A stretch of 62,847 bases of DNA, the filler included. It is 4 parts of 4 records of this genome, joined end to end, with 100 filler letters (N's around TTAATTAATTAA, not from the genome) between each part and the next. Parts side by side here need not be neighbours in the genome. Positions count along the whole stretch, not along the records: positions 16,232 to 34,852 come from SRR31156797_16325; 3 more parts are not named here. The stretch is one strand, 5' to 3'. The position numbers and the translations under genes are program-made. The notes beneath the pieces are model-generated. The model was given only the letters and a program-made list of their open reading frames with translations. It made no database searches and was not told the origin of the DNA. Shown one piece after another: positions 1-62,847 of the stretch; position 1 is the stretch's first letter, and every line of letters starts with the position of its first letter.

Positions 1-1
1 G

Positions 2-400
2 TCTCCGTGGATCATGCATTTTGACTGCGGAAGCTGCAACGGCTGCGATATCGAAGTTCTGGCATGCCTGACACCGCTGTACGACGTTGAACGTTTCGGT
101 GTTGTCAACGTGGGTAACCCCAAGCACGCCGATGTCCTTCTGGTGACCGGAACTGTCAACCACAGGAACGCAAAGGTACTGCGCAACATCTATGATCAGA
201 TGCCTGATCCTAAAGGTGTTATCGCAATCGGTGCCTGCGGCCTGTCCGGCGGCATCTTCCGCGAGTGCTACAACGTTCTCGGCGGGATCGACAAGGTAAT
301 CCCGGTTGATGTTTATGTCCCCGGTTGCCCTGCGAAACCTGAAGCCATCATCGACGGCGTGGTCACAGCCCTTGCCAAGTTTGAAGGCCTCAAAGGCTAA
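2..400 (+). CDS. echC: Ech hydrogenase small subunit (NuoB-like), 5'-truncated by window edge
   Basis: Frame is open from base 2 (SPWIMHFDCGSCNGC). Has CxxCxxC, GAC and PGCP Fe-S motifs; lies upstream of echD/E/F. Confidence 0.93.
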   Translation, partial: SPWIMHFDCGSCNGCDIEVLACLTPLYDVERFGVVNVGNPKHADVLLVTGTVNHRNAKVLRNIYDQMPDPKGVIAIGACGLSGGIFRECYNVLGGIDKVIPVDVYVPGCPAKPEAIIDGVVTALAKFEGLKG

Positions 401-420
401 ACATTACGAGGGGTAAGAAC

Positions 421-792
421 GTGATTGAAAATCAAATAGATATAACTCTGGAAAGCCTGGTAGGCGAAGTCGCCAAGATGAAGAGTGACGGACAGCGCAT
501 GGTCACCTATTCCTGCACCAACCTTGGTGAAGGAAAAGCAGATATCATCTACCACTTTGATAAAAATGAAGTACTCACCAACTTGCGCCTGACCGTGGAC
601 ATGGATAAGCCCGTGCCCTCCATCAGCGGCGTGTACTTCGCAGCACTGCTCATCGAAAACGAAATACAGGACCAGTTCGACATTAAGTTCGACGGCCTCG
701 TACTCGATTTCGGCCGCAAGCTGTACCTTGACGACGAAGTGACCATCATCCCTATGTGTAACAACACTAAGGCGATGAAACCTAAAAAATAA
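421..792 (+). CDS. echD: Ech hydrogenase subunit D (NuoC-like)
   Basis: 123 aa with SIS-x-Y-x-AA..ENEI-x-D-x-F NuoC-type motif; between echC and echE; GAGG RBS before GTG. Confidence 0.88.
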   Translation: MIENQIDITLESLVGEVAKMKSDGQRMVTYSCTNLGEGKADIIYHFDKNEVLTNLRLTVDMDKPVPSISGVYFAALLIENEIQDQFDIKFDGLVLDFGRKLYLDDEVTIIPMCNNTKAMKPKK

Positions 793-840
793 CTCGTCTT
801 CCCGGATGAACCCAAGACGAAAACAACTATAGGGTAAATT

Positions 841-1917
841 ATGGCACGTACCATCATACCTTTCGGTCCGCAGCATCCGGTTCTCCCGGAGCCGCTGCAT
901 GTGAAGCTTGTCGTGGAAGACGAGATCGTACAGGAGGCCATTCCCGCACTCGGATACGTTCACAGGGGTCTGGAAAAACTCGCTGAAATCCGCGATTACC
1001 ACCAGATGATCCAAGTCGTTGAGCGCGTCTGCGGTATCTGCTCCAACATCCACTCAATGTGCTACTGTCAGGGCATTGAAGAAATGATGGCTATCGAGGT
1101 TCCCGAAAGAGCCGAATACCTCCGCACCATCTGGTCCGAACTTCACCGTATGCACAGCCACCTGCTCTGGCTGGGTCTCTTTGCCGATGCTTTCGGCTTT
1201 GAAGCCCTGTTCATGCAGTTCTGGCGCATCCGTGAACGCATTATGGACATCAACGAAGCTACCACCGGTAGCCGCGTTATCACCTCTGTAAACATCGTGG
1301 GCGGTGTCCGTCAGGACCTGACTCCTGAGATGTGCTCCTGGATTCTTTCCGAAGTTGATACCTGTGAAAAGGAAATCAAGGAAATCCAGAACACCATCCT
1401 TAACGATTACACTGTGTGCGCACGCACCAAGGGCGTCGGCGTTCTGACCAAAGAACAGGCCTACGACCTCGGCGCAGCAGGACCGACCCTGCGCGGTAGC
1501 GGCGTTGCTTCCGACATGCGCCTCCTGAAGTACGCAGCATTTGATAGACTCGACTTCGAACCCATTGTCGAAACCGACGGCGACTGCTGGGCACGCTCCA
1601 CAGTACGTTTCCGGGAAACCCTGCAGTCCGCAGACCTCGTAAGACAGGCCATTGCCGGACTTCCCCAGGGCGACATTGCAGCTCCCTGCAAAGGCAATCC
1701 CGAAGGCGAAGTTATAACCCGCGTGGAACAGCCCCGCGGTGAATGCCTCTACTACATGAAAGGTAGCGGCAAGAAGTTCCTTGACAGGGTCCGCATCAGA
1801 ACACCCACGTTCGCAAACGTACCGCCTCTCCTGGCGATGCTTCCCAACTGTGAACTGGCTGATGTTCCGGTTATCATTCTGTCAATCGACCCGTGCATCA
1901 GCTGCACGGAACGCTAG
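841..1917 (+). CDS. echE: Ech [NiFe]-hydrogenase large subunit (group 4)
   Basis: GPQHP, HRG, RVCGIC and C-terminal DPCISCTER Ni-binding motifs; no C-terminal extension. Confidence 0.96.
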   Translation: MARTIIPFGPQHPVLPEPLHVKLVVEDEIVQEAIPALGYVHRGLEKLAEIRDYHQMIQVVERVCGICSNIHSMCYCQGIEEMMAIEVPERAEYLRTIWSELHRMHSHLLWLGLFADAFGFEALFMQFWRIRERIMDINEATTGSRVITSVNIVGGVRQDLTPEMCSWILSEVDTCEKEIKEIQNTILNDYTVCARTKGVGVLTKEQAYDLGAAGPTLRGSGVASDMRLLKYAAFDRLDFEPIVETDGDCWARSTVRFRETLQSADLVRQAIAGLPQGDIAAPCKGNPEGEVITRVEQPRGECLYYMKGSGKKFLDRVRIRTPTFANVPPLLAMLPNCELADVPVIILSIDPCISCTER

Positions 1918-1928
1918 GAGGCCGAGAC

Positions 1929-2303
1929 ATGCTTAACATGACTCCCACTGTACTGAAGAACCTCCTTCAAAAAAGCTCCACTCGCATGTACCCCATCGAG
2001 AAACGCGAGCCTTTTGAACGCTACAGAGGTGAACTGTTCAACAACATTGACGAGTGCATTTTCTGCAAAAAATGCCAGATTAAATGCCCTTCACAGTGCA
2101 TTACCGTCACTAAAGATAAAGATAGCGGCACCGGAACATGGATCTGCGATCCTTTCGCATGTGTCTACTGCTCCATCTGCGTTGACGCCTGCCCGACAAA
2201 CAGCCTGTACATGAAACCTGTACACCGCGCCCCGTCAGCAGAACGTGACATGATGGAACAGACCGGCAAAATCAAGCTGCCCAAGAAAAAAGCTAAGAAG
2301 TAA
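1929..2303 (+). CDS. echF: Ech hydrogenase 2x[4Fe-4S] subunit (NuoI-like)
   Basis: Two CxxCxxCxxxCP motifs. ATG at 1929 after a GGAGG RBS was chosen over the ORF-track start at 1893. Confidence 0.92.
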   Translation: MLNMTPTVLKNLLQKSSTRMYPIEKREPFERYRGELFNNIDECIFCKKCQIKCPSQCITVTKDKDSGTGTWICDPFACVYCSICVDACPTNSLYMKPVHRAPSAERDMMEQTGKIKLPKKKAKK

Positions 2304-2325
2304 TTCAAAGCTTAGTTCGAACTAC

Positions 2326-2361
2326 AAAAATCCCCGCAACCGTTAGGCTGCGGGGATTTTT
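2326..2361. terminator. Bidirectional intrinsic terminator
   Basis: AAAAATCCCCGCA..TGCGGGGATTTTT hairpin between convergent echF and the EAL gene. Confidence 0.85.
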
Positions 2362-2382
2362 ATTTTTCCCGGTTAGCAATAT

Positions 2383-3627
2383 CTATTTTGCAGGATACTC
2401 GACGCAAAGCATGTACCACTTACTGAATCCACTGAAAAATCTAAACGAGACCAGCACAGTGTCCGACTCACTGAACGGAGAAGGCTGCGGTGGAGTTACA
2501 AAATTTTCATACCCCAATAGAATATGCATGAAATAATCACGCATAGAATGATCACTTCCCTTGGATCGAGCAGCCCAACACTGTTTAAGATCATCCTTTG
2601 ACATCTCCCGGGCCAGCCTCGGAGTGACTTGTATCCCATTCTCATCAATGATAAAAACGGATATAACTTTATCGTATCGATTAAGAACCTGATGCATGGT
2701 TTTCACGAAACTATCTGCATTCACATCGGCAAATAAACTCGTGATAATCTTGATTTGCGACCTTATATTGAAAAAATGTTCTTTACGATCCCTTATCCGT
2801 TCTGACTGCAACAATTTAAATTTTTTATTGATATGATTCACTGATTTGAGAAAACCGCCAACAGAATCGCACTCTCGCCCAGAACAATTTCCATCTTTCG
2901 TATAGAAATACCCCTGATGACAGAACATATTCGCCTGCAATAGGTATAAAGCCTCGTCTTCATTCTCTACTCCTAGGGCAATTGGAGTACATTCAATATT
3001 AGCACAGCTTTTTACAATATATTCAAGGCTACCTATATTGTAGGTTGAATCAGCAGGATTGCTCCATACAGAGCGTTGCAATTTAATATAGTCCGGTCTG
3101 CTTTCAAGAAGGATAGCTAGAAGACGTGAACTGTGCTCTACTTTATCAATTGAAATCTGAAAACCTTTGCCACGGCAAAATTCCACAAACGGCAATCCTT
3201 TTGGGTCTGAAAGACACTCAGCAGAAATTTCAATAACAATATTATGAGCCGGAACATCAACCTCCTCGACAACCTCAGAGATAAAATGCCTGTCACAACA
3301 GGAATTACTTAGCACCCTCATATCAAGATTCATAAACACACAAAGCGATTTCCTTTGCTGCAAAAACTTTCTGAATCTACGCAAGGTCTGCCGACAACAA
3401 GCCTTGTCAATTTCATACAATTCAGCAGGTTTTAAATTAGTGCCGAACAAATCAACCAAGGCTGCGTCACTACCGCCTTTATCCGGTAACCTTACACGAG
3501 AAAAAGCTTCAAACCCAACAACATCCTTCCTCTCGATCGCGACAATAGGCTGAAATAAAGTTTTTATACCATTGGAGGATAGCAATTCCCTAATATTTCC
3601 AAATTCCTTGGGGATCAGCTCGGGCAT
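2383..3627 (-). CDS. Degenerate EAL-domain protein with C-terminal YkuI_C-like (EAL-associated) domain
   Basis: FQPIV, GFEAFSR, FMNL, IKL, GVE and QGYFY EAL scaffold; C-terminal KGSDHSMRDYF resembles the YkuI C-terminal domain. Confidence 0.8.
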   Translation of the reverse strand: MPELIPKEFGNIRELLSSNGIKTLFQPIVAIERKDVVGFEAFSRVRLPDKGGSDAALVDLFGTNLKPAELYEIDKACCRQTLRRFRKFLQQRKSLCVFMNLDMRVLSNSCCDRHFISEVVEEVDVPAHNIVIEISAECLSDPKGLPFVEFCRGKGFQISIDKVEHSSRLLAILLESRPDYIKLQRSVWSNPADSTYNIGSLEYIVKSCANIECTPIALGVENEDEALYLLQANMFCHQGYFYTKDGNCSGRECDSVGGFLKSVNHINKKFKLLQSERIRDRKEHFFNIRSQIKIITSLFADVNADSFVKTMHQVLNRYDKVISVFIIDENGIQVTPRLAREMSKDDLKQCWAARSKGSDHSMRDYFMHILLGYENFVTPPQPSPFSESDTVLVSFRFFSGFSKWYMLCVEYPAK

Positions 3628-3786
3628 TTTAACTCCATATAACTATAAACAGCTTACTACTCGAAGTTAAACATAACGCGTTCCCCAATTTCTGTCTTGC
3701 TAAAATATATTTCAAGCACTTAAAAAAACAAACCTATTAAATTTATACAAAAAACAATAAAAATAGACTTGCACCAATATCTAAAA

Positions 3787-5004
3787 TCATTCATGCCTCA
3801 AAGCATCAATAGGATTCATACGCGCAGCACGGCGGGCAGGAAAATAGCCAAAAACAACACCAACCAACCCTGAAAAAACAAAGCTGATCAAGATAATGCG
3901 CATATCAATAATAAATGGAATCTTCATATAGCTGGTCACAAGAAGCGGAACCAGCAACCCGAGAGAGATGCCCAACAATCCACCAAAAAGGGAAAGCACT
4001 ACTGCTTCCACCAAAAACTGGATCAGGATATCCTTTTCCTGTGCTCCCACTGCCATGCGAATGCCGATTTCACGGGTCCTTTCGGTTACGGAAACAAGCA
4101 TGATATTCATGATCCCGATCCCGCCCACCAGTAAACTAATGGCCGCAATAGCACTGATGAATGTTGTGAATGTGCCAGTCTGCTTTTGCACCGTCTTGAT
4201 GATCTCTTTCATATCTTCAATAGCGAAATTATTCCCGTGTCCGGACGGAACAGGACGGCGTTCAACCATGACCTGCTTAAGCTGCCGCTTAAGTGTTGTG
4301 GAATCCTGACCGGGACCACAGCCCACGATAATCATATCCACATCCTTAGTTCCGGAAATCCTGCGCTTGAAAAGTTTAAACGGCACAAGAATTACATCAT
4401 CCTGCTCCTTTCCAGCCAAAGAGCCGCCCTTTGACTTGAGCACGCCGATTACCTGATAAGCAAAACGATCTATTCGGATGGATGAACCGATAGGGTCCAT
4501 ACCCTTGAACAAGTTCTTGCTGACCTTTTTTCCGATAACGCAAACTGATTTTCCAACTTTCTCCTCACGAAAGTTAAAAAACCTGCCAGAGCTGACCTGC
4601 CAGTTTCTGATGGAAAAATAGCTGCTCTCGGTCCCGGTCACAGAAGTCCGGCAATTATTGTTACCAAACACCGCCACCACTGCGGATTCCGCAACTGGTG
4701 CAATTCCTCCGCTATCGGGAAATTCCCGCTTAAGAGCTTCAACATCGGCATTTTTAAAAGGGATGAGATTGGATGTTTCCCCGGCAAATCCAACCCCGTT
4801 TTCCTCATCAGGATAAATCATGATCATCCTGCTGCCGAGGCTGGCGATTTCACTGGTCAACTTCCTGCTGGCACCTTGCCCGATAACAACCACGGCAATG
4901 ACCGATCCTACGCCTATAACAATTCCCAGCACAGTCAAACAGGAACGGAGTTTGTTGCGCAACAGGGTGCGGAAAGAAAGCAACACAGCTTGTAAAAACA
5001 TCAA
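3787..5004 (-). CDS. MacB/FtsX-family ABC transporter permease
   Basis: RNKLRS-LT-LGIVIGV, GGIGIMNIMLVSVTERTREIGIRMAVGA and PARRAA-MNPIDALRHE motifs. Confidence 0.93.
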   Translation of the reverse strand: MMFLQAVLLSFRTLLRNKLRSCLTVLGIVIGVGSVIAVVVIGQGASRKLTSEIASLGSRMIMIYPDEENGVGFAGETSNLIPFKNADVEALKREFPDSGGIAPVAESAVVAVFGNNNCRTSVTGTESSYFSIRNWQVSSGRFFNFREEKVGKSVCVIGKKVSKNLFKGMDPIGSSIRIDRFAYQVIGVLKSKGGSLAGKEQDDVILVPFKLFKRRISGTKDVDMIIVGCGPGQDSTTLKRQLKQVMVERRPVPSGHGNNFAIEDMKEIIKTVQKQTGTFTTFISAIAAISLLVGGIGIMNIMLVSVTERTREIGIRMAVGAQEKDILIQFLVEAVVLSLFGGLLGISLGLLVPLLVTSYMKIPFIIDMRIILISFVFSGLVGVVFGYFPARRAARMNPIDALRHE

Positions 5005-5675
5005 TGACCTTCCTTGATAATTTTACCATCACGAAACTCAATGGTCCGCGATGCCCAGAGAGCCATTTCCGGTTCATGGGTCACCATGACCACAGTAATT
5101 CCGTGCTCCGCTTGTAGTGAGGTCAACAGTTGCATGATCTCTGTACTGCGTGCCGAATCGAGGTTTCCGGTTGGTTCATCCGCCAGCAACAAAAAAGGAT
5201 TGCAGACAATGGCCCGGGCAATGGCTACCCGCTGCTGCTGCCCGCCGGACATTTCCGTTGTGGTATGTATAGCCCGGTCGGCAAGACCGACCTTATCAAG
5301 CGCGGCATAAGCCATATTGCGCCGTTCTTTCTTACCCAACCCACGATAAACAAGGGGCAGTTCAACATTTTCAAGAGCAGTTGTCCGGCTAAGCAAATTA
5401 AATCCCTGAAACACAAAACCAAGATACCTGCGGCGCAAACGGGCTTTCTGACTCCTGCCCAGCGTAGTAACCTCCAGACCTTCAAAAAGGTAACTGCCTG
5501 AGGAGGGAGCATCCAGACAGCCGAGAATATTCATCGTGGTTGACTTTCCGGAACCGGAACTGCCCATGACAGCCACAAATTCCCCATTTTCAATGGTCAT
5601 ATCAATTCCATCCAGTGCGCGCACCTCGGCCCCGCCAGTATTATAGACCCGGGTAATATTCTTGAGTTCAATCAT
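5001..5675 (-). CDS. ABC transporter ATP-binding protein (MacB/LolD type)
   Basis: GSSGSGKST Walker A, MSGGQQQRV signature, LLADEPTGNLD, VTHE; 4-bp overlap with the permease. Confidence 0.95.
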   Translation of the reverse strand: MIELKNITRVYNTGGAEVRALDGIDMTIENGEFVAVMGSSGSGKSTTMNILGCLDAPSSGSYLFEGLEVTTLGRSQKARLRRRYLGFVFQGFNLLSRTTALENVELPLVYRGLGKKERRNMAYAALDKVGLADRAIHTTTEMSGGQQQRVAIARAIVCNPFLLLADEPTGNLDSARSTEIMQLLTSLQAEHGITVVMVTHEPEMALWASRTIEFRDGKIIKEGH

Positions 5676-5688
5676 TTACCTGCCCTGC

Positions 5689-6918
5689 CTATTCTATTGA
5701 AAAGAGCATGCTGCTATCAGCCACCGCTTCCACGCGGGAAAGGATGACTTCATCCCCTGCGGAGAGTTCACTATCCACAACCTGCGTGAAGCGGCCGTTA
5801 GTGCTTCCTTTACTGATCTCAACTTTTTGCGGAAAGCCGTCCCTGAGAACCCATATTTTTGCATTTTTCGAGGAAGGAGTGTTTAAGGCACTCTCAGGAA
5901 CGGCATCCGCTGGAGAAAAGCGTAAGGCTCCGTTGGGAATCAGCAATTTGTCCCGAACATGTTCAATTTCAATCTTTGCCGCAGCGGTCATCCCCGGCCG
6001 CAGCAGTAACTCTCTATTATCCACGGAAAATATTCCGACATAAGTAACAACACCCTGTACTCTCTGCGGCGCATAACGGAGCTTAATAAATTTGGCAGGG
6101 AACTTTCTCCCGGCATAAGCATCTACGGTGAATACAGCCTTTTGCCCGGACCTGATTTTCCCCACATCAGCTTCATCAACATTTAGTTCAAGACGCATGT
6201 CCTTAAGACTGGTAGCAAGCGTATAAAGCTGCGGGGTATTCATACCCGAAGAAACAGCCTGTCCGGCTTCTACATGGCGGGTCAGCACCAGACCGTCGAT
6301 AGGGGAAGTGATGGAAGCTTTTTTAAGGTTAGCTTCAGCTTCGTTCAGGTTGGCTTCAGCCTTGCGGACCATGGCTCTTGCTTCAGAAAGATGGGCATCA
6401 GCCATATCCCGGGCAGTTACTGCACTATCCAACTTTTTCTGTGAGACCGCATTTCTCTTACGCAACTGGCCCATGCGAGCACATTCATTTTTCTTGTCTT
6501 TCAAGTCGACTTGCGATTTACGGACATTGGCCCGAGAAGATTCGAGAGCTGCTCGCAACTGGTTGACCCGGGCTTGCAATTCATCTGTGCGCATGCGGGC
6601 CAAAAGTTCACCCTTAACAACCTTATCGTTGTAATCTTTAAAAATTTTATCAATAGTCCCTGAAATTTCACAGCCAACGATAACCTTGTTACGAGGCTGT
6701 AAAGTTCCGCTGGCCGCAACATCAACGGTGAAGTTACCAACCCGGACAACTGCGGTCTTGTATTCGACCAACTCCTCGCTACCATCAAAGATGGCCGAAA
6801 ACACGCTCCCTGCCAAAGCAAGCAAAACCAGCAGAAAGATCAATTTCTTCCATTTACCCTTCTGGGCCTCATTAAGGGAAGCTACGTCAATATTTCTATT
6901 TTCATGATTAGCAGACAT
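5689..6918 (-). CDS. Efflux periplasmic adaptor subunit (MacA-like)
   Basis: N-terminal TM segment, lipoyl half-motifs (ISGTI..., ITSPIDG), alpha-helical hairpin, VDEADVG, LRPGMT. Confidence 0.9.
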   Translation of the reverse strand: MSANHENRNIDVASLNEAQKGKWKKLIFLLVLLALAGSVFSAIFDGSEELVEYKTAVVRVGNFTVDVAASGTLQPRNKVIVGCEISGTIDKIFKDYNDKVVKGELLARMRTDELQARVNQLRAALESSRANVRKSQVDLKDKKNECARMGQLRKRNAVSQKKLDSAVTARDMADAHLSEARAMVRKAEANLNEAEANLKKASITSPIDGLVLTRHVEAGQAVSSGMNTPQLYTLATSLKDMRLELNVDEADVGKIRSGQKAVFTVDAYAGRKFPAKFIKLRYAPQRVQGVVTYVGIFSVDNRELLLRPGMTAAAKIEIEHVRDKLLIPNGALRFSPADAVPESALNTPSSKNAKIWVLRDGFPQKVEISKGSTNGRFTQVVDSELSAGDEVILSRVEAVADSSMLFSIE

Positions 6919-6945
6919 TTCTTTTCCTTCCCGGTTTCAGGAAAT

Positions 6946-6979
6946 AAAAAAGGCAGAACCGAATTTCCCCGGTTCTGCC
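6946..6979 (-). terminator. Intrinsic terminator/attenuator between XRE gene and macA-like gene
   Basis: Minus strand reads GGCAGAACCG-gggaaatt-CGGTTCTGCC-TTTTTT. Confidence 0.75.
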
Positions 6980-7022
6980 GCAAGCCGGGACAACCATAAC
7001 CCAGCCCGAATAAGGGGAGTCC

Positions 7023-7247
7023 TTAAATATTTACACTTCCTTGCTCATCCCGGAACTCAATTATATCTCCGGGCTGGCATTCCAAAAACTTGCAAATAGC
7101 ATCCAAGGTACTGAACCTGATGGCCTTGGCTTTTCCAGTCTTAAGTACAGACAAATTCTGCGGCGTAATACCAACGGCTTCAGCCAGTTCCTTGGATGAA
7201 ACCTTTCTTTTAGCCAGCATCACATCGAGGTTAATAAGTATTGCCAT
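7023..7247 (-). CDS. YozG/XRE-family HTH transcriptional regulator
   Basis: MAILINLDVMLAKRK...ELAEAVGIT-QNLS-LKTGKAKAIRFSTL-AIC-L-CQPGD, the typical HTH_26 sequence paired with DUF2975. Confidence 0.92.
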   Translation of the reverse strand: MAILINLDVMLAKRKVSSKELAEAVGITPQNLSVLKTGKAKAIRFSTLDAICKFLECQPGDIIEFRDEQGSVNI

Positions 7248-7256
7248 ATCAACCCC

Positions 7257-7796
7257 TTAAATTGTGAGTTCAGCTTCATCCTGAAGCTTGCGGCCTTCAT
7301 CCATGACCCATGAAATAGCCAGAATTACGCAAGCAACAACTATATTTCCGATATTGGCATCGTCAAAAGTCACACAAATCAACCGATCCCCCACTGCATT
7401 ATTCATGGTTGCTATGTATGAAACCACAGTCTGGGTAAATGGATAGACTATCTCGCCAATAAGCAATGCCCATGCGGCCTTCCTGTAACACTCGGAATTG
7501 TCAGCGGTAAAAATTTGTCCCTGCGAATAAAGGCCGAACAGCTTAACCAGCTGCCAACAGCAATACATTCCAAGACCAGCGTAAGGAATTGACACTAATA
7601 AGCCCAAAGCTTTCTGAGTATCAGTCAGGGGTACCAAATAATCTGGATCAAAGCTCAGCAGAAATTCTGATATAAAGAGCGACTCTGGATCACCATCAAA
7701 AAAAATCCATCCGCTAAATTCAAAAGCAGGAATTGCCAGCAACATCAGCAAAAATGCATATTTTAAAAAAATGCTCATCTTCTTAATCTTATCCAT
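7257..7796 (-). CDS. DUF2975-family membrane protein
   Basis: 4 TM segments, GQIFT..N motif, C-terminal WVMDEGRKLQDEAELTI; ATG at 7796 after AAGGAG. Confidence 0.85.
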   Translation of the reverse strand: MDKIKKMSIFLKYAFLLMLLAIPAFEFSGWIFFDGDPESLFISEFLLSFDPDYLVPLTDTQKALGLLVSIPYAGLGMYCCWQLVKLFGLYSQGQIFTADNSECYRKAAWALLIGEIVYPFTQTVVSYIATMNNAVGDRLICVTFDDANIGNIVVACVILAISWVMDEGRKLQDEAELTI

Positions 7797-7854
7797 CAAT
7801 GTCTCCTTGAGAGTAACGTTACCCGTTTTCTGATTCACGAATTACGGCAATGAA

Positions 7855-7871
7855 TTATCGTTTGTCAATAA
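7855..7871. promoter_or_regulatory. Palindromic operator (TTATCG-N5-CAATAA) overlapping a minus-strand TTGACA -35 box; probable XRE autoregulatory site
   Basis: Inverted repeat seen directly upstream of the DUF2975-XRE pair; assignment to the XRE protein is inference. Confidence 0.6.
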
Positions 7872-7913
7872 CTTTTTACTTTTCATCATGAACGACAGAT
7901 TTTCAATAGGCAC

Positions 7914-7946
7914 AAAAAAAGACAGTTGAATTTAATTCAACTGTCT
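7914..7946 (-). terminator. Intrinsic terminator after RluA-family gene
   Basis: AGACAGTTGAAT/ATTCAACTGTCT stem with T-tract on the minus strand. Confidence 0.8.
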
Positions 7947-7985
7947 CGAAATACAGGCTAAAGACCCTGATAGTTTTACGTAAAA

Positions 7986-8852
7986 TTAACGAAAATAATG
8001 ATCTGAAATATCAGGCAGGTTATCCCAATCCGGCAGACAGACGGCTTTAAACCATGGAGTTTCAATACGCAAACAATGGAGTTTCATCTTCCTCTTCGTG
8101 CCGCCATATTTCACATCCCCCACAATGGGAAAACCGCGCGAAGAAAGCTGTACCCTGATCTGATGGGTTCGTCCGGTATGCAGCTTAACTATAAGCAGCG
8201 ATTTTTTCTTCCCTGCTGTTACTGGATACACAGAACTCAGCGCATCCTTGCCGGAGCCGACGACGACCTTTTCACGCCCCTTGGGACCGCGCTTCTCCAT
8301 CTTGTCACGCAACTCCATCCAGTCATCATTGAGCCACTTGCCTTCCACCTCTGCGAGATAAAATTTCCCACCCTCGCCGTGTTCAGCAAAAAAATCTGAC
8401 AAATCCCTCTGCCCCTGATGAGATTTACCAGCCAGAATAACGCCTGAAGTATCGCGGTCCAGCCGATGGGCCGGGGCAGGTTTATAAGGAGCATCCGCAA
8501 ACATGGAAAGAAGACGGTCAGCAACAGAATCATCATGTCCGGTGCCGCCCTGTGTGGGAAGTCCAGCAGGCTTACATACGGCCAGAAAATTCTCATCTTC
8601 GTAAATAATAGGCAGTGCGGGAAGCTTTTTCTGCTGCGAATCTTCAGCCTTAAATGGCGGGATACGCACTGTCTGTCCTTCTTTGACTAGATCAAAAGGC
8701 TTGCAACGCCCTTTATCAACCCGCACATTACCTTTCCGAATCCAGCGCATAATGGCCGAGCGCGGCACGTCGCTGCCCACCCGTCTCTCAAGAAAACGGA
8801 CCAGCTTCTGACCAACTTCGGCCTTAGTAACTTTTACAAATTCAGCAGCCAT
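7986..8852 (-). CDS. RluA/C/D-family RNA pseudouridine synthase with N-terminal S4-like domain
   Basis: KPAGL, HRLDRDTSG and TGRTHQIRV..GFPIVGD.KYG motifs. Confidence 0.93.
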   Translation of the reverse strand: MAAEFVKVTKAEVGQKLVRFLERRVGSDVPRSAIMRWIRKGNVRVDKGRCKPFDLVKEGQTVRIPPFKAEDSQQKKLPALPIIYEDENFLAVCKPAGLPTQGGTGHDDSVADRLLSMFADAPYKPAPAHRLDRDTSGVILAGKSHQGQRDLSDFFAEHGEGGKFYLAEVEGKWLNDDWMELRDKMEKRGPKGREKVVVGSGKDALSSVYPVTAGKKKSLLIVKLHTGRTHQIRVQLSSRGFPIVGDVKYGGTKRKMKLHCLRIETPWFKAVCLPDWDNLPDISDHYFR

Positions 8853-10154
8853 TTAAAGTAAACTGGGTAAAAAAGTAACCGTCGCCGGACAAGCTAGCAT
8901 CAAAGCCACAAGAACAACGTAGGCAATCATGAAGTAACTTACGCCCAGAAAAACCCGGTCAATGGACACATCCTCAGCCATGGAGGCGACAATAAAAGTT
9001 GTCACACCTACTGGAGGAGTAATAGCACCGAGAGTGGTCACGATGGTGATCAAGACCCCGAACCAAACCGGGTCATAACCCATGGCACTGACAATGGGAA
9101 AAAAGATGGGAATGGTGATCAACAGCAGGGCAAGCGCATCCATAACCATGCCGCCGATGATATAGATCACACAGATGAGCAGAATAATCACCGTTGGCGG
9201 AATGGGCAATGCAGCCACAAAATTAGCAGCCTCGAACGGAATACGGGTCACAGCCAGAAAACGCCCGAAGATCACCGCACCAAGCATAACCATCATGATC
9301 ATGCAGGAGACCTTGAGGGTGTCGCTGACAGCTGCGGTAAAACGTTTGAAAGTCATCTCCCGAGAAACAATACTGATTAGCAGCGCAAAAGCTGAGCCTG
9401 CAGCCCCGGCCTCTGTGGGAGTGAACCAGCCGGCAAAAAGTCCCCCCATAACCAGTACAAAAAGGATAATCATCTCAATGGAACCTGGCAGTGAAGCCAG
9501 CTTTTCCTTAAAGGAAACCTCAGGACCAGCCGGCCCCCAGTCAGGATGGGCCACACACATCATGTAAACAGTAAAAAGGAAAAGCGCGCAAAGCAAAACA
9601 CCGGGAATGACTCCGCCCATGAACAACCTGCTGATGGATTCTCCGGTCTGGAGACCGATAATGATCAGCACCACACTGGGAGGGATAACCACGCCGAGAG
9701 TTGCCCCGGCCGCCACTGAGCCAGTGGAAAGGATGGGGTTGTACTTGAACTTCTTCATTTCCGGCAGGGCCACGGTGGACATGGTCGCAGCAGTGGCAGT
9801 GTTGGAACCGCAAATAGCCGCGAATCCGGCACAAGCCATAACCGTTGCCATGGCGATACCGCCGCGGATATGGCCCATCCATGCGTACGCGGATTTGTAG
9901 AGACGCTCATTGACCCCGGAATAAAAACAAATCTGCCCCATAAGGATGAACAAGGGGATAACTGTTAAACCATAGGACGAAAAAACATTCCAGATTTCAG
10001 TACCCAGCATCCCGTAAGCAGCCTTGAGATTCAAAACCTTGGCAAAGCCGATAAACCCGATAATGCCCATGGCAAACCCCACGGGTACACGCAAAACAAG
10101 AATAACCAGAAGCAGGCATAGAACGCCAATAATTCCAACAGTAATTGGTTCCAT
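8853..10154 (-). CDS. dctM: TRAP transporter large permease (DctM)
   Basis: Multi-TM; GSNTATAA, LGVVIPPS, FTPTEAG and ITPPVG motifs; start refined to ATG at 10154. Confidence 0.92.
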   Translation of the reverse strand: MEPITVGIIGVLCLLLVILVLRVPVGFAMGIIGFIGFAKVLNLKAAYGMLGTEIWNVFSSYGLTVIPLFILMGQICFYSGVNERLYKSAYAWMGHIRGGIAMATVMACAGFAAICGSNTATAATMSTVALPEMKKFKYNPILSTGSVAAGATLGVVIPPSVVLIIIGLQTGESISRLFMGGVIPGVLLCALFLFTVYMMCVAHPDWGPAGPEVSFKEKLASLPGSIEMIILFVLVMGGLFAGWFTPTEAGAAGSAFALLISIVSREMTFKRFTAAVSDTLKVSCMIMMVMLGAVIFGRFLAVTRIPFEAANFVAALPIPPTVIILLICVIYIIGGMVMDALALLLITIPIFFPIVSAMGYDPVWFGVLITIVTTLGAITPPVGVTTFIVASMAEDVSIDRVFLGVSYFMIAYVVLVALMLACPATVTFLPSLL

Positions 10155-10158
10155 AATA

Positions 10159-10656
10159 TTAAGCTGGTTTAAGCGGTTCCTTGCCGCGCAGAATACGAAG
10201 AATATCAAGCATGATCACAAAAGCCATAGCCAGACAACCAAAGGCCACCGCAAAAACAAACGGATAAAAATGGATGCCCAAGGTTTCAGAAACTTCCTCA
10301 AGATCATAGAGGAACAGGCCCCATTTGTAGGTCTCGTTGGCACAAAAAAAGAAGAATACACAGGAGACCGCGCTGGACAAGGCATCCAGCACAACCTGCA
10401 CCGGAGCGGGAAAATGCCTGAACAAAAGTCCCACCGCAATATGACTGCGATGCAGCTGCGAAAATCCAAGGGAAAATCCGGCGGTCACCGCGCCGAGAAA
10501 ACCCATCAACTCAAAGGTTCCTTTAACCGGAACCCAAACCGCACGCGAAACCATATTTGCACAGGCCAGCAAAATCATCAGCGTCAACGCCGTCCCGGCA
10601 ATGACTGCCAGAATACGACATATCCAAATGGCTGTTTTTTCTAAATAATCGATCAT
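10159..10656 (-). CDS. dctQ: TRAP transporter small permease (DctQ)
   Basis: 4 TM segments, G-x-EL and HIAV motifs; between dctP and dctM. Confidence 0.88.
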   Translation of the reverse strand: MIDYLEKTAIWICRILAVIAGTALTLMILLACANMVSRAVWVPVKGTFELMGFLGAVTAGFSLGFSQLHRSHIAVGLLFRHFPAPVQVVLDALSSAVSCVFFFFCANETYKWGLFLYDLEEVSETLGIHFYPFVFAVAFGCLAMAFVIMLDILRILRGKEPLKPA

Positions 10657-10729
10657 AATTATATCAAGAGTCTCCCCGTCATTAATGCCGGGAAGACTCT
10701 TTGGTCATATATTCTTTAAAATAAACTAC

Positions 10730-11749
10730 TTACTTTTCATATTTAACGCGCAGAGCTTCCACGTCGGAAAGCACTGCTTCGCCGTCAACACCTTTACTTG
10801 CGGCTTTTTTCTTCCAATCTTCGATCAGCGGCAGGGTCTTATCCTTGATAGCCTGCATGTCTGCATCAGACATTTTGATCATCTCGATGGAATACTTGTC
10901 TTTAGCCCAAGCAAGAGAGCGCTTCACATGCTCATCCATATACTTTCCAGTCCATTCAGCCTGTTCACGACCAAGATCGTTAAGAATTTTTTTGACATCA
11001 TCAGGCAGAGAATTCCATGAACTCATATTCATGATAATGGCGAAAGGATAAACCGCAGTGTTGGTTTCGGTTTCATAACGGCAAATCTCCGCAAAATTCA
11101 AGTCCTTAAGTACCTCAAAAGAAGAGAAAAGGCCTTTGACCACACCCTTCTGCAAGGCTTCAGGGGTCGCAGACATGGGCATGGAAACCGGGGTAGCGCC
11201 GAGGGATTCGAGAATCTTAGACAGAATACCGGAAGCGCGCACTTCAAGACCTTTAAGGTCGCCTAGGTTGCGTACCGGGACCTTGGTCATAATATTGGAA
11301 GGTGCGGAGGTGAACATGGTCAGCACCTTGAAGCGTTTGAATTCCTTAGGCTGGTACTTGGTATAAAGATCCCAGAGAGCGAGACTGGCGGAAGTGGAAG
11401 TAGTAAACCCTAAGGGGAGCTCGAACACGGAACAAAGCGGAAAAACGCCCGGATGGTAGGCAAGGCTTACGCAACCGATATCGGCCTGTCCCTGCATCAC
11501 TCCGCGCAAGGTATTCTTGGCACCGAGCAGGGTTGAACCGGGGTAAGTCTGAACCTGAACTTTACCGGCAGTTCTTTTTTCCACTTCCTGTTTCCAGCGC
11601 TCCATCTGGACACAAGGAAAAGTTTTAGCAGGTGGAAAGTTGGCATAACTGAGGCTGATCTCAGCCGCAGAAGCAACAGACGCACTAAAAAGTACCGCAC
11701 ACAACATAAATACTGCAAGCAACCCGGCTAGTTTTCCGGTTCTCATCAC
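10730..11749 (-). CDS. dctP: TRAP transporter substrate-binding protein (DctP)
   Basis: Signal peptide; DLKGLEVR, LGATPV and EALQKGVV motifs. Confidence 0.9.
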   Translation of the reverse strand: MMRTGKLAGLLAVFMLCAVLFSASVASAAEISLSYANFPPAKTFPCVQMERWKQEVEKRTAGKVQVQTYPGSTLLGAKNTLRGVMQGQADIGCVSLAYHPGVFPLCSVFELPLGFTTSTSASLALWDLYTKYQPKEFKRFKVLTMFTSAPSNIMTKVPVRNLGDLKGLEVRASGILSKILESLGATPVSMPMSATPEALQKGVVKGLFSSFEVLKDLNFAEICRYETETNTAVYPFAIIMNMSSWNSLPDDVKKILNDLGREQAEWTGKYMDEHVKRSLAWAKDKYSIEMIKMSDADMQAIKDKTLPLIEDWKKKAASKGVDGEAVLSDVEALRVKYEK

Positions 11750-11839
11750 GCTTCCTCCATTGTAAGGACTTACTTTTTTGATTGAGCAGCGAAGCAGGGC
11801 AAGGCAACTTCGCCGAAAAAGGATGGTGGGTTATAGCAT

Positions 11840-11872
11840 AAAAAGGGCCCCCCGCAAAGAAGCGGGGGGCCC
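11840..11872 (-). terminator. Intrinsic terminator after the exported VCBS-like gene
   Basis: GGGCCCCCCGC/GCGGGGGGCCC stem plus T-tract on the minus strand. Confidence 0.85.
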
Positions 11873-11883
11873 GGTCAGTTCAA

Positions 11884-13530
11884 TTATTGACCCATCTTAA
11901 GTTCGTAGGCCATGATCAAAGTCTTCCGATGCTTGATGCCCAGAGATCCGGGGAAAGTGTTCAAAATGCAGTATAGTTCATCCTCCCCGTCGTTGTCGAT
12001 ATCAGCAACGCCATAGCTACTCACTGTTCCTTTGATCCTGCGGGTCTTCCATGCGAGGTTCAGACCTACGCCATCCCAGAATTCAGCATGAATTTCACCC
12101 TGAGCGAAGGTTTTGTAGTTTGAAAAGATCTGTCCGGCAATGGAAAGGTCTTTATTTAGCAAAACTTCCTTTTTTTGGGGGTCGGAGATAGAAACAACAG
12201 ATACAGGCATGGGAATGAAGTAATTATGCTCCATACGCTCACTTGCTTTCTCTTCGTTAAGTCCCCTGGACTTTGAAACAGTGTCGATCGCTACAGCAGC
12301 AGAGTTGTAACTATTAGTACTTTCGTAAACCGGCTCAAGACTCTTGTCATAAAGATTAATCCGGCCATGTTTGTTTAGAACAATGATCTTATAGTCGCCA
12401 TCTTTAAGCGGAAGATAGGTCAAGTTAAAAACATTACTGAATTCAGGAACATTCATTTTGCGAATCGGAACCAAAGCACCATTGGAATATGAGTACTCTA
12501 CAAGATCCTTGGAATAAAAAGTCCTGTGCGGATCAAAACGCTGTCCCACAAGGGTTTCAGCATAGTTCGGGGGAGTTTTAACTACTGAAAGAAAGTTCTT
12601 GTTGCGGTCGAGCAGGACTTTCGGAGTCTTATCTTTGAATGAAATGATGTAAGAATAAGGCTTTCTATTCATTTCAGTACACAAGACAACTTCGTGGACT
12701 CCATCCCTGTCCAAATCAATACCACTGACCCGCAAACCGGAAGCACGTTTATTATATGAGAAACTAACGACTTCTTTCAGATGCTGGCCGTTAATAGCCA
12801 TTACCTTCACGTCATTTTCAGACAATACAACCAGATCTTTCTTACCATCACCGGTCACATCCTCTACAAATCCGCCAAGGTTGACGAATTTCATGGTCTG
12901 GCTGCGCCAGCGGCCCGGTGTTTCTGTTCCGCCCTGATATCTAAACTGAGGGTTGATAGTACTTTCAAGAACTTTGCCCGCCCCTGCAGCAGTAACAAAC
13001 TCAGGGTTTACAGGACTGTCAGGGCGTGCATTATCGCGTTTTTTATCTTCTTCGCTCTTCTTTTTACTGCCCGGTTTCTCAAAAAGCTGTCCCTTGATAT
13101 CTTTGGCAATACCATCAATTGCGGGAATAAGTTCGGAAATTGTTGTATCGGCACTCTTGGTCCAGGAATGCCCTTCAGCATTGATCATGCGCACATCAAC
13201 AGAAGCCTGCTTACCGACTATGACCACAGACCCTATTGCAATATAATCAACACCAAGAGTTTGAACTTTCTTAACTTCCTCAACCTTGTCCTTGGGTGCA
13301 TCCGCAGCTTTCAAATCGGAAGAACCGGCCATGGGCTCAAAATGCCCGGTCCAGTTCAAGCGGGAAGTCAGCATGGTCTGAACACCACGGCTCAGATATT
13401 TGTATTGGGAAGGGCCATTGATTTCAAAAGGGTAAACCGCATAAGTACGGGCTTCTTTGGCAAAGGCAGTAGTTGCAGCCAGCATGGTAACGGCGACAAT
13501 GAAAAAAATCATCAAACGTCGAAACGACAT
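11884..13530 (-). CDS. Exported protein: TolB-N/CsgG-like N-domain plus FG-GAP/VCBS-repeat beta-propeller
   Basis: Signal peptide (AFA); DVTGDGKKDL, DLDRDGVHEV and DIDNDGEDEL Ca-binding-type repeats. Confidence 0.7.
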   Translation of the reverse strand: MSFRRLMIFFIVAVTMLAATTAFAKEARTYAVYPFEINGPSQYKYLSRGVQTMLTSRLNWTGHFEPMAGSSDLKAADAPKDKVEEVKKVQTLGVDYIAIGSVVIVGKQASVDVRMINAEGHSWTKSADTTISELIPAIDGIAKDIKGQLFEKPGSKKKSEEDKKRDNARPDSPVNPEFVTAAGAGKVLESTINPQFRYQGGTETPGRWRSQTMKFVNLGGFVEDVTGDGKKDLVVLSENDVKVMAINGQHLKEVVSFSYNKRASGLRVSGIDLDRDGVHEVVLCTEMNRKPYSYIISFKDKTPKVLLDRNKNFLSVVKTPPNYAETLVGQRFDPHRTFYSKDLVEYSYSNGALVPIRKMNVPEFSNVFNLTYLPLKDGDYKIIVLNKHGRINLYDKSLEPVYESTNSYNSAAVAIDTVSKSRGLNEEKASERMEHNYFIPMPVSVVSISDPQKKEVLLNKDLSIAGQIFSNYKTFAQGEIHAEFWDGVGLNLAWKTRRIKGTVSSYGVADIDNDGEDELYCILNTFPGSLGIKHRKTLIMAYELKMGQ

Positions 13531-13914
13531 CGTTAATCCTCCAGACTAAAATTTACAGTCAATATATGTTGTGATTACAAAATATTATCCATCAATAAGA
13601 ACACACCGGCAAAACATCATGGTGGCAGCCGGCCCTGCCTGATTTTCAAAAACGGGTTAAACGCTTGTAGCAGCTAATGCAACGGTACGCAAAGTCAAAG
13701 ATATGGACAAACGCACGATGCACTTGTCAAACGGGCATTGCTGTTTTATCTCTCTGGCTCCTGTTTATAAGGGTTTTAAGATTTTTTTATATCCCGGCCT
13801 GTCTTCCTTAAGTTATATCAGGCCAGAATTTTACATAATTTTACCTTTTTTTGCGGACTCCTGCTCCTTTGGCGCCTCTCAATCTCTCACACCCACGACC
13901 GCAACTTACTTTAT

Positions 13915-15171
13915 ATGAATACAGATTTAAGAACATTCAGGCTGGTCTGCTCCCCCAAGGATGTGGAAGCAGTAGAAGAATTGCTTCGCGCTCAGGGCTT
14001 TAAATTCAGGCCGGAACCTTTCTACTCCATGGCCCGTATTCTGGAAAAAGAACCTTTCCCGCTGGGCGAATCCGTTGCCGCAAGGTTTGGTCGTATATAC
14101 ATTCAGGACCGTTCCTCCATGCTGCCCCCGCTCATGCTGGCCCCGGAAGAAGGCGATGTAGTTCTCGATATGTGTGCCGCTCCCGGCAGTAAAACCGGTT
14201 TGCTGGCCCGCTTGGTGGGCCGTGACGGTTTTGTCCTTGCCAGTGAACCTTCCAGCGACCGACTGGCCCTGCTGCGTCAGAACCTTCGCAAGGTACAGGC
14301 CGTGAATACCGCAACTGTGCACTACGAATCCCAAAAGCTGCCACTGCCGCCCTCAAGCTGGAAAACCATCCAACTCGACCCGCCGTGCAGCGGCTGGGGA
14401 ACGCTGAATAAAAACCCCAAAGCCATGGAAGTCTGGAAAGGTGATAAAACCATCCCGCTGGTCAACCTGCAACGCAAACTGCTGAGCAAAGCCTATGAAC
14501 TGCTCGCCCCCGGTGGACGGCTGGTTTACTCCACCTGCACCACCAATGTGCAGGAAAACGAGGAACAGACCCGTTTTGCCACCAAAGAACTGGGCTTCGA
14601 ACTTTTCGATCTCCCACAGCCCGAAGGATTCACCATTGCCAACCCGCTACTGCCAAATATGGACGGAGTGCTGCGCGTGGACGGTTCCGGCGGAGGTCAA
14701 GGATTTTACCTCTGCGGGTTGCGCAAACCGGGCAATGAAGAAACGCAAATCCCGGACACCTGTAACCCTCCGGGTAAAAAAATAAATCTCAAGAAAACCG
14801 AAATTCCCGACTCGGTAGATCTTTCCGCCCTGCCTGAAGGTGAAATTTACGAATTCAAAGGCAAGGCTATGTTCTTAAACAAGCATGCCCTTGAAATTCT
14901 GCCTAAGGAACTGCGCTGGCAAGGGTTCCATATCGGCAAGTTCAACCGGGACAAGTTCAAACCCGACCCGTTCGGGCGCTGCCTGCTGCCGGAGAAGCCG
15001 GACAGCTCGGCATTGGTAATTGAAAAGCCACAGGACATAGCCAATCTTCTGGCAGGGCAAAGTCTGCCCGCTCCGGCCAAGGGCAAAGGCCCGGTCGGAC
15101 TCTATTATAAAGATATGCTGCTCGGATTCACCGGAAAGAAAGGACCCCGGTTTGTCTGGACAGATAAGTAA
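13915..15171 (+). CDS. rsmF: RsmB/NOP-family m5C RNA methyltransferase (RsmF-like)
   Basis: YIQD-SSM, LDMCAAPGSKT, DPPCSG and YSTCT..ENE motifs. Confidence 0.85.
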   Translation: MNTDLRTFRLVCSPKDVEAVEELLRAQGFKFRPEPFYSMARILEKEPFPLGESVAARFGRIYIQDRSSMLPPLMLAPEEGDVVLDMCAAPGSKTGLLARLVGRDGFVLASEPSSDRLALLRQNLRKVQAVNTATVHYESQKLPLPPSSWKTIQLDPPCSGWGTLNKNPKAMEVWKGDKTIPLVNLQRKLLSKAYELLAPGGRLVYSTCTTNVQENEEQTRFATKELGFELFDLPQPEGFTIANPLLPNMDGVLRVDGSGGGQGFYLCGLRKPGNEETQIPDTCNPPGKKINLKKTEIPDSVDLSALPEGEIYEFKGKAMFLNKHALEILPKELRWQGFHIGKFNRDKFKPDPFGRCLLPEKPDSSALVIEKPQDIANLLAGQSLPAPAKGKGPVGLYYKDMLLGFTGKKGPRFVWTDK

Positions 15172-15193
15172 AAAGATAAGGATCAATTCAATA

Positions 15194-15970
15194 ATGAACG
15201 GAACTAACCGCCGCCTGAAAAGGCTTTTTGATAAAGAAAGCGGAAACGCACTGATTCTGGCTCTTGACCACGGAGCCAATGAAGGCATGATCGATGGACT
15301 CGGCTCCATCCAGTCCATCCTTGAAGCCCTGCCTGCATCCGGTGTGCAGGGGGTCATCCTCAACAAGGGACTGGCCATGCATTACGGACACCTTGTGCCA
15401 CCGGACGTGAACCTGATCATCCAGCTCAACGCCGGAACAAGGCACGGCTCGCCGTCCTATAACAAAAACATTGTCTGCTCCATTTCCGAAGCCCTGCGCC
15501 TCGGAGCTGACGCTGTCTCCATGCACGTAAATATCGGCAATGAACTGGAAGACCGCATGCTGGTGGACCTCGGCGAAATCACCGACGAAGCGCATCAGCT
15601 GGGAATCCCGGTACTCGCAACTGTGCTGGCAAGAGGCAGCCAGATTGTGAACGAGCATGATTCCAGTCTGGTAGCCCACTGTATCCGCATCGGTGCGGAA
15701 CTGGGACCGGATATCGTAGCCGTCCCCTACCCCAACAACGGCGATACCTTCATGAAAGCCGTGGCCGCCAGCCCGGTTCCGGTACTGGTTACCGGAGGAC
15801 CGCTGGGCCAAAATCTGGAAGGTGCTCTGAACAACACAGCAGGGGGACTTGAGTCAGGATGTAAAGGCTGTTGCATCGGCAGAAACATATTTCAGACCGA
15901 AGACCCTATTGAGAGCATGGAAAAGTTCGCTGAAATTGCACATAAAAAACCAAATATTTCAGCTGACTAG
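15194..15970 (+). CDS. DhnA/ADH-synthase (AroA')-like class I aldolase homolog, catalytic Lys apparently replaced
   Basis: ALDHG, EALRLGADAVS-HVNIG, AELGPDIV(A)VPY, PVPVLVTGG and GRNIFQ motifs; start refined to ATG 15194. Confidence 0.85.
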   Translation: MNGTNRRLKRLFDKESGNALILALDHGANEGMIDGLGSIQSILEALPASGVQGVILNKGLAMHYGHLVPPDVNLIIQLNAGTRHGSPSYNKNIVCSISEALRLGADAVSMHVNIGNELEDRMLVDLGEITDEAHQLGIPVLATVLARGSQIVNEHDSSLVAHCIRIGAELGPDIVAVPYPNNGDTFMKAVAASPVPVLVTGGPLGQNLEGALNNTAGGLESGCKGCCIGRNIFQTEDPIESMEKFAEIAHKKPNISAD

Positions 15971-16000
15971 AATTTATTTTAAATATATTCCAAAAATCGT

Positions 16001-16029
16001 TTGACAAAACAGGCCGACATCGGCAGTAT
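16001..16029 (+). promoter_or_regulatory. Sigma70-type promoter for the tRNA gene
   Basis: TTGACA-17 nt-CAGTAT with an AT-rich upstream element. Confidence 0.55.
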
Positions 16030-16101
16030 CCCTCTTCGTGGACGGGGGGCAAACAGAATGAACGCAAACATTCAAGCCACTTACAAATCCACACCGACAG
16101 T

Positions 16102-16131
16102 GGGCGGATAGCTCAGTTGGGAGAGCATCGG
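16102..16131 (+). tRNA. 5' fragment of a tRNA (probably tRNA-Val), cut by the contig end
   Basis: GGGCGGATAGCTCAGTTGGGAGAGCATCGG is an acceptor-stem 5' strand plus D-arm. The anticodon is not present, so identity is inferred. Confidence 0.8.
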
Positions 16132-16231
16132 NNNNNNNNNNNNNNNNNNNNNNNNNNNNNNNNNNNNNNNNNNNNTTAATTAATTAANNNNNNNNNNNNN
16201 NNNNNNNNNNNNNNNNNNNNNNNNNNNNNNN
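16132..16231. other. Artificial contig spacer (N44-TTAATTAATTAA-N44)
   Basis: Stop-codon linker flanked by Ns; base composition changes abruptly across it. Confidence 0.98.
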
Positions 16232-16282
16232 TTATATTAATATAATCGTGCTTTCTCTTTTCTTTATGAATTACAAATCCAT

Positions 16283-19165
16283 CTAGTATTTTAATAGTTT
16301 ACCTTGTATTGTTTTAACATCGGAAATAACTTTATAAAAGAAAATTCTTTCGGTACTATTTCCTCCGGTTAATTTAAAAGTGTACTCAATACCTGATCCT
16401 AAATAACCTTGATAAATATTTTCTACAATTACGCCTGTCAGATCATACACCTCTATTTTAACATAGCTATCAACTGATGAAGTGACTTGTAATTTTGCTT
16501 CTGTTCTAAACGGATTAGGATAAGCTGAAACTAACAACTGATGATCTGATAATTCCTGTATGGAAGTTGTTATGGAAACATTGGTTGGAATTTGCTGAAT
16601 AAACACATCTGTACTGGCTTTGTAGGCCACTTCAATATACTCAGGGAAATAGTTCTCAATATCCGGATGATCGAAACAAACGGTATAGCTGATGGTAAAA
16701 TTGTCATCGCGACATTTTCCAAAGTTGCTGATATCATCTAATTTAAATCCATATACACCGGTTGTTGGATCTGTCATGTTTTTCTCCACCTTATAATTCT
16801 TAGAGTTCCCTACATCACTGATATAGCCATAATCTAATCCTACTACCAAATGCGACAAGTCATGTTCAGCTTTGCCGTTGGTATATACGGTCATGGAAAT
16901 CTCATAGCAATTATCACCAATAGGTGTAATTTCATCTATCTCGCTGTAAAAGCCATCTTCAAATAAATCATCAGAAATCTCTCCTGAACCATTATCATCT
17001 CCTCCAGAAGTAGAATCATCTGCAGAACATTGAATGGTAATGGTATCTGCAGCAAAGCATCCTTCAGCATTTAAAGCAGTGTAGGCAACAGTTGCAGAAC
17101 CTGTACCTACATAATAGTTTAAAGTATTTAAAGAGCTGGATTCAATATAATAAGTATCATTATCCAGTATTTCCCAGTTAAAAGTATTGGCACCGTAAAC
17201 ATTTGCCTGAATGCTGTTTCCACTTGTTTCACATGCTGGGTTTTCTGGCTGAATTAATTCCACACTTACTTCATTTGCAGTATCAATTGTTATTTCTTCA
17301 GTAATTGTACATCCATTTTCATCTGTCACTTCAACTAAATAATTGCCGGGATTAACATTGTCCCTTTGAGCCCCAAGATAACCATCGCTCCAAAGAAAAA
17401 CATAAGGAGCCAGTCCTCCGCTTCCGGTTAAATCAACGCTTCCGGTTAAGGCACCTCCACAAGCAGGTTGTGCTATACTTGAGCTTACAGAAATATTCTG
17501 GCTTACGCTTGAAATTGAAATGGTCTCTGTCTTTTCACAACCCAACGCATCAGTCATGGTTATGGTATAATCACCAGCTTCTGTGGCAATATAAGGCGAG
17601 CTGATCAATTCTCCATTGAGATAATATTCATAGGAAGGCATACCGCCCGTTCCATTAAAGCTTAGTTCTACATTTGTATCCGGACTATCACAGTCAGCGC
17701 GTGAAATAGATTGGTTTAAATTCAGTTCCTGACGATCAGCCAGGTTAATTGTTCTGGTTGCTTCACATCCATTTACATCAGTAACCGTTACACGATATCT
17801 GCCACTTTCTACTCCGGTAATTGATGAGGAGGTTTCCCCGTTATCCCACAAATAAGTATAAGGTTCCGAACCATATCGTACATCTGTAATGCTCACTGTT
17901 CCGTCATCTCCACCGTAGCAAGTTGGATTGATAACAGCGGTACTTAAAGATAATTTTTTGATACCAACAGCTGTACTATTTTTAGCACTACAACCTTCTG
18001 CATCTACCACAGTTAAAGAATAACTGCCAGAATTTATATCGCTAAGGTTAGCCGTTGTGTCCTGATTAGACCATTCGTAGGAGTAAGGAGCTGTACCTCC
18101 ACTCACTGAACTTTCAATGGTTCCCTGACCTTCCTGATAACATTCAAGAATATTTGGGGTTAAGCTTACTGCTAAATCCGTTTCTTCTTTAAGCTGAATT
18201 GTTTCGTAATGACTACAACCATTACTATCCAGAATCTGCACCGAATAATTACCGGCGTATACATTGGTTAAATTACTTTCCGTGTTTCCATTATTCCAGG
18301 TGTAAGCATATGGCGCTGTTCCTCCGCTTACATTTAAGCTAATGCTTCCATTGTTACTCGCACAACTTGGGTTTACCAATTCTGTTTGAACAGATAAAGA
18401 AGATTCCGGCTGTAATATTTCGGTTTGTAAAGTAACTGTTGCTCCTGATGCATCAGAAATAATAACCTCATATGACCCTACTTTTAAACCGCTTGTATTT
18501 TGAGAATTACTTCCGTTACTCCATTCAAAAGTAAAGGGAGCTGTTCCTCCTTCAATTGTTATCTCAGCAGATCCATTATTTCCGCCAAAGCAGGATACAT
18601 CTTGTTTTTGAATACTAGCTGTAAAATCATTGCTTTCTTCAACAGGAATTTCTATTTCTTCGTAGAATACGCAGGTAGCTGCTTTATAGGCTATTTTAAT
18701 ACTGTCTTTCAAACTCTCAAGGCAATCAGAATCTCCACATACGGTATAAGATAGCGTAAACGATCCGCTTTTTTTATCTTCTCCAAAGCCCTGAATTTCA
18801 TCAATCTTAAAGCCACTTAAGCCTGTTGTTGGATCAGAAGTTGGAATCTCCATAATCCATCCTTCGGAATTAGAAACATTACTTATTTCACCACAAGGAA
18901 CCTCTACTACCATATGCGAAAGAGCATGATGACAGCCTGCTTCGACATTAATTTGTAATTGGATATTTAGGCAACCATCATTTTCATCGAATTGAAGTAA
19001 TTCTGCAGAAAAGTAATTATCGCCACAGTCCCGGGTTGTTTCTTCAGGAACTGAAGCCTTTATTTGTTGTGTTAAGAATGAAAAGACAACTAAACTAACT
19101 ACTGCCATCCATGTACTTTTCTTAAGCTGCTTAAAAAAAGTGCGCTCTATTATCGTATTTTTCAT
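16283..19165 (-). CDS. T9SS-secreted surface protein with SprB repeats, two copies of an unrecognised domain, and a type A CTD
   Basis: Signal peptide; repeated C..G...G.I.....GG..PY.Y.W.NG/..L..G.Y.V...D..GC units; C-terminal AYPNPF..IEVYDLTG..FFYKV..GKLLKY. Confidence 0.85.
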   Translation of the reverse strand: MKNTIIERTFFKQLKKSTWMAVVSLVVFSFLTQQIKASVPEETTRDCGDNYFSAELLQFDENDGCLNIQLQINVEAGCHHALSHMVVEVPCGEISNVSNSEGWIMEIPTSDPTTGLSGFKIDEIQGFGEDKKSGSFTLSYTVCGDSDCLESLKDSIKIAYKAATCVFYEEIEIPVEESNDFTASIQKQDVSCFGGNNGSAEITIEGGTAPFTFEWSNGSNSQNTSGLKVGSYEVIISDASGATVTLQTEILQPESSLSVQTELVNPSCASNNGSISLNVSGGTAPYAYTWNNGNTESNLTNVYAGNYSVQILDSNGCSHYETIQLKEETDLAVSLTPNILECYQEGQGTIESSVSGGTAPYSYEWSNQDTTANLSDINSGSYSLTVVDAEGCSAKNSTAVGIKKLSLSTAVINPTCYGGDDGTVSITDVRYGSEPYTYLWDNGETSSSITGVESGRYRVTVTDVNGCEATRTINLADRQELNLNQSISRADCDSPDTNVELSFNGTGGMPSYEYYLNGELISSPYIATEAGDYTITMTDALGCEKTETISISSVSQNISVSSSIAQPACGGALTGSVDLTGSGGLAPYVFLWSDGYLGAQRDNVNPGNYLVEVTDENGCTITEEITIDTANEVSVELIQPENPACETSGNSIQANVYGANTFNWEILDNDTYYIESSSLNTLNYYVGTGSATVAYTALNAEGCFAADTITIQCSADDSTSGGDDNGSGEISDDLFEDGFYSEIDEITPIGDNCYEISMTVYTNGKAEHDLSHLVVGLDYGYISDVGNSKNYKVEKNMTDPTTGVYGFKLDDISNFGKCRDDNFTISYTVCFDHPDIENYFPEYIEVAYKASTDVFIQQIPTNVSITTSIQELSDHQLLVSAYPNPFRTEAKLQVTSSVDSYVKIEVYDLTGVIVENIYQGYLGSGIEYTFKLTGGNSTERIFFYKVISDVKTIQGKLLKY

Positions 19166-19294
19166 CTTCGTGTTGTGCGTGTGTTGAGGTTGATACGTTT
19201 AGTCAATAAAATAGTTACTTTAATCAGTAAATAAAATCATATTATCAAAGTGTCAATTTAAATTACTGAATAACGCGCTACCCATATATTTTAT

Positions 19295-19302
19295 TATTTT
19301 TG
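19295..19302 (+). promoter_or_regulatory. Bacteroidota -7 promoter element (TAnnTTTG)
   Basis: TATTTTTG about 85 nt upstream of the dCMP deaminase start. Confidence 0.45.
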
Positions 19303-19387
19303 TCTTCGCAAAAAACCACATACATTGATCATAAAGCAATTCTGTTCTTCTTAAAAACGGATTGATCAATAATTATAGAGTTACTTC

Positions 19388-19837
19388 ATGAACGAAAAAG
19401 ATTTACCTGCGGAGAAAAAGCAGTTTTTATTGGATAAGAGATACTTGCGGATGGCGCATATCTGGGCCGAGAATTCGTATTGTATCAGAAGGCAGGTTGG
19501 CGCATTGCTTGTAAAGGATAAAATGATCATCAGTGATGGTTACAATGGAACACCCGCTGGTTTTGAAAACAATTGTGAAGACGAAAACAATATTACAAAA
19601 CCTTATGTTTTACATGCTGAAGCGAATGCCATAACTAAAGTAGCCCGATCGAACAACAGTTCCGAAGGTGCAACGCTATATGTAACCTGTTCTCCATGTA
19701 TTGAGTGTGCTAAACTTATTGTGCAGGCAGGTATTACTAGGGTAGTGTATAACCAAAAATACAGAGTGGAGGATGGAATTATGCTGCTTAAAAGAGCCGA
19801 TATTCAAACGATTCATATAGATTTAGATTCAGAATAA
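19388..19837 (+). CDS. dCMP deaminase (ComEB family)
   Basis: HAEANAI and SPCIEC zinc motifs, GYNG. Confidence 0.93.
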   Translation: MNEKDLPAEKKQFLLDKRYLRMAHIWAENSYCIRRQVGALLVKDKMIISDGYNGTPAGFENNCEDENNITKPYVLHAEANAITKVARSNNSSEGATLYVTCSPCIECAKLIVQAGITRVVYNQKYRVEDGIMLLKRADIQTIHIDLDSE

Positions 19838-19847
19838 AGATTAAGAT

Positions 19848-21455
19848 ATGGGATATAAAAACACAAGAAAACAGATATTTCAACCAATAATATTTGCGCT
19901 GGTACTTATTGTAGGGATTTTTATTGGCTATGCCATTCTACCCATTAAGGCAGGCAAAAAGAATCCTCTGGTTATCTATCCTGAAACCAATAAGATTGAA
20001 GCCATTATTGATCTAATTCAGGAGGAATATGTAGATACAGTGAACACAGAAAAACTACAAGAGGAAATTATTCCTGAAATTCTGAAAAAGCTGGATCCTC
20101 ATACTGTATACATCCCTGCTAAAGATTTACAGAATGTGAACGAAGAATTATCCAGTGGTTTTGGAGGAATTGGTGTTCAGTTTAGTATTCAAAAAGATAC
20201 GGTAATGGTTGTGGCTGTTGTTTCCGGCGGTCCTTCAGAAAAAGTGGGCATTTTACCAGGCGATAGAATTGTATCTGTCAATGATTCTGTGATTGCCGGA
20301 AATGGTATTAAAAACTCAGTGGTACTAAAATTACTGCGCGGAGAAATGGGAACTCAGGTTAAAGTGGGCGTAATCAGAAGAAAACTGACCGAGCCATTAC
20401 AATTTGATATTACCCGTGGCAAAATTCCAATGTATAGTGTAGATGTTTCGTACATGGTCACCGATGAAGTGGGCTATATTAAAGTGAGTCGATTTGCCAT
20501 GAATACTTATGGTGAATTTTTAACGGCTTTGGCTAAATTAAAAGCGAATAGTTGTAAGAAAATAGTTGTTGACTTTAGAGGAAACTCTGGTGGTTATTTA
20601 GATGTAGCCATCAATTTATGTAATGAGTTCTTACACAATGGTGATATGATTGTGTATACCGAGGGCAAAGCTCATCCACGACAGGAAGTATATGCTAACG
20701 GAAAAGGAACTTGTCAGGAAACAGAGATTGCTGTTTTGATCGATGAATTCTCAGCTTCAGCCAGTGAAATCTTTGCCGGAGCTATTCAGGATAATGACAG
20801 GGGAATTGTTGTGGGACGTCGCTCGTTTGGTAAAGGACTGGTTCAAAATCAAATTTCGCTAAAAGACGGTTCTGCCTTGCGTTTAACCATTAGCAGGTAT
20901 TATACACCGTCGGGCAGATGTATTCAAAAGCCTTATGAAAATGGAACTGAAGAGTACTATAAAGATATTGTAGAACGTTATCAGCACGGAGAATTCTTTT
21001 CTCAGGATAGTATCGATGTAAATGATTCTTTACAATACAAAACCAAGGAAGGCAGAATTGTATATGGCGGCGGCGGCATTATGCCGGATCATTTTATACC
21101 AAGAGATACATTGGGCTTAACTAACTATTATTACAAAGTTCGTGAAAACGGTTTAATTTATCGCTTTGCATTAGAGTATACCGATAATAACAGGTCGAGT
21201 CTTGAAAAGTATACCAAGGTTGAATATTTAAAAGCTTATTTAAATAAACAAGCGATTTTAGATGATTTTAATAAGTACACTAAAAAGGAGGGTGTAAAGA
21301 TGAACCGCAAAGAGTATAATATTTCGAAAGATATTATTGATGTAGAATTGAAAGCCTATATTGCCAGAAATATAATTGACAATGAAGGTTTTTACCCAAT
21401 ATTGTCAGAAATTGATGAGGAACTACAAGCTGCGGTTAAGCTGATGACTGAATAA
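19848..21455 (+). CDS. S41-family C-terminal processing protease with PDZ domain
   Basis: LDPH, GIG PDZ motif, DFRGNSGG, SASASEIFAGAIQD, GKGLVQ. Confidence 0.93.
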   Translation: MGYKNTRKQIFQPIIFALVLIVGIFIGYAILPIKAGKKNPLVIYPETNKIEAIIDLIQEEYVDTVNTEKLQEEIIPEILKKLDPHTVYIPAKDLQNVNEELSSGFGGIGVQFSIQKDTVMVVAVVSGGPSEKVGILPGDRIVSVNDSVIAGNGIKNSVVLKLLRGEMGTQVKVGVIRRKLTEPLQFDITRGKIPMYSVDVSYMVTDEVGYIKVSRFAMNTYGEFLTALAKLKANSCKKIVVDFRGNSGGYLDVAINLCNEFLHNGDMIVYTEGKAHPRQEVYANGKGTCQETEIAVLIDEFSASASEIFAGAIQDNDRGIVVGRRSFGKGLVQNQISLKDGSALRLTISRYYTPSGRCIQKPYENGTEEYYKDIVERYQHGEFFSQDSIDVNDSLQYKTKEGRIVYGGGGIMPDHFIPRDTLGLTNYYYKVRENGLIYRFALEYTDNNRSSLEKYTKVEYLKAYLNKQAILDDFNKYTKKEGVKMNRKEYNISKDIIDVELKAYIARNIIDNEGFYPILSEIDEELQAAVKLMTE

Positions 21456-21530
21456 TAAAAAAATATCATACCCCAAAAGCAGTACAATCTTGTGCTGCTT
21501 TTTTTATACCATTGTGTCACCATTATCAAT

Positions 21531-21546
21531 TGGCACAATAAGTGCT
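21531..21546 (+). promoter_or_regulatory. Candidate sigma-54 (-24/-12) promoter
   Basis: TGGCAC-AATAA-GTGCT with exact GG-N10-GC spacing, about 50 nt upstream of ATG 21598. Confidence 0.5.
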
Positions 21547-21597
21547 ATTCTAAGCAAAATAAAAATACATACCTTTACATACAAAGAGGAGGATAGA

Positions 21598-21846
21598 ATG
21601 GGTTTATTACGAACGATTTTAATTATTGCTATTGTCTACTACATAATTCGTTTTCTGGGTCGTGTGGTTTTGCCATGGTTTTTGGGTAAACAAATGAGTA
21701 AAATGACTGGTCAGAACTACCAAAAGAGGGCGAATTTCAATCATAAAGAGAAAGAAGGAAAAGTCACTATTCAGAAAAAACAAGCTACCCAAAAAATGAC
21801 ATCTTCAGACATGGGAGAGTATGTCGATTTTGAAGAAGTTAAATAA
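21598..21846 (+). CDS. Small Bacteroidota membrane protein (DUF4834-like)
   Basis: N-terminal TM segment, KEGKVTI, C-terminal GEYVDFEEVK; ATG after GGAGG. Confidence 0.8.
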   Translation: MGLLRTILIIAIVYYIIRFLGRVVLPWFLGKQMSKMTGQNYQKRANFNHKEKEGKVTIQKKQATQKMTSSDMGEYVDFEEVK

Positions 21847-21931
21847 AGTTAAAACAAATTAGAAGTTTTGTTGTTGGATGTTAATAGCTATTTGATTATA
21901 TTTTGATACAATTTGCTAACAACCAACAAAT

Positions 21932-23365
21932 ATGGATTTTCCTTTATTTCACTTAGACTTTATGGGCAACCGCATGCTGGTTGCTGTTATTGCAATTTTG
22001 CATGTGTTAATCAACCATGCGATAGCGGTAGGTTTTATTCCTTTAATCACTTTACTTGAGTATTTAGGATTCAAATCAAAAGATTTTGATCCTGAAAAAA
22101 GTGAACGCTTGGATAAATTTTCATATAAGCTATTATTTGTTTCTTTTGTTATTACCACTACAGTAGGGGCTTTAACAGGTGTGGGCATATGGTTTGCGGC
22201 TGCGCTTGTTAATCCGGCATCAATTGCCAGTCTTATACGAGTGTTTTACATGGCCTGGTTTACAGAATGGATCATCTTTGTAACTGAGGTATCGCTTATC
22301 ATGATATATTTCTTAACCTGGAAAAGATCTCGAAAAAGCCGTAAAGCAAAAAAACAACATCTCATATTTGGTGCAGCTTTATCAATATTTTCATGGCTAA
22401 CCATGGCTATTATTGTTGCTATCCTCGGCTTTATGATGGATCCGGGAAACTGGAATACAGATAACACATTCTGGTCAGGCGTATTGAATCCGCTTTATAT
22501 GCCTCAGTTAGTATTCAGAACCGGCTTAGCCATGATGATGGGCGGAGTATTTGCCTTGTTCTTATCATCATTCTTTCTTAAAAAAGATGATCCAATTAAA
22601 GTTCCAGCTACCCGCACAATGTCCTTATGGACTTTATTCTGGACTCCAATTGCCGTGCTGGGTGCTTATATCTATTATGTAAAAATCCCAACCTTTATGG
22701 TAGGTAATCTTCCTGTTGCATTGGGGACACAAGCTTATCAGGATTGGTACAACTCTTTAATCTATATTATTATTAGTGGTGTTGGTTTAGCGGTATTGGT
22801 AAGTTTACTTTTACTATGGAAACCCCGAAGTTTTCCGAAAGTGTGGTTATGGATTCCATTGGTTATTCTGTTTGGATTTTTAGGAACATTTGAAAGATTA
22901 CGGGAATTTATTCGTAAACCCTATGTTATTGCGGATTATATGTATGCGAATGGTTTATTAAAAGAAGATTATCCACTGTATAAAAGAGATGGTATTTTAC
23001 CTCATTCATCTTATACGAGCACTCCAAAAGTTACCGAAAGGAATATGTTGGAAGCCGGTAAGAATGTTTTTAACATAGCTTGTACCAGGTGTCACACTAC
23101 CCATGGTTTTAATTCCATTGTGGGTAATTTTGAAAAAATGTACGGCGCCGATAAACCTTTCGACCCGGTAGCTATGAAAGCCTATATACAAGGAATGCAT
23201 AATGTGAAAACATATATGCCTCCGTTCCCTGGAAATGAAAAGGAATTGGATGCTTTGGTCGCTTACATTAAGAAATTACAAATCAATCCAGAAATACTTG
23301 AAGGTGTTCAAATCAATGGAGTACCAACTAACCCTATTGATATTTCAAGCCTTCAGGATAAATAG
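21932..23365 (+). CDS. Cytochrome bd subunit I (CydA)-like membrane protein fused to a C-terminal monoheme cytochrome c
   Basis: About 9 TM segments; HVLINH, GALTGVG, FTEW..F..E, GFMMDPG and REFIRKPY (aligns by eye with EYGRQPW); CTRCH plus MPPF. Confidence 0.8.
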   Translation: MDFPLFHLDFMGNRMLVAVIAILHVLINHAIAVGFIPLITLLEYLGFKSKDFDPEKSERLDKFSYKLLFVSFVITTTVGALTGVGIWFAAALVNPASIASLIRVFYMAWFTEWIIFVTEVSLIMIYFLTWKRSRKSRKAKKQHLIFGAALSIFSWLTMAIIVAILGFMMDPGNWNTDNTFWSGVLNPLYMPQLVFRTGLAMMMGGVFALFLSSFFLKKDDPIKVPATRTMSLWTLFWTPIAVLGAYIYYVKIPTFMVGNLPVALGTQAYQDWYNSLIYIIISGVGLAVLVSLLLLWKPRSFPKVWLWIPLVILFGFLGTFERLREFIRKPYVIADYMYANGLLKEDYPLYKRDGILPHSSYTSTPKVTERNMLEAGKNVFNIACTRCHTTHGFNSIVGNFEKMYGADKPFDPVAMKAYIQGMHNVKTYMPPFPGNEKELDALVAYIKKLQINPEILEGVQINGVPTNPIDISSLQDK

Positions 23366-23416
23366 AAATATATTAGTTAAAATGAATTTCTAACCTCATA
23401 CATAAAAAACTTATAT

Positions 23417-24724
23417 ATGTTAGCTCAATTACAACTAGTACCTAAAGATATACCCTTGGCTCTTCCTCTGCCAGAGAGTGTACTGATAATATTACTTGTT
23501 TTATCTTTTTTACTACATATTTTATTTGTGAACCTTATGGTAGGTGGTTCTATTCTTACTTTATGGTATGAAGTGAAAGGATTAAAAGATAAAAGATATG
23601 ATTCATTGGCATATCAAATAGCACAAACCATAACGGTTAACAAAAGTTTGGCTGTTGTATTAGGTGTTGCTCCATTGTTATCGATCAACGTATTGTATAC
23701 TATTTACTTTTATTCCGCGAATGCATTAACCGGGAAATACTGGATACTGTTAGTGCCTTTGGTTACGTTGGTATTTTTACTTTTATATGCGCATAAATAC
23801 ACCTGGAAAAAACTGGAAAACAATAAGCCCTTGCATATTGCTATGATTGCTTTGGCTGTGGCATTGTTTTTATTTATCCCTTTTATATTTTTAACCAATA
23901 TCAACTTAATGTTATTCCCTGAAAAATGGGGAGATGTAAAAGGATTCTTTTCAGCCTTAGCTTTACCAAATGTTTTACCGCGTTATTTTCATTTTCTGGT
24001 AGCCTCATTAGCTATTACCGGATTGTTCTTGTTTTACTACATTAGTAGAAAGAGTTTTGAGTTTAAAGAGAATTTACCTGATTTAGATAAGTATGACCTT
24101 CAACGTAAATTCTATAGCATTGCATTTGGAACCACTGCATCTCAGTTTATATTTGGCCCCTTACTATTTCTTACACTACCATCAAAGGGAATTGATTGGA
24201 ACTTGTTTTGGGTTATTTCATTAGGTGTATCATTTGCTATACCTGCTTTAATATTTATGTGGAAAGAGGTTACAGGGCCTCAGGAAACAATTGGTAAACA
24301 CTTTATTAAAGTAGTAACTCTTTTAACCATTACAGTCATTTGCATGGGTACCGGTCGACACATATTCAGAGCAAATGCTTTGGAACCTCATCAGAAATTA
24401 ATGGCTGAAAGAACGGCTAGACACATTGAAATGGTAAAGCAGGCTACTCTGGAAGCGGAGATGGGACTTGATGCGCAAGCTGATTTACCTCCTGGTGAAG
24501 CCTTGTTTAAACAATACTGTGCAGTATGCCATAAAATTAACGAGCGATTAGTAGGACCTCCGGTAACTGAAATGATTGAGGTGTATTCTGCAGATTTTGA
24601 TGGTTTTAAAAAATGGGTTCGTAAACCAGGAAGAAAGAGAATGGATTATCCGGCGATGACCGGATTTCCACAACTTACAGATCAGGAATTATCAGATTTA
24701 GCGGATTATATATTTGAGCAATAA
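23417..24724 (+). CDS. Second CydA-like multi-TM protein with C-terminal monoheme cytochrome c
   Basis: About 9 TM segments; LHILFVNL, AVVLGVAP, PRYFHFLVAS; C-terminal CAVCH...GPP...M. Confidence 0.75.
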   Translation: MLAQLQLVPKDIPLALPLPESVLIILLVLSFLLHILFVNLMVGGSILTLWYEVKGLKDKRYDSLAYQIAQTITVNKSLAVVLGVAPLLSINVLYTIYFYSANALTGKYWILLVPLVTLVFLLLYAHKYTWKKLENNKPLHIAMIALAVALFLFIPFIFLTNINLMLFPEKWGDVKGFFSALALPNVLPRYFHFLVASLAITGLFLFYYISRKSFEFKENLPDLDKYDLQRKFYSIAFGTTASQFIFGPLLFLTLPSKGIDWNLFWVISLGVSFAIPALIFMWKEVTGPQETIGKHFIKVVTLLTITVICMGTGRHIFRANALEPHQKLMAERTARHIEMVKQATLEAEMGLDAQADLPPGEALFKQYCAVCHKINERLVGPPVTEMIEVYSADFDGFKKWVRKPGRKRMDYPAMTGFPQLTDQELSDLADYIFEQ

Positions 24725-24760
24725 TTACATTAATAGTTAAATTCAGAGATTTGTTCAAAT

Positions 24761-24790
24761 GTCTTACTCATATGAGTAGGCCTTTTTCTT
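24761..24790 (+). terminator. Intrinsic terminator after the cytochrome pair
   Basis: GTCTTACTCA-TA-TGAGTAGGC followed by CTTTTTCTT. Confidence 0.7.
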
Positions 24791-24941
24791 TATTTATCAT
24801 ATCAGTTTCAATTGATTTTTGTAGATTTCGGTAAATATTTTCATTCATCACATTAAGAGTAAAGCCAAAGCATGAAAAACAACCCTAATCCACTATTATT
24901 CTTTCCTTTGTCTTGTTCTTATCTTTTTATTGAATAATACT

Positions 24942-27900
24942 ATGCGACTTAAAAACAAACTAAGCCTGGCCATTTTGTTATGCAGCATTATTTTTACTGC
25001 CTGTAAAGACAAAAACAAACCCACACAAAAACTTGCTGAAGTCAAGTACAATCCCAAAGTAGCCGCCTTTACTTCCGGTATGGTATCAAACCAAAGTGAG
25101 ATTGTGGTTCGTTTTTCTGAAATTATAGCTGAAACAGAACCCGGCTCACCTGCCTCTTCCAGCATTATGAAAATTTCACCTTCGTTAAAAGGAGAATATT
25201 ACTGGATGGATAATCAATCGCTGGCTTTTAAAGCGGAAGGATTGATGGAATCGGGTAAAATGTACAATGTAAAAATTGCTTTGAACCAGGTTTTTAAAGA
25301 TACCAAGGATGATTTTGAGTTTTCATTTCAGACCATTTCACAGAATTTTAGACTAGAAACAGGTGAAGTTTCGCCATATGAAAACACCGACCTGTCGGAT
25401 AATCAACTAAACGGGAAACTGATATTATCTGACTACGCGAATATGGAAAATATTCAACAGATCATGACTGCCGAACAAAAAGGCAATCAGCTGGAAATAG
25501 ACTGGCTACCATCGACCAAAGCCAATCAATATCCATTTATTATTCATCATATTAAAAGAGGTGAATCTTCCACTAGTGTGAGAATTAATTTAATTGGTAA
25601 ATCGATAGGTATTGATAAAGAAGACAGTGAAAAGATAAGCATTCCTTCTATTAACGATTTTGAATTATTGAGTTGCAGAACGGTCTTTCAGCCTCGTCAG
25701 GCTATAGAAATTTCCTTCTCTGATCCATTGAACCCGGAACAGGAATTAGATGGTCTCATTACGGTAAATAACAGTCAGCGCTTTTCAACCAGCATTGAGG
25801 ATAATGTCATTAAAATTCTTCCATATCACTCATTAAGTGGAGATGTGAATGTGACTGTTCATCCGGGAATTGAAAATATATTAGGTACGAAAAACACCGA
25901 TAAGCAAAACTACCAACTCACTTTTACCAGTACCAAACCGCAGGTGGAGTTTTTAGGTAAGGGAACTATCTTACCAGAATCTTCCGGTTTAATCTTACCT
26001 TTTAAGGCCGTAAGTTTAAAAGAAGTACAGGTTCATGTCATTAAGATATTTGAAAACAACATTGCCTCATTTTTACAAATCAACCGTTTAGATGGTGATT
26101 ACCAATTAAGAAGAGCAGGAAGATTAATTCTTAAGAAAACCATTCCGCTTAATACTGATCGTACGCTGGATCTGAATAAATGGAACACTTTTTCAATCAA
26201 TCTGGATGATTTGGTTAAAGTAGACCGGGGAGCAATTTATAGGGTGGAATTACGTTTTGCACGCAGAAATGCCATTTATCCATGTACGAATGAAGAGGGT
26301 AACGTTGATGCTTTACCAGAGACTGATCCGGATGAAATTAACGAGAAAGAATTGGCATATTATGATACGCCGGGTAGTGGGTCAAGCTATTATGATAATT
26401 ATTACTATTACGGAAGCTGGCATGATAGAGACGATCCTTGTAAACAAGCGTACTACCGAAAAAACAAGTTTGCCAGTCGTAATATTTTGGCTTCGAACAT
26501 AGGTATTATAGCCAAAAAAGGAACTGATAAAGAAATGGTGGTGGCTATTACTGATTTACGTTCAACAGCACCATTGGGCAATGTAGATGTAGAGATATAC
26601 AACTACCAGAATCAGCTGATTACTTCTTCTAAAAGCAATAGTGATGGTTTAGTAAAACTGGATGTGAGCAAACGACCTTTTTTATTAGTGGCTAAACACG
26701 AAAACCAACGTGGTTATTTACGATTAGATAAAGGTTCTTCCTTATCATTAAGTCGATTCGATGTAGCCGGACAATCTATTAACAAAGGTTTAAAAGGATA
26801 TATCTATGGCGAACGCGGGGTTTGGCGTCCCGGAGATACGCTATTCGTTTCTTTTATCCTGGAAGACAGAGAAAAGACATTACCAGAAAAGCATCCGGTA
26901 GTTTTTGAGCTAACGAACCCATACGGTCAGTTGGTAAAAAGAATGGCTACTTCTGAAGGTGTCAACAATATGTATTTGTTTAAAGTGGCAACTGATGAAG
27001 ATGCACCGACAGGAAACTGGATGGCTCGTTTTTTAGTAGGAGGAACGGTATTCAATAAAACACTAAAAATTGAAACGGTTAAGCCCAACCGACTTAAAAT
27101 AAATATGGATTTTGGAGTGGATATGATCTCGGTAGTCAAACCATATATCAGTGCCAACATGTCGGTAAAATGGCTGCATGGTGCCGTGGCAAAAAATCTT
27201 AAAGCCAATGTTACGGCAACACTGACTTCCATTCCCACACACTTTAAGCGATTTAGTGAATTTACTTTTGACGACCCGGCTCGTTCGTTTACCAGTGAAG
27301 AGGTCACTTTCTTTAACGGAAAAGTAGATAGTGAAGGCAAAGCCAATATTCAGGGAAGTCTGGATGTAAGCGATCAGGCTCCGGGTATGTTGAAAGCCTC
27401 CTTTAGAACGCGAGTTTTTGAAGAGAGTGGCGATTACAGTGTGGATCGATTCTCCATACCATACAGTCCTTATAAATCTTATGTGGGAATTAAAACTCCT
27501 GCCGGAGATAAACGAGGTATGTTACTGACAGATAAAGATCATACCATAGAAGTGGCCACTGTTGACAGCGAAGGAAACCCTATTTCCAAAAGCAAGCTGA
27601 AATATATGATTTATAAAGTAAGCTGGCGCTGGTGGTGGGAATCAGGAGCCGATAACCTGGCTCGCTATGTATCTTCATCAACTGAACATGTAATTAAAAA
27701 AGGAACCTTGAGCACCAAAGAGGGTATGGGTACCTTCGATTTTGAAATTGAATATCCAGAATGGGGAAGATATCTTATTCGTATATACGATCCAGAAAGT
27801 GGTCATATTTGTGGTAAAACAGTTTATGTGGATTGGCCGGGTTATGCTTCCAAACCGGTTGGTGATAATCCGGAAGCTGCATCTATGCTTACCTTATCAA

Positions 27901-30488
27901 CTGAGGAATTAAAATACAATGTAGGTCAACAGGCCAAGGTAAATTTTGCTTCTTCGGAAGGAGGAAGAGCTTTGGTGACTATTGAAAACGGCACAAAAGT
28001 GTTAAAAGAGTACTGGGTACAAACGCAAAAGGAATTTACTGCGTTTAGCTTTGATGTGACCAAAGACATGACACCAAATATTTACGTACATGTTACTTTA
28101 TTACAACCTCATGCGCAAACAACCAACAATTTGCCCATAAGAATGTATGGTGTTACACCTTTATTAATTGAAGATGCCGAAACTCATTTAAAACCGGTGA
28201 TCGAAATGCCGGATACATTGGTGCCTGAGCAGAAAGTATCCATTAAGGTAAAAGAAGAAAACGGAAAGGCAATGACCTATACCATCGCTATGGTTGAAGA
28301 TGGTTTACTGGATCTAACGCGTTTTAAAACACCACAGCCATGGAATTATTTTTATGCCAGAGAGGCTTTAGGTGTTCGCACATGGGATATTTATAATCAG
28401 GTAATTGGTGCTTATGGTGGCCAAATTGAAAAGGTGTTTAGTATTGGTGGTGATGGCGATTTAAACGAGAAGAAAAAAGATGCCAATGCCAATCGTTTTA
28501 AACCTGTGGTAAAAGTATTTGGGCCGTTCGAACTGAAAAAGGGCAAAACCCAAACACATGAATTCAAAATGCCTCAGTATATCGGTTCTGTCAGGACTAT
28601 GGTCGTGGCGCGCAATGAGCGTATGTATGGCAATGCAGAAAAAACAACGCCGGTTAAAAAGCCTTTAATGGTGCTGGCTACCTTACCTCGCGTATTGGGT
28701 CCCGGAGAAACAGTAAAACTGCCGGTTACAGTTTTTGCCATGAGTCCGGATATTAAAAAGGTGGATATTTCAATTGAGACCAACGATATACTCAACCTGA
28801 AAGAAAGCAAAACGCAAACTATTACTTTTAATAAAGAAGGGGATCAGGTGGTTCCTTTTACTTTGGAGATTCCTCCGAAACTAGGAGTAGGTAAGGTAAA
28901 AATTATTGCTAAATCCGGATCGAAAGTAGCAGAGGATGAAATTGAAATACAAGTACGTAATCCCAATCCGCCAAGAGTGTCTTCTATTAGTAAAATGTTG
29001 AATGCTAAAGAGAGCAGCTCTATTGCCTACGAATTATTTGGTATGGAAGGAACCAATCATGCTACATTGGAGGTTTCATCGATACCTCCGGTTGATTTTG
29101 GCAGAAGACTTAAATACTTGCTTCGATATCCACACGGGTGCGTGGAACAGACAACCAGCTCGGTATTCCCACAGTTGTTTTTGGAAAATGTAATGGAACT
29201 GGACAGTAAGACCAAAGAAAAAATTGCAACCAACATTAAAGCAGGTATCAGTCGCTTATCCACATTTATAACTGCTGATGGCGGATTAAGTTACTGGCCG
29301 GGTCAAGCCGAATCCAGCGATTGGGGAAGTACTTATGCCGGTCACTTTCTGCTCGAAGCCGAAAAGAAAGGTTATAGTCTGCCCATCAATTTTAAAAATA
29401 AGTGGATTCAGTATCAAAAGAGAGTTTCTGGTAGTTATGTCCCAAGCGGAACGGGTGTTTATCGTCAGTTTAATCAGGCCTATCGTTTGTATACACTGGC
29501 TTTAGCTGGAAGTCCCGACAAAAGTGCGATGAACCGTCTGCGTAATATCAATAACTTATCATTGAATGCTCGTTGGCGATTGGCTGCTGCCTATGCCTTA
29601 ATCGGACAAAAAGAGGTAGCTGAAAAGCTGGTTGAAGATGCCAGTATAGAAGTAGATGATCAGGATTATTATTATACCTATGGATCTGTAACCCGAAATC
29701 AGGCCATGATTTTAGAAACCTTATCCTTACTGGGAGATATGGATAAAGCCGCACCTTTGATGCAGGAAGTGGCACAAAAGTTAAGCAGCCAAAGCTGGTA
29801 TAGCACACAGACTACTGCCTATGGATTAATAGCCATGAGTAAGCTATCGGCCAATGCGGGTAGCAACGGACTGTCTTTAAGTTATCAAGGTAGTGGAATG
29901 GACAAAGAAAATCTTTTATCGGATAAACCGGTACATCAAATACAATTACCATCATCTATACATGATAAAGGTGAGATTAGTATTGAGAACAAAGCCGATG
30001 GTGTGCTGTTTACCCGTTTAATTTTGGAAGGAACACCATTTAAAGGCGATACCGTGAGTGAGAGTTCTAATCTGAAACTAAAGGTAAAATACACCGATTT
30101 AAAAGGAAATGCCATTGATGTAAACCGTTTAACGCAAGGCACCGACTTTATGGCCGTGATTACAATTACGCATCCGGGACAGTTATCTTACTATAAGAAT
30201 ATGGCCTTAACCCAGATATTCCCTTCTGGTTGGGAAATCCGCAATACGCGAATGGAAGATGTTACATCGTCCTACGAAATTGACGTTCCTGATTACAGAG
30301 ATATTCGTGATGACAGGGTGTACTCCTATTTTAATTTGGATCGTAATAAAAGCAATACTTTTATTGTGATATTAAATGCCACTTACCAGGGTAGGTTCTA
30401 TTTACCATCTGTTTCGTGCGAAGCTATGTACAACAACCAAATAACCGGACGAAAAGCGGGTTCCTGGGTTGAAGTCGTTGGAGAATAA
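24942..30488 (+). CDS. Bacterial alpha-2-macroglobulin lipoprotein with thioester motif
   Basis: Lipobox FTAC; ERGVWRPGD, YPHGCVEQ (CxEQ thioester), WYSTQ, DIRDDR and EAMY motifs; about 1850 aa. Confidence 0.95.
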   Translation: MRLKNKLSLAILLCSIIFTACKDKNKPTQKLAEVKYNPKVAAFTSGMVSNQSEIVVRFSEIIAETEPGSPASSSIMKISPSLKGEYYWMDNQSLAFKAEGLMESGKMYNVKIALNQVFKDTKDDFEFSFQTISQNFRLETGEVSPYENTDLSDNQLNGKLILSDYANMENIQQIMTAEQKGNQLEIDWLPSTKANQYPFIIHHIKRGESSTSVRINLIGKSIGIDKEDSEKISIPSINDFELLSCRTVFQPRQAIEISFSDPLNPEQELDGLITVNNSQRFSTSIEDNVIKILPYHSLSGDVNVTVHPGIENILGTKNTDKQNYQLTFTSTKPQVEFLGKGTILPESSGLILPFKAVSLKEVQVHVIKIFENNIASFLQINRLDGDYQLRRAGRLILKKTIPLNTDRTLDLNKWNTFSINLDDLVKVDRGAIYRVELRFARRNAIYPCTNEEGNVDALPETDPDEINEKELAYYDTPGSGSSYYDNYYYYGSWHDRDDPCKQAYYRKNKFASRNILASNIGIIAKKGTDKEMVVAITDLRSTAPLGNVDVEIYNYQNQLITSSKSNSDGLVKLDVSKRPFLLVAKHENQRGYLRLDKGSSLSLSRFDVAGQSINKGLKGYIYGERGVWRPGDTLFVSFILEDREKTLPEKHPVVFELTNPYGQLVKRMATSEGVNNMYLFKVATDEDAPTGNWMARFLVGGTVFNKTLKIETVKPNRLKINMDFGVDMISVVKPYISANMSVKWLHGAVAKNLKANVTATLTSIPTHFKRFSEFTFDDPARSFTSEEVTFFNGKVDSEGKANIQGSLDVSDQAPGMLKASFRTRVFEESGDYSVDRFSIPYSPYKSYVGIKTPAGDKRGMLLTDKDHTIEVATVDSEGNPISKSKLKYMIYKVSWRWWWESGADNLARYVSSSTEHVIKKGTLSTKEGMGTFDFEIEYPEWGRYLIRIYDPESGHICGKTVYVDWPGYASKPVGDNPEAASMLTLSTEELKYNVGQQAKVNFASSEGGRALVTIENGTKVLKEYWVQTQKEFTAFSFDVTKDMTPNIYVHVTLLQPHAQTTNNLPIRMYGVTPLLIEDAETHLKPVIEMPDTLVPEQKVSIKVKEENGKAMTYTIAMVEDGLLDLTRFKTPQPWNYFYAREALGVRTWDIYNQVIGAYGGQIEKVFSIGGDGDLNEKKKDANANRFKPVVKVFGPFELKKGKTQTHEFKMPQYIGSVRTMVVARNERMYGNAEKTTPVKKPLMVLATLPRVLGPGETVKLPVTVFAMSPDIKKVDISIETNDILNLKESKTQTITFNKEGDQVVPFTLEIPPKLGVGKVKIIAKSGSKVAEDEIEIQVRNPNPPRVSSISKMLNAKESSSIAYELFGMEGTNHATLEVSSIPPVDFGRRLKYLLRYPHGCVEQTTSSVFPQLFLENVMELDSKTKEKIATNIKAGISRLSTFITADGGLSYWPGQAESSDWGSTYAGHFLLEAEKKGYSLPINFKNKWIQYQKRVSGSYVPSGTGVYRQFNQAYRLYTLALAGSPDKSAMNRLRNINNLSLNARWRLAAAYALIGQKEVAEKLVEDASIEVDDQDYYYTYGSVTRNQAMILETLSLLGDMDKAAPLMQEVAQKLSSQSWYSTQTTAYGLIAMSKLSANAGSNGLSLSYQGSGMDKENLLSDKPVHQIQLPSSIHDKGEISIENKADGVLFTRLILEGTPFKGDTVSESSNLKLKVKYTDLKGNAIDVNRLTQGTDFMAVITITHPGQLSYYKNMALTQIFPSGWEIRNTRMEDVTSSYEIDVPDYRDIRDDRVYSYFNLDRNKSNTFIVILNATYQGRFYLPSVSCEAMYNNQITGRKAGSWVEVVGE

Positions 30489-30500
30489 TTTAAAAAACAT

Positions 30501-30541
30501 AAGGGTTTGTTCGGATAAAATTCAATCAGGACAAACCCTTT
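30501..30541. terminator. Hairpin terminator after alpha-2-macroglobulin
   Basis: AAGGGTTTGT...ACAAACCCTT inverted repeat. Confidence 0.65.
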
Positions 30542-30646
30542 ATAAATAATACTAGATTTTAGTAAAGAGATCGGTTATAAGTATTTTACAGAAAAAGTTG
30601 CATAAAATATAGTACTGAAACCGGAGTTTCAAATAAAAGATTAAAA

Positions 30647-31189
30647 ATGATTGATCCATTTTATGTATTAGCATTAATTTTAGTAGTAGGGTTATTTTAT
30701 GTTGTCCCAATTCTTTTAATAATCTTTCTTAATAAGTTGATAAGGAATAAATGGAATAATAGAGTTGCTAATTTGATTACTGCTTTATTAGTAATTGGAT
30801 TTGCCATCTTAATTTATCGTGATTTCAACCCTCCTAACAGTCAATATATTTCAAACTTTGAACATTATGCAGAACTTGATTTCCCAGAATCAGGTGAAAT
30901 TATTCATAAAACTTCATCGTCTTCAATATTCGATTTTGGAGGAACCACTTATTGCTCGCTTGTAAATTTAAATGAAAGTGATTATTCGAAATTTATAGAT
31001 AGAATAACAAAATCAGATTTTATTGAGAAAGATACTTATTATGGATCGAAAGAAATAGATAAACTTTTTTCTATGGCTTCTGATTTTCAAATTGAGAAAG
31101 TATTGACCATAGAGAAACCAGGTATGGAATACTCCATTATACAGTTGCATAATAGTAATTCGATTATTTTTTACTACTCAAGGTGGTAA
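30647..31189 (+). CDS. Hypothetical membrane-anchored protein (2 N-terminal TM)
   Basis: 180-aa ORF with two hydrophobic helices and a soluble C-domain; no motif recognised. Confidence 0.7.
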   Translation: MIDPFYVLALILVVGLFYVVPILLIIFLNKLIRNKWNNRVANLITALLVIGFAILIYRDFNPPNSQYISNFEHYAELDFPESGEIIHKTSSSSIFDFGGTTYCSLVNLNESDYSKFIDRITKSDFIEKDTYYGSKEIDKLFSMASDFQIEKVLTIEKPGMEYSIIQLHNSNSIIFYYSRW

Positions 31190-31470
31190 TATATAGAATT
31201 GAGACAATATTGGATATACGGTCATTGCTCATCTATTAGTATGAATTATAACATTATGTCTATTAAAAGTTTCTATCTATAGTTTCTGCTCAAGAAACAC
31301 AAAAACGTATTAATTCTGATGCATGGGATGAGTTTACTGAACAACATCTGTATACAAGCATTCATATCATTTTTCTAATCTTATATCAAAATATGTATTA
31401 AAAAATTATGGAATTGAATAAAAAACGAAGAGTTATTTACTTTTTTTGTCGTTCATTCAATTAAATTATA

Positions 31471-32883
31471 ATGCTATTTAATTCCATAGAGTTTGCCATA
31501 TTTTTGCCTGTCGTTTTTGTTTTATACTGGTTTGTTACCCATATAAATCTTAAACTTCAAAACTTCCTGTTACTTGCTGCCAGTTACCTATTCTATGGTA
31601 TGTGGGATTGGAGGTTTCTTTCCTTAATCGTTTTCAGCTCATTTGTCGATTATTTTGTAGGTATTGGTTTACATCAAACGAATGATAAAAAGCGACGTAA
31701 AATACTACTGTTGATAAGCATACTCATTAACCTGGGTTTTTTAGGCTTCTTTAAATATTTTAACTTCTTTGCGGAGAGTTTTGCCAATGCATTTACCTTG
31801 TTGGGGCATCCAATTAAAGCCACCACACTCAATATTATTTTACCTGTAGGGATTAGTTTTTATACTTTTCAAACATTAAGCTATTCTATTGATATTTATA
31901 AACGTAAGCTGGAGCCAACTAAAGATATCATTGCCTTTTTTGCCTTTGTCAGTTTTTTTCCACAGTTAGTGGCCGGCCCCATTGAAAGGGCTTCCAACCT
32001 ATTACCACAATTCTACAAACAAAGAACCTTTACATACGAAAGTGCCTCGCAAGGATTTAAGTATATGCTTAAAGGTTTTTTTATGAAAATTGTGGTGGCC
32101 GATCGTTTGGCCATATATGTAGATTCCGTTTTTTCCAATTACACAGCTTATTCCGGAATAACCTATATACTTGCCATGCTGTTCTTTGCATTTCAGATAT
32201 ACGGTGATTTTGCAGGTTATTCGTATATCGCCATTGGTGTGGCAAAGTTTTTTGGCTTTGACCTGATGATTAATTTTAACCGACCTTATCTGGCCAAATC
32301 AATTAAAGATTTTTGGTCGAGATGGCATATATCCCTTTCCACCTGGTTTAGAGATTACGTATATATTCCTTTGGGCGGAAATAGAGTCAGTTCGTTTAGA
32401 ATCAGTTTTAATTTACTGGCAACCTTTATAATTAGTGGTTTTTGGCATGGTGCTAACTGGACATTTATAGTATGGGGAACCATTCATGGCGCCATACAGG
32501 TATTGGAAAAAAACGTACTGAGTACTTTATTCAAATTTAAAATCTTCCGTTTTGTTTATCAGGCAATTGTATTTATAATAGTCGTGGTGGCTTTTTCAAT
32601 TTTCCGATCACAAGATATGTCGCAGGCTGCTCATATTATAACCGGTGCTTTCGACTTTTCAAAGCCTTATTATATAGGAAATCCATCGATATTTTTCTAT
32701 GGAGTTCTTGCCATCGTATCCTTGTTAACACTTGATATAATCGAAGAATATATTAAAACAAAAGAAATCGATTTCTTAAGCAAAAGGCCGGCTTTAAGAT
32801 ATATTTTTTATGCTGTAGTTATTCTTTTTATTATCAATACAGGTGTTTTTAATAATAGTCAATTTATTTATTTCCAATTTTAG
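31471..32883 (+). CDS. MBOAT O-acyltransferase (AlgI/PatA/DltB family)
   Basis: MLFNS, LPVGISFYTFQ, FFPQLVAGPI, DFAGYS, FWSRWHISLSTWFRDY, SGFWHGA and C-terminal FIYFQF motifs. Confidence 0.95.
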   Translation: MLFNSIEFAIFLPVVFVLYWFVTHINLKLQNFLLLAASYLFYGMWDWRFLSLIVFSSFVDYFVGIGLHQTNDKKRRKILLLISILINLGFLGFFKYFNFFAESFANAFTLLGHPIKATTLNIILPVGISFYTFQTLSYSIDIYKRKLEPTKDIIAFFAFVSFFPQLVAGPIERASNLLPQFYKQRTFTYESASQGFKYMLKGFFMKIVVADRLAIYVDSVFSNYTAYSGITYILAMLFFAFQIYGDFAGYSYIAIGVAKFFGFDLMINFNRPYLAKSIKDFWSRWHISLSTWFRDYVYIPLGGNRVSSFRISFNLLATFIISGFWHGANWTFIVWGTIHGAIQVLEKNVLSTLFKFKIFRFVYQAIVFIIVVVAFSIFRSQDMSQAAHIITGAFDFSKPYYIGNPSIFFYGVLAIVSLLTLDIIEEYIKTKEIDFLSKRPALRYIFYAVVILFIINTGVFNNSQFIYFQF

Positions 32884-32886
32884 TCT

Positions 32887-33801
32887 ATGTTACCAGAGTT
32901 TCTTAAAGTTGTAAAGAAGGCAGTAATCATTCTAGTTCTTTTTATTGGAATTGACCTACTATTTGGAGTATTGTATAAACCTTTCTATACAAACCAGGGC
33001 CCCAGTCGATTTAATAAAATGATTTATGGCAATAGTGGAGGAAATAAAGAAGACATCATAATTCTGGGTGATTCAAGAGCTGAACATCACTACAATTCTG
33101 CAATGATTGCTGAGAGATTCGGAAAATCGGTTTTTAATTATGGAAGCGATGGTCAATCAGTATTCTATAATTATGCTGTTCTAAGAAAATTACTGGATAC
33201 CTATGTTCCTGAAAAAGTAATTTACGAAATTTCACTCGACGAGATAGTTTATAAAGAAGATGCCTATGATCGGTTATCCTATTTTTTACCCTTGCATAAC
33301 AAGTATGCCGATCAAATACAAGCTGAACATTTGAGCCCTTTTAAGGTATTTATCTCAAAATTGTTTTACTCCTATAAATACAACAGTACGCTTTTTGTCA
33401 TTCTTAAATCATATGTATCACCCAAAAAGTATGATGCAGGCTATCAGCCTTTAAATGAAACAATAGAGGAGAGTTTATTTGATGAAGATCCTACCGAAAT
33501 CTTGTATAGGAATAACAATTACCCGGTCGATAGTTTAAAAGTTCATTATTTTGAGGAAATTCTTAAGCTGTCGAAAGAATATAATTTTGATATTGAATTC
33601 TTTGTTTCTCCTATGCTGTTTCACTTTGAAAATGATGTTTTGTTTTCCACGATAAATAGTAGTTTATCTAAGTTTAACCATTCCGCTAATGTCTTTATAA
33701 ACGATAGTGCTTATAAGGCTTCATCTTTTGCCGATCCCACGCACTTAAATTATAAAGCCGCAAATCATTATACTGATCAGGTACTTCATATATTGAAGTA
33801 A
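32887..33801 (+). CDS. SGNH-fold (DltD/AlgJ-like) extracytoplasmic acyltransferase
   Basis: N-terminal anchor; LGDSRA nucleophile block, N.G..G block and C-terminal FADPTHLN (DxxH); starts 3 bp after the MBOAT gene. Confidence 0.75.
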   Translation: MLPEFLKVVKKAVIILVLFIGIDLLFGVLYKPFYTNQGPSRFNKMIYGNSGGNKEDIIILGDSRAEHHYNSAMIAERFGKSVFNYGSDGQSVFYNYAVLRKLLDTYVPEKVIYEISLDEIVYKEDAYDRLSYFLPLHNKYADQIQAEHLSPFKVFISKLFYSYKYNSTLFVILKSYVSPKKYDAGYQPLNETIEESLFDEDPTEILYRNNNYPVDSLKVHYFEEILKLSKEYNFDIEFFVSPMLFHFENDVLFSTINSSLSKFNHSANVFINDSAYKASSFADPTHLNYKAANHYTDQVLHILK

Positions 33802-33815
33802 ACGTCTTTTGCAAT

Positions 33816-33823
33816 TATGTTTG
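33816..33823 (+). promoter_or_regulatory. Bacteroidota -7 promoter element (TAnnTTTG)
   Basis: TATGTTTG upstream of the lipoprotein pair. Confidence 0.45.
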
Positions 33824-33879
33824 TAAACATTCAAAAAAATCTTTTTATTGCTAAATATTAACAAAAATTGATTTACAAA

Positions 33880-34221
33880 ATGAAAATTCAATTAATCCTA
33901 ATCATTGGAGTACTTTTAACAAGTTGTTCCTCCGTTGCTCATCTACAAACAGATGATGTAAAACAAAATTATTCGGCTACAGAACCCGAGCAAATCAAGG
34001 TTTACTCAACAGATAAAGTGGATCAAGAATACACTGTAATTGGTGAGGTTATAGTAAGTGCTGATGCAGGAGCTGACGCAGCTGTTTCAGTTAAACACTT
34101 AAAAAATGAGGCAGCAAAACTTGGTGCAGATGCGATTATCAACTTGAAATTAGAGATTGGTTATGGCTACTGGACAAATGCAATTAAAGCAAGTGGAACA
34201 GCAGTAAAATTCAACAATTAA
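33880..34221 (+). CDS. YbjQ-like (putative heavy-metal-binding fold) lipoprotein
   Basis: Lipobox LTSC; Y.VIGEV, LKNEAAKLGADAIINL and SGTAVK motifs. Confidence 0.78.
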   Translation: MKIQLILIIGVLLTSCSSVAHLQTDDVKQNYSATEPEQIKVYSTDKVDQEYTVIGEVIVSADAGADAAVSVKHLKNEAAKLGADAIINLKLEIGYGYWTNAIKASGTAVKFNN

Positions 34222-34234
34222 TAAAACCGAATCA

Positions 34235-34567
34235 ATGATGAAAAAGATATCAATTATACTATTCGTAATCTCAATTATATTTTCAAGTTGTTCTTATTAT
34301 GCCTATCAATTTCAGACAGGAAGTTCAGCCCAACCAGAAACTTCTCCTGAGTCAATAAAGATATATTCTGGAGATATTGAACAAGAGTATATAATTATAG
34401 GCTCTGTAACTGCCGATGTGATGGGAGATGCTGATGCAGTTGTTACCTATTTGAAAAAGAAAGCATCCAAACTTGGCGCAGATGCCATTATAAAAGTTGA
34501 TTTAGCAAAACTTAATTCATTTTCCCAAAGAACGGGAGTATCTGGCGTAGCGGTTAGATTAAAGTAA
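34235..34567 (+). CDS. YbjQ-like lipoprotein, paralog of the upstream gene
   Basis: Lipobox FSSC; Y.IIGSV, LKKKASKLGADAII and SGVAVR motifs. Confidence 0.78.
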   Translation: MMKKISIILFVISIIFSSCSYYAYQFQTGSSAQPETSPESIKIYSGDIEQEYIIIGSVTADVMGDADAVVTYLKKKASKLGADAIIKVDLAKLNSFSQRTGVSGVAVRLK

Positions 34568-34580
34568 TTATGTAATCATA

Positions 34581-34633
34581 AACAAAGGTGAGATGTAGAT
34601 ACTAAAATAACAGCATCTCACCTTTGTTATTTT
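34581..34633 (+). terminator. Hairpin terminator after the lipoprotein pair
   Basis: 15-bp perfect stem AACAAAGGTGAGATG/CATCTCACCTTTGTT followed by ATTTT. Confidence 0.75.
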
Positions 34634-34852
34634 AACCACAAGCCGCTTAAAATTAATATCCTAACCAAAACAAAATATCCTATGAACTACACTATGAATA
34701 ATAAAAGAAAGCAAACCTTAATCATTGTTGCCAGTTTTCAAATTATTAGTATTCTTGCCAGTAGCCTGCTATATCAATTTATGGATTATAGTGCAGTCAG
34801 TAAAATAGTTCAATTTATATTTAAAATCATTGTTGTCCGGTAAATCGGAATA

Positions 34853-34952
34853 NNNNNNNNNNNNNNNNNNNNNNNNNNNNNNNNNNNNNNNNNNNNTTAA
34901 TTAATTAANNNNNNNNNNNNNNNNNNNNNNNNNNNNNNNNNNNNNNNNNNNN
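34853..34952. other. Artificial contig spacer
   Basis: N-run with a central TTAATTAATTAA. Confidence 0.98.
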
Positions 34953-35128
34953 ACATCTAAGGTTTACAGATTCGAACAGAGTAGGGTTCGCTTGATGTTC
35001 AAAATCTGGCTCTTCAACGACCACTATTGAAGTCTTAGTCGAAAGACTGGGCTTTTTTACATCTAGTATTTATAGATTCGAGCAGTGTGGAGCGGGCTGA
35101 GATTCTGATTTAGCTCCTCACCCAACCA
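34953..35128 (+). repeat. Two degenerate direct repeats (106-bp period) ending in ACCA, separated by a terminator
   Basis: ACATCTA..TTTA.AGATTCGA.CAG.GT.G at 34953 and 35059; hairpin AGTCTTAGTC-GAAA-GACTGGGCT-TTTTT at 35031-35058. Confidence 0.55.
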
Positions 35129-35888
35129 TTTCTTCTTTTTTATCTTCCTTCGATAAAAGTTCCAGTAGTCAAAGCTCAATTGTAGATTCGTGTGCAATAG
35201 AGATATTTCTTATTTAATTACTAATTTCTCACTACGCAGAAGGTAAAGTGTGATCACTCATGAAAGTTTCTAGTTAGTAATGTTGTGCCACGTAAAAATA
35301 GTCTAGTTTGAAATAAGTCACGGATAAATCGGCATTTGTATACCGAACTGAGTACTTGCTTAACTTTGCATATTTGGTGTGATTTGAGTTGCAAAATAAA
35401 CCGCTGTTAAAATTTTATTATTGGTGGTTTATTTCTAGTTTGATCCAGATGTTTAGTATTAAGTTTTTATCTGGCTGTTGAATGTCGCCATTATCTCTAG
35501 GTTTTGTTGTGATTATTTAATTCTCATTTGTGACTTTATATTCAAATGTGTCAATTTAGAATATGTTAAATATTTGATATCAACTAGTGATAAAAACTAA
35601 ATCTTAGGGGTTCGCTAAATACGGTAGAATAATGGTTTGACCATTTGTATATGTATATTGATTGCATACTCATTCGATAATAGTGCTTTGAATTGGTTTA
35701 TTATCGACTTTTTATCCTATCATTGTTGCTTTTCTGTGAAATATTTGCCAAATTGTATGGCTTGTAAGTTGCCAGTATAATGTACTGGTAAGAATGGATT
35801 CACTTGTACTTAAATGAATGTTTATTTTCTCATTCGTTTGGGTCACAGACAGGGCAGAAAACTGCCGAGCAGTAGAGGTCTGGTGTAA

Positions 35889-37604
35889 ATGTCACTTTTA
35901 GAAGTAAAAAACCTTCGTATCGAATACCCTTCACGTCATGGTGTACACGCCGCAGTTAAGTCTCTGTCGTTTAGTATTGAACGTGGGGAGATTGTCGGTG
36001 TTGTAGGCGAATCTGGTGCGGGTAAATCTACCGTGGGTAACGGTGTCATCGATTTGCTTAGTCCTCCAGGAACGATTGCTGGTGGTGAAGTATTCCTAGA
36101 TGGTGAAAAAATCTCCGGGTTATCACCAGAAAAAATGCGAAAAGTGCGTGGTTCTAAAATTGGTTTTATCTTCCAAGATCCAATGACCTCGTTGAACCCG
36201 CTGTTTACGGTGGAACATCAGTTAAAAGAAACCATTCATGCCAACATGAAGGTGTCTGATGATGAAGCGTATCAACGTGCGCTGTCTTTAATGAAACAGG
36301 TTGGTATTCCCCAACCAGAAAACCGTTTGAAGCAGTATCCGCACCAATTCTCCGGTGGTATGCGTCAGCGTGTGGTTATCGCTATTGCGCTTGCAGGTGA
36401 ACCAGAGCTGATTATTGCCGATGAGCCTACCACGGCATTAGATGTTTCGATTCAAGACCAAATCCTTAACCTAATCCGCGAGTTATGTGTTAAGAACAAC
36501 GTGGGTTGTATGTTGGTGACGCACGATATGGGTGTGGTTTCTAACGTTACTGACCGTGTTGCGGTTATGTATCGCGGTGATTTGGTTGAGTTTGGCCCAA
36601 CAGCGAAAGTGCTTGGTGACCCAGACCACTCATATACTCGTAGTCTGATTTCTGCTGTTCCTCGTTCAGATAGAAAGCTCGAACGCTTCCCTCTTGTGAG
36701 TTACATCGAAGAAGCTGTTGAATCTAAGAGTATCGACATCAAGAACCACTGGCTTGGTCAAAGTCAGGATAACCGAGAGTACACGGGCCCATTACTGAAA
36801 GTGGAAAACGTGAATTTACGTTTTGTAACCAAAGACTCTTTGTTCGAAAGTCGCCGTGAGTATGTTCAAGCTTCAAATAACGTGAGTTTCGAGGTGTTTG
36901 AAGGTGAAACTTTCGGCCTGGTGGGTGAGTCAGGTTCGGGTAAGTCGACCATTGCGCGTGTCATTGCGGGTCTTTACGCACCAAATGATGGTCGTGTTAC
37001 GTTTGAAGGTATTGACCTGACTGGATTGAAATCTGAAAAAGAGCGCCGTCCTATGCGTCGTCAAATGCAGATGGTGTTCCAAAACCCTTATACGTCGATG
37101 AACCCGCGTATGAAGATTTTCGATATCGTGGCAGAACCGATTCGTTTCCATAAATTAACCAGTGGTGAGGCTGAAACTCGCCAAGTGGTGAATGATCTAT
37201 TAGAGCATGTTGGCCTCGGTAAAATGGCTGGCTTGAAATATCCACACGAGTTTTCTGGTGGTCAACGTCAGCGTATTTCGATTGCACGTGCGCTAGCGAC
37301 ACGTCCTCGTTTATTGATTTGTGATGAGCCAACCTCAGCACTCGATGTGTCCGTTCAGGCTCAGATCCTGAACTTGCTTAAAGACCTTCAGGACGAATTA
37401 AATCTGACCATGCTGTTTATCAGTCATGATTTGCCGGTTATCCGTCAGATGTGTGACCGCGTTGGTGTGATGCAGATGGGGACCTTGTTGGAAGTGGCGC
37501 CGACAGAGCAACTATTTAACAGCCCTCAGCATGAATATAGCCAGCAACTGATTTCCTTGATGCCTGAATTTACAGGCTTAAGAGAAGAAGTAGAAACGGC
37601 CTAA
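35889..37604 (+). CDS. Peptide/nickel ABC transporter, fused double ATP-binding protein
   Basis: Two Walker A motifs ([16 protein letters not shown]), two YPHxFSGG signatures, two DEPT motifs. Confidence 0.95.
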
Positions 37605-37715
37605 AGCCGTACACCCAAGTCATTTGGGAAATAATTACCAAACGCTTTGTTTGGCATTTAAGCAGAAGCAAATACAACAACTAGGGATTTGGATTCCCGC
37701 ATAAGGAGTTATGCA

Positions 37716-39275
37716 ATGAAAACCATGAAAAGCAAATTAGCATTGGCTTTAATGGCCGCTGGTTTGAGCTTTGCCGCTAGCGCAGCTGATATCACAGTAG
37801 CATACGATGCAGACCCAGTGTCGCTTGATCCACATGAGCAACTTTCTGGCGGTACGCTACAGATGTCTCATATGGTATTTGATCCACTAGTTCGTTATAC
37901 ACAGGAATTGGATTTTGAACCTCGCCTAGCTGAGAAGTGGGAACGTATTGATGATAAAACGGTACGCTTCCACCTACGTCAGGGTGTTAAGTTCCATTCT
38001 GGTAACGAACTAACAGCAGACGATGTTGTTTGGACATTCGATCGTCTAAAAGTTTCTCCAGACTTTAAAGCGATTTTCGAACCGTTTGAAAAGTTAGTAA
38101 AAGTTGACGATCACACGGTTGAAATCGTATCTAAAGGTGCTTACCCGCTAGTTCTTCAATCGGCAACTTACATCTTCCCTATGGATAGCAAGTTCTATTC
38201 AGGTCAAGATGATGCAGGTAAAGACAAGGCAGAGATCGTTAAACACGGCAACTCATACGCTTCTACGCATGTATCAGGTACAGGTCCATTTATCGTAACT
38301 GCTCGTGAGCAAGGCGTGAAAGTAGATTTCGAACGCTTTGATGGCTACTGGGATACGGCGTCTAAAGGTAACGTTGATAAGCTAACTTTGGTACCAATCA
38401 AAGAAGATGCGACTCGTGTTGCGGCACTTCTATCTGGTGACGTTGATATGATTGCTCCTGTGGCGCCAAACGACCACAAACGTGTTGAATCAGCGAAAGG
38501 TGTTGATCTAATCACTCTTCCTGGTACTCGTATCATCACATTCCAAATGAACCAATCTAGCAACGAAGCGTTGAAAGATGTTCGTGTTCGTCAAGCTATC
38601 GTTCATGCAATTAACAACGAAGGTATCGTTGATAAGATCATGAAAGGCTTTGCAACAGCGGCTGGTCAGCAAGGTCCTAAGGGATACGCAGGTTACAGCG
38701 AAGAACTTGTTCCTCGTTACGATCTGAAAAAAGCGAAAGAGCTGATGAAAGAAGCGGGTTACGAGAAAGGCTTTACTCTAAGCATGATCGCGCCTAACAA
38801 CCGTTACGTGAACGATGCAAAAGTGGCTCAAGCGGCTTCTGCTATGCTGTCTAAGATCGGTATCAAAGTTGATCTGAAGACAATGCCTAAAGCGCAATAC
38901 TGGCCAGAGTTCGACCTATGTTCAGCAGACATGTTGATGATCGGTTGGCACTCAGACACAGAAGATTCAGCGAACTTCTCTGAATTCCTGACTATGACTC
39001 GTAACGAAGAGACAGGTAAAGGTCAGTACAACTGTGGTCACTACTCTAACCCAGAAGTGGACAAGCTAGTTGAAGATGCAAACGTAGAGACAGATCCAGC
39101 TAAACGTGCAGCAATGCTACAGAAAGTTGAAGCGACTCTATACAACGACGCAGCGTTCGTTCCTCTACACTGGCAAAACCTTGCTTGGGGTGCGAAGTCT
39201 ACTGTTCATGCTAAACCTATCGTGAACGCAATGAACTTCCCTTACTTCGGCGACCTAGTGGTTGACGAAAAGTAA
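37716..39275 (+). CDS. ABC transporter substrate-binding protein, family 5 (DppA/OppA-like)
   Basis: Signal peptide (ASA); SLDPH, LAEKW, LRQGVKFH, GTGPF and VRQAI motifs; ATG after AAGGAG. Confidence 0.93.
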   Translation: MKTMKSKLALALMAAGLSFAASAADITVAYDADPVSLDPHEQLSGGTLQMSHMVFDPLVRYTQELDFEPRLAEKWERIDDKTVRFHLRQGVKFHSGNELTADDVVWTFDRLKVSPDFKAIFEPFEKLVKVDDHTVEIVSKGAYPLVLQSATYIFPMDSKFYSGQDDAGKDKAEIVKHGNSYASTHVSGTGPFIVTAREQGVKVDFERFDGYWDTASKGNVDKLTLVPIKEDATRVAALLSGDVDMIAPVAPNDHKRVESAKGVDLITLPGTRIITFQMNQSSNEALKDVRVRQAIVHAINNEGIVDKIMKGFATAAGQQGPKGYAGYSEELVPRYDLKKAKELMKEAGYEKGFTLSMIAPNNRYVNDAKVAQAASAMLSKIGIKVDLKTMPKAQYWPEFDLCSADMLMIGWHSDTEDSANFSEFLTMTRNEETGKGQYNCGHYSNPEVDKLVEDANVETDPAKRAAMLQKVEATLYNDAAFVPLHWQNLAWGAKSTVHAKPIVNAMNFPYFGDLVVDEK

Positions 39276-39444
39276 GTTTGAGTTTCATTAAGTAAGATTA
39301 CGCCTTCGGTGCACTGCATCGGAGGCGTGTTTTAGTGAATTAGGTAGTTAATTTTTTCAGTCGGATTAATTGCCAATATTTAGGCTGAATATTTTCGCAC
39401 CTATGGTGCATTCCGCATATCTATGGAAAGTTAAGGGGCAAGGA

Positions 39445-40422
39445 ATGTTTACGTTTCTGGTCAAGCGCCTGTTTCAGGCACTGATAGTGATGTTTGTGAT
39501 CAGTTTAGTGGCGTTTGCCATTCAGGATAACCTGGGTGACCCGCTACGTGAGCTTGTCGGTCAATCAGTTTCAGAAGCAGAGCGTCAAGCACTGCGTGAT
39601 GAACTGGGCCTCAACGATCCTTTCATTACCAAATATGGACGCTTTGTTACTGCTGCTGTGCAGGGTGACTTAGGCACATCTTATTTCTTTAAACGCCCAG
39701 CCATCGAAGTTATTTTGGATAAGCTGGTAGCGACTCTAGAACTCGTGTTCGGTGCGTCATTAATTATTGTTTTCTGCTCGATACCTATCGGGGTCTATAC
39801 GGCGATAAACCCAAAAAGTTTCTTCACTAAAGTCGTTATGGCCGGTAGTAGTATCGGTATTTCTATCCCGGTTTTCTTAACCGCGATTATGTTGATGTAT
39901 TTGTTTTCAATTGAACTTGGCTGGTTACCCTCTTATGGTCGAGGTGAAACCTATAATCTATTAGGTTGGGAATCTGGTTACTTCACCTGGGACGGCATCT
40001 TACATTTGATTCTTCCTTGTGTTTCACTGGCTTCTATCATGCTTCCGTTGTTTATCCGCCTAGTGCGTTCTGAAATGCTAGAAGTCTTGAGTTCTGAGTA
40101 CATCAAGTTTGCTAAGGCCAAAGGTCTGCCACTTAAGAAAATCTATTACCAACACGCTTTGAAAAACACCATGCTACCTGTATTAACGGTCGGTGGTGTT
40201 CAAATTGGTACTATGGTCGCATACACCATTCTTACTGAGACTGTTTTCCAGTGGCCAGGTACAGGTTTCCTTTTCCTAGAAGCGATTAACCGTGTCGATA
40301 CACCGCTGATTACGGCGTACGTCATCTTCGTTGGTTTGATCTTCGTTGTTACCAACACCGTGGTTGATTTGCTATACGGATTAATTAACCCAACAGTGAA
40401 CCTAACAGGTAAAGGAGCTTAA
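39445..40422 (+). CDS. ABC transporter permease (DppB-like)
   Basis: LGLNDP, GDLGTS, EAA-like loop YIKFAKAKGL and ETVFQWPG motifs. Confidence 0.93.
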   Translation: MFTFLVKRLFQALIVMFVISLVAFAIQDNLGDPLRELVGQSVSEAERQALRDELGLNDPFITKYGRFVTAAVQGDLGTSYFFKRPAIEVILDKLVATLELVFGASLIIVFCSIPIGVYTAINPKSFFTKVVMAGSSIGISIPVFLTAIMLMYLFSIELGWLPSYGRGETYNLLGWESGYFTWDGILHLILPCVSLASIMLPLFIRLVRSEMLEVLSSEYIKFAKAKGLPLKKIYYQHALKNTMLPVLTVGGVQIGTMVAYTILTETVFQWPGTGFLFLEAINRVDTPLITAYVIFVGLIFVVTNTVVDLLYGLINPTVNLTGKGA

Positions 40423-40424
40423 TC

Positions 40425-41363
40425 ATGAGTCAATTTGCAGAAGCTCCTTCACGTTGGGAGCGTTTTAAACAGTCAGATTTTCTGTACTACTTCTTACGCG
40501 ACAAAGTTGCGATGGTCAGCTTTGCGATTTGTATGATCTTCTTGGTGCTTGCCATTGCTGCGCCTCTGATTGCACCAACAGACCCATACGATATGGCATC
40601 TATCGACATTATGGATGCTGAACTTCCTCCATCATGGATGGACGGTGGCGATAGTCGATTTGTACTTGGTACTGATGAACAAGGTCGCGACATTCTTTCA
40701 ACCATGTTGTACGGCTCTCGTTTGTCACTCACTATCGGTTTCCTTGCGGTTGGTCTTCAGTTGTTCCTGGGCATCATTATTGGTCTATCTTCGGGTTACT
40801 TTGGTGGTCGTATTGATAGCTATTTGATGCGTTTTGCCGATGTTCAGTTGTCGTTCTCAACCATGATGGTAGCAATCATAGTTTCGGCAATTTTCAAGGC
40901 GAGCTTTGGTAGTGAGTTTTATAGCGAATACGCGGTGTTGATGCTGGTGGTTATCATCGGTGTGGCTGAGTGGCCTCAATATGCTCGTACTATTCGTGCT
41001 TCGGTTTTGGCTGAGAAGAAGAAAGAGTACGTGGAAGCGGCACGAGTGATGGGCTTTAAAGCGCCACGTATCATGTTCCGTCATATTCTGCCGAACTGTT
41101 TATCTCCAATATTGGTTATCTCTACAGTTCAGGTGGCAAACGCTATCATGTCTGAAGCGGCACTTTCGTTCCTTGGTTTAGGTCTACCGGTTGACCAACC
41201 ATCGCTAGGCGCGCTGATTAGTATCGGTTTTAACTACATTTTCTCAGGTTCATGGTGGATTACTGCCTTCCCTGGTGTATTACTAGTGACACTTGTTTTA
41301 GTGATTAACCTTTTGGGTGACTGGTTACGTGATGTATTTAACCCGAAAATCTATAAAGGGTGA
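40425..41363 (+). CDS. ABC transporter permease (DppC-like)
   Basis: LGTDEQGRD, EYVEAARVMG, HILPN and EAALSFLGLG motifs. Confidence 0.93.
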   Translation: MSQFAEAPSRWERFKQSDFLYYFLRDKVAMVSFAICMIFLVLAIAAPLIAPTDPYDMASIDIMDAELPPSWMDGGDSRFVLGTDEQGRDILSTMLYGSRLSLTIGFLAVGLQLFLGIIIGLSSGYFGGRIDSYLMRFADVQLSFSTMMVAIIVSAIFKASFGSEFYSEYAVLMLVVIIGVAEWPQYARTIRASVLAEKKKEYVEAARVMGFKAPRIMFRHILPNCLSPILVISTVQVANAIMSEAALSFLGLGLPVDQPSLGALISIGFNYIFSGSWWITAFPGVLLVTLVLVINLLGDWLRDVFNPKIYKG

Positions 41364-41403
41364 TCCGCGTCGATTGATTTTGTTGACATAATGTACATAA
41401 ACT

Positions 41404-41433
41404 AGAGCCGTAAGTGATTACGGCTCTTTTTTT
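41404..41433 (+). terminator. Intrinsic terminator of the ABC operon
   Basis: AGAGCCGTAA-GTGA-TTACGGCTCT followed by a T-tract. Confidence 0.85.
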
Positions 41434-41503
41434 GCATTACATTTTTATCGAAATAAAAACAATCAGAGCAAGCAGTAACCATTGTCACCTGAATGGAAAA
41501 CAT

Positions 41504-42430
41504 ATGGATATTAAAGTGGTCGCAATGCCTAAATTTTCTCGTTGCCTTCTCATGTTGAGTTTACCGTTGTGTTTTGCTTCACAGCCTTTATATGCCGCTG
41601 ATGCAGAGCAATTTCTTTGTGGTGGAACTCAGACTTCCACCAATGAACTTCCCCAGTTAAATAGTGACTGCCCAATTGGTTCAGGGCTATGGGGAAACTC
41701 TAAACCAAAAGGGAAAGACTCAACATTCTGGATCCAATGTGGATTGCTGAATAATCCCATGCCACTGAGCCGAGCGAAAATTCTGTATAAACATATCTCG
41801 ACTGATGTGTGGATGAAAGCGGAAGGTAAAGCTATGCGTTGCCTAATTGGTCCATATAATGATTACGCAACTGCCCAAAAAGAGCTATCAAATGTCCGAA
41901 CCGAAAAAATTTATAAGGAAGCTTTTATTCGCGAAGTTCGTAAGGGAGTAAAAGATTCTGCGGTGGCAAAACCTGTCGCGAAGAAAAAAACAGCGCCGAA
42001 AAAGGTAAGGCCAGTGACCAAACCTGGACCCAAAGCCACCACGCAAGTTTCAGCTGTTACACAATCGCCTGTTGCTAGTGCTTCAGAAGACCAAGCCTCA
42101 ATGGCTTCGATACGCCGTAAAGCGACGGTAAATGGGCTTCAATACGCGGTTCCTTACGTTATGGATGCTCAAATTCAATTTTATATGGAACATGAGTTAG
42201 CTTGGAATCGTCTGAATTATCAAGATGCTCAAGCGAGTTGTAAGCAGCAAGGTATGCGTTTAGCCACTGAGCAAGAGTGGTTGCAATTGCTTAACTCTAA
42301 AGTGATGGAAAAGGATAATTGGCCGGTTTATTTGCCTTATTGGGGGGCTGACAACAAAGGCTTGTTTACCACGGGTAAGATTAACACGCTGAAAGGAACA
42401 TCATTACTTAATGTAGTTTGCGTTAAATAA
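41504..42430 (+). CDS. Exported SPOR-domain protein with C-terminal invasin/C-type-lectin-like domain
   Basis: Signal-like N-terminus; FWIQCG...RCLIGPY..Y..A...L..VR...AFIR (SPOR-like); K/P-rich linker; NYQDAQASCKQQGMRLAT..EW..YW..VVCVK. Start codon uncertain. Confidence 0.7.
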   Translation: MDIKVVAMPKFSRCLLMLSLPLCFASQPLYAADAEQFLCGGTQTSTNELPQLNSDCPIGSGLWGNSKPKGKDSTFWIQCGLLNNPMPLSRAKILYKHISTDVWMKAEGKAMRCLIGPYNDYATAQKELSNVRTEKIYKEAFIREVRKGVKDSAVAKPVAKKKTAPKKVRPVTKPGPKATTQVSAVTQSPVASASEDQASMASIRRKATVNGLQYAVPYVMDAQIQFYMEHELAWNRLNYQDAQASCKQQGMRLATEQEWLQLLNSKVMEKDNWPVYLPYWGADNKGLFTTGKINTLKGTSLLNVVCVK

Positions 42431-42453
42431 AATAAATTGAGTAACTCTCAAAT

Positions 42454-42486
42454 AAAAACCCCAGTGAAATCACTGGGGTTTTTTTT
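42454..42486. terminator. Bidirectional terminator
   Basis: AAAAACCCCAGTG-AAAT-CACTGGGGTTTTTTTT between convergent genes. Confidence 0.9.
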
Positions 42487-42502
42487 GTATCAATATTCCG
42501 AG

Positions 42503-45500
42503 TTACGCGTCTTCAGGAATCTTATGTGGTTGGGTGCGGAATAGTTTCATCACAATCACAAAGAATACCGGTACGAAGAAGATTGCCAGTATCGTTGCTG
42601 CGAGCATACCACCGACAACACCCCAACCAATTGCGTTTCGGCTTGCTGCACCAGCACCAGTACTTAGAGCAAGAGGAAGCACACCAAGAATGAAGGCAAA
42701 TGATGTCATCATAATTGGACGCAGACGCATACGACATGCTTCAACGGTAGCTTTCGTTAGCTCCATGCCTTCGTCATACAACGCTTTCGCAAACTCTACA
42801 ATCAAGATGGCGTTTTTCGCTGATAGACCGATCGTCGTCAATAGACCAACCTGGAAGTAAATATCGTTAGACAGTGATTTAATGGTTGCAGCCGCAATTG
42901 CACCAAATACACCTAACGGAACAATCATAATAACTGAAAACGGCACACTCCAACTTTCATACAACGCAGCCAGACTCAGGAACACGATCAGGATAGAAAG
43001 GGCGTAAAGTAGCGGAGCCTGAGAGCCGGTTTGAACTTCCTGATATGAAGCACCAGTCCACTGCAAACCAATACCTTGTGGTAATTGAGCGACGATTTCG
43101 CTGATCGCTTGCATCGCATCACCAGTACTCTTACCTGGTGCTGCTGAACCTTGAATATTCACAGCGGAAACGCCGTTGTATCGTTCCAGTCGAGGAGAAC
43201 CATAGCTCCACTCTGTTGATGCAAATGCGTCAAACGGTACCATTTCTCCTGAGCTATTTTTTACATGCCACAGGCTTAAATCTTCAGGGTTCATGCGGAA
43301 CTCTGCATCACCTTGTACGTAAACTTTCTTTACACGGCCATTATCGATGAAGTCGTTCACGTAACTTGAACCGAGTGCGGTAGAAAGCGTGCTGTTGATG
43401 TCTGATACTGCCAGACCCATTGCCATTGCTTTTTCGTAGTCGATATCAATATGGAACTGAGGAGTATCTTCCATGCCGTTTGGACGAACACCGGTAAGGT
43501 TCGGGTTTTGTCCCGCCATACCTAGCAGCTGATTTCGTGCCTGAATTAACTTCTCATGACCAAGGTTGGCATTATCGGTCAGATAGGCTTCAAAACCAGT
43601 CGCATTACCCAGCCCCATAATTGCAGGCACGTTAAAGGCATAGATATTGGCTTCTTTGATCTGAGAGAAAGCTCCCCAAGCTCGGCCAATAACAGCATCT
43701 ACTGACAGCGCTGGATTTTCACGTTCATCCCAATCTTTCAAACGAACGAACGCCATACCCATATTCTGGCCTTGCCCCGCAAAACTGAAACCAGAAACGG
43801 TAAATACAGAGACTACTGCATCGGTTTCGTTGTTCATGAAGTGCTTTTCAACTTTTTCAAGAACATCCAAAGTTTGTTCTTGAGCAGCTCCTGCAGGTAA
43901 CTGAACAATCGTCAGGAAAATACCTTGGTCTTCTTCTGGAACGAAAGAGGTTGGTAAACGAGTGAAGAGTGTACCCAGTACCGCCACAATGACCACGTAG
44001 AGACCAAGATAGCGAATACGTTGATGAACACCTTTTCCAACAACTTTCGTATAGCGATTAGTGCCGCTATCGAAAGCGTTGTTAAACCAAGCTAACGGAC
44101 CTCGGCGTACATGGTGATGTTCGCCTTTTTTCATTGGTTTTAGAATGGTTGCACACAATGCTGGCGTCAGGATCATTGCAACTAATACCGATAGCACCAT
44201 TGATGACACGATGGTCAAAGAGAACTGACGATAAATCGCACCTGCTGCACCACCAAAGAAAGCCATCGGAATAAATACCGCACTTAGTACCATGGCGATA
44301 CCGACTAGTGCACCAACGATTTGGTCCATCGATTTACGAGTTGCTTCGCGAGGTGACAACCCATCTTCTGCCATAACACGTTCAACGTTTTCCACCACGA
44401 CGATGGCATCATCCACCAGAAGGCCGATGGCAAGTACCAGACCAAACATGGTGAGTGTGTTGATCGAGAAACCAAAGGCTGCCATTACACCAAATGTACC
44501 CAACAATACGACTGGAACTGCAATCGTCGGAATCAGTGTTGCACGGAAATTCTGTAAGAACAGGAACATAACCAGGAACACAAGCACGACGGCTTCAACC
44601 AGAGTATGGACCACTTCTTCGATAGAGATTTTAACGAATGGTGTTGTATCGTATGGGTAGATGACATCAATACTGTCTGGGAAAGTTGGAGCCATTTCTG
44701 CCAGACGTGCCTTTACAAGCTCTGATGTTTCAAGCGCGTTTGCACCTGTTGCCAACTTAATTGCAATACCCGCGGAGTAGCTACCGTTATATAGTGCAAC
44801 CGCTTGATAATCTTCTGCTCCTAATTCAACTCGAGCGACGTCTTCCAGACGAATTTGTGCACCATCGCTGTCTACACGTAACAGAATATTTTTAAACTCT
44901 GATACGGTCTTCATGCGGCTCTGTGCCGTAATCGTTGCGTTTAGACGTTGTCCCTTAACAGAAGGTGTTGCGCCAAGCTGACCAACAGAGACTTGAGTGT
45001 TTTGTTCGCGGATTGCCGCTGAAACTTGTGCTGTCGTTAAGTTGTATTTATTCAGCTTGTTTGGATCAAGCCAAATACGCATCGCGTTTTGCGAACCAAA
45101 TACCTGAACTTCACCAACGCCCTGAACTCGGCTTAATGGATCTTTGACGTTCGAAATCATGTAATCCGAAAGGTCTGTGTTGTCCATGCTACCGTCAGTA
45201 GAAACAAAGCCAACGACCATTAAGAACGAACTGGTTGATTTCGATACGATGAGTCCTTGCTGCTGAACTTCATTTGGTAGTGTTGCTTCAGCTAGACCGA
45301 GTTTATTCTGAACCTGTACTTGGGCAATATCCGCATCTGTACCACTTTCAAAGGTTAAAGTGATACTAAACGCCCCCGACGAACTACTTTGTGACGACAT
45401 GTAGATTAGGTTATCGATGCCGTTCATGTTCTGTTCAATAGTCTGGGTAACACTGTTTTCTACGGTGTCTGCTGAAGCGCCAGGATAAGAACCAGAAATA

Positions 45501-45631
45501 ATAACCGTTGGCGGTGCAATCTCTGGGTATTGAGAGACAGGCAGTGTCATGATTGACAACACACCCGCTAACATGATGATTATTGAAATCACCCAAGCAA
45601 AGATTGGGCGATCTATGAAAAATCGAGCCAT
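42503..45631 (-). CDS. RND efflux permease, HAE1 (AcrB/MexB-like)
   Basis: [39 protein letters not shown] and RLRPIMMTS motifs; 1042 aa. Confidence 0.96.
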
Positions 45632-45634
45632 ATC

Positions 45635-46786
45635 TTATTGTTCCTTAGATGATTCTATCGCTTGTGGATTAACAGTACTGCCGGGACGAACTTTCTGAAG
45701 CCCACTGACAATAATCATTTCTCCAGCTTCAAGACCAGAATCAACTAACCATTGAGAGCCAATAGTATGGTTGGCAACAACAGGTCGCTGCTCTACGACA
45801 TTTTCCGCATTCACTACAAGTACTGATGCTTCACCGCGCGCATTGCGGCTTAGTGCTGCTTGTGGGATTAACACTGCGTTTTGACGGTCTTCAGTCGGTA
45901 CTTTTGCTCGAACATATAAGCCTGGTAGTAAGAACTGATCAGGGTTTGGTAAAATTGCTCGTACATTTACGGTACCTGTACTCTCATTAACAGAGACTTC
46001 GGCAAATTGAAGCGTTGCCTGTTGCTCAATAGGTGTACCATCATCCAAAAACAGTTTAATACCTTTAAGCTCTTCGGTTTCTACACCCGCATTTTGACGC
46101 AGTTTGAGCAGCTCATTACTTGGCTGAGAAAGGTCAACATAAAGTGGGTCAAGCTGTTGAATCGTTGCTAATGCTGCAGTTTGGTTTGCTGTAACGAGTG
46201 CGCCTTCTGTTACCAGAGAGCGTCCAATACGGCCAGAAATTGGTGCAGTAATTTTGGTGTAGTTAAGATCAATCTGTGCAGCATGCACATTTGCTTGCGC
46301 TGCTTTAACTGACGCGAGAGCTTCTTTGTAAGTCGCTTGTGCATCTTCATAATCTTGTTGGCTTACTGCGTGTTTTTTCACAAGTTCACTGTAGCGTTTA
46401 GCCTGAAGTTCTGTCCGAGTCAGCGTCGCTTCAGCTCGCGCTAAATTTGCTTTCATGCTTGCAAGTGCCGCAGCATAGGTTGAATCATCCAGTTCATAAA
46501 GAACATCGCCTTTTTCAACGAGACTACCTTCAACAAATTTTCGGTTAGTGACAATACCACGGACTTGAGGGCGAACTTCTGCAATACGATATGCATTCGT
46601 GCGGCCTGGTAGCGTGCTAGTGACATGAACTGGCTGAGTTGTCGTTTTGAATACGTCAACGGCAACAGCAGGTGGCGCACCATTACTTGCTGCTTTTGGT
46701 GTGGCATCAGGTTGACATCCTGAAAGCACAATTGCTGCGACAATTGTGGTCAACCACGTTTTTGACAAGGTGTTACCTTGGCTCAT
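45635..46786 (-). CDS. RND periplasmic adaptor lipoprotein (AcrA/MexA-like)
   Basis: Lipobox LSGC; AEVRPQV-G, TKITAPISGRIG, LLPG; ATG after GGAGA. Confidence 0.93.
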   Translation of the reverse strand: MSQGNTLSKTWLTTIVAAIVLSGCQPDATPKAASNGAPPAVAVDVFKTTTQPVHVTSTLPGRTNAYRIAEVRPQVRGIVTNRKFVEGSLVEKGDVLYELDDSTYAAALASMKANLARAEATLTRTELQAKRYSELVKKHAVSQQDYEDAQATYKEALASVKAAQANVHAAQIDLNYTKITAPISGRIGRSLVTEGALVTANQTAALATIQQLDPLYVDLSQPSNELLKLRQNAGVETEELKGIKLFLDDGTPIEQQATLQFAEVSVNESTGTVNVRAILPNPDQFLLPGLYVRAKVPTEDRQNAVLIPQAALSRNARGEASVLVVNAENVVEQRPVVANHTIGSQWLVDSGLEAGEMIIVSGLQKVRPGSTVNPQAIESSKEQ

Positions 46787-47081
46787 GTTTCTATCTCCTT
46801 TACCACTAGAACTCATCCAGCACGTTAGCCTTTTTATATTGCAGCTTATTGACGCGAAGGACGCTTAATCGTGTAACTTAAAGTACGTCTATAGTTATCA
46901 TTAGTGTAAATATTCAGTAGTTAATGATGGGTTAAGACGTGTGGAAGTTACAAAATGCAAACCTAACTTTGTCATTTATTGTACAACTGGACAAGACCTA
47001 ACTCGCAAATCATTCAGATAAGTTATGAAATAGGAGTGTATTTGGTTGGTGGGGGGAATTGATGAGGAAATGTACTCAATT

Positions 47082-47114
47082 AAAAAGCCCTGCTGATTTC
47101 TCAAGCAGGGCTTT
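47082..47114 (-). terminator. Terminator after gor
   Basis: AAAGCCCTGCT..AGCAGGGCTTT hairpin with T-tract on the minus strand. Confidence 0.85.
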
Positions 47115-47137
47115 ATTTATGTTTGATAAACAAACAA

Positions 47138-48493
47138 TTAACGCATGGTCACGAACTCTTCAGAGCCAGTCGGGTGAATAGCCACAACAGAATCGAAGTC
47201 TGCTTTGGTTGCGCCCATCTTCATCGCAACGGCAAAACCTTGAATCATTTCATCGACTGTAAAACCAATGCCGTGTAGACCAACCACGGTCTCTTCTTCA
47301 CCAGCACAAACCAGCTTCATTTTACAAGGCTGACGGTGTTTGGTTACTGCTGTGTACATTGCCGTGAAACCTGAAGTGTAAACCTTCACGTTATCTTCAC
47401 CGTATTTTGCTTTCGCTTCTGGTTCAGATAAGCCAATCGTACCGATTGGTGGGTGGCTGAACACAACAGTCGGAACTAAATCGTAGTCCATTTTCGCGTT
47501 TGTTTTACCGTTGAACAGACGCTCAGAAAGCTGACGACCAGCTTTTACTGCCACAGGAGTCAACTCAATACCGCCTTCCATGATGTCACCCACACAGTAG
47601 ATGCCATCTACGTTTGTGTTCTGGTATTCATCGACTTTGATGTAACCTTGTTCGTTAGTCGCAACGCCCGTTGCTGCAAGGTTGATAGCATCTGTCGTCG
47701 GGTGACGACCGATAGCCCAGATTAGAGTATCAACGTTCTGGCTTTCACCGTTTTCCAGGTGAAGTGTCAGGCTGCCATCGGCTTCCTTAACCACTTCTTT
47801 TGGTACGCTGTGCGTATGCAGAGTTGGGCCTTCAGTGTTCATCACTTCTACTAATGTTTCGATAATCATTGGGTCGAAGCTACGAAGCGGTGATTCTTTA
47901 CGGCAGAACAGGTGAGTTTCTGTTCCTAGTGCGTGAAGTACACCCGCGATTTCAACCGCAATGTAACCTGCACCGATAACCGCAACACGTTTTGGTTGTT
48001 CAGCCAGATCAAAGAAGCCGTTTGAATCGATACCGTATTCAGCGCCTGGAATATTCGGGATAGTAGGGCGGCCACCAACAGCGATCAGAATGTTGTCTGC
48101 TGTGTAGTGCTCACCGTTTACTTCAACGGTTTTGGCATCGATGAACTTAGCGAAACCACGGATCACGTCAACTTTGTTATTACCCAGAACGCGGTCGTAA
48201 GATTGGTGAATACGGCCAATGTATGCCTGACGGCTTTCAACCATTTTCGCCCAGTCAAAGCTTTTCACATCTACATCGAAGCCATAGTCTTCTGCGTAAA
48301 GATTCATTGCTTCCGCAACTTGCGCACCGTGCCACATTACTTTTTTAGGTACACAACCAACGTTTACACAAGTACCGCCAAGATCTTTCGCTTCAATTAG
48401 CGCGACTTTTGCGCCGTACATCGCTGCACGGTTTGCTGAAGCGATACCACCGCTACCACCACCGATACAAATATAATCAAAATGCGTTGCCAT
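47138..48493 (-). CDS. gor: Glutathione reductase
   Basis: [17 protein letters not shown] redox disulfide, GAGYIA and HPTGSEE motifs. Confidence 0.97.
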
Positions 48494-48643
48494 TACTTTC
48501 TCCATCTTTTTATTCGGTTGCCCGCTATTCGTTAGGGACAGAATGAGCTAATTATTAAAATAAGTTGGGGTAGATTTTCTAATCACAATCTACGATACGG
48601 AAAAACTTGAGCGATGTCTTTCCGCTACAGTCTTTGAATAAAG

Positions 48644-49483
48644 TTATTCAGGTACAATCCATTCCACTTTGTGGTGACCAGTCGCAGGTGCGATGGCTTG
48701 CTGCAAAAATGGAAGTATCTCTTTCATTTGGCTTTCTAATTTCCACGGAGGGTTGATCACTATCATGCCAGAAGCCGTCATGCCGCGCTCATTCGTATCT
48801 GGCGCTACGCCAAGTTCAATTTGTAAGATTTTATTGATTCCGAGGCTTTCCAAGCCTTCAATCATGTCTTCAATATCGCAGCGATTGACCACCGGATACC
48901 AAATGGCGTAAATACCCGTTGCCCAGCGTTTGTAGCTTTGTGAAATTGCGTTCACCACATCGCGATACTCTTTTGCCAATTCATAAGGCGGGTCGATAAG
49001 CACCAAACCACGTCGCTCTTTGGGTGGCAGGCTTGCCTTTAAACGCTGAAATCCATCTTCTTTATAAATAGATACCTGACGGTCACGGTGAAACTCTTGC
49101 TCCAGCAGTGGGTAATCACTTGGGTGCAGCTCAGTCAGTACCATACGGTCTTGCGGGCGAATATGTGCACGAGCAACACGAGGAGAGCCAGGGTAGTAGC
49201 GCAGCTCTTCACCTTGGTTAAGCGTTTTGATTGATTCAAGGTAGCTTTGGATCTCTTCAGGTACATTATCCTGTTGCCAGATGCGTGCGATACCTTGTTT
49301 GTATTCTCCGGTTTTTTCTGACCATTCATGAGTTAAATCGTAACGACCAACTCCAGAGTGGGTATCGTGATAAACAAAGGGTTTATCTTTTTGCTGCAAA
49401 GCGTTGAGGATTAAGCTTTGTACGATGTGTTTCACTACATCTGCGTGGTTTCCTGCATGGAAACTGTGTCGATAACTTAACAA
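48644..49483 (-). CDS. rlmJ: 23S rRNA m6A2030 methyltransferase
   Basis: LSYRHSFHAGNHADV, YPGSP and IDPPYE motifs; TTG start; conserved gor-rlmJ-prlC synteny. Confidence 0.95.
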   Translation of the reverse strand: MLSYRHSFHAGNHADVVKHIVQSLILNALQQKDKPFVYHDTHSGVGRYDLTHEWSEKTGEYKQGIARIWQQDNVPEEIQSYLESIKTLNQGEELRYYPGSPRVARAHIRPQDRMVLTELHPSDYPLLEQEFHRDRQVSIYKEDGFQRLKASLPPKERRGLVLIDPPYELAKEYRDVVNAISQSYKRWATGIYAIWYPVVNRCDIEDMIEGLESLGINKILQIELGVAPDTNERGMTASGMIVINPPWKLESQMKEILPFLQQAIAPATGHHKVEWIVPE

Positions 49484-49576
49484 ATGTCGCTCTCTAATCT
49501 GTTTATCAATAACTAAAATCAATTGAAGCAATTATACACTAAGACACATTTCGAATCGTATTGCATTCACTTCACT

Positions 49577-49604
49577 CTTGAAAATTTCTATTCCCACCTA
49601 TATT
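49577..49604 (+). promoter_or_regulatory. Sigma-32 (RpoH) promoter of prlC
   Basis: CTTGAA-14 nt-CCTATAT resembles CTTGAA-N13-17-CCCCAT; prlC is a heat-shock gene in enterobacteria. Confidence 0.6.
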
Positions 49605-49663
49605 TATTAATAAATAGTTAGAGATGTGAATTCTCTTAATTTCCCCATAAAAAGGAACGTTTT

Positions 49664-51706
49664 ATGTCTAATCCACTTCTTAGCTTTACGGATTTGCCTC
49701 CGTTTTCAGAGATTAAGCCGGAGCATGTAAAGCCTGCAGTTGAACAAGCGATTGAAGATTGTCGTAACAAGATTGAACAAGTCCTTGAAGGCAATACCGA
49801 GCCAACTTGGGAAAGCATTATTGCACCGATTGAAGAAGTGGATGACCGCTTGAGTCGTTTATGGTCACCGGTAAGCCATATGAACTCTGTTGTGAACAGC
49901 GACGAGTTGCGTGAAGCGTATGAAAGTTGCCTGCCTCTATTGTCGGAATACGGTACTTGGGTCGGTCAGCACAAAGGTCTGTTTGAAGCTTACAAATCAA
50001 TCAAGAGCAGCAAAGCATTTGAAAAACTGACTCAGGCGCAGAAGAAAACTATTAAAGATGCACTGCGTGACTTCGAATTGTCAGGCATTGGTCTGCCTAA
50101 AGATGAGCAAAAGCGCTATGGCGATATCAGCAAGCGTATGTCTGAGCTAGGTTCGAAGTTCTCGAACAATGTTCTGGATGCAACCATGGGTTGGACTAAG
50201 CACGTATCTGATAAAAGCGAGCTAGCAGGTATGCCTGAATCGGCTTTAGCGGCAGCAGAGGCAGCAGCACAAGCGAAAGGTTTGGAAGGCTACCTACTGA
50301 CTCTGGATATCCCATCTTACCTGCCAGTAATGACTTACTGTGATAACCAGGAACTGCGTAAAGAACTGTACGAAGCTTATGTGACTCGCGCTTCGGATCG
50401 TGGTCCAAACGCAGGTAAATGGGACAATACAGAAAACATCGCGGAGATGTTGAAGCTGCGTTATGAAGTCGCACGTATGCTGGGCTTCAATACTTATAGT
50501 GAAAAGTCTCTTGCAACTAAAATGGCAGAAAGTCCGGCTCAAGTACTCGAGTTTCTGAACAATTTAGCCAGCAAAGTTAAACCACAAGGTGAGCGTGAAG
50601 TTCAGGAATTACGTGAGTTTGCTGAAAAAGAGTTTGGCGTAACTTCATTTGAGCTATGGGATATCGCTTATTACAGCGAAAAACAGAAGCAGAAATTGTT
50701 TGAAATCTCTGACGAACAGTTACGCCCTTACTTCCCTGAAAGCAAAGTGGTTTCAGGTCTGTTTGAAGTACTAAACCGCGTGTTTGGTATGAAAGTACAG
50801 GAGCGTCAAGGTGTAGATACCTGGCATGAGTCAGTGAAATTCTTCGATATTTTCGACAGCAATGATGTGCTTCGTGGCAGCTTCTATCTTGATTTGTACG
50901 CGCGTGAACATAAGCGTGGCGGTGCATGGATGGATGAGTGCCGAGTTCGTCGAATCAATGCTCAGGGCGAACTACAAACGCCAGTTGCTTACCTGACGTG
51001 TAACTTCAATCGCCCGGTCGGTGATAAGCCTGCACTGTTTACGCATGACGAAGTGGTGACTCTGTTCCATGAAACCGGCCACGGTATTCACCATATGCTA
51101 ACGCAGGTGGATGTAAGCTCGGTTTCTGGTATCAACGGTGTGCCTTGGGATGCGGTTGAACTGCCAAGTCAGTTCCTTGAGAACTGGTGTTGGGAAGAAG
51201 AAGCACTGTCGTTCATTTCTGGTCATTACGAAACAGGAGAACCGCTACCGAAAGAGATGCTGGATAAAATGCTGGCAGCGAAAAACTTCCAGTCTGCGAT
51301 GTTCATTCTTCGTCAGTTAGAATTTGGATTATTCGACTTCACGCTTCATACCACTTATGACCCTGAAGAAGGTCCTAAGGTGCTGGAAACATTAGCGGAA
51401 GTGAAGAAGAAAGTGGCGGTATTGCCAAGCCTTGAATGGAACCGTTTCTCACACAGCTTCAGCCATATCTTTGCTGGTGGTTACAGTGCAGGTTACTACA
51501 GCTATCTGTGGGCAGAAGTGCTATCGGCCGATGCTTATTCACGTTTCGAAGAAGAAGGTATTTTTAATACCGAAACGGGTCAAAGCTTCCTGAACAACAT
51601 TCTGGAAATGGGTGGCAGTGAAGAGCCTATGGAATTGTTCAAGCGCTTCCGTGGTCGTGAGCCTCAGATTGACGCACTACTGCGTCACTCAGGGATTACA
51701 GCTTAA
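49664..51706 (+). CDS. prlC: Oligopeptidase A (M3 family)
   Basis: MSNPLL, KRGGAWM, HETGH zinc motif, ELPSQ and HIFAGGYSAGYYSY motifs. Confidence 0.97.
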   Translation: MSNPLLSFTDLPPFSEIKPEHVKPAVEQAIEDCRNKIEQVLEGNTEPTWESIIAPIEEVDDRLSRLWSPVSHMNSVVNSDELREAYESCLPLLSEYGTWVGQHKGLFEAYKSIKSSKAFEKLTQAQKKTIKDALRDFELSGIGLPKDEQKRYGDISKRMSELGSKFSNNVLDATMGWTKHVSDKSELAGMPESALAAAEAAAQAKGLEGYLLTLDIPSYLPVMTYCDNQELRKELYEAYVTRASDRGPNAGKWDNTENIAEMLKLRYEVARMLGFNTYSEKSLATKMAESPAQVLEFLNNLASKVKPQGEREVQELREFAEKEFGVTSFELWDIAYYSEKQKQKLFEISDEQLRPYFPESKVVSGLFEVLNRVFGMKVQERQGVDTWHESVKFFDIFDSNDVLRGSFYLDLYAREHKRGGAWMDECRVRRINAQGELQTPVAYLTCNFNRPVGDKPALFTHDEVVTLFHETGHGIHHMLTQVDVSSVSGINGVPWDAVELPSQFLENWCWEEEALSFISGHYETGEPLPKEMLDKMLAAKNFQSAMFILRQLEFGLFDFTLHTTYDPEEGPKVLETLAEVKKKVAVLPSLEWNRFSHSFSHIFAGGYSAGYYSYLWAEVLSADAYSRFEEEGIFNTETGQSFLNNILEMGGSEEPMELFKRFRGREPQIDALLRHSGITA

Positions 51707-51729
51707 TCACATTTTAGTCAAAAACTAAC

Positions 51730-51759
51730 ATAACCCCGCTTTATCAGGCGGGGTTATTT
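51730..51759 (+). terminator. Terminator after prlC
   Basis: ATAACCCCGC..GCGGGGTTATTT hairpin. Confidence 0.8.
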
Positions 51760-51790
51760 GTTAGAGTGGTTATAAATTAAGGAGATAATA

Positions 51791-52000
51791 ATGAAGCGCT
51801 GGTATCAATTGAGTTTTCCTTTATTCACCACATTACTATTGCTGGGGTGCGCTGAACTTAAGCAGGCGGGTAAAGAAGTTGGTCACGCGACGCGAGATGC
51901 GACTACAGCAATCGGTCATGCAACTCGCGATACCACCAAGGCCATTGGTCATGCTTCACGTGATGCAGTGACCAGTGTTCATGACGAGCTGTCACAATAA
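51791..52000 (+). CDS. Small lipoprotein with 11-aa GHA(T/S)RD repeats
   Basis: AAGGAG RBS; lipobox LLGC; three tandem 33-bp repeat units starting at 51881. Confidence 0.75.
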   Translation: MKRWYQLSFPLFTTLLLLGCAELKQAGKEVGHATRDATTAIGHATRDTTKAIGHASRDAVTSVHDELSQ

Positions 52001-52435
52001 GGTTTTGCGACGAATCCATTGATCGATGGATAACGCACCCGATCCCCACATGATTATGGTTAACATCATCATTCCCCATAGTTGATGATCATAAAATCCT
52101 CTTTCCCACAGCAATGGGTATGAGATGACCGCGATAGTATTTACCGCAAAAAGTGCGATAGCACTGAATCGACCAAACAACCCTAAAACAAGAAAAACCG
52201 GAATGACGAGTTCCGCCGTCGTCGCGAGATAAGCGGCTATTTTCCAAGAGATAAAAGGTACTTGGTACTCCAGTTCAAATAAGAAAAGGGTGCTGTTCCA
52301 TGTGGTTATCTTCGTCAGTCCTGAATTAAAAAATACCCAACTTACCCAGATGCGGAAGATCAGCAAAACGACGGGAGCAAGCAGAGATTCAAACCATTCA
52401 ATAGATTGGTTGAGGCGATCAATGGCGGATATCAT
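51992..52435 (-). CDS. DoxX-family membrane protein (bufferin BufD-like)
   Basis: R.....VFF.SG..K, AEL..P..L.LGL..R and G.G.LSID motifs. Confidence 0.88.
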   Translation of the reverse strand: MISAIDRLNQSIEWFESLLAPVVLLIFRIWVSWVFFNSGLTKITTWNSTLFLFELEYQVPFISWKIAAYLATTAELVIPVFLVLGLFGRFSAIALFAVNTIAVISYPLLWERGFYDHQLWGMMMLTIIMWGSGALSIDQWIRRKTLL

Positions 52436-52445
52436 ACAAAGACTC

Positions 52446-53219
52446 CTAGTTAGGGGTTACTAATGAGAAACCGGCAACGATATTGAGCGAGAGTAGTGAC
52501 GGCAATCCGGTCAGTGTTTCTTGGGGAATATTCCCTAGTGGTGTTTTGCTGTAGAGATTTGTCAGCAGTTGGAATTCTTCGTGTTGTAACTCTTTCGCCC
52601 AAGTCTGACCATTTTCATTACAAGCGATGACTCCTGATTGTGGTTGGTTCAGGGGGACGTTATCGAAGTTTTGTACGCTAAACGCTCTTTGCAAAGCAAA
52701 TAAACCGAAAGCGGTTGTAAATGGAAAGACCCAAGGAGCAAGGTGAAGAATCACACTAGAATGCTGTTGCTCAGAAAGGGAGTGGATGGTTTCCAGTGGC
52801 AGCAATGATGACGATGACTGTTCTTTGCTTTGTCCAAATGTTTGTTGAGCTTTATCTAGTGTCCATTCAAAACGCGCTAAATCACTGGCGTATGGAGCGG
52901 CAGTCGTGACTTGTGGAAAGTGGCTGATGACATCATCAAAGTGGTTTCCATATCGACTGACATCACCTTCGCTCAAAGGATGGGAAAGAATGTAATAGCG
53001 AGCGATGGCATCAAAGCACTCTTCACCTAACACCGCAAGTAGCATCGGGTAAGTTGCTTGCAGAGCTTCCGTCAAACTCATCACGAAGTTATTGCGATAA
53101 ATTTGCAGCCGTTCGGTTGCACTGAATTTGTCGCTAGTGATGTCACAATCGTCCGCTTCTGTCTGGTATTTCAGACTCTGAGCAAAGTTTTGTTGTAGCT
53201 GTGCCAGTGAAAGCGTCAT
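52446..53219 (-). CDS. DUF2063-family MNIO partner protein (BufC-like)
   Basis: LAQLQQNF, RLQIYRNN, L..TYP, YG..F and DLARFEW motifs; 4-bp overlap with DUF692. Confidence 0.88.
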   Translation of the reverse strand: MTLSLAQLQQNFAQSLKYQTEADDCDITSDKFSATERLQIYRNNFVMSLTEALQATYPMLLAVLGEECFDAIARYYILSHPLSEGDVSRYGNHFDDVISHFPQVTTAAPYASDLARFEWTLDKAQQTFGQSKEQSSSSLLPLETIHSLSEQQHSSVILHLAPWVFPFTTAFGLFALQRAFSVQNFDNVPLNQPQSGVIACNENGQTWAKELQHEEFQLLTNLYSKTPLGNIPQETLTGLPSLLSLNIVAGFSLVTPN

Positions 53220-54061
53220 GAAGCCTTCCTTTCTATATTGCTCAATTCAAACAGAACATCACTGGCCTTGGTTGCTTCAGCGAGAAGAACGTCAACTTCC
53301 GGTATATCTAAATCCCATTCGATTAAGGTTCTACGGCTGCCATTAACTTCACACCAGTGTTGGTAGAGGCTCCAAACTTCTTCTGTGACTGGGCAACTGT
53401 GTGTATCAATCCAGATCTCTCCTTGTGGGAGTTTTTTTACGGTAAAACCAGCAAGATGAATCTCTTCAACTGCATCAGCGGGAATAGCATCGATATAAAC
53501 CTGACTGCTAAAGCCATGGTTGAATGCTGAAACGTGAATATTGTTTAAATCGAGCAGAAGCTTGCACTCTGTGCGCTGCTGAACTTCAGCAAGAAACTCC
53601 CACTCATGGATTGTTGAGTGATTGAAACGTAAATAACTGGAAGGGTTTTCAACCAAGATTGGGTGCTTCAAGTAATCTTGCACCGTAAGAACGTTATTGC
53701 AAAAAATCTTTAGCGCTTCTTCGGTGTAAGGCAGCGGCAACAGGTCATTAAAGTAGTGCCCGCCATTTTCACTCCAGCTAAGGTGGTCAGAAACGAATAA
53801 TGGCTGAAGTTCATCAATCAGTACTTTTAGTTGCTTTAAGTGCTTTGTACTAACGCCTTGCGCAGACCCCAGAGATAAACCAATACCGTGGCAGCTGATG
53901 TCGTCATTTTCTCGTATTGTTCGCAATTGGTTACGCGATTGAGAGTAGGGCGCGAAGTAATTTTCGCTGTGTATCTCAAGCCAACTGACTTGTGCCGGAT
54001 TTTGTGAAAAAAAACCGAGGTGTGGGGCGCGCAATCCAATACCAATGTCAGGATGAAGCAT
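53216..54061 (-). CDS. DUF692 multinuclear non-heme iron oxidase (MNIO, BufB-like)
   Basis: GIGLR, EIHSENY, HGIGLSLG, SDHLSW, ENPS, LLDLNN, EIHLAG, IDTH and IEWD motifs. Confidence 0.95.
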   Translation of the reverse strand: MLHPDIGIGLRAPHLGFFSQNPAQVSWLEIHSENYFAPYSQSRNQLRTIRENDDISCHGIGLSLGSAQGVSTKHLKQLKVLIDELQPLFVSDHLSWSENGGHYFNDLLPLPYTEEALKIFCNNVLTVQDYLKHPILVENPSSYLRFNHSTIHEWEFLAEVQQRTECKLLLDLNNIHVSAFNHGFSSQVYIDAIPADAVEEIHLAGFTVKKLPQGEIWIDTHSCPVTEEVWSLYQHWCEVNGSRRTLIEWDLDIPEVDVLLAEATKASDVLFELSNIERKAS

Positions 54062-54129
54062 AAACGAATGTCCTTGTTAAAGGGAAACGGTGCGCTGGTT
54101 GAGGAGCAGCGCACCGACAAATATCGGCA

Positions 54130-54390
54130 TTAAGAAGGCATGGTGCTGCCGCCAGAAAGTTTGCCGCACAATCCTTTCGGTACAACGACGAAGGCATCTT
54201 TCTGATTGTCTTTTTTCGATGTTCCCGCACAAGAGCTCATTTTTGTTGCACAGTCGTTTTGTCCTGCTTTAGCGACGCCATAACACTTCTCTTGTTCCGC
54301 TGCGACGGCTGAAGTTGCAGTTAACATTGAGCCACCAACGGCTAACAGGCTGGTTACTGCCGCAGTAACGGCTAGGTTTGATTTTTTCAT
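54130..54390 (-). CDS. DUF2282/BufA1-type bufferin precursor peptide
   Basis: Sec signal (AVA-AE); [14 protein letters not shown]...SCAG...VPKGLCGKL with four Cys. Confidence 0.9.
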
Positions 54391-54673
54391 TTTCACTTCC
54401 TCATGAATGGTCCTTTATATAAATTCACAAGTTAACAATTTGTTAATTGCTAGCCTGCTTATTGGAAAAGATAGGGACGGAACCGAAAAACTTTCACAAA
54501 ATAGAATAAAAAATCACCATGAATTGGAAGGTTAGCCAGTAAATGAATGAAATTTAAGCAAATAAATGAGTAAAAATTATTCAATAAATTTTGGCGTTAT
54601 TTGGAATTACGATGAAGAAATTCTATTCATCGCGAGCATTATAGGGCGGTTTATGGTTATAATCGTCGCTATT

Positions 54674-54689
54674 ATGTATAAATAACCAG
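54674..54689 (+). promoter_or_regulatory. Imperfect LexA (SOS) box upstream of uvrD
   Basis: ATGTATAAATAACCAG compared with CTGT-N8-ACAG; lies just downstream of TATAAT at 54658-54663. Confidence 0.5.
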
Positions 54690-54699
54690 TAGCTAAGCC

Positions 54700-56874
54700 A
54701 TGATGGATCCTTCTCTTTTACTCGACGGTCTGAACGACAAACAACGTGAAGCAGTTGCCGCACCACTAGAAAACTTATTAGTGTTGGCGGGTGCGGGAAG
54801 TGGTAAAACACGAGTGCTCGTACACCGAATCGCGTGGTTGTTATCTGTTGAGCAAGCATCACCGTTCTCAATTATGTCGGTAACCTTTACCAACAAAGCG
54901 GCAGCAGAAATGCGTGGCCGTATTGAAGAGCTGATGATGGGCAGTGCTTCTGGTATGTGGAATGGTACTTTCCACGGTATTTGTCACCGTATTCTGCGCG
55001 CGCATTATCTGGACGCTAAGCTGCAAGAAGATTTCCAAATCATTGACTCTGAAGATCAGATACGTCTTCTGCGACGCTTGATTAAAGCGCAAAACCTCGA
55101 TGACAAGCAGTGGCCAGCGAAGCAAGTTTCCTGGTGGATTAACGGCAAGAAAGATGAAGGTCTACGTCCTGCACATATCGATGCGTATCACGATCCAGTG
55201 ACACAAACTTATGTGCAAATTTATACCGCTTATCAGGATGCATGTGATCGCGCTGGTTTGGTCGACTTTGCTGAGATCTTGCTGCGAACGTTAGAGTTAT
55301 TACGCGATAACAAGCACATTCGTGAACATTATCAGGCTCGCTTTAAGCACATTCTGGTCGACGAATTTCAGGATACCAATAACATTCAATACGCATGGCT
55401 CCGTTTGATGACCGGCAAAGACGCCAATGTCATGATCGTGGGTGATGATGATCAGTCTATCTACGGCTGGCGTGGCGCAAAAATTGAGAATATAGAGAAA
55501 TTTACCCTTGAGTTCCCAAGTGTAAAAACTATCCGTCTGGAGCAAAACTACCGCTCAACCAAAACGATTCTGGAAGCTTCAAACACGCTTATCGCGAATA
55601 ACAGCGAGCGTATGGGCAAAGAGCTTTGGACCGACGGTGCCGACGGTGAACCGATTTCTGTTTACTCCGCTTACAACGAGTTGGATGAAGCCCGTTTTGT
55701 GGTTGGAAAAATCAAAGCTTGGCATGAAGACGGTGGCTCGCTGGAAGATAGCGCCATTTTGTACCGTAACAACGCCCAGTCACGTGTTTTGGAAGAAGCG
55801 TTAATTCAGGCTGGCTTAGCGTACCGAATCTATGGTGGCATGCGATTCTTCGAACGTCAGGAAATCAAAGATGCGCTGAGCTATCTGCGATTGATGGCGA
55901 ATCGTAATGATGATTCAGCATTTGAGCGTGTGGTAAACACTCCGACTCGTGGCCTTGGCGACAAAACGCTGGATACTATTCGTTTCGCCGCTCGTGACCG
56001 TGGTTGCACCTTGTGGGATGCGAGTGTGGTTTTATTGGAAGAAAAAGTACTTCCTGGCCGAGCTTCTTCGGCTTTGAGTCGTTTTGTCGAACTGATTAAC
56101 GCTTTGGAAGATGACAGTGCAGAGTTGAGCCTGCATGAACAAACGGATCATGTGATTAAAAGCTCTGGTTTGTTTGAGATGTACCAGCAGGAGAAAGGTG
56201 AGAAATCCAAGGCACGCATTGAAAACTTGGAAGAACTTGTCACTGCGACTCGACAGTTTGAAAAACCAGAAGAAGCTGAAGAGATGACGCTGCTCACCGC
56301 ATTCTTAACTCATGCAGCTTTGGAGTCTGGTGAAGGTCAGGCGGACGAATTTGACGATGCGGTTCAGCTGATGACTTTACACAGTGCAAAAGGTCTGGAG
56401 TTCCCATTGGTGTTTATGGTGGGTGTCGAAGAAGGTATGTTCCCAAGTCAGATGTCGGCAGAAGAAGCTGGACGTTTGGAAGAAGAACGTCGCCTTTGCT
56501 ATGTGGGTATGACGCGTGCAATGCAGAAGCTATACATCACATACGCTGAGATGCGCCGTTTGTACGGGCAGGATAAATACCACAAACCTTCACGTTTTAT
56601 TCGTGAACTGCCTGAGAAGTGTCTAGATGAAGTACGAATGAAAGCCCAGGTTAGCCGACCAGCGAGCAGTGGCCGCTTTAGCCAAACTGCGGTGAAAGAG
56701 AATTTCAATGAGACAGGCTTTACACTCGGTTCACGTGTTCGTCACCCGAAATTTGGTGAAGGTACCATTATTAACTTCGAGGGTAGTGGCCCGCAAAGCC
56801 GTGTGCAGGTTGCTTTTAATGGCGAAGGGATTAAATGGCTTGTGACTGCTTACGCGAAACTAGAGCGTATGTAG
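54700..56874 (+). CDS. uvrD: DNA helicase II
   Basis: AGAGSGKT, TFTNKAA, VDEFQD, GDDDQSIY, QNYRS, HSAKGLEF and EERRLCYVGMTRA motifs. Confidence 0.98.
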   Translation: MMDPSLLLDGLNDKQREAVAAPLENLLVLAGAGSGKTRVLVHRIAWLLSVEQASPFSIMSVTFTNKAAAEMRGRIEELMMGSASGMWNGTFHGICHRILRAHYLDAKLQEDFQIIDSEDQIRLLRRLIKAQNLDDKQWPAKQVSWWINGKKDEGLRPAHIDAYHDPVTQTYVQIYTAYQDACDRAGLVDFAEILLRTLELLRDNKHIREHYQARFKHILVDEFQDTNNIQYAWLRLMTGKDANVMIVGDDDQSIYGWRGAKIENIEKFTLEFPSVKTIRLEQNYRSTKTILEASNTLIANNSERMGKELWTDGADGEPISVYSAYNELDEARFVVGKIKAWHEDGGSLEDSAILYRNNAQSRVLEEALIQAGLAYRIYGGMRFFERQEIKDALSYLRLMANRNDDSAFERVVNTPTRGLGDKTLDTIRFAARDRGCTLWDASVVLLEEKVLPGRASSALSRFVELINALEDDSAELSLHEQTDHVIKSSGLFEMYQQEKGEKSKARIENLEELVTATRQFEKPEEAEEMTLLTAFLTHAALESGEGQADEFDDAVQLMTLHSAKGLEFPLVFMVGVEEGMFPSQMSAEEAGRLEEERRLCYVGMTRAMQKLYITYAEMRRLYGQDKYHKPSRFIRELPEKCLDEVRMKAQVSRPASSGRFSQTAVKENFNETGFTLGSRVRHPKFGEGTIINFEGSGPQSRVQVAFNGEGIKWLVTAYAKLERM

Positions 56875-56896
56875 CTCTAATTTTTCAATAACGATT

Positions 56897-56922
56897 AAAC
56901 CTAGCCGAGTGCTAGGTTTTTT
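56897..56922 (+). terminator. Terminator after uvrD
   Basis: AAACCTAGC-CGAGT-GCTAGGTTTTTT. Confidence 0.85.
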
Positions 56923-56969
56923 GTATCTGCGGATGATATCTGTCCACGACTAAAATGATTGGTTTATAG

Positions 56970-57384
56970 AAAAGAAAAACCCCGAGGGCGCGAGCCCTTC
57001 GGGGTTATAGTCTTACTTGCAGCAATCCGGCTACTAATAGGTGCTCCCTGCATCTATTCCTTGATAAGTGTGCTGTGTCCTTCAGCGCAATCCATTCATC
57101 GCCATCCTAGCGGTGTCCATGATCTTCCTGATCTGCTAACAATCCTCGTTAGCTCACATCACTTGTTCCTTGAGCGGTGTCCCTTACATCATCCTGATGC
57201 TTAGTCCATTCCTCATCCAGAGGTGTCCATTGCCATTCCCTTGTCGTTACCATCCTAGTAACGAATGAGTCCGTTCAATGTCCAGTTCGCTATCCGTGCC
57301 GATCATTCATCCTGAATAACCGAATCTTCATCCTGAAGATTACCGTCCTTAGCTTTTCCGTTCCGTGTCAGCATCCTACCGACG
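56970..57384 (-). ncRNA. CsrB/CsrC/CsrD-family CsrA-sequestering sRNA
   Basis: Minus strand has many GGA/AGGAUG/AUGGAC motifs in short hairpins (e.g. AATCTTCAGGATGAAGATT); -10 TAATAT at 57391-57396; strong terminator at about 56970-57006. Paralog identity cannot be assigned from sequence alone. Confidence 0.93.
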
Positions 57385-57541
57385 AGATTCATATTACCGA
57401 CAACACGATATTCGGCAATGTAGATAAATCGATTTTCTTACTTTTTATTTTGGTTAAAAAGTGTCTGTTCTATATTTTTCAATGGGTTGTGAGGTTTTTC
57501 TGTCAAATGGCCATACGACAAAGAGATATTTCCCTACCTCT

Positions 57542-57561
57542 TTGTGCGAGATCTCGCACAA
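57542..57561. promoter_or_regulatory. VarA/UvrY/GacA binding palindrome upstream of the Csr sRNA
   Basis: Perfect palindrome TTGTGCGAGATCTCGCACAA about 160 bp upstream of the sRNA start, like the UvrY/GacA upstream activating sequence. Confidence 0.8.
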
Positions 57562-57675
57562 GGTGTTGGGGTGATCAGCCATTGCTGTTTGTGGGTGTGT
57601 TTTCACCAAAAGTGAATATATAGCTAATTTTAAGCACTTTTAGTGAATATACCTAAGTAACCTCAAGATGCTGGT

Positions 57676-57775
57676 NNNNNNNNNNNNNNNNNNNNNNNNN
57701 NNNNNNNNNNNNNNNNNNNTTAATTAATTAANNNNNNNNNNNNNNNNNNNNNNNNNNNNNNNNNNNNNNNNNNNN
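57676..57775. other. Artificial contig spacer
   Basis: N-run with a central TTAATTAATTAA. Confidence 0.98.
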
Positions 57776-58732
57776 CTCGTATTCCGGCGCCTCGACGACG
57801 CCGTCGGTGGCATAGGGCGCGTCATCGACCTCGACGACGCGGCCGCACAGGAACGGACAGCGTTTGCAGCCGGCCCGTTTGACCTGGATGGTGTCGGCCA
57901 TGACGAAGCCGTTGATCTTTTCCTGCAACGCGGTGGCGCGCGCATCCCGCCAGTTGTTGATCGGCAGGTTGCCGAGGCGTTCGTTGTTGGTGAAGCTTCC
58001 GGGCGTCCCGAATTTCGAGAACATCTCCAGCGCTTCCTTCATCGCCGCCGTATCGGCCTTCAACGTCGTTGCCAGGCCCTTGGGATCGGCGTATTCGGGC
58101 TGCTTGACGCCCGGCTTCGGAATGACGATGGCTTTCAGTTTTTTCGATCCCATGACCGCGCCCATGCCGCCGCGTCCGGCAACCCGCGTGTGGCGGCCGT
58201 CATGGGCGATGACCGCCATCGGGATCAGCCGCTCGCCGGCCGGGCCGATGACGGCGGATGCCAGCTTGCGTCCGTATTTCTCTTTCAGCAGGTCGTCGCA
58301 TTCGAAGATGTCCTTGCCCCATAGGCGTTCGGCATCGGTGATGCGGATTTCATCGTCGTCGAGCACGAGCATGACCGGCTTCGACGAAGCGCCGGTGATG
58401 ACCATGCCGTCGAGACCGGTAAGCTTGAGGATCCGGCCGAAGGCGCCGCCGGCGCTGGATTCGCAAAAGATGCCGCTCAGGGGCGACAGCGCGATCACTT
58501 CGTGCCGGTTGCCGCCGGGCACACCGGCCGAGGTGTAGGGACCGGTCAGGATGATCAGCGGATTGTCGGGACCGAGCGGATCGGTATCGGGACCGGTCAG
58601 GCGGGCCAGGATGGCCGCGCCCAGGTTGCTGCCGCCGATGAAATTCTTGAGGTCCTGTGAGCCGATTTCGCGGTATTCGACGGTTCCCCGTGTCAGATCG
58701 ATCCAGGCGAGACGATCATGGTAGCCGTTCAT
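57776..58732 (-). CDS. Aldehyde:ferredoxin oxidoreductase (W/Mo-pterin, AOR family), 3'-truncated by the contig edge
   Basis: MNGY...IDL, IGG..LG, DPLGPDNP, SPLSG..ESSAGG, IGPAGE, GRGGMGAVMGSKKLKA, CxxCxxxC and PEYE motifs; ATG after GGAAGG. Confidence 0.92.
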
Positions 58733-58968
58733 TTTGTTTTTCCTTCCGATCTCGTGCCGAATTCCATTGATTAAACGGCGCGTTATTTGTTCGTTTGCTT
58801 GCGGGCCCAAGCGGTCCCTGGAAGCGGTGCCGATGCCCTGATCCTCGGACTCGTTTTCGCCAATGAAGGCGGAAACCGGCACCGTCCGGTGTTTGCGCAG
58901 AACGCGGCAAAGCCGCATTCGATGCTGCCGGCATACAAATGGGCGGGCCGGTCGGCCGCGCCCCCATC

Positions 58969-58982
58969 TGATAGCGCTATTA
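58969..58982. promoter_or_regulatory. LacI-family operator-like palindrome TGATAGCGCTATTA
   Basis: Near-perfect 14-bp palindrome with a central CG in the divergent aor/gloA intergenic region. Confidence 0.5.
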
Positions 58983-59195
58983 AATACCCTTTTTTTAATT
59001 GTGACAATTCCCAACCTGCCAAGCGGTCATCGGGATACGAAAAAGGCCGATTTCGGCTAAATAAATTGGTAGGGCCACTTGCGGTGAGGCGTGAAACTCA
59101 GCATAATCCGGCCGACTCTTTATCCGCGAAGCGCGGCGATATCCGATCCGACTTCGAGAATGACGCCGCCCCGATAAAACAGGGAAGAAAGAACC

Positions 59196-59606
59196 ATGAC
59201 AGCCGAAGCCCCCAAATTCAGCTATCTGCATACGATGATTCGCGTTTTCGACCTGAAAAAATCGGTCGATTTCTACACCCGCCTTCTCGGCATGGAAGTG
59301 CAGCGCGAGCACGAAGTTCCGGCCGGCAAATACAGCCTTGTCTTCGTCGGCTACGGCGCCGAAAGCGACGGCCATACGGTGCTGGAACTGACCCACAACT
59401 GGGATCAGGCCGAACCGTACGATTTGGGCAACGCCTTCGGCCATCTGGCGCTGGGCGTTCCCGACATCTACGCCACCTGCGATGCGTTGCGCAAAGACGG
59501 CGTCAACATCACGCGCGAACCCGGGCCGGTGAAATTCGGCACCACGGTCATCGCCTTCATCGAGGACCCGGACGGCTACAAGATCGAGTTGATCGAAAAG
59601 AAATAG
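59196..59606 (+). CDS. gloA: Lactoylglutathione lyase (glyoxalase I)
   Basis: LHTMIRV-DL..S..FY..LLGM, LELTHNW, GHLA and [14 protein letters not shown] motifs. Confidence 0.95.
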
Positions 59607-59775
59607 GCTTTTCGCCCGCCAATTTCGCAGGCGAACCCGCTGGACAAGGCCGATCGGACCAGACGATCCGAATCCAATTGGGTTGCCTGCGGCGCCGCAT
59701 CCGACGGCGGCAGGAAACATTTAGCAAAGACACGCCCGGAAGCGATTCTCCGGGTGATTACGGGAAGGAAAAAAC

Positions 59776-61194
59776 ATGACACCTACTGCTGACATCGGCC
59801 TCGTCGGCCTTGCGGTGATGGGCCAGAACCTGGTCCTCAACATGGCCGATCACGGCTTCACGATTGCCGTCTTCAACCGCACCACCGCGACCATGCGGAA
59901 ATTCGTCGATTCCGAGGAAGCCAGCGGCAAGGCCCTGGTCGGTTGCGAAACCATGGAAGACCTGGTCGCCAACCTGAAACGACCGCGCGCCATCGTCCTC
60001 ATGGTCAAGGCCGGTGCCGCGGTGGATCAGCAGATCGAAATGCTTCGCCCGTTGCTGGAAGATGGCGACATCATCATCGATGGTGGCAACTCCAACTTCC
60101 GCGACACCCAGCGCCGCGACGCCGAACTGACCGCCGCCGGCCTGCATTTCATGGGCACCGGCATTTCCGGCGGCGAGGAAGGGGCCCGCATGGGACCCTC
60201 GATCATGCCGGGCGGCACCGAAGCGGCCTATGCCAAGGTCGGCCCGATCTTTCAGGCGATTTCCGCCAAGGTCGAGGACGAACCCTGTTGCATTCATATC
60301 GGCGCCGACGGCGCCGGGCATTTCGTCAAGACCACCCACAACGGCATCGAATACGCCGACATGCAGATGATCGCCGAGGTCTATCAGGTGATGCGCAATC
60401 TGCTCGGCATGTCGGCCCCTGAAATGGCCAAGACGTTTGCCGACTGGAACGAAGGCGATCTCGATTCCTACCTGATCGAGATCACCGCCGACATCCTGGG
60501 TCAGACCGACGAAGATACCGGCAAGCCGATGGTCGATATCATCCTCGACAAGGCCGGCCAGAAAGGCACCGGACAATGGACCAGCGTTTCGGCCCTGGAA
60601 CTGGGCGTTCCGGCGCCGACCATCGCCGAGGCCGTGTTTGCCCGCAACATAACCGCCTTGAAGGAAGAACGAGTCGCCGCCGAAAACATCATCGGCGCCG
60701 CCAAGCCGGCGTTCGACGGTGATGCCGGTGCCTTCGTCAACGATCTGCGCGACGCCTTGCTGGCGTCGAAGATCTGCGCCTATGCCCAGGGTTTCGCGCT
60801 GATGCAGGCGGCCAAGGACGAATTCGGCTGGAACACGGATTTCGGCCAGGTGTCGATGATCTGGCGCGGCGGCTGCATCATCCGGGCCCGGTTCCTGAAC
60901 CGCATCAAGGAAGCCTATGACCGCGATCCGGAACTCAAGAACCTGCTGCTCGATCCGTATTTCCGTTCGGTCGTCGAGGCAGGCGAAGGCGCCTGGCGGC
61001 GGGTCGTGTCGACGGCCATCGCCAACGGCCTACCGGCCCCGGCCCTGACCTCGGCGCTGTCCTATTTCGACGCCTATCGCAGCGGCCGGTTGTGGGCCGA
61101 CCTGATCCAGGCGCAGCGCGACTATTTCGGGGCCCATACCTTCGAGCGCACCGACCGCGAAGGCTGGTACCACCGCGAATGGATGAAGGCGTAA
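59776..61194 (+). CDS. gnd: 6-phosphogluconate dehydrogenase (decarboxylating, NADP-type)
   Basis: [40 protein letters not shown] and QRDYFGAHT motifs. Confidence 0.97.
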
Positions 61195-61219
61195 ACGCCG
61201 TCGTTTCGGGAGGCAGAGC

Positions 61220-61729
61220 ATGATCGTTATCGTTATGGGCGTTTCGGGTTGCGGCAAATCGGTTGCCGGCAGCCGCCTGGCCGCCATCATGAAGGCCGAC
61301 TACGCCGAAGGGGACGAATTCCATTCCCCGGCAAATGTCGAAAAAATGCGCGGCGGGACGCCGCTGACCGACGACGACCGCTGGCCCTGGCTGCGTTCCA
61401 TCGCGGCCAGCATCGATGCCTGGCGGGCCGAGGGAAAGCACGCCGTCGTCGCCTGTTCGGCCCTGAAAAAGGTCTACCGCGATATCCTGATGGGGGATCG
61501 CCCCGACGTCGTCGCCGTCCATCTGAAGGGCAGCTACGAGTTAATCGCCTCGCGCCTGGCCGAGCGGCAGCACGAATACATGCCGACCAGCCTGCTGAAA
61601 AGCCAGTTCGAAACGCTGGAGGAACCCGACGAAACCGAGAATGTGATCACGGTTTCCATCGACCAGACACCCGATCAAATCGTCGCCGAGGCCTTGGCCG
61701 GCTTGAAAGGCAAAGGCCTGGCCCTCTGA
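61220..61729 (+). CDS. gntK: Gluconokinase (GntK/IdnK)
   Basis: GVSGCGKS, GDEFH..NVEKM..G.PL.D.DR.PWL, CSALK..YR and LL.SQF..LE.P motifs. Confidence 0.95.
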   Translation: MIVIVMGVSGCGKSVAGSRLAAIMKADYAEGDEFHSPANVEKMRGGTPLTDDDRWPWLRSIAASIDAWRAEGKHAVVACSALKKVYRDILMGDRPDVVAVHLKGSYELIASRLAERQHEYMPTSLLKSQFETLEEPDETENVITVSIDQTPDQIVAEALAGLKGKGLAL

Positions 61730-61749
61730 TCCGAAGCGAAACCGGATGT

Positions 61750-61789
61750 AAAAAAAGGGCGGCCCCCTCACGGAGCCGCCCCTTTTTTT
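61750..61789. terminator. Bidirectional terminator
   Basis: A-tract, GGGCGGC..GCCGCCC stem, T-tract, between convergent genes. Confidence 0.85.
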
Positions 61790-61807
61790 GTTCCGATACG
61801 CCCGTTA

Positions 61808-62821
61808 TCAGCGTTTCAGGTACTGTTCGTTGACGCAGTTGTACAGGTTGCCGTCACGCAGGTAATCGACCGCCGTTTTGACCGATTTGCTGCGCAGGGT
61901 GACGATGCTTTCGGGGCTGTGGAAGGCGGAATGGGGCGTCAGGATGACCCGGCCGTGCAGCCACGGTTCCTTGTTCAGCCACGCCTTGATCAGCGGTTCT
62001 TCGCAAGTCGGCGGTTCGGTCTCGATGACGTCGAGGCCGGCGCCGTCCAACTGGCCGCTTTTCAGTGCTTCGTAGACGGCATCCAGCTTCACCGTTTCGC
62101 CGCGCCCGGTGTTGATCAGGATGGCGCCCTTTTTTACCGACTTGAGCGTATCGGCATTGATCATGCCGCGGGTTTCTTCGGTCAACGGCGTGTGGTGAGT
62201 GATCACGTCGGAACCGGCCAGGAGCTCTTCCAACGAATGGGCACGGCCGAAACCGAGACCCAATTCGATGCCTGGGCGCAGGTACGGATCATAGAACCAG
62301 ACATCCATGCCAAGGCCCTTGGCGCGCATGGCGGCGGCCGTGCCGATCCGGCCCAGGCCGATGACACCGAATTTCAGGCCCAAAATCCGCCGCTTGATCG
62401 GCGGCGTGTGGAACATCCATTCGTCGATCGGATCGTCGTGCAGGCGGGCGTCGTGTTCGACGATGCCGCGGGTCAGGCCCAGCATCATGCCGATGGCGTG
62501 TTCGGCCACGTCCATGGTGCCGTAATCGGGCACATTGCAAACCGGGATTCCCTTGGCGCCGAAGCCCTTGAGGTCGACATTGTCGAAGCCGACACCGGCA
62601 CGGACAACGACTTTGATGTTGTCCAGCTTGGCCATGATTTCCGGCGTTACGGGAATTTTCTCGTATAGCGCCAAGCCATGGCATAGACGCCAGGATTCAT
62701 CGGAAATCTTGGCTTCGATGCCCGGCTCCCATCTGTAGAAATCGATCTCGAAATCCGGACCGGCGACTTCACGTTCGATATCCGCGTCCGGATAACCAAG
62801 ATCAGGAATTAAAATTCTCAT
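61808..62821 (-). CDS. D-isomer-specific 2-hydroxyacid dehydrogenase (CtBP-like)
   Basis: RAGVGFDNVD, NVPDYG, GLGRIG, YDP, INTGRG, LDV-E-EP and TPHSA motifs. Confidence 0.92.
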   Translation of the reverse strand: MRILIPDLGYPDADIEREVAGPDFEIDFYRWEPGIEAKISDESWRLCHGLALYEKIPVTPEIMAKLDNIKVVVRAGVGFDNVDLKGFGAKGIPVCNVPDYGTMDVAEHAIGMMLGLTRGIVEHDARLHDDPIDEWMFHTPPIKRRILGLKFGVIGLGRIGTAAAMRAKGLGMDVWFYDPYLRPGIELGLGFGRAHSLEELLAGSDVITHHTPLTEETRGMINADTLKSVKKGAILINTGRGETVKLDAVYEALKSGQLDGAGLDVIETEPPTCEEPLIKAWLNKEPWLHGRVILTPHSAFHSPESIVTLRSKSVKTAVDYLRDGNLYNCVNEQYLKR

Positions 62822-62847
62822 CGTTCCTCGCTTTTTTTCGTTTTCCC

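Follow-up and report, generated by a model that had tools for sequence, protein, structure and literature searches.

To our knowledge, oxygen is reduced in respiration by only three enzyme superfamilies, and all of the characterised bd-type enzymes that we know of take their electrons from quinol. The locus described here, in which two adjacent genes for multi-helix membrane proteins each end in a cytochrome c domain, raises the question of whether a bd-type enzyme could be fed by cytochrome c instead. A first-pass annotation, made from the DNA letters alone, had read the genes as a CydA/CydA' heterodimer of this kind from a member of the Bacteroidota. The window, i.e. the whole stretch of DNA analysed (62,847 nucleotides), consists of four contigs joined by artificial linkers, and the gene pair lies on the 18.6-kb piece at positions 16232-34852 (SRR31156797_16325). 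This piece is Bacteroidota-like, with 85% amino acid identity to and local synteny with Saccharicrinis, in agreement with the proposed host. Both open reading frames (ORFs) were recovered exactly as annotated, on the same strand, with eight predicted helices each. The features of the locus are as follows:

21932..23365, plus strand: gene 1, OR-C1a-type subunit of 477 aa (ORF call; eight-helix CydA-like core and C-terminal monohaem cytochrome c domain)
21968..22912, plus strand: gene 1 membrane core, residues 13-327, eight helices (AlphaFold secondary structure; residue mapping to E. coli CydA)
23048..23278, plus strand: gene 1 cytochrome c domain, residues 373-449 (CTRCH at 23081-23095; Met of YMPPFPG at 23216-23218)
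23366..23416, plus strand: spacer of 51 nt between gene 1 and gene 2 (ORF calls)
23417..24724, plus strand: gene 2, OR-C1b-type subunit of 435 aa (ORF call; eight-helix CydA-like core and C-terminal monohaem cytochrome c domain)
23474..24370, plus strand: gene 2 membrane core, residues 20-318 (contains H34, H140, R189, H192, M310 and R314)
24482..24715, plus strand: gene 2 cytochrome c domain, residues 356-433 (CAVCH at 24518-24532; Met of PAMTGF at 24656-24658)
24763..24790, plus strand: terminator-like hairpin of 7 pairs (3 of them G-C) with a downstream T-run, 39 nt past the gene 2 stop codon

No terminator-like site is predicted in the 51-nt spacer. The terminator proposed downstream of the pair is present as a hairpin and T-run, but the region holds three such sites compared to 2.5 ± 1.5 in shuffled sequences, which is no excess, so the hairpin is weak evidence for the end of a transcript. 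The neighbouring genes in the window code for an SprB-repeat protein, a dCMP deaminase, an S41 peptidase, a DUF4834 protein, an alpha-2-macroglobulin and an MBOAT protein, and provide no functional clue to the pair.

The relationship of both membrane regions to CydA is observed at the level of fold and, to differing degrees, of sequence. The AlphaFold model of gene 1 aligns with the CydA chain 5ir6_A at a VIA-align Z-score of 25.1 (24.1-25.1 over four CydA representatives versus 20.2-20.6 for CydB), and its ten top Foldseek matches are all CydA chains. The gene 2 model likewise aligns best with CydA (7d5i_A, Z: 22.5; CydA: 21.8-22.5 versus CydB: 17.6 and 14.7), a ranking with which the Foldseek search agrees. 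Matches to the quinol-binding subunits ActC/ActF and PsrC are likewise obtained with both models, at Z-scores (13.7-18.4) clearly under those for CydA. A deep family profile of gene 1 aligns residues 8-347 with residues 3-471 of E. coli CydA (hhalign probability: 98.0%; E: 2.5e-13), with the Q-loop appearing as a gap, and matches the membrane core of gene 2 (90.1%; E: 1.6e-6). Shallow alignments of gene 1 against CydA give a weaker link (77.7%), and phmmer matches to the Geobacillus CydA 5doq_A are obtained for gene 1 (0.0033) and gene 2 (0.011). Direct hhalign comparison of gene 2 with a five-sequence CydA alignment is not significant (E: 0.036; probability: 1.4%). When a profile of 17 gene 2 homologues was compared with PDB sequences, the best 60 of 130 matches were all to c-type cytochrome domains. 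The two genes align with one another at an E-value of 0.0013 (18%) once the c domains are removed, their high full-length score being largely due to the shared c domain. A search with the Pfam CydA model (Cyt_bd_oxida_I; PF01654), which had been put forward as a check on the annotation, gave no match to either protein at E<=1, and in five pair-carrying genomes the model matches only separate canonical cydA genes (E<=0.01). By their models and the gene 1 profile, both membrane regions have the CydA fold, in line with the CydA likeness that had been proposed, with eight predicted helices each. For gene 2, sequence on its own hints only weakly at CydA paralogy, which the fold match supports.

All of the motifs originally quoted for the two genes are present. 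In gene 1 they comprise HVLINH (residues 24-29), PQLVFR (191-196), REFIRKPY (324-331), CTRCH (384-388) and YMPPFPG (428-434). The membrane core contains H24, E112, E119, H143, R196, E321, R324 and E325, with R328 and P330 located just past its end, within REFIRKPY (22901-22924). Residue mapping to E. coli CydA equates H24 with H19, E112 with E99, E119 with E107, H143 with H126, E325 with E445, R328 with R448 and P330 with P450. H24, E112 and E119 are kept in 100, 101 and 99 of 102 divergent family members, respectively; R196, E321, R324, E325, R328 and P330 are also each found in 99-102 of them, and H143 in 80. Both haem b558 ligands of CydA are lost, with F195 aligning with H186 and I277 with M393. 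The arginine that had been reported in place of the b558 histidine is R196, which aligns with CydA T187 and so stands at the H186 position or one residue after it, with no histidine there. The Q-loop is absent, as was originally suspected, since E. coli CydA residues ~245-389 have no counterpart in the hhalign alignment and the TM6-TM7 loop is ~10-11 residues long. By this mapping, the gene 1 product (subunit a) retains the residues with which E. coli CydA binds its two high-spin active-site haemes and lines its proton channel (H19, E99, E107, E445 and R448 equivalents), and is without the Q-loop and both haem b558 ligands.

The gene 2 product (subunit b) has a set of its own, including the motifs PRYFHF (188-193), ICMGTGR (308-314), CAVCH (368-372) and PAMTGF (412-417). 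H34, H140 and H192 map to CydA H19, H126 and H186, respectively, by an alignment that is weak when taken alone (E: 0.036; probability: 1.4%). There are no glutamates at the positions aligned with E99 and E107, no ExxRxP motif and no Q-loop (TM6-TM7 loop: ~10 residues). H34, R189, H192, M310 and R314 are kept in 11/11 sequences, including four divergent b-parts of fusion proteins, which bears out the N-terminal histidine, b558-type histidine and candidate methionine named previously. M310 lies on TM8, whereas M393 of CydA lies on TM7. Subunit b thus keeps counterparts of H19 and H186 along with an invariant methionine, and residue mapping and conservation support, at the level of sequence, the suggested split of the bd ligand motifs between the two genes.

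The CxxCH and distal methionine at the end of each gene belong to recognizable cytochrome c domains, both scoring above the Pfam cut-offs. That of gene 1 matches PF13442 (residues 373-446; 5.5e-8) and aligns to cytochrome c6, while that of gene 2 matches PF00034 (3.1e-9), resembles cytochrome c552 in structure (Z: 10.9) and has profile matches to cytochromes c555/c552 (E: 1.2e-31 and 5.9e-11). Three of the four fused b-parts lack haem c, so members of the family can do without the second one. In both proteins the loops following TM1, 3, 5 and 7 are rich in lysine and arginine and the other loops have none, a distribution of charges which, as the sole basis for the orientation, places both c domains in the periplasm, where they had been expected.

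Several observations suggest that the two subunits work together. A survey of gene neighbourhoods, as recommended in the first-pass annotation, shows gene 2 directly downstream of gene 1 in 78/80 related loci, with the remaining two (L018 and L074) stopping at a contig edge, and four natural a-b fusion proteins occur among 31 long representatives. The proposed heterodimer is also predicted by structural modelling, with an ipSAE of 0.83 versus 0.00 for the best of three controls, a value which may reflect likeness to solved CydAB complexes. In the calibration set, which was modelled without the haems that were included for the pair, 51 of the 78 solved complexes and 2 of the 108 mismatched pairs attain the ipSAE mark applied. 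Contact agreement between the runs is at least 94%, the partner pLDDT is 88, and the predicted interface is formed by TM2/TM3 of both chains. In this predicted complex, subunit b occupies the place of CydB in an ordinary bd oxidase.

The same evidence bears on whether the pair is simply part of an ordinary, quinol-oxidising cytochrome bd with its cydB elsewhere, or a decaying duplicate devoid of function, either of which we consider extremely improbable. As originally noted, there is no cydB-like gene among the ORFs of the 18.6-kb contig piece, the extent of this search leaving room for a cydB at a distant site. However, gene 1 is without the Q-loop and haem b558 ligands of such an enzyme, and in four of five pair-carrying relatives the canonical cydA adjoins its own cydB in a separate, complete cydAB, indicating that the pair is not one half of an ordinary bd oxidase left without its partner. 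Decay is ruled out by the ~47-60% identity which the pair retains across Bacteroidota classes and other phyla, and by the gene order conserved in 78 of the 80 loci. Both candidates were rejected on these grounds.

The subfamily to which the pair belongs, implied to be new when the locus was first annotated, had been catalogued by Murali, Gennis and Hemp in 2021 (bioRxiv 10.1101/2021.01.16.426971), the only source in which the OR-C1 terms were found. The available part of this preprint describes OR-C1a as a protein that lacks a quinol site, has eight TM helices and a C-terminal haem c, and is encoded beside an eight-TM OR-C1b. The a-types keep E99/E107 and the b-types are without them, and OR-C1a of Desulfovibrionia has up to eight CxxCH motifs. 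The pair shares with this description the adjacent eight-helix CydA paralogs, lack of a quinol site, C-terminal periplasmic haem c, E99/E107 in a and not b, six residues between the glutamates and relatives with up to eight CxxCH motifs (eight in 17/31 long relatives), and differs from it in none of the features compared. It thus fits OR-C1a/OR-C1b, in line with the OR-C-type class originally suggested, as judged from the features described. Beyond the OR-C1 description, as far as the available part of the preprint extends, are a Bacteroidota form in which each subunit carries exactly one haem c, the H186-type histidine and invariant methionine retained in the b subunit, and the neighbourhood of copper genes.

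Canonical CydAB (E. coli bd-I and Geobacillus bd; PDB 6rko and 5doq/5ir6) resembles the pair in the subunit fold, the pseudo-symmetric TM2/TM3 heterodimer and the H19, E99, E107, H126, E445 and R448 equivalents of gene 1. It differs in having a Q-loop and an H186/M393 haem b558 site in its catalytic subunit, nine helices rather than eight, and a CydB partner. In the pair, the place of CydB is taken by a CydA paralog that has candidate haem ligands, both subunits carry a fused c-type haem domain and PF01654 finds no match. Two CydA paralogs without CydB are also found in CydAA' (qOR4a/qOR4b) of Caldivirga maquilingensis and other Archaea, which the available part of the preprint presents as the one pair of this kind with demonstrated O2 reduction, and as arising by a duplication independent of that of OR-C1 (bioRxiv 10.1101/2021.01.16.426971). 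In contrast to the pair, qOR4a still has its quinol site, oxidises quinol and lacks haem c. The 'bd-like' OR-N proteins of Nitrospirota and others are, by the same partial account, likewise CydA-derived and without a quinol site, but have 10 or 14 helices and other operon partners, with a fused haem c not being a defining feature (bioRxiv 10.1101/2021.01.16.426971).

Copper-handling genes surround the pair in many aerobic Bacteroidota. Within 6 kb, SCO1/SenC genes are found in 21/80 loci, MbnP in 11/80, an MbnH-like peroxidase in 10/80 and an AraC-type regulator in 40/80, mostly on the same strand, these counts not being independent as the 80 loci are mutually related. Copper-linked neighbours are absent from the window and from all Marinilabiliales-type loci (L001-L025). 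Genes for superoxide dismutase (9/80), methionine sulfoxide reductase (9/80) and DJ-1/PfpI (18/80) also recur within this distance.

Considering the above, we regard it as probable that the pair encodes subunits a and b of a bd-superfamily heterodimer of the OR-C1 type, with a predicted activity as a copper-free terminal oxidase fed by cytochrome c. The haem c fused to subunit a would receive electrons from periplasmic cytochrome c that a bc-type complex or alternative complex III has reduced, and would replace haem b558 as the point of electron entry and feed the di-haem site. There, O2 would be reduced to water, with the glutamate channel supplying protons of cytoplasmic origin, the net result being a cytochrome c-dependent terminal oxidase that uses no copper. 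Subunit b probably holds at least one further b-type haem, for which H192 and/or H34 together with M310 are candidate ligands, and its own haem c may serve as a second entry wire or as a structural cofactor.

A protein pair of identical architecture might instead act on another substrate, as a stress enzyme rather than a respiratory oxidase. Electrons from cytochrome c would then serve, at the periplasmic face of the di-haem site, to reduce or detoxify a small oxidant such as NO, H2O2 or peroxynitrite. We consider this unlikely. Canonical bd oxidases do have peroxidase and catalase side activities and tolerate NO, the stress-related genes listed above recur near the pair, and a further O2 reductase may be redundant in its hosts, as 47/50 pair-carrying genomes also encode a haem-copper oxidase and cydAB is complete in 4/5. 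However, the conserved E99/E107-type proton channel and E445/R448 motif constitute the O2-reduction apparatus of bd enzymes, and the stress genes are found in a minority of loci and not in the window. Furthermore, the sole tested CydA/CydA' enzyme of the superfamily, according to the available part of the preprint, reduces O2 (bioRxiv 10.1101/2021.01.16.426971).

Less probable still is that the pair is an electron-transfer module rather than a terminal reductase, functioning, for example, either as a quinol:cytochrome c oxidoreductase whose quinol site lies away from the missing Q-loop, or as a transmembrane wire that supplies SCO1, MbnH or other periplasmic proteins involved in handling copper or thiols. 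The haem b558-type histidine and methionine and separate haem c of subunit b would suit such a role, as would the SCO1, MbnP and MbnH genes close by in 10-21 of the 80 loci and the resemblance to ActC/ActF and PsrC. On the other hand, no recognizable quinol-site residues are present, the ActF and PsrC scores fall clearly below those of CydA, and a simple wire would have no use for the glutamate channel and E445-type motif, which are nearly invariant in subunit a.

If the terminal oxidase reading is correct, a bd-type oxidase taking its electrons from cytochrome c would provide a copper-free end to a cytochrome c chain, and aerobic Bacteroidota may use it under copper scarcity. As a more speculative and doubtful extension, we suggest that OR-C1 of Bacteroidota is a copper-sparing cytochrome c oxidase, induced when copper is too scarce for haem-copper oxidases, often via the adjacent AraC-type regulator, along with copper-acquisition genes (SCO1, MbnP/MbnH, a TonB receptor and PepSY_TM). 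The catalytic di-haem would then reside in subunit a and a His/Met-ligated b-haem in subunit b at the CydB position, a division of cofactors unlike that of any solved bd oxidase. The literature searches returned no activity, spectrum or expression datum for any OR-C1 member, nothing relevant on MbnP/MbnH with Bacteroidota among the matches listed, and a Bacteroidota fitness paper in which OR-C1 pair, MbnP and MbnH genes are without mention.

The locus does not represent a new kind of system but a clean two-gene example of an enzyme type that is common in Bacteroidota. Relatives of its host include the culturable genera Flavobacterium, Chitinophaga and Pedobacter, in which it should be feasible to test what the enzyme does and whether it is linked to copper. 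Neither Pfam nor NCBIfam has a model for the membrane part of either gene, and the sole label given to the family in public databases is 'c-type cytochrome'. The family is widely distributed, with at least 597 matching stretches in contigs sampled at one genome per species and with 754 half-identity clusters.

Two adjacent open reading frames on one strand, separated by 51 nt, were recovered exactly where the first-pass annotation had placed them, and all of the motifs quoted there were found at their implied positions. The features of the pair and the joints between the pieces of the window, which are four pieces and not one molecule, are as follows.

21932-23365, + strand, gene 1, open reading frame of 477 amino acids (subunit a)
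23417-24724, + strand, gene 2, open reading frame of 435 amino acids (subunit b)
24763-24790, 3′ of gene 2, terminator-like hairpin with a T-run
16132-16231, artificial joint (44 N, TTAATTAATTAA, 44 N)
34853-34952, artificial joint (same composition)
57676-57775, artificial joint (same composition)

The Pfam matches in both proteins are confined to the C-terminal parts, where each carries a class-I cytochrome c domain above the curated cut-off (gene 1: PF13442; residues 373-446; e-value: 5.5e-8; gene 2: PF00034; residues 360-432; e-value: 3.1e-9), and an NCBIfam search of both proteins gave no match above its cut-offs. In gene 1, 1, 4, 2 and 2 Lys/Arg residues are found in the loops that follow helices 1, 3, 5 and 7, respectively, and none in those that follow helices 2, 4 and 6. 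The pattern is less clear-cut in gene 2 (1, 2, 3 and 1 versus 0, 2 and 1), with its two largest counts on the same side as the charged loops of gene 1. This charge distribution suggests that the N-termini and both c domains are located on the outer side of the membrane, a requirement for haem c attachment. The hairpin and T-run previously noted after gene 2 are present, but can be called a terminator only tentatively, as such sites are no commoner across the region (three) than in shuffled sequence (2.5 ± 1.5).

Both membrane regions had been proposed to be CydA-like, with an HMM search named as a check. The Pfam model for cytochrome bd subunit I (PF01654) matched neither protein, even at E<=1. 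In a single-sequence search of the PDB, the Geobacillus CydA 5doq_A was the sole membrane-protein match, extending over the first four helices (e-value: 0.0033 for gene 1 and 0.011 for gene 2), and this improved to 7.4e-5 with a 17-sequence profile of the gene 1 family. The same family alignment matched one of five CydA sequences, headed by that of E. coli, with 77.7% probability (e-value: 1.9e-5). A deep, membrane-only profile, incorporating a further 101 full-length relatives from the best 150 of the 754 proteins found at E<=0.001 in a half-identity representative library, aligned residues 8-347 of gene 1 with residues 3-471 of E. coli CydA (98.0%; e-value: 2.5e-13), and the Q-loop region of the latter forms one long gap in this alignment. 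Gene 2 alone matches CydA weakly (e-value: 0.036; 1.4% probability), while its membrane core matches the deep gene 1 profile at 90.1% (e-value: 1.6e-6). The full-length alignments of the two families match with an e-value of 1.6e-10, which mostly reflects the c domains common to both and falls to 0.0013 once these are removed.

The AlphaFold models (mean pLDDT: 72.4 for gene 1 and 77.6 for gene 2) each consist of eight long helices and a small helical domain. The ten best Foldseek matches of gene 1 are all CydA chains (e-values: 1.6e-5 to 2.4e-4), followed by CydB chains, and gene 2 is likewise closest to a CydA chain (8b4o_A; 6.5e-4), with other CydA and CydB chains thereafter. An independent search against structure representatives aligned gene 1 with 5ir6_A (Z 25.1; rmsd 3.8; 315 residues) and with three further CydA representatives (Z 24.1-25.0), followed by CydB (Z 20.2-20.6), ActF/ActC of alternative complex III (Z 17.5-18.4) and PsrC (Z 15.6). 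As the scores of the gene 2 model to CydA (Z 21.8-22.5) exceed those to CydB (Z 17.6 and 14.7), with ActF/ActC at Z 15.9-16.8, gene 2 is predicted to encode a CydA-like protein and not a CydB. Homology to CydA was thus found in both membrane regions by sequence and structure comparison, and gene 1 has no Q-loop, the absence of which had also been proposed. For both models, the PDB structures next after CydA and CydB are the quinol-binding NrfD-type proteins ActF/ActC and PsrC (Z 13.7-18.4), a resemblance which may point to an eight-helix architecture that all of them distantly share.

We take H19 and E445 of E. coli CydA to be the axial ligands of the two active-site haemes, and H186 and M393 to be those of haem b558. 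In the literature passages available, E99 and E107 are described as channel residues and the Q-loop as adjoining haem b558. Gene 1 retains H24, E112, E119, H143 and M168 at the positions of CydA H19, E99, E107, H126 and M151, as aligned by the deep profile and in agreement with the smaller family alignments, as well as E325, R328 and P330 (CydA E445, R448 and P450), with Y331 in place of W451. Six residues lie between E112 and E119. The haem b558 ligands are missing, with I277 at the M393 position and F195 at the H186 position. An Arg had been proposed to replace this His, which holds to within one position: the invariant R196 lies one residue later, with no His nearby. Among 102 divergent sequences, H24 is conserved in 100, E112 in 101, E119 in 99, R196 in 102, E321, R324 and E325 in 101 each, R328 in 100 and P330 in 102. 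That the pair is an ordinary bd oxidase, or a decaying one, is highly improbable.

In gene 2, H34, H140 and H192 align with CydA H19, H126 and H186, while E99 and E107 have no counterpart at the aligned positions and, compared with gene 1, the ExxRxP stretch is missing. Gene 2 was compared with six homologues from Bacteroidota and with the b-halves taken from four divergent natural fusions; H34, R189, H192, M310 and R314 are present throughout these eleven sequences, and H126 and H140 only in the Bacteroidota type. M310, near the outer end of helix 8 (CydA M393 is on helix 7), is a candidate partner of either H192 or H34. As the residues kept and lost differ between the two genes, the proposed division of the bd ligand motifs between them is supported at the sequence level.

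At least 597 stretches in a one-genome-per-species scan encode gene 1 relatives, and 80 of these loci (L handles below) were retained. In 78 of the 80, gene 1 is followed directly, on the same strand, by a homologue of gene 2, and in the remaining two (L018 and L074) the contig ends just after gene 1. Among 31 representative homologous proteins (P handles) of at least 560 amino acids, four are a-b fusions (P0273, P0282, P0294 and P0328) and 17, including P0266, contain eight CxxCH motifs. The fused chains are ~800-950 amino acids long, and haem c is missing from three of the four b-halves. Co-folding of the membrane cores with three haems gave an ipSAE of 0.83 in three runs, compared to 0.00 in three controls; in calibration jobs run with no small molecules, the mark was reached by 51/78 solved complexes and 2/108 mismatched pairs. 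The runs agree in at least 94% of contacts (partner pLDDT: 88), and the predicted interface is CydA/CydB-like, involving helices 2 and 3 of both chains and their N-terminal tails. The prediction supports, but does not show, binding between the two proteins, as the resemblance of the pair to solved CydAB structures may account for the score. Together with the gene pairing and the natural fusions, it favors the heterodimer envisaged in the first-pass annotation.

The passages seen of Murali, Gennis and Hemp (2021; bioRxiv 10.1101/2021.01.16.426971) describe OR-C1a and OR-C1b as CydA clades with CxxCH motifs and no quinol site, the latter adjoining the former and likewise having eight helices. 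The a-types keep E99 and E107 and the b-types do not, a deletion lies between the two glutamates, and up to eight CxxCH motifs occur in Desulfovibrionia (bioRxiv 10.1101/2021.01.16.426971). A 2026 structural paper, in the part available, repeats the qOR/OR-C/OR-N classification. Every feature in the preprint's description, as far as seen, is found here, and genes 1 and 2 very probably belong to the OR-C1a/OR-C1b family. The pair is as such a member of a catalogued family and not new as a kind. A full-text literature search found the subfamily names only in this preprint, and no experimental work on the OR-C1 family was found in the literature searched. The pair is of interest for the biochemistry of its family as a whole, and for two details absent from the preprint passages seen, namely the His/Met pair retained by the b-subunit and, in aerobic Bacteroidota, the copper genes near the pair.

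Both subunits of the pair have the CydA fold and an external c domain, their genes are strictly paired, and the interface predicted between them resembles that of CydA and CydB; the di-haem-site and proton-channel residues are conserved in subunit a, from which the quinol loop and haem b558 ligands are lost. Sequence, structure and pairing in this way confirm the earlier observation and support its overall interpretation. We propose that a soluble or complex-bound cytochrome c would reduce the fused haem c of subunit a, which would take the role of haem b558 and feed the di-haem site. There O2 would be reduced with cytoplasmic protons and, like other bd oxidases, the enzyme would conserve energy. 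Subunit b may bind a further b-type haem, its own haem c serving as a second entry point or a structural cofactor. We consider this scheme as a whole, including O2 reduction, reasonably probable. A di-haem enzyme acting on another oxidant, for which the same conserved site would serve, is unlikely, and an electron-transfer or quinol:cytochrome c module, to be set beside the conserved di-haem site and the lost quinol loop, more unlikely still.

The four pieces of the window have G+C contents of ~0.5, 0.36, 0.45 and 0.6, and the pair is located on the second (16232-34852; ~0.36), whose proteins share 85% and 82-84% identity with Saccharicrinis proteins. Among the 80 loci, its dCMP deaminase, S41 peptidase and DUF4834 neighbours recur only in the four Saccharicrinis loci. 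Around the pair, the piece also encodes proteins of the SprB-repeat, MBOAT and DUF1574 types and a bacterial alpha-2-macroglobulin, and none of the window neighbours gives a functional clue. The third piece encodes a CsrB/RsmB-family RNA (RF00018; 102 bits; 56970-57280, - strand) beside uvrD (55000-56856), which is 68.7% identical to that of E. coli at the nucleotide level. These features place the third piece in the Gammaproteobacteria, with no relation to the Bacteroidota-like second piece, and the record is therefore probably a mixed bin or metagenome. A tRNA-like 5′ half at ~16100-16131 runs into the first joint, the first piece ending inside a tRNA gene.

Of five pair-carrying genomes searched, four have a canonical cydA next to a cydB, the exception being that of Myroides phaeus. 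Haem-copper oxidase subunit I was found in 47 of 50 pair-carrying genomes (50 of the 80 loci, those left out being mostly short contigs), and the three with no match are metagenome-assembled. As its relatives also possess these oxidases, the pair is an extra enzyme of respiring organisms with cytochrome c chains.

Open reading frames of at least 90 amino acids within 6 kb of the pair were clustered across the 80 loci and named with Pfam; these loci are related to each other, and the counts are not of independent events. An AraC-type regulator occurs in 40/80 loci (38 of its copies lie upstream in the same orientation; immediately upstream in 20), SCO1/SenC in 21, DJ-1/PfpI in 18, a TonB-dependent receptor in 13, MbnP in 11, an MbnH-like di-haem peroxidase in 10, Fe/Mn superoxide dismutase and MsrA in nine each and PepSY_TM in eight. 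A Cys-containing protein of ~126-160 amino acids is found near the pair in 26/80 loci (e.g. L027:12993-13373 and L044:6197-6676). It has an N-terminal hydrophobic stretch, a conserved Cys-rich motif and no Pfam match, and may be an accessory subunit or metal-handling factor.

In a Pedobacter locus (L051:4022-12819), SCO1, AraC, MbnP, MbnH, DUF2911 and two small open reading frames form one same-strand run with the pair. Same-strand runs drawn from SCO1/SenC, MbnP, MbnH-like, DUF2911, PepSY_TM, TonB-dependent receptor and AraC genes are also observed in L028, L043, L026 and others, and such runs look like a copper-acquisition cluster. The copper-linked cases all belong to the Flavobacteriia, Sphingobacteriia, Chitinophagia and Cytophagia; none was found in the Saccharicrinis, Mariniphaga or Prolixibacteraceae loci, or in the window. 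This suggests that the pair is co-regulated with copper acquisition in aerobic Bacteroidota, which, if true, would fit a copper-free oxidase that takes over from haem-copper oxidases under copper shortage. There is a precedent in Pseudomonas aeruginosa, whose bd-type cyanide-insensitive oxidase is induced on copper starvation. In 11/80 loci (L007, L010, L022 and eight further Prolixibacteraceae/Mariniphaga), a 191-amino-acid multi-helix membrane protein with no Pfam match is encoded within ~200 nt directly downstream of gene 2, with MsrA a few kb further on in nine.
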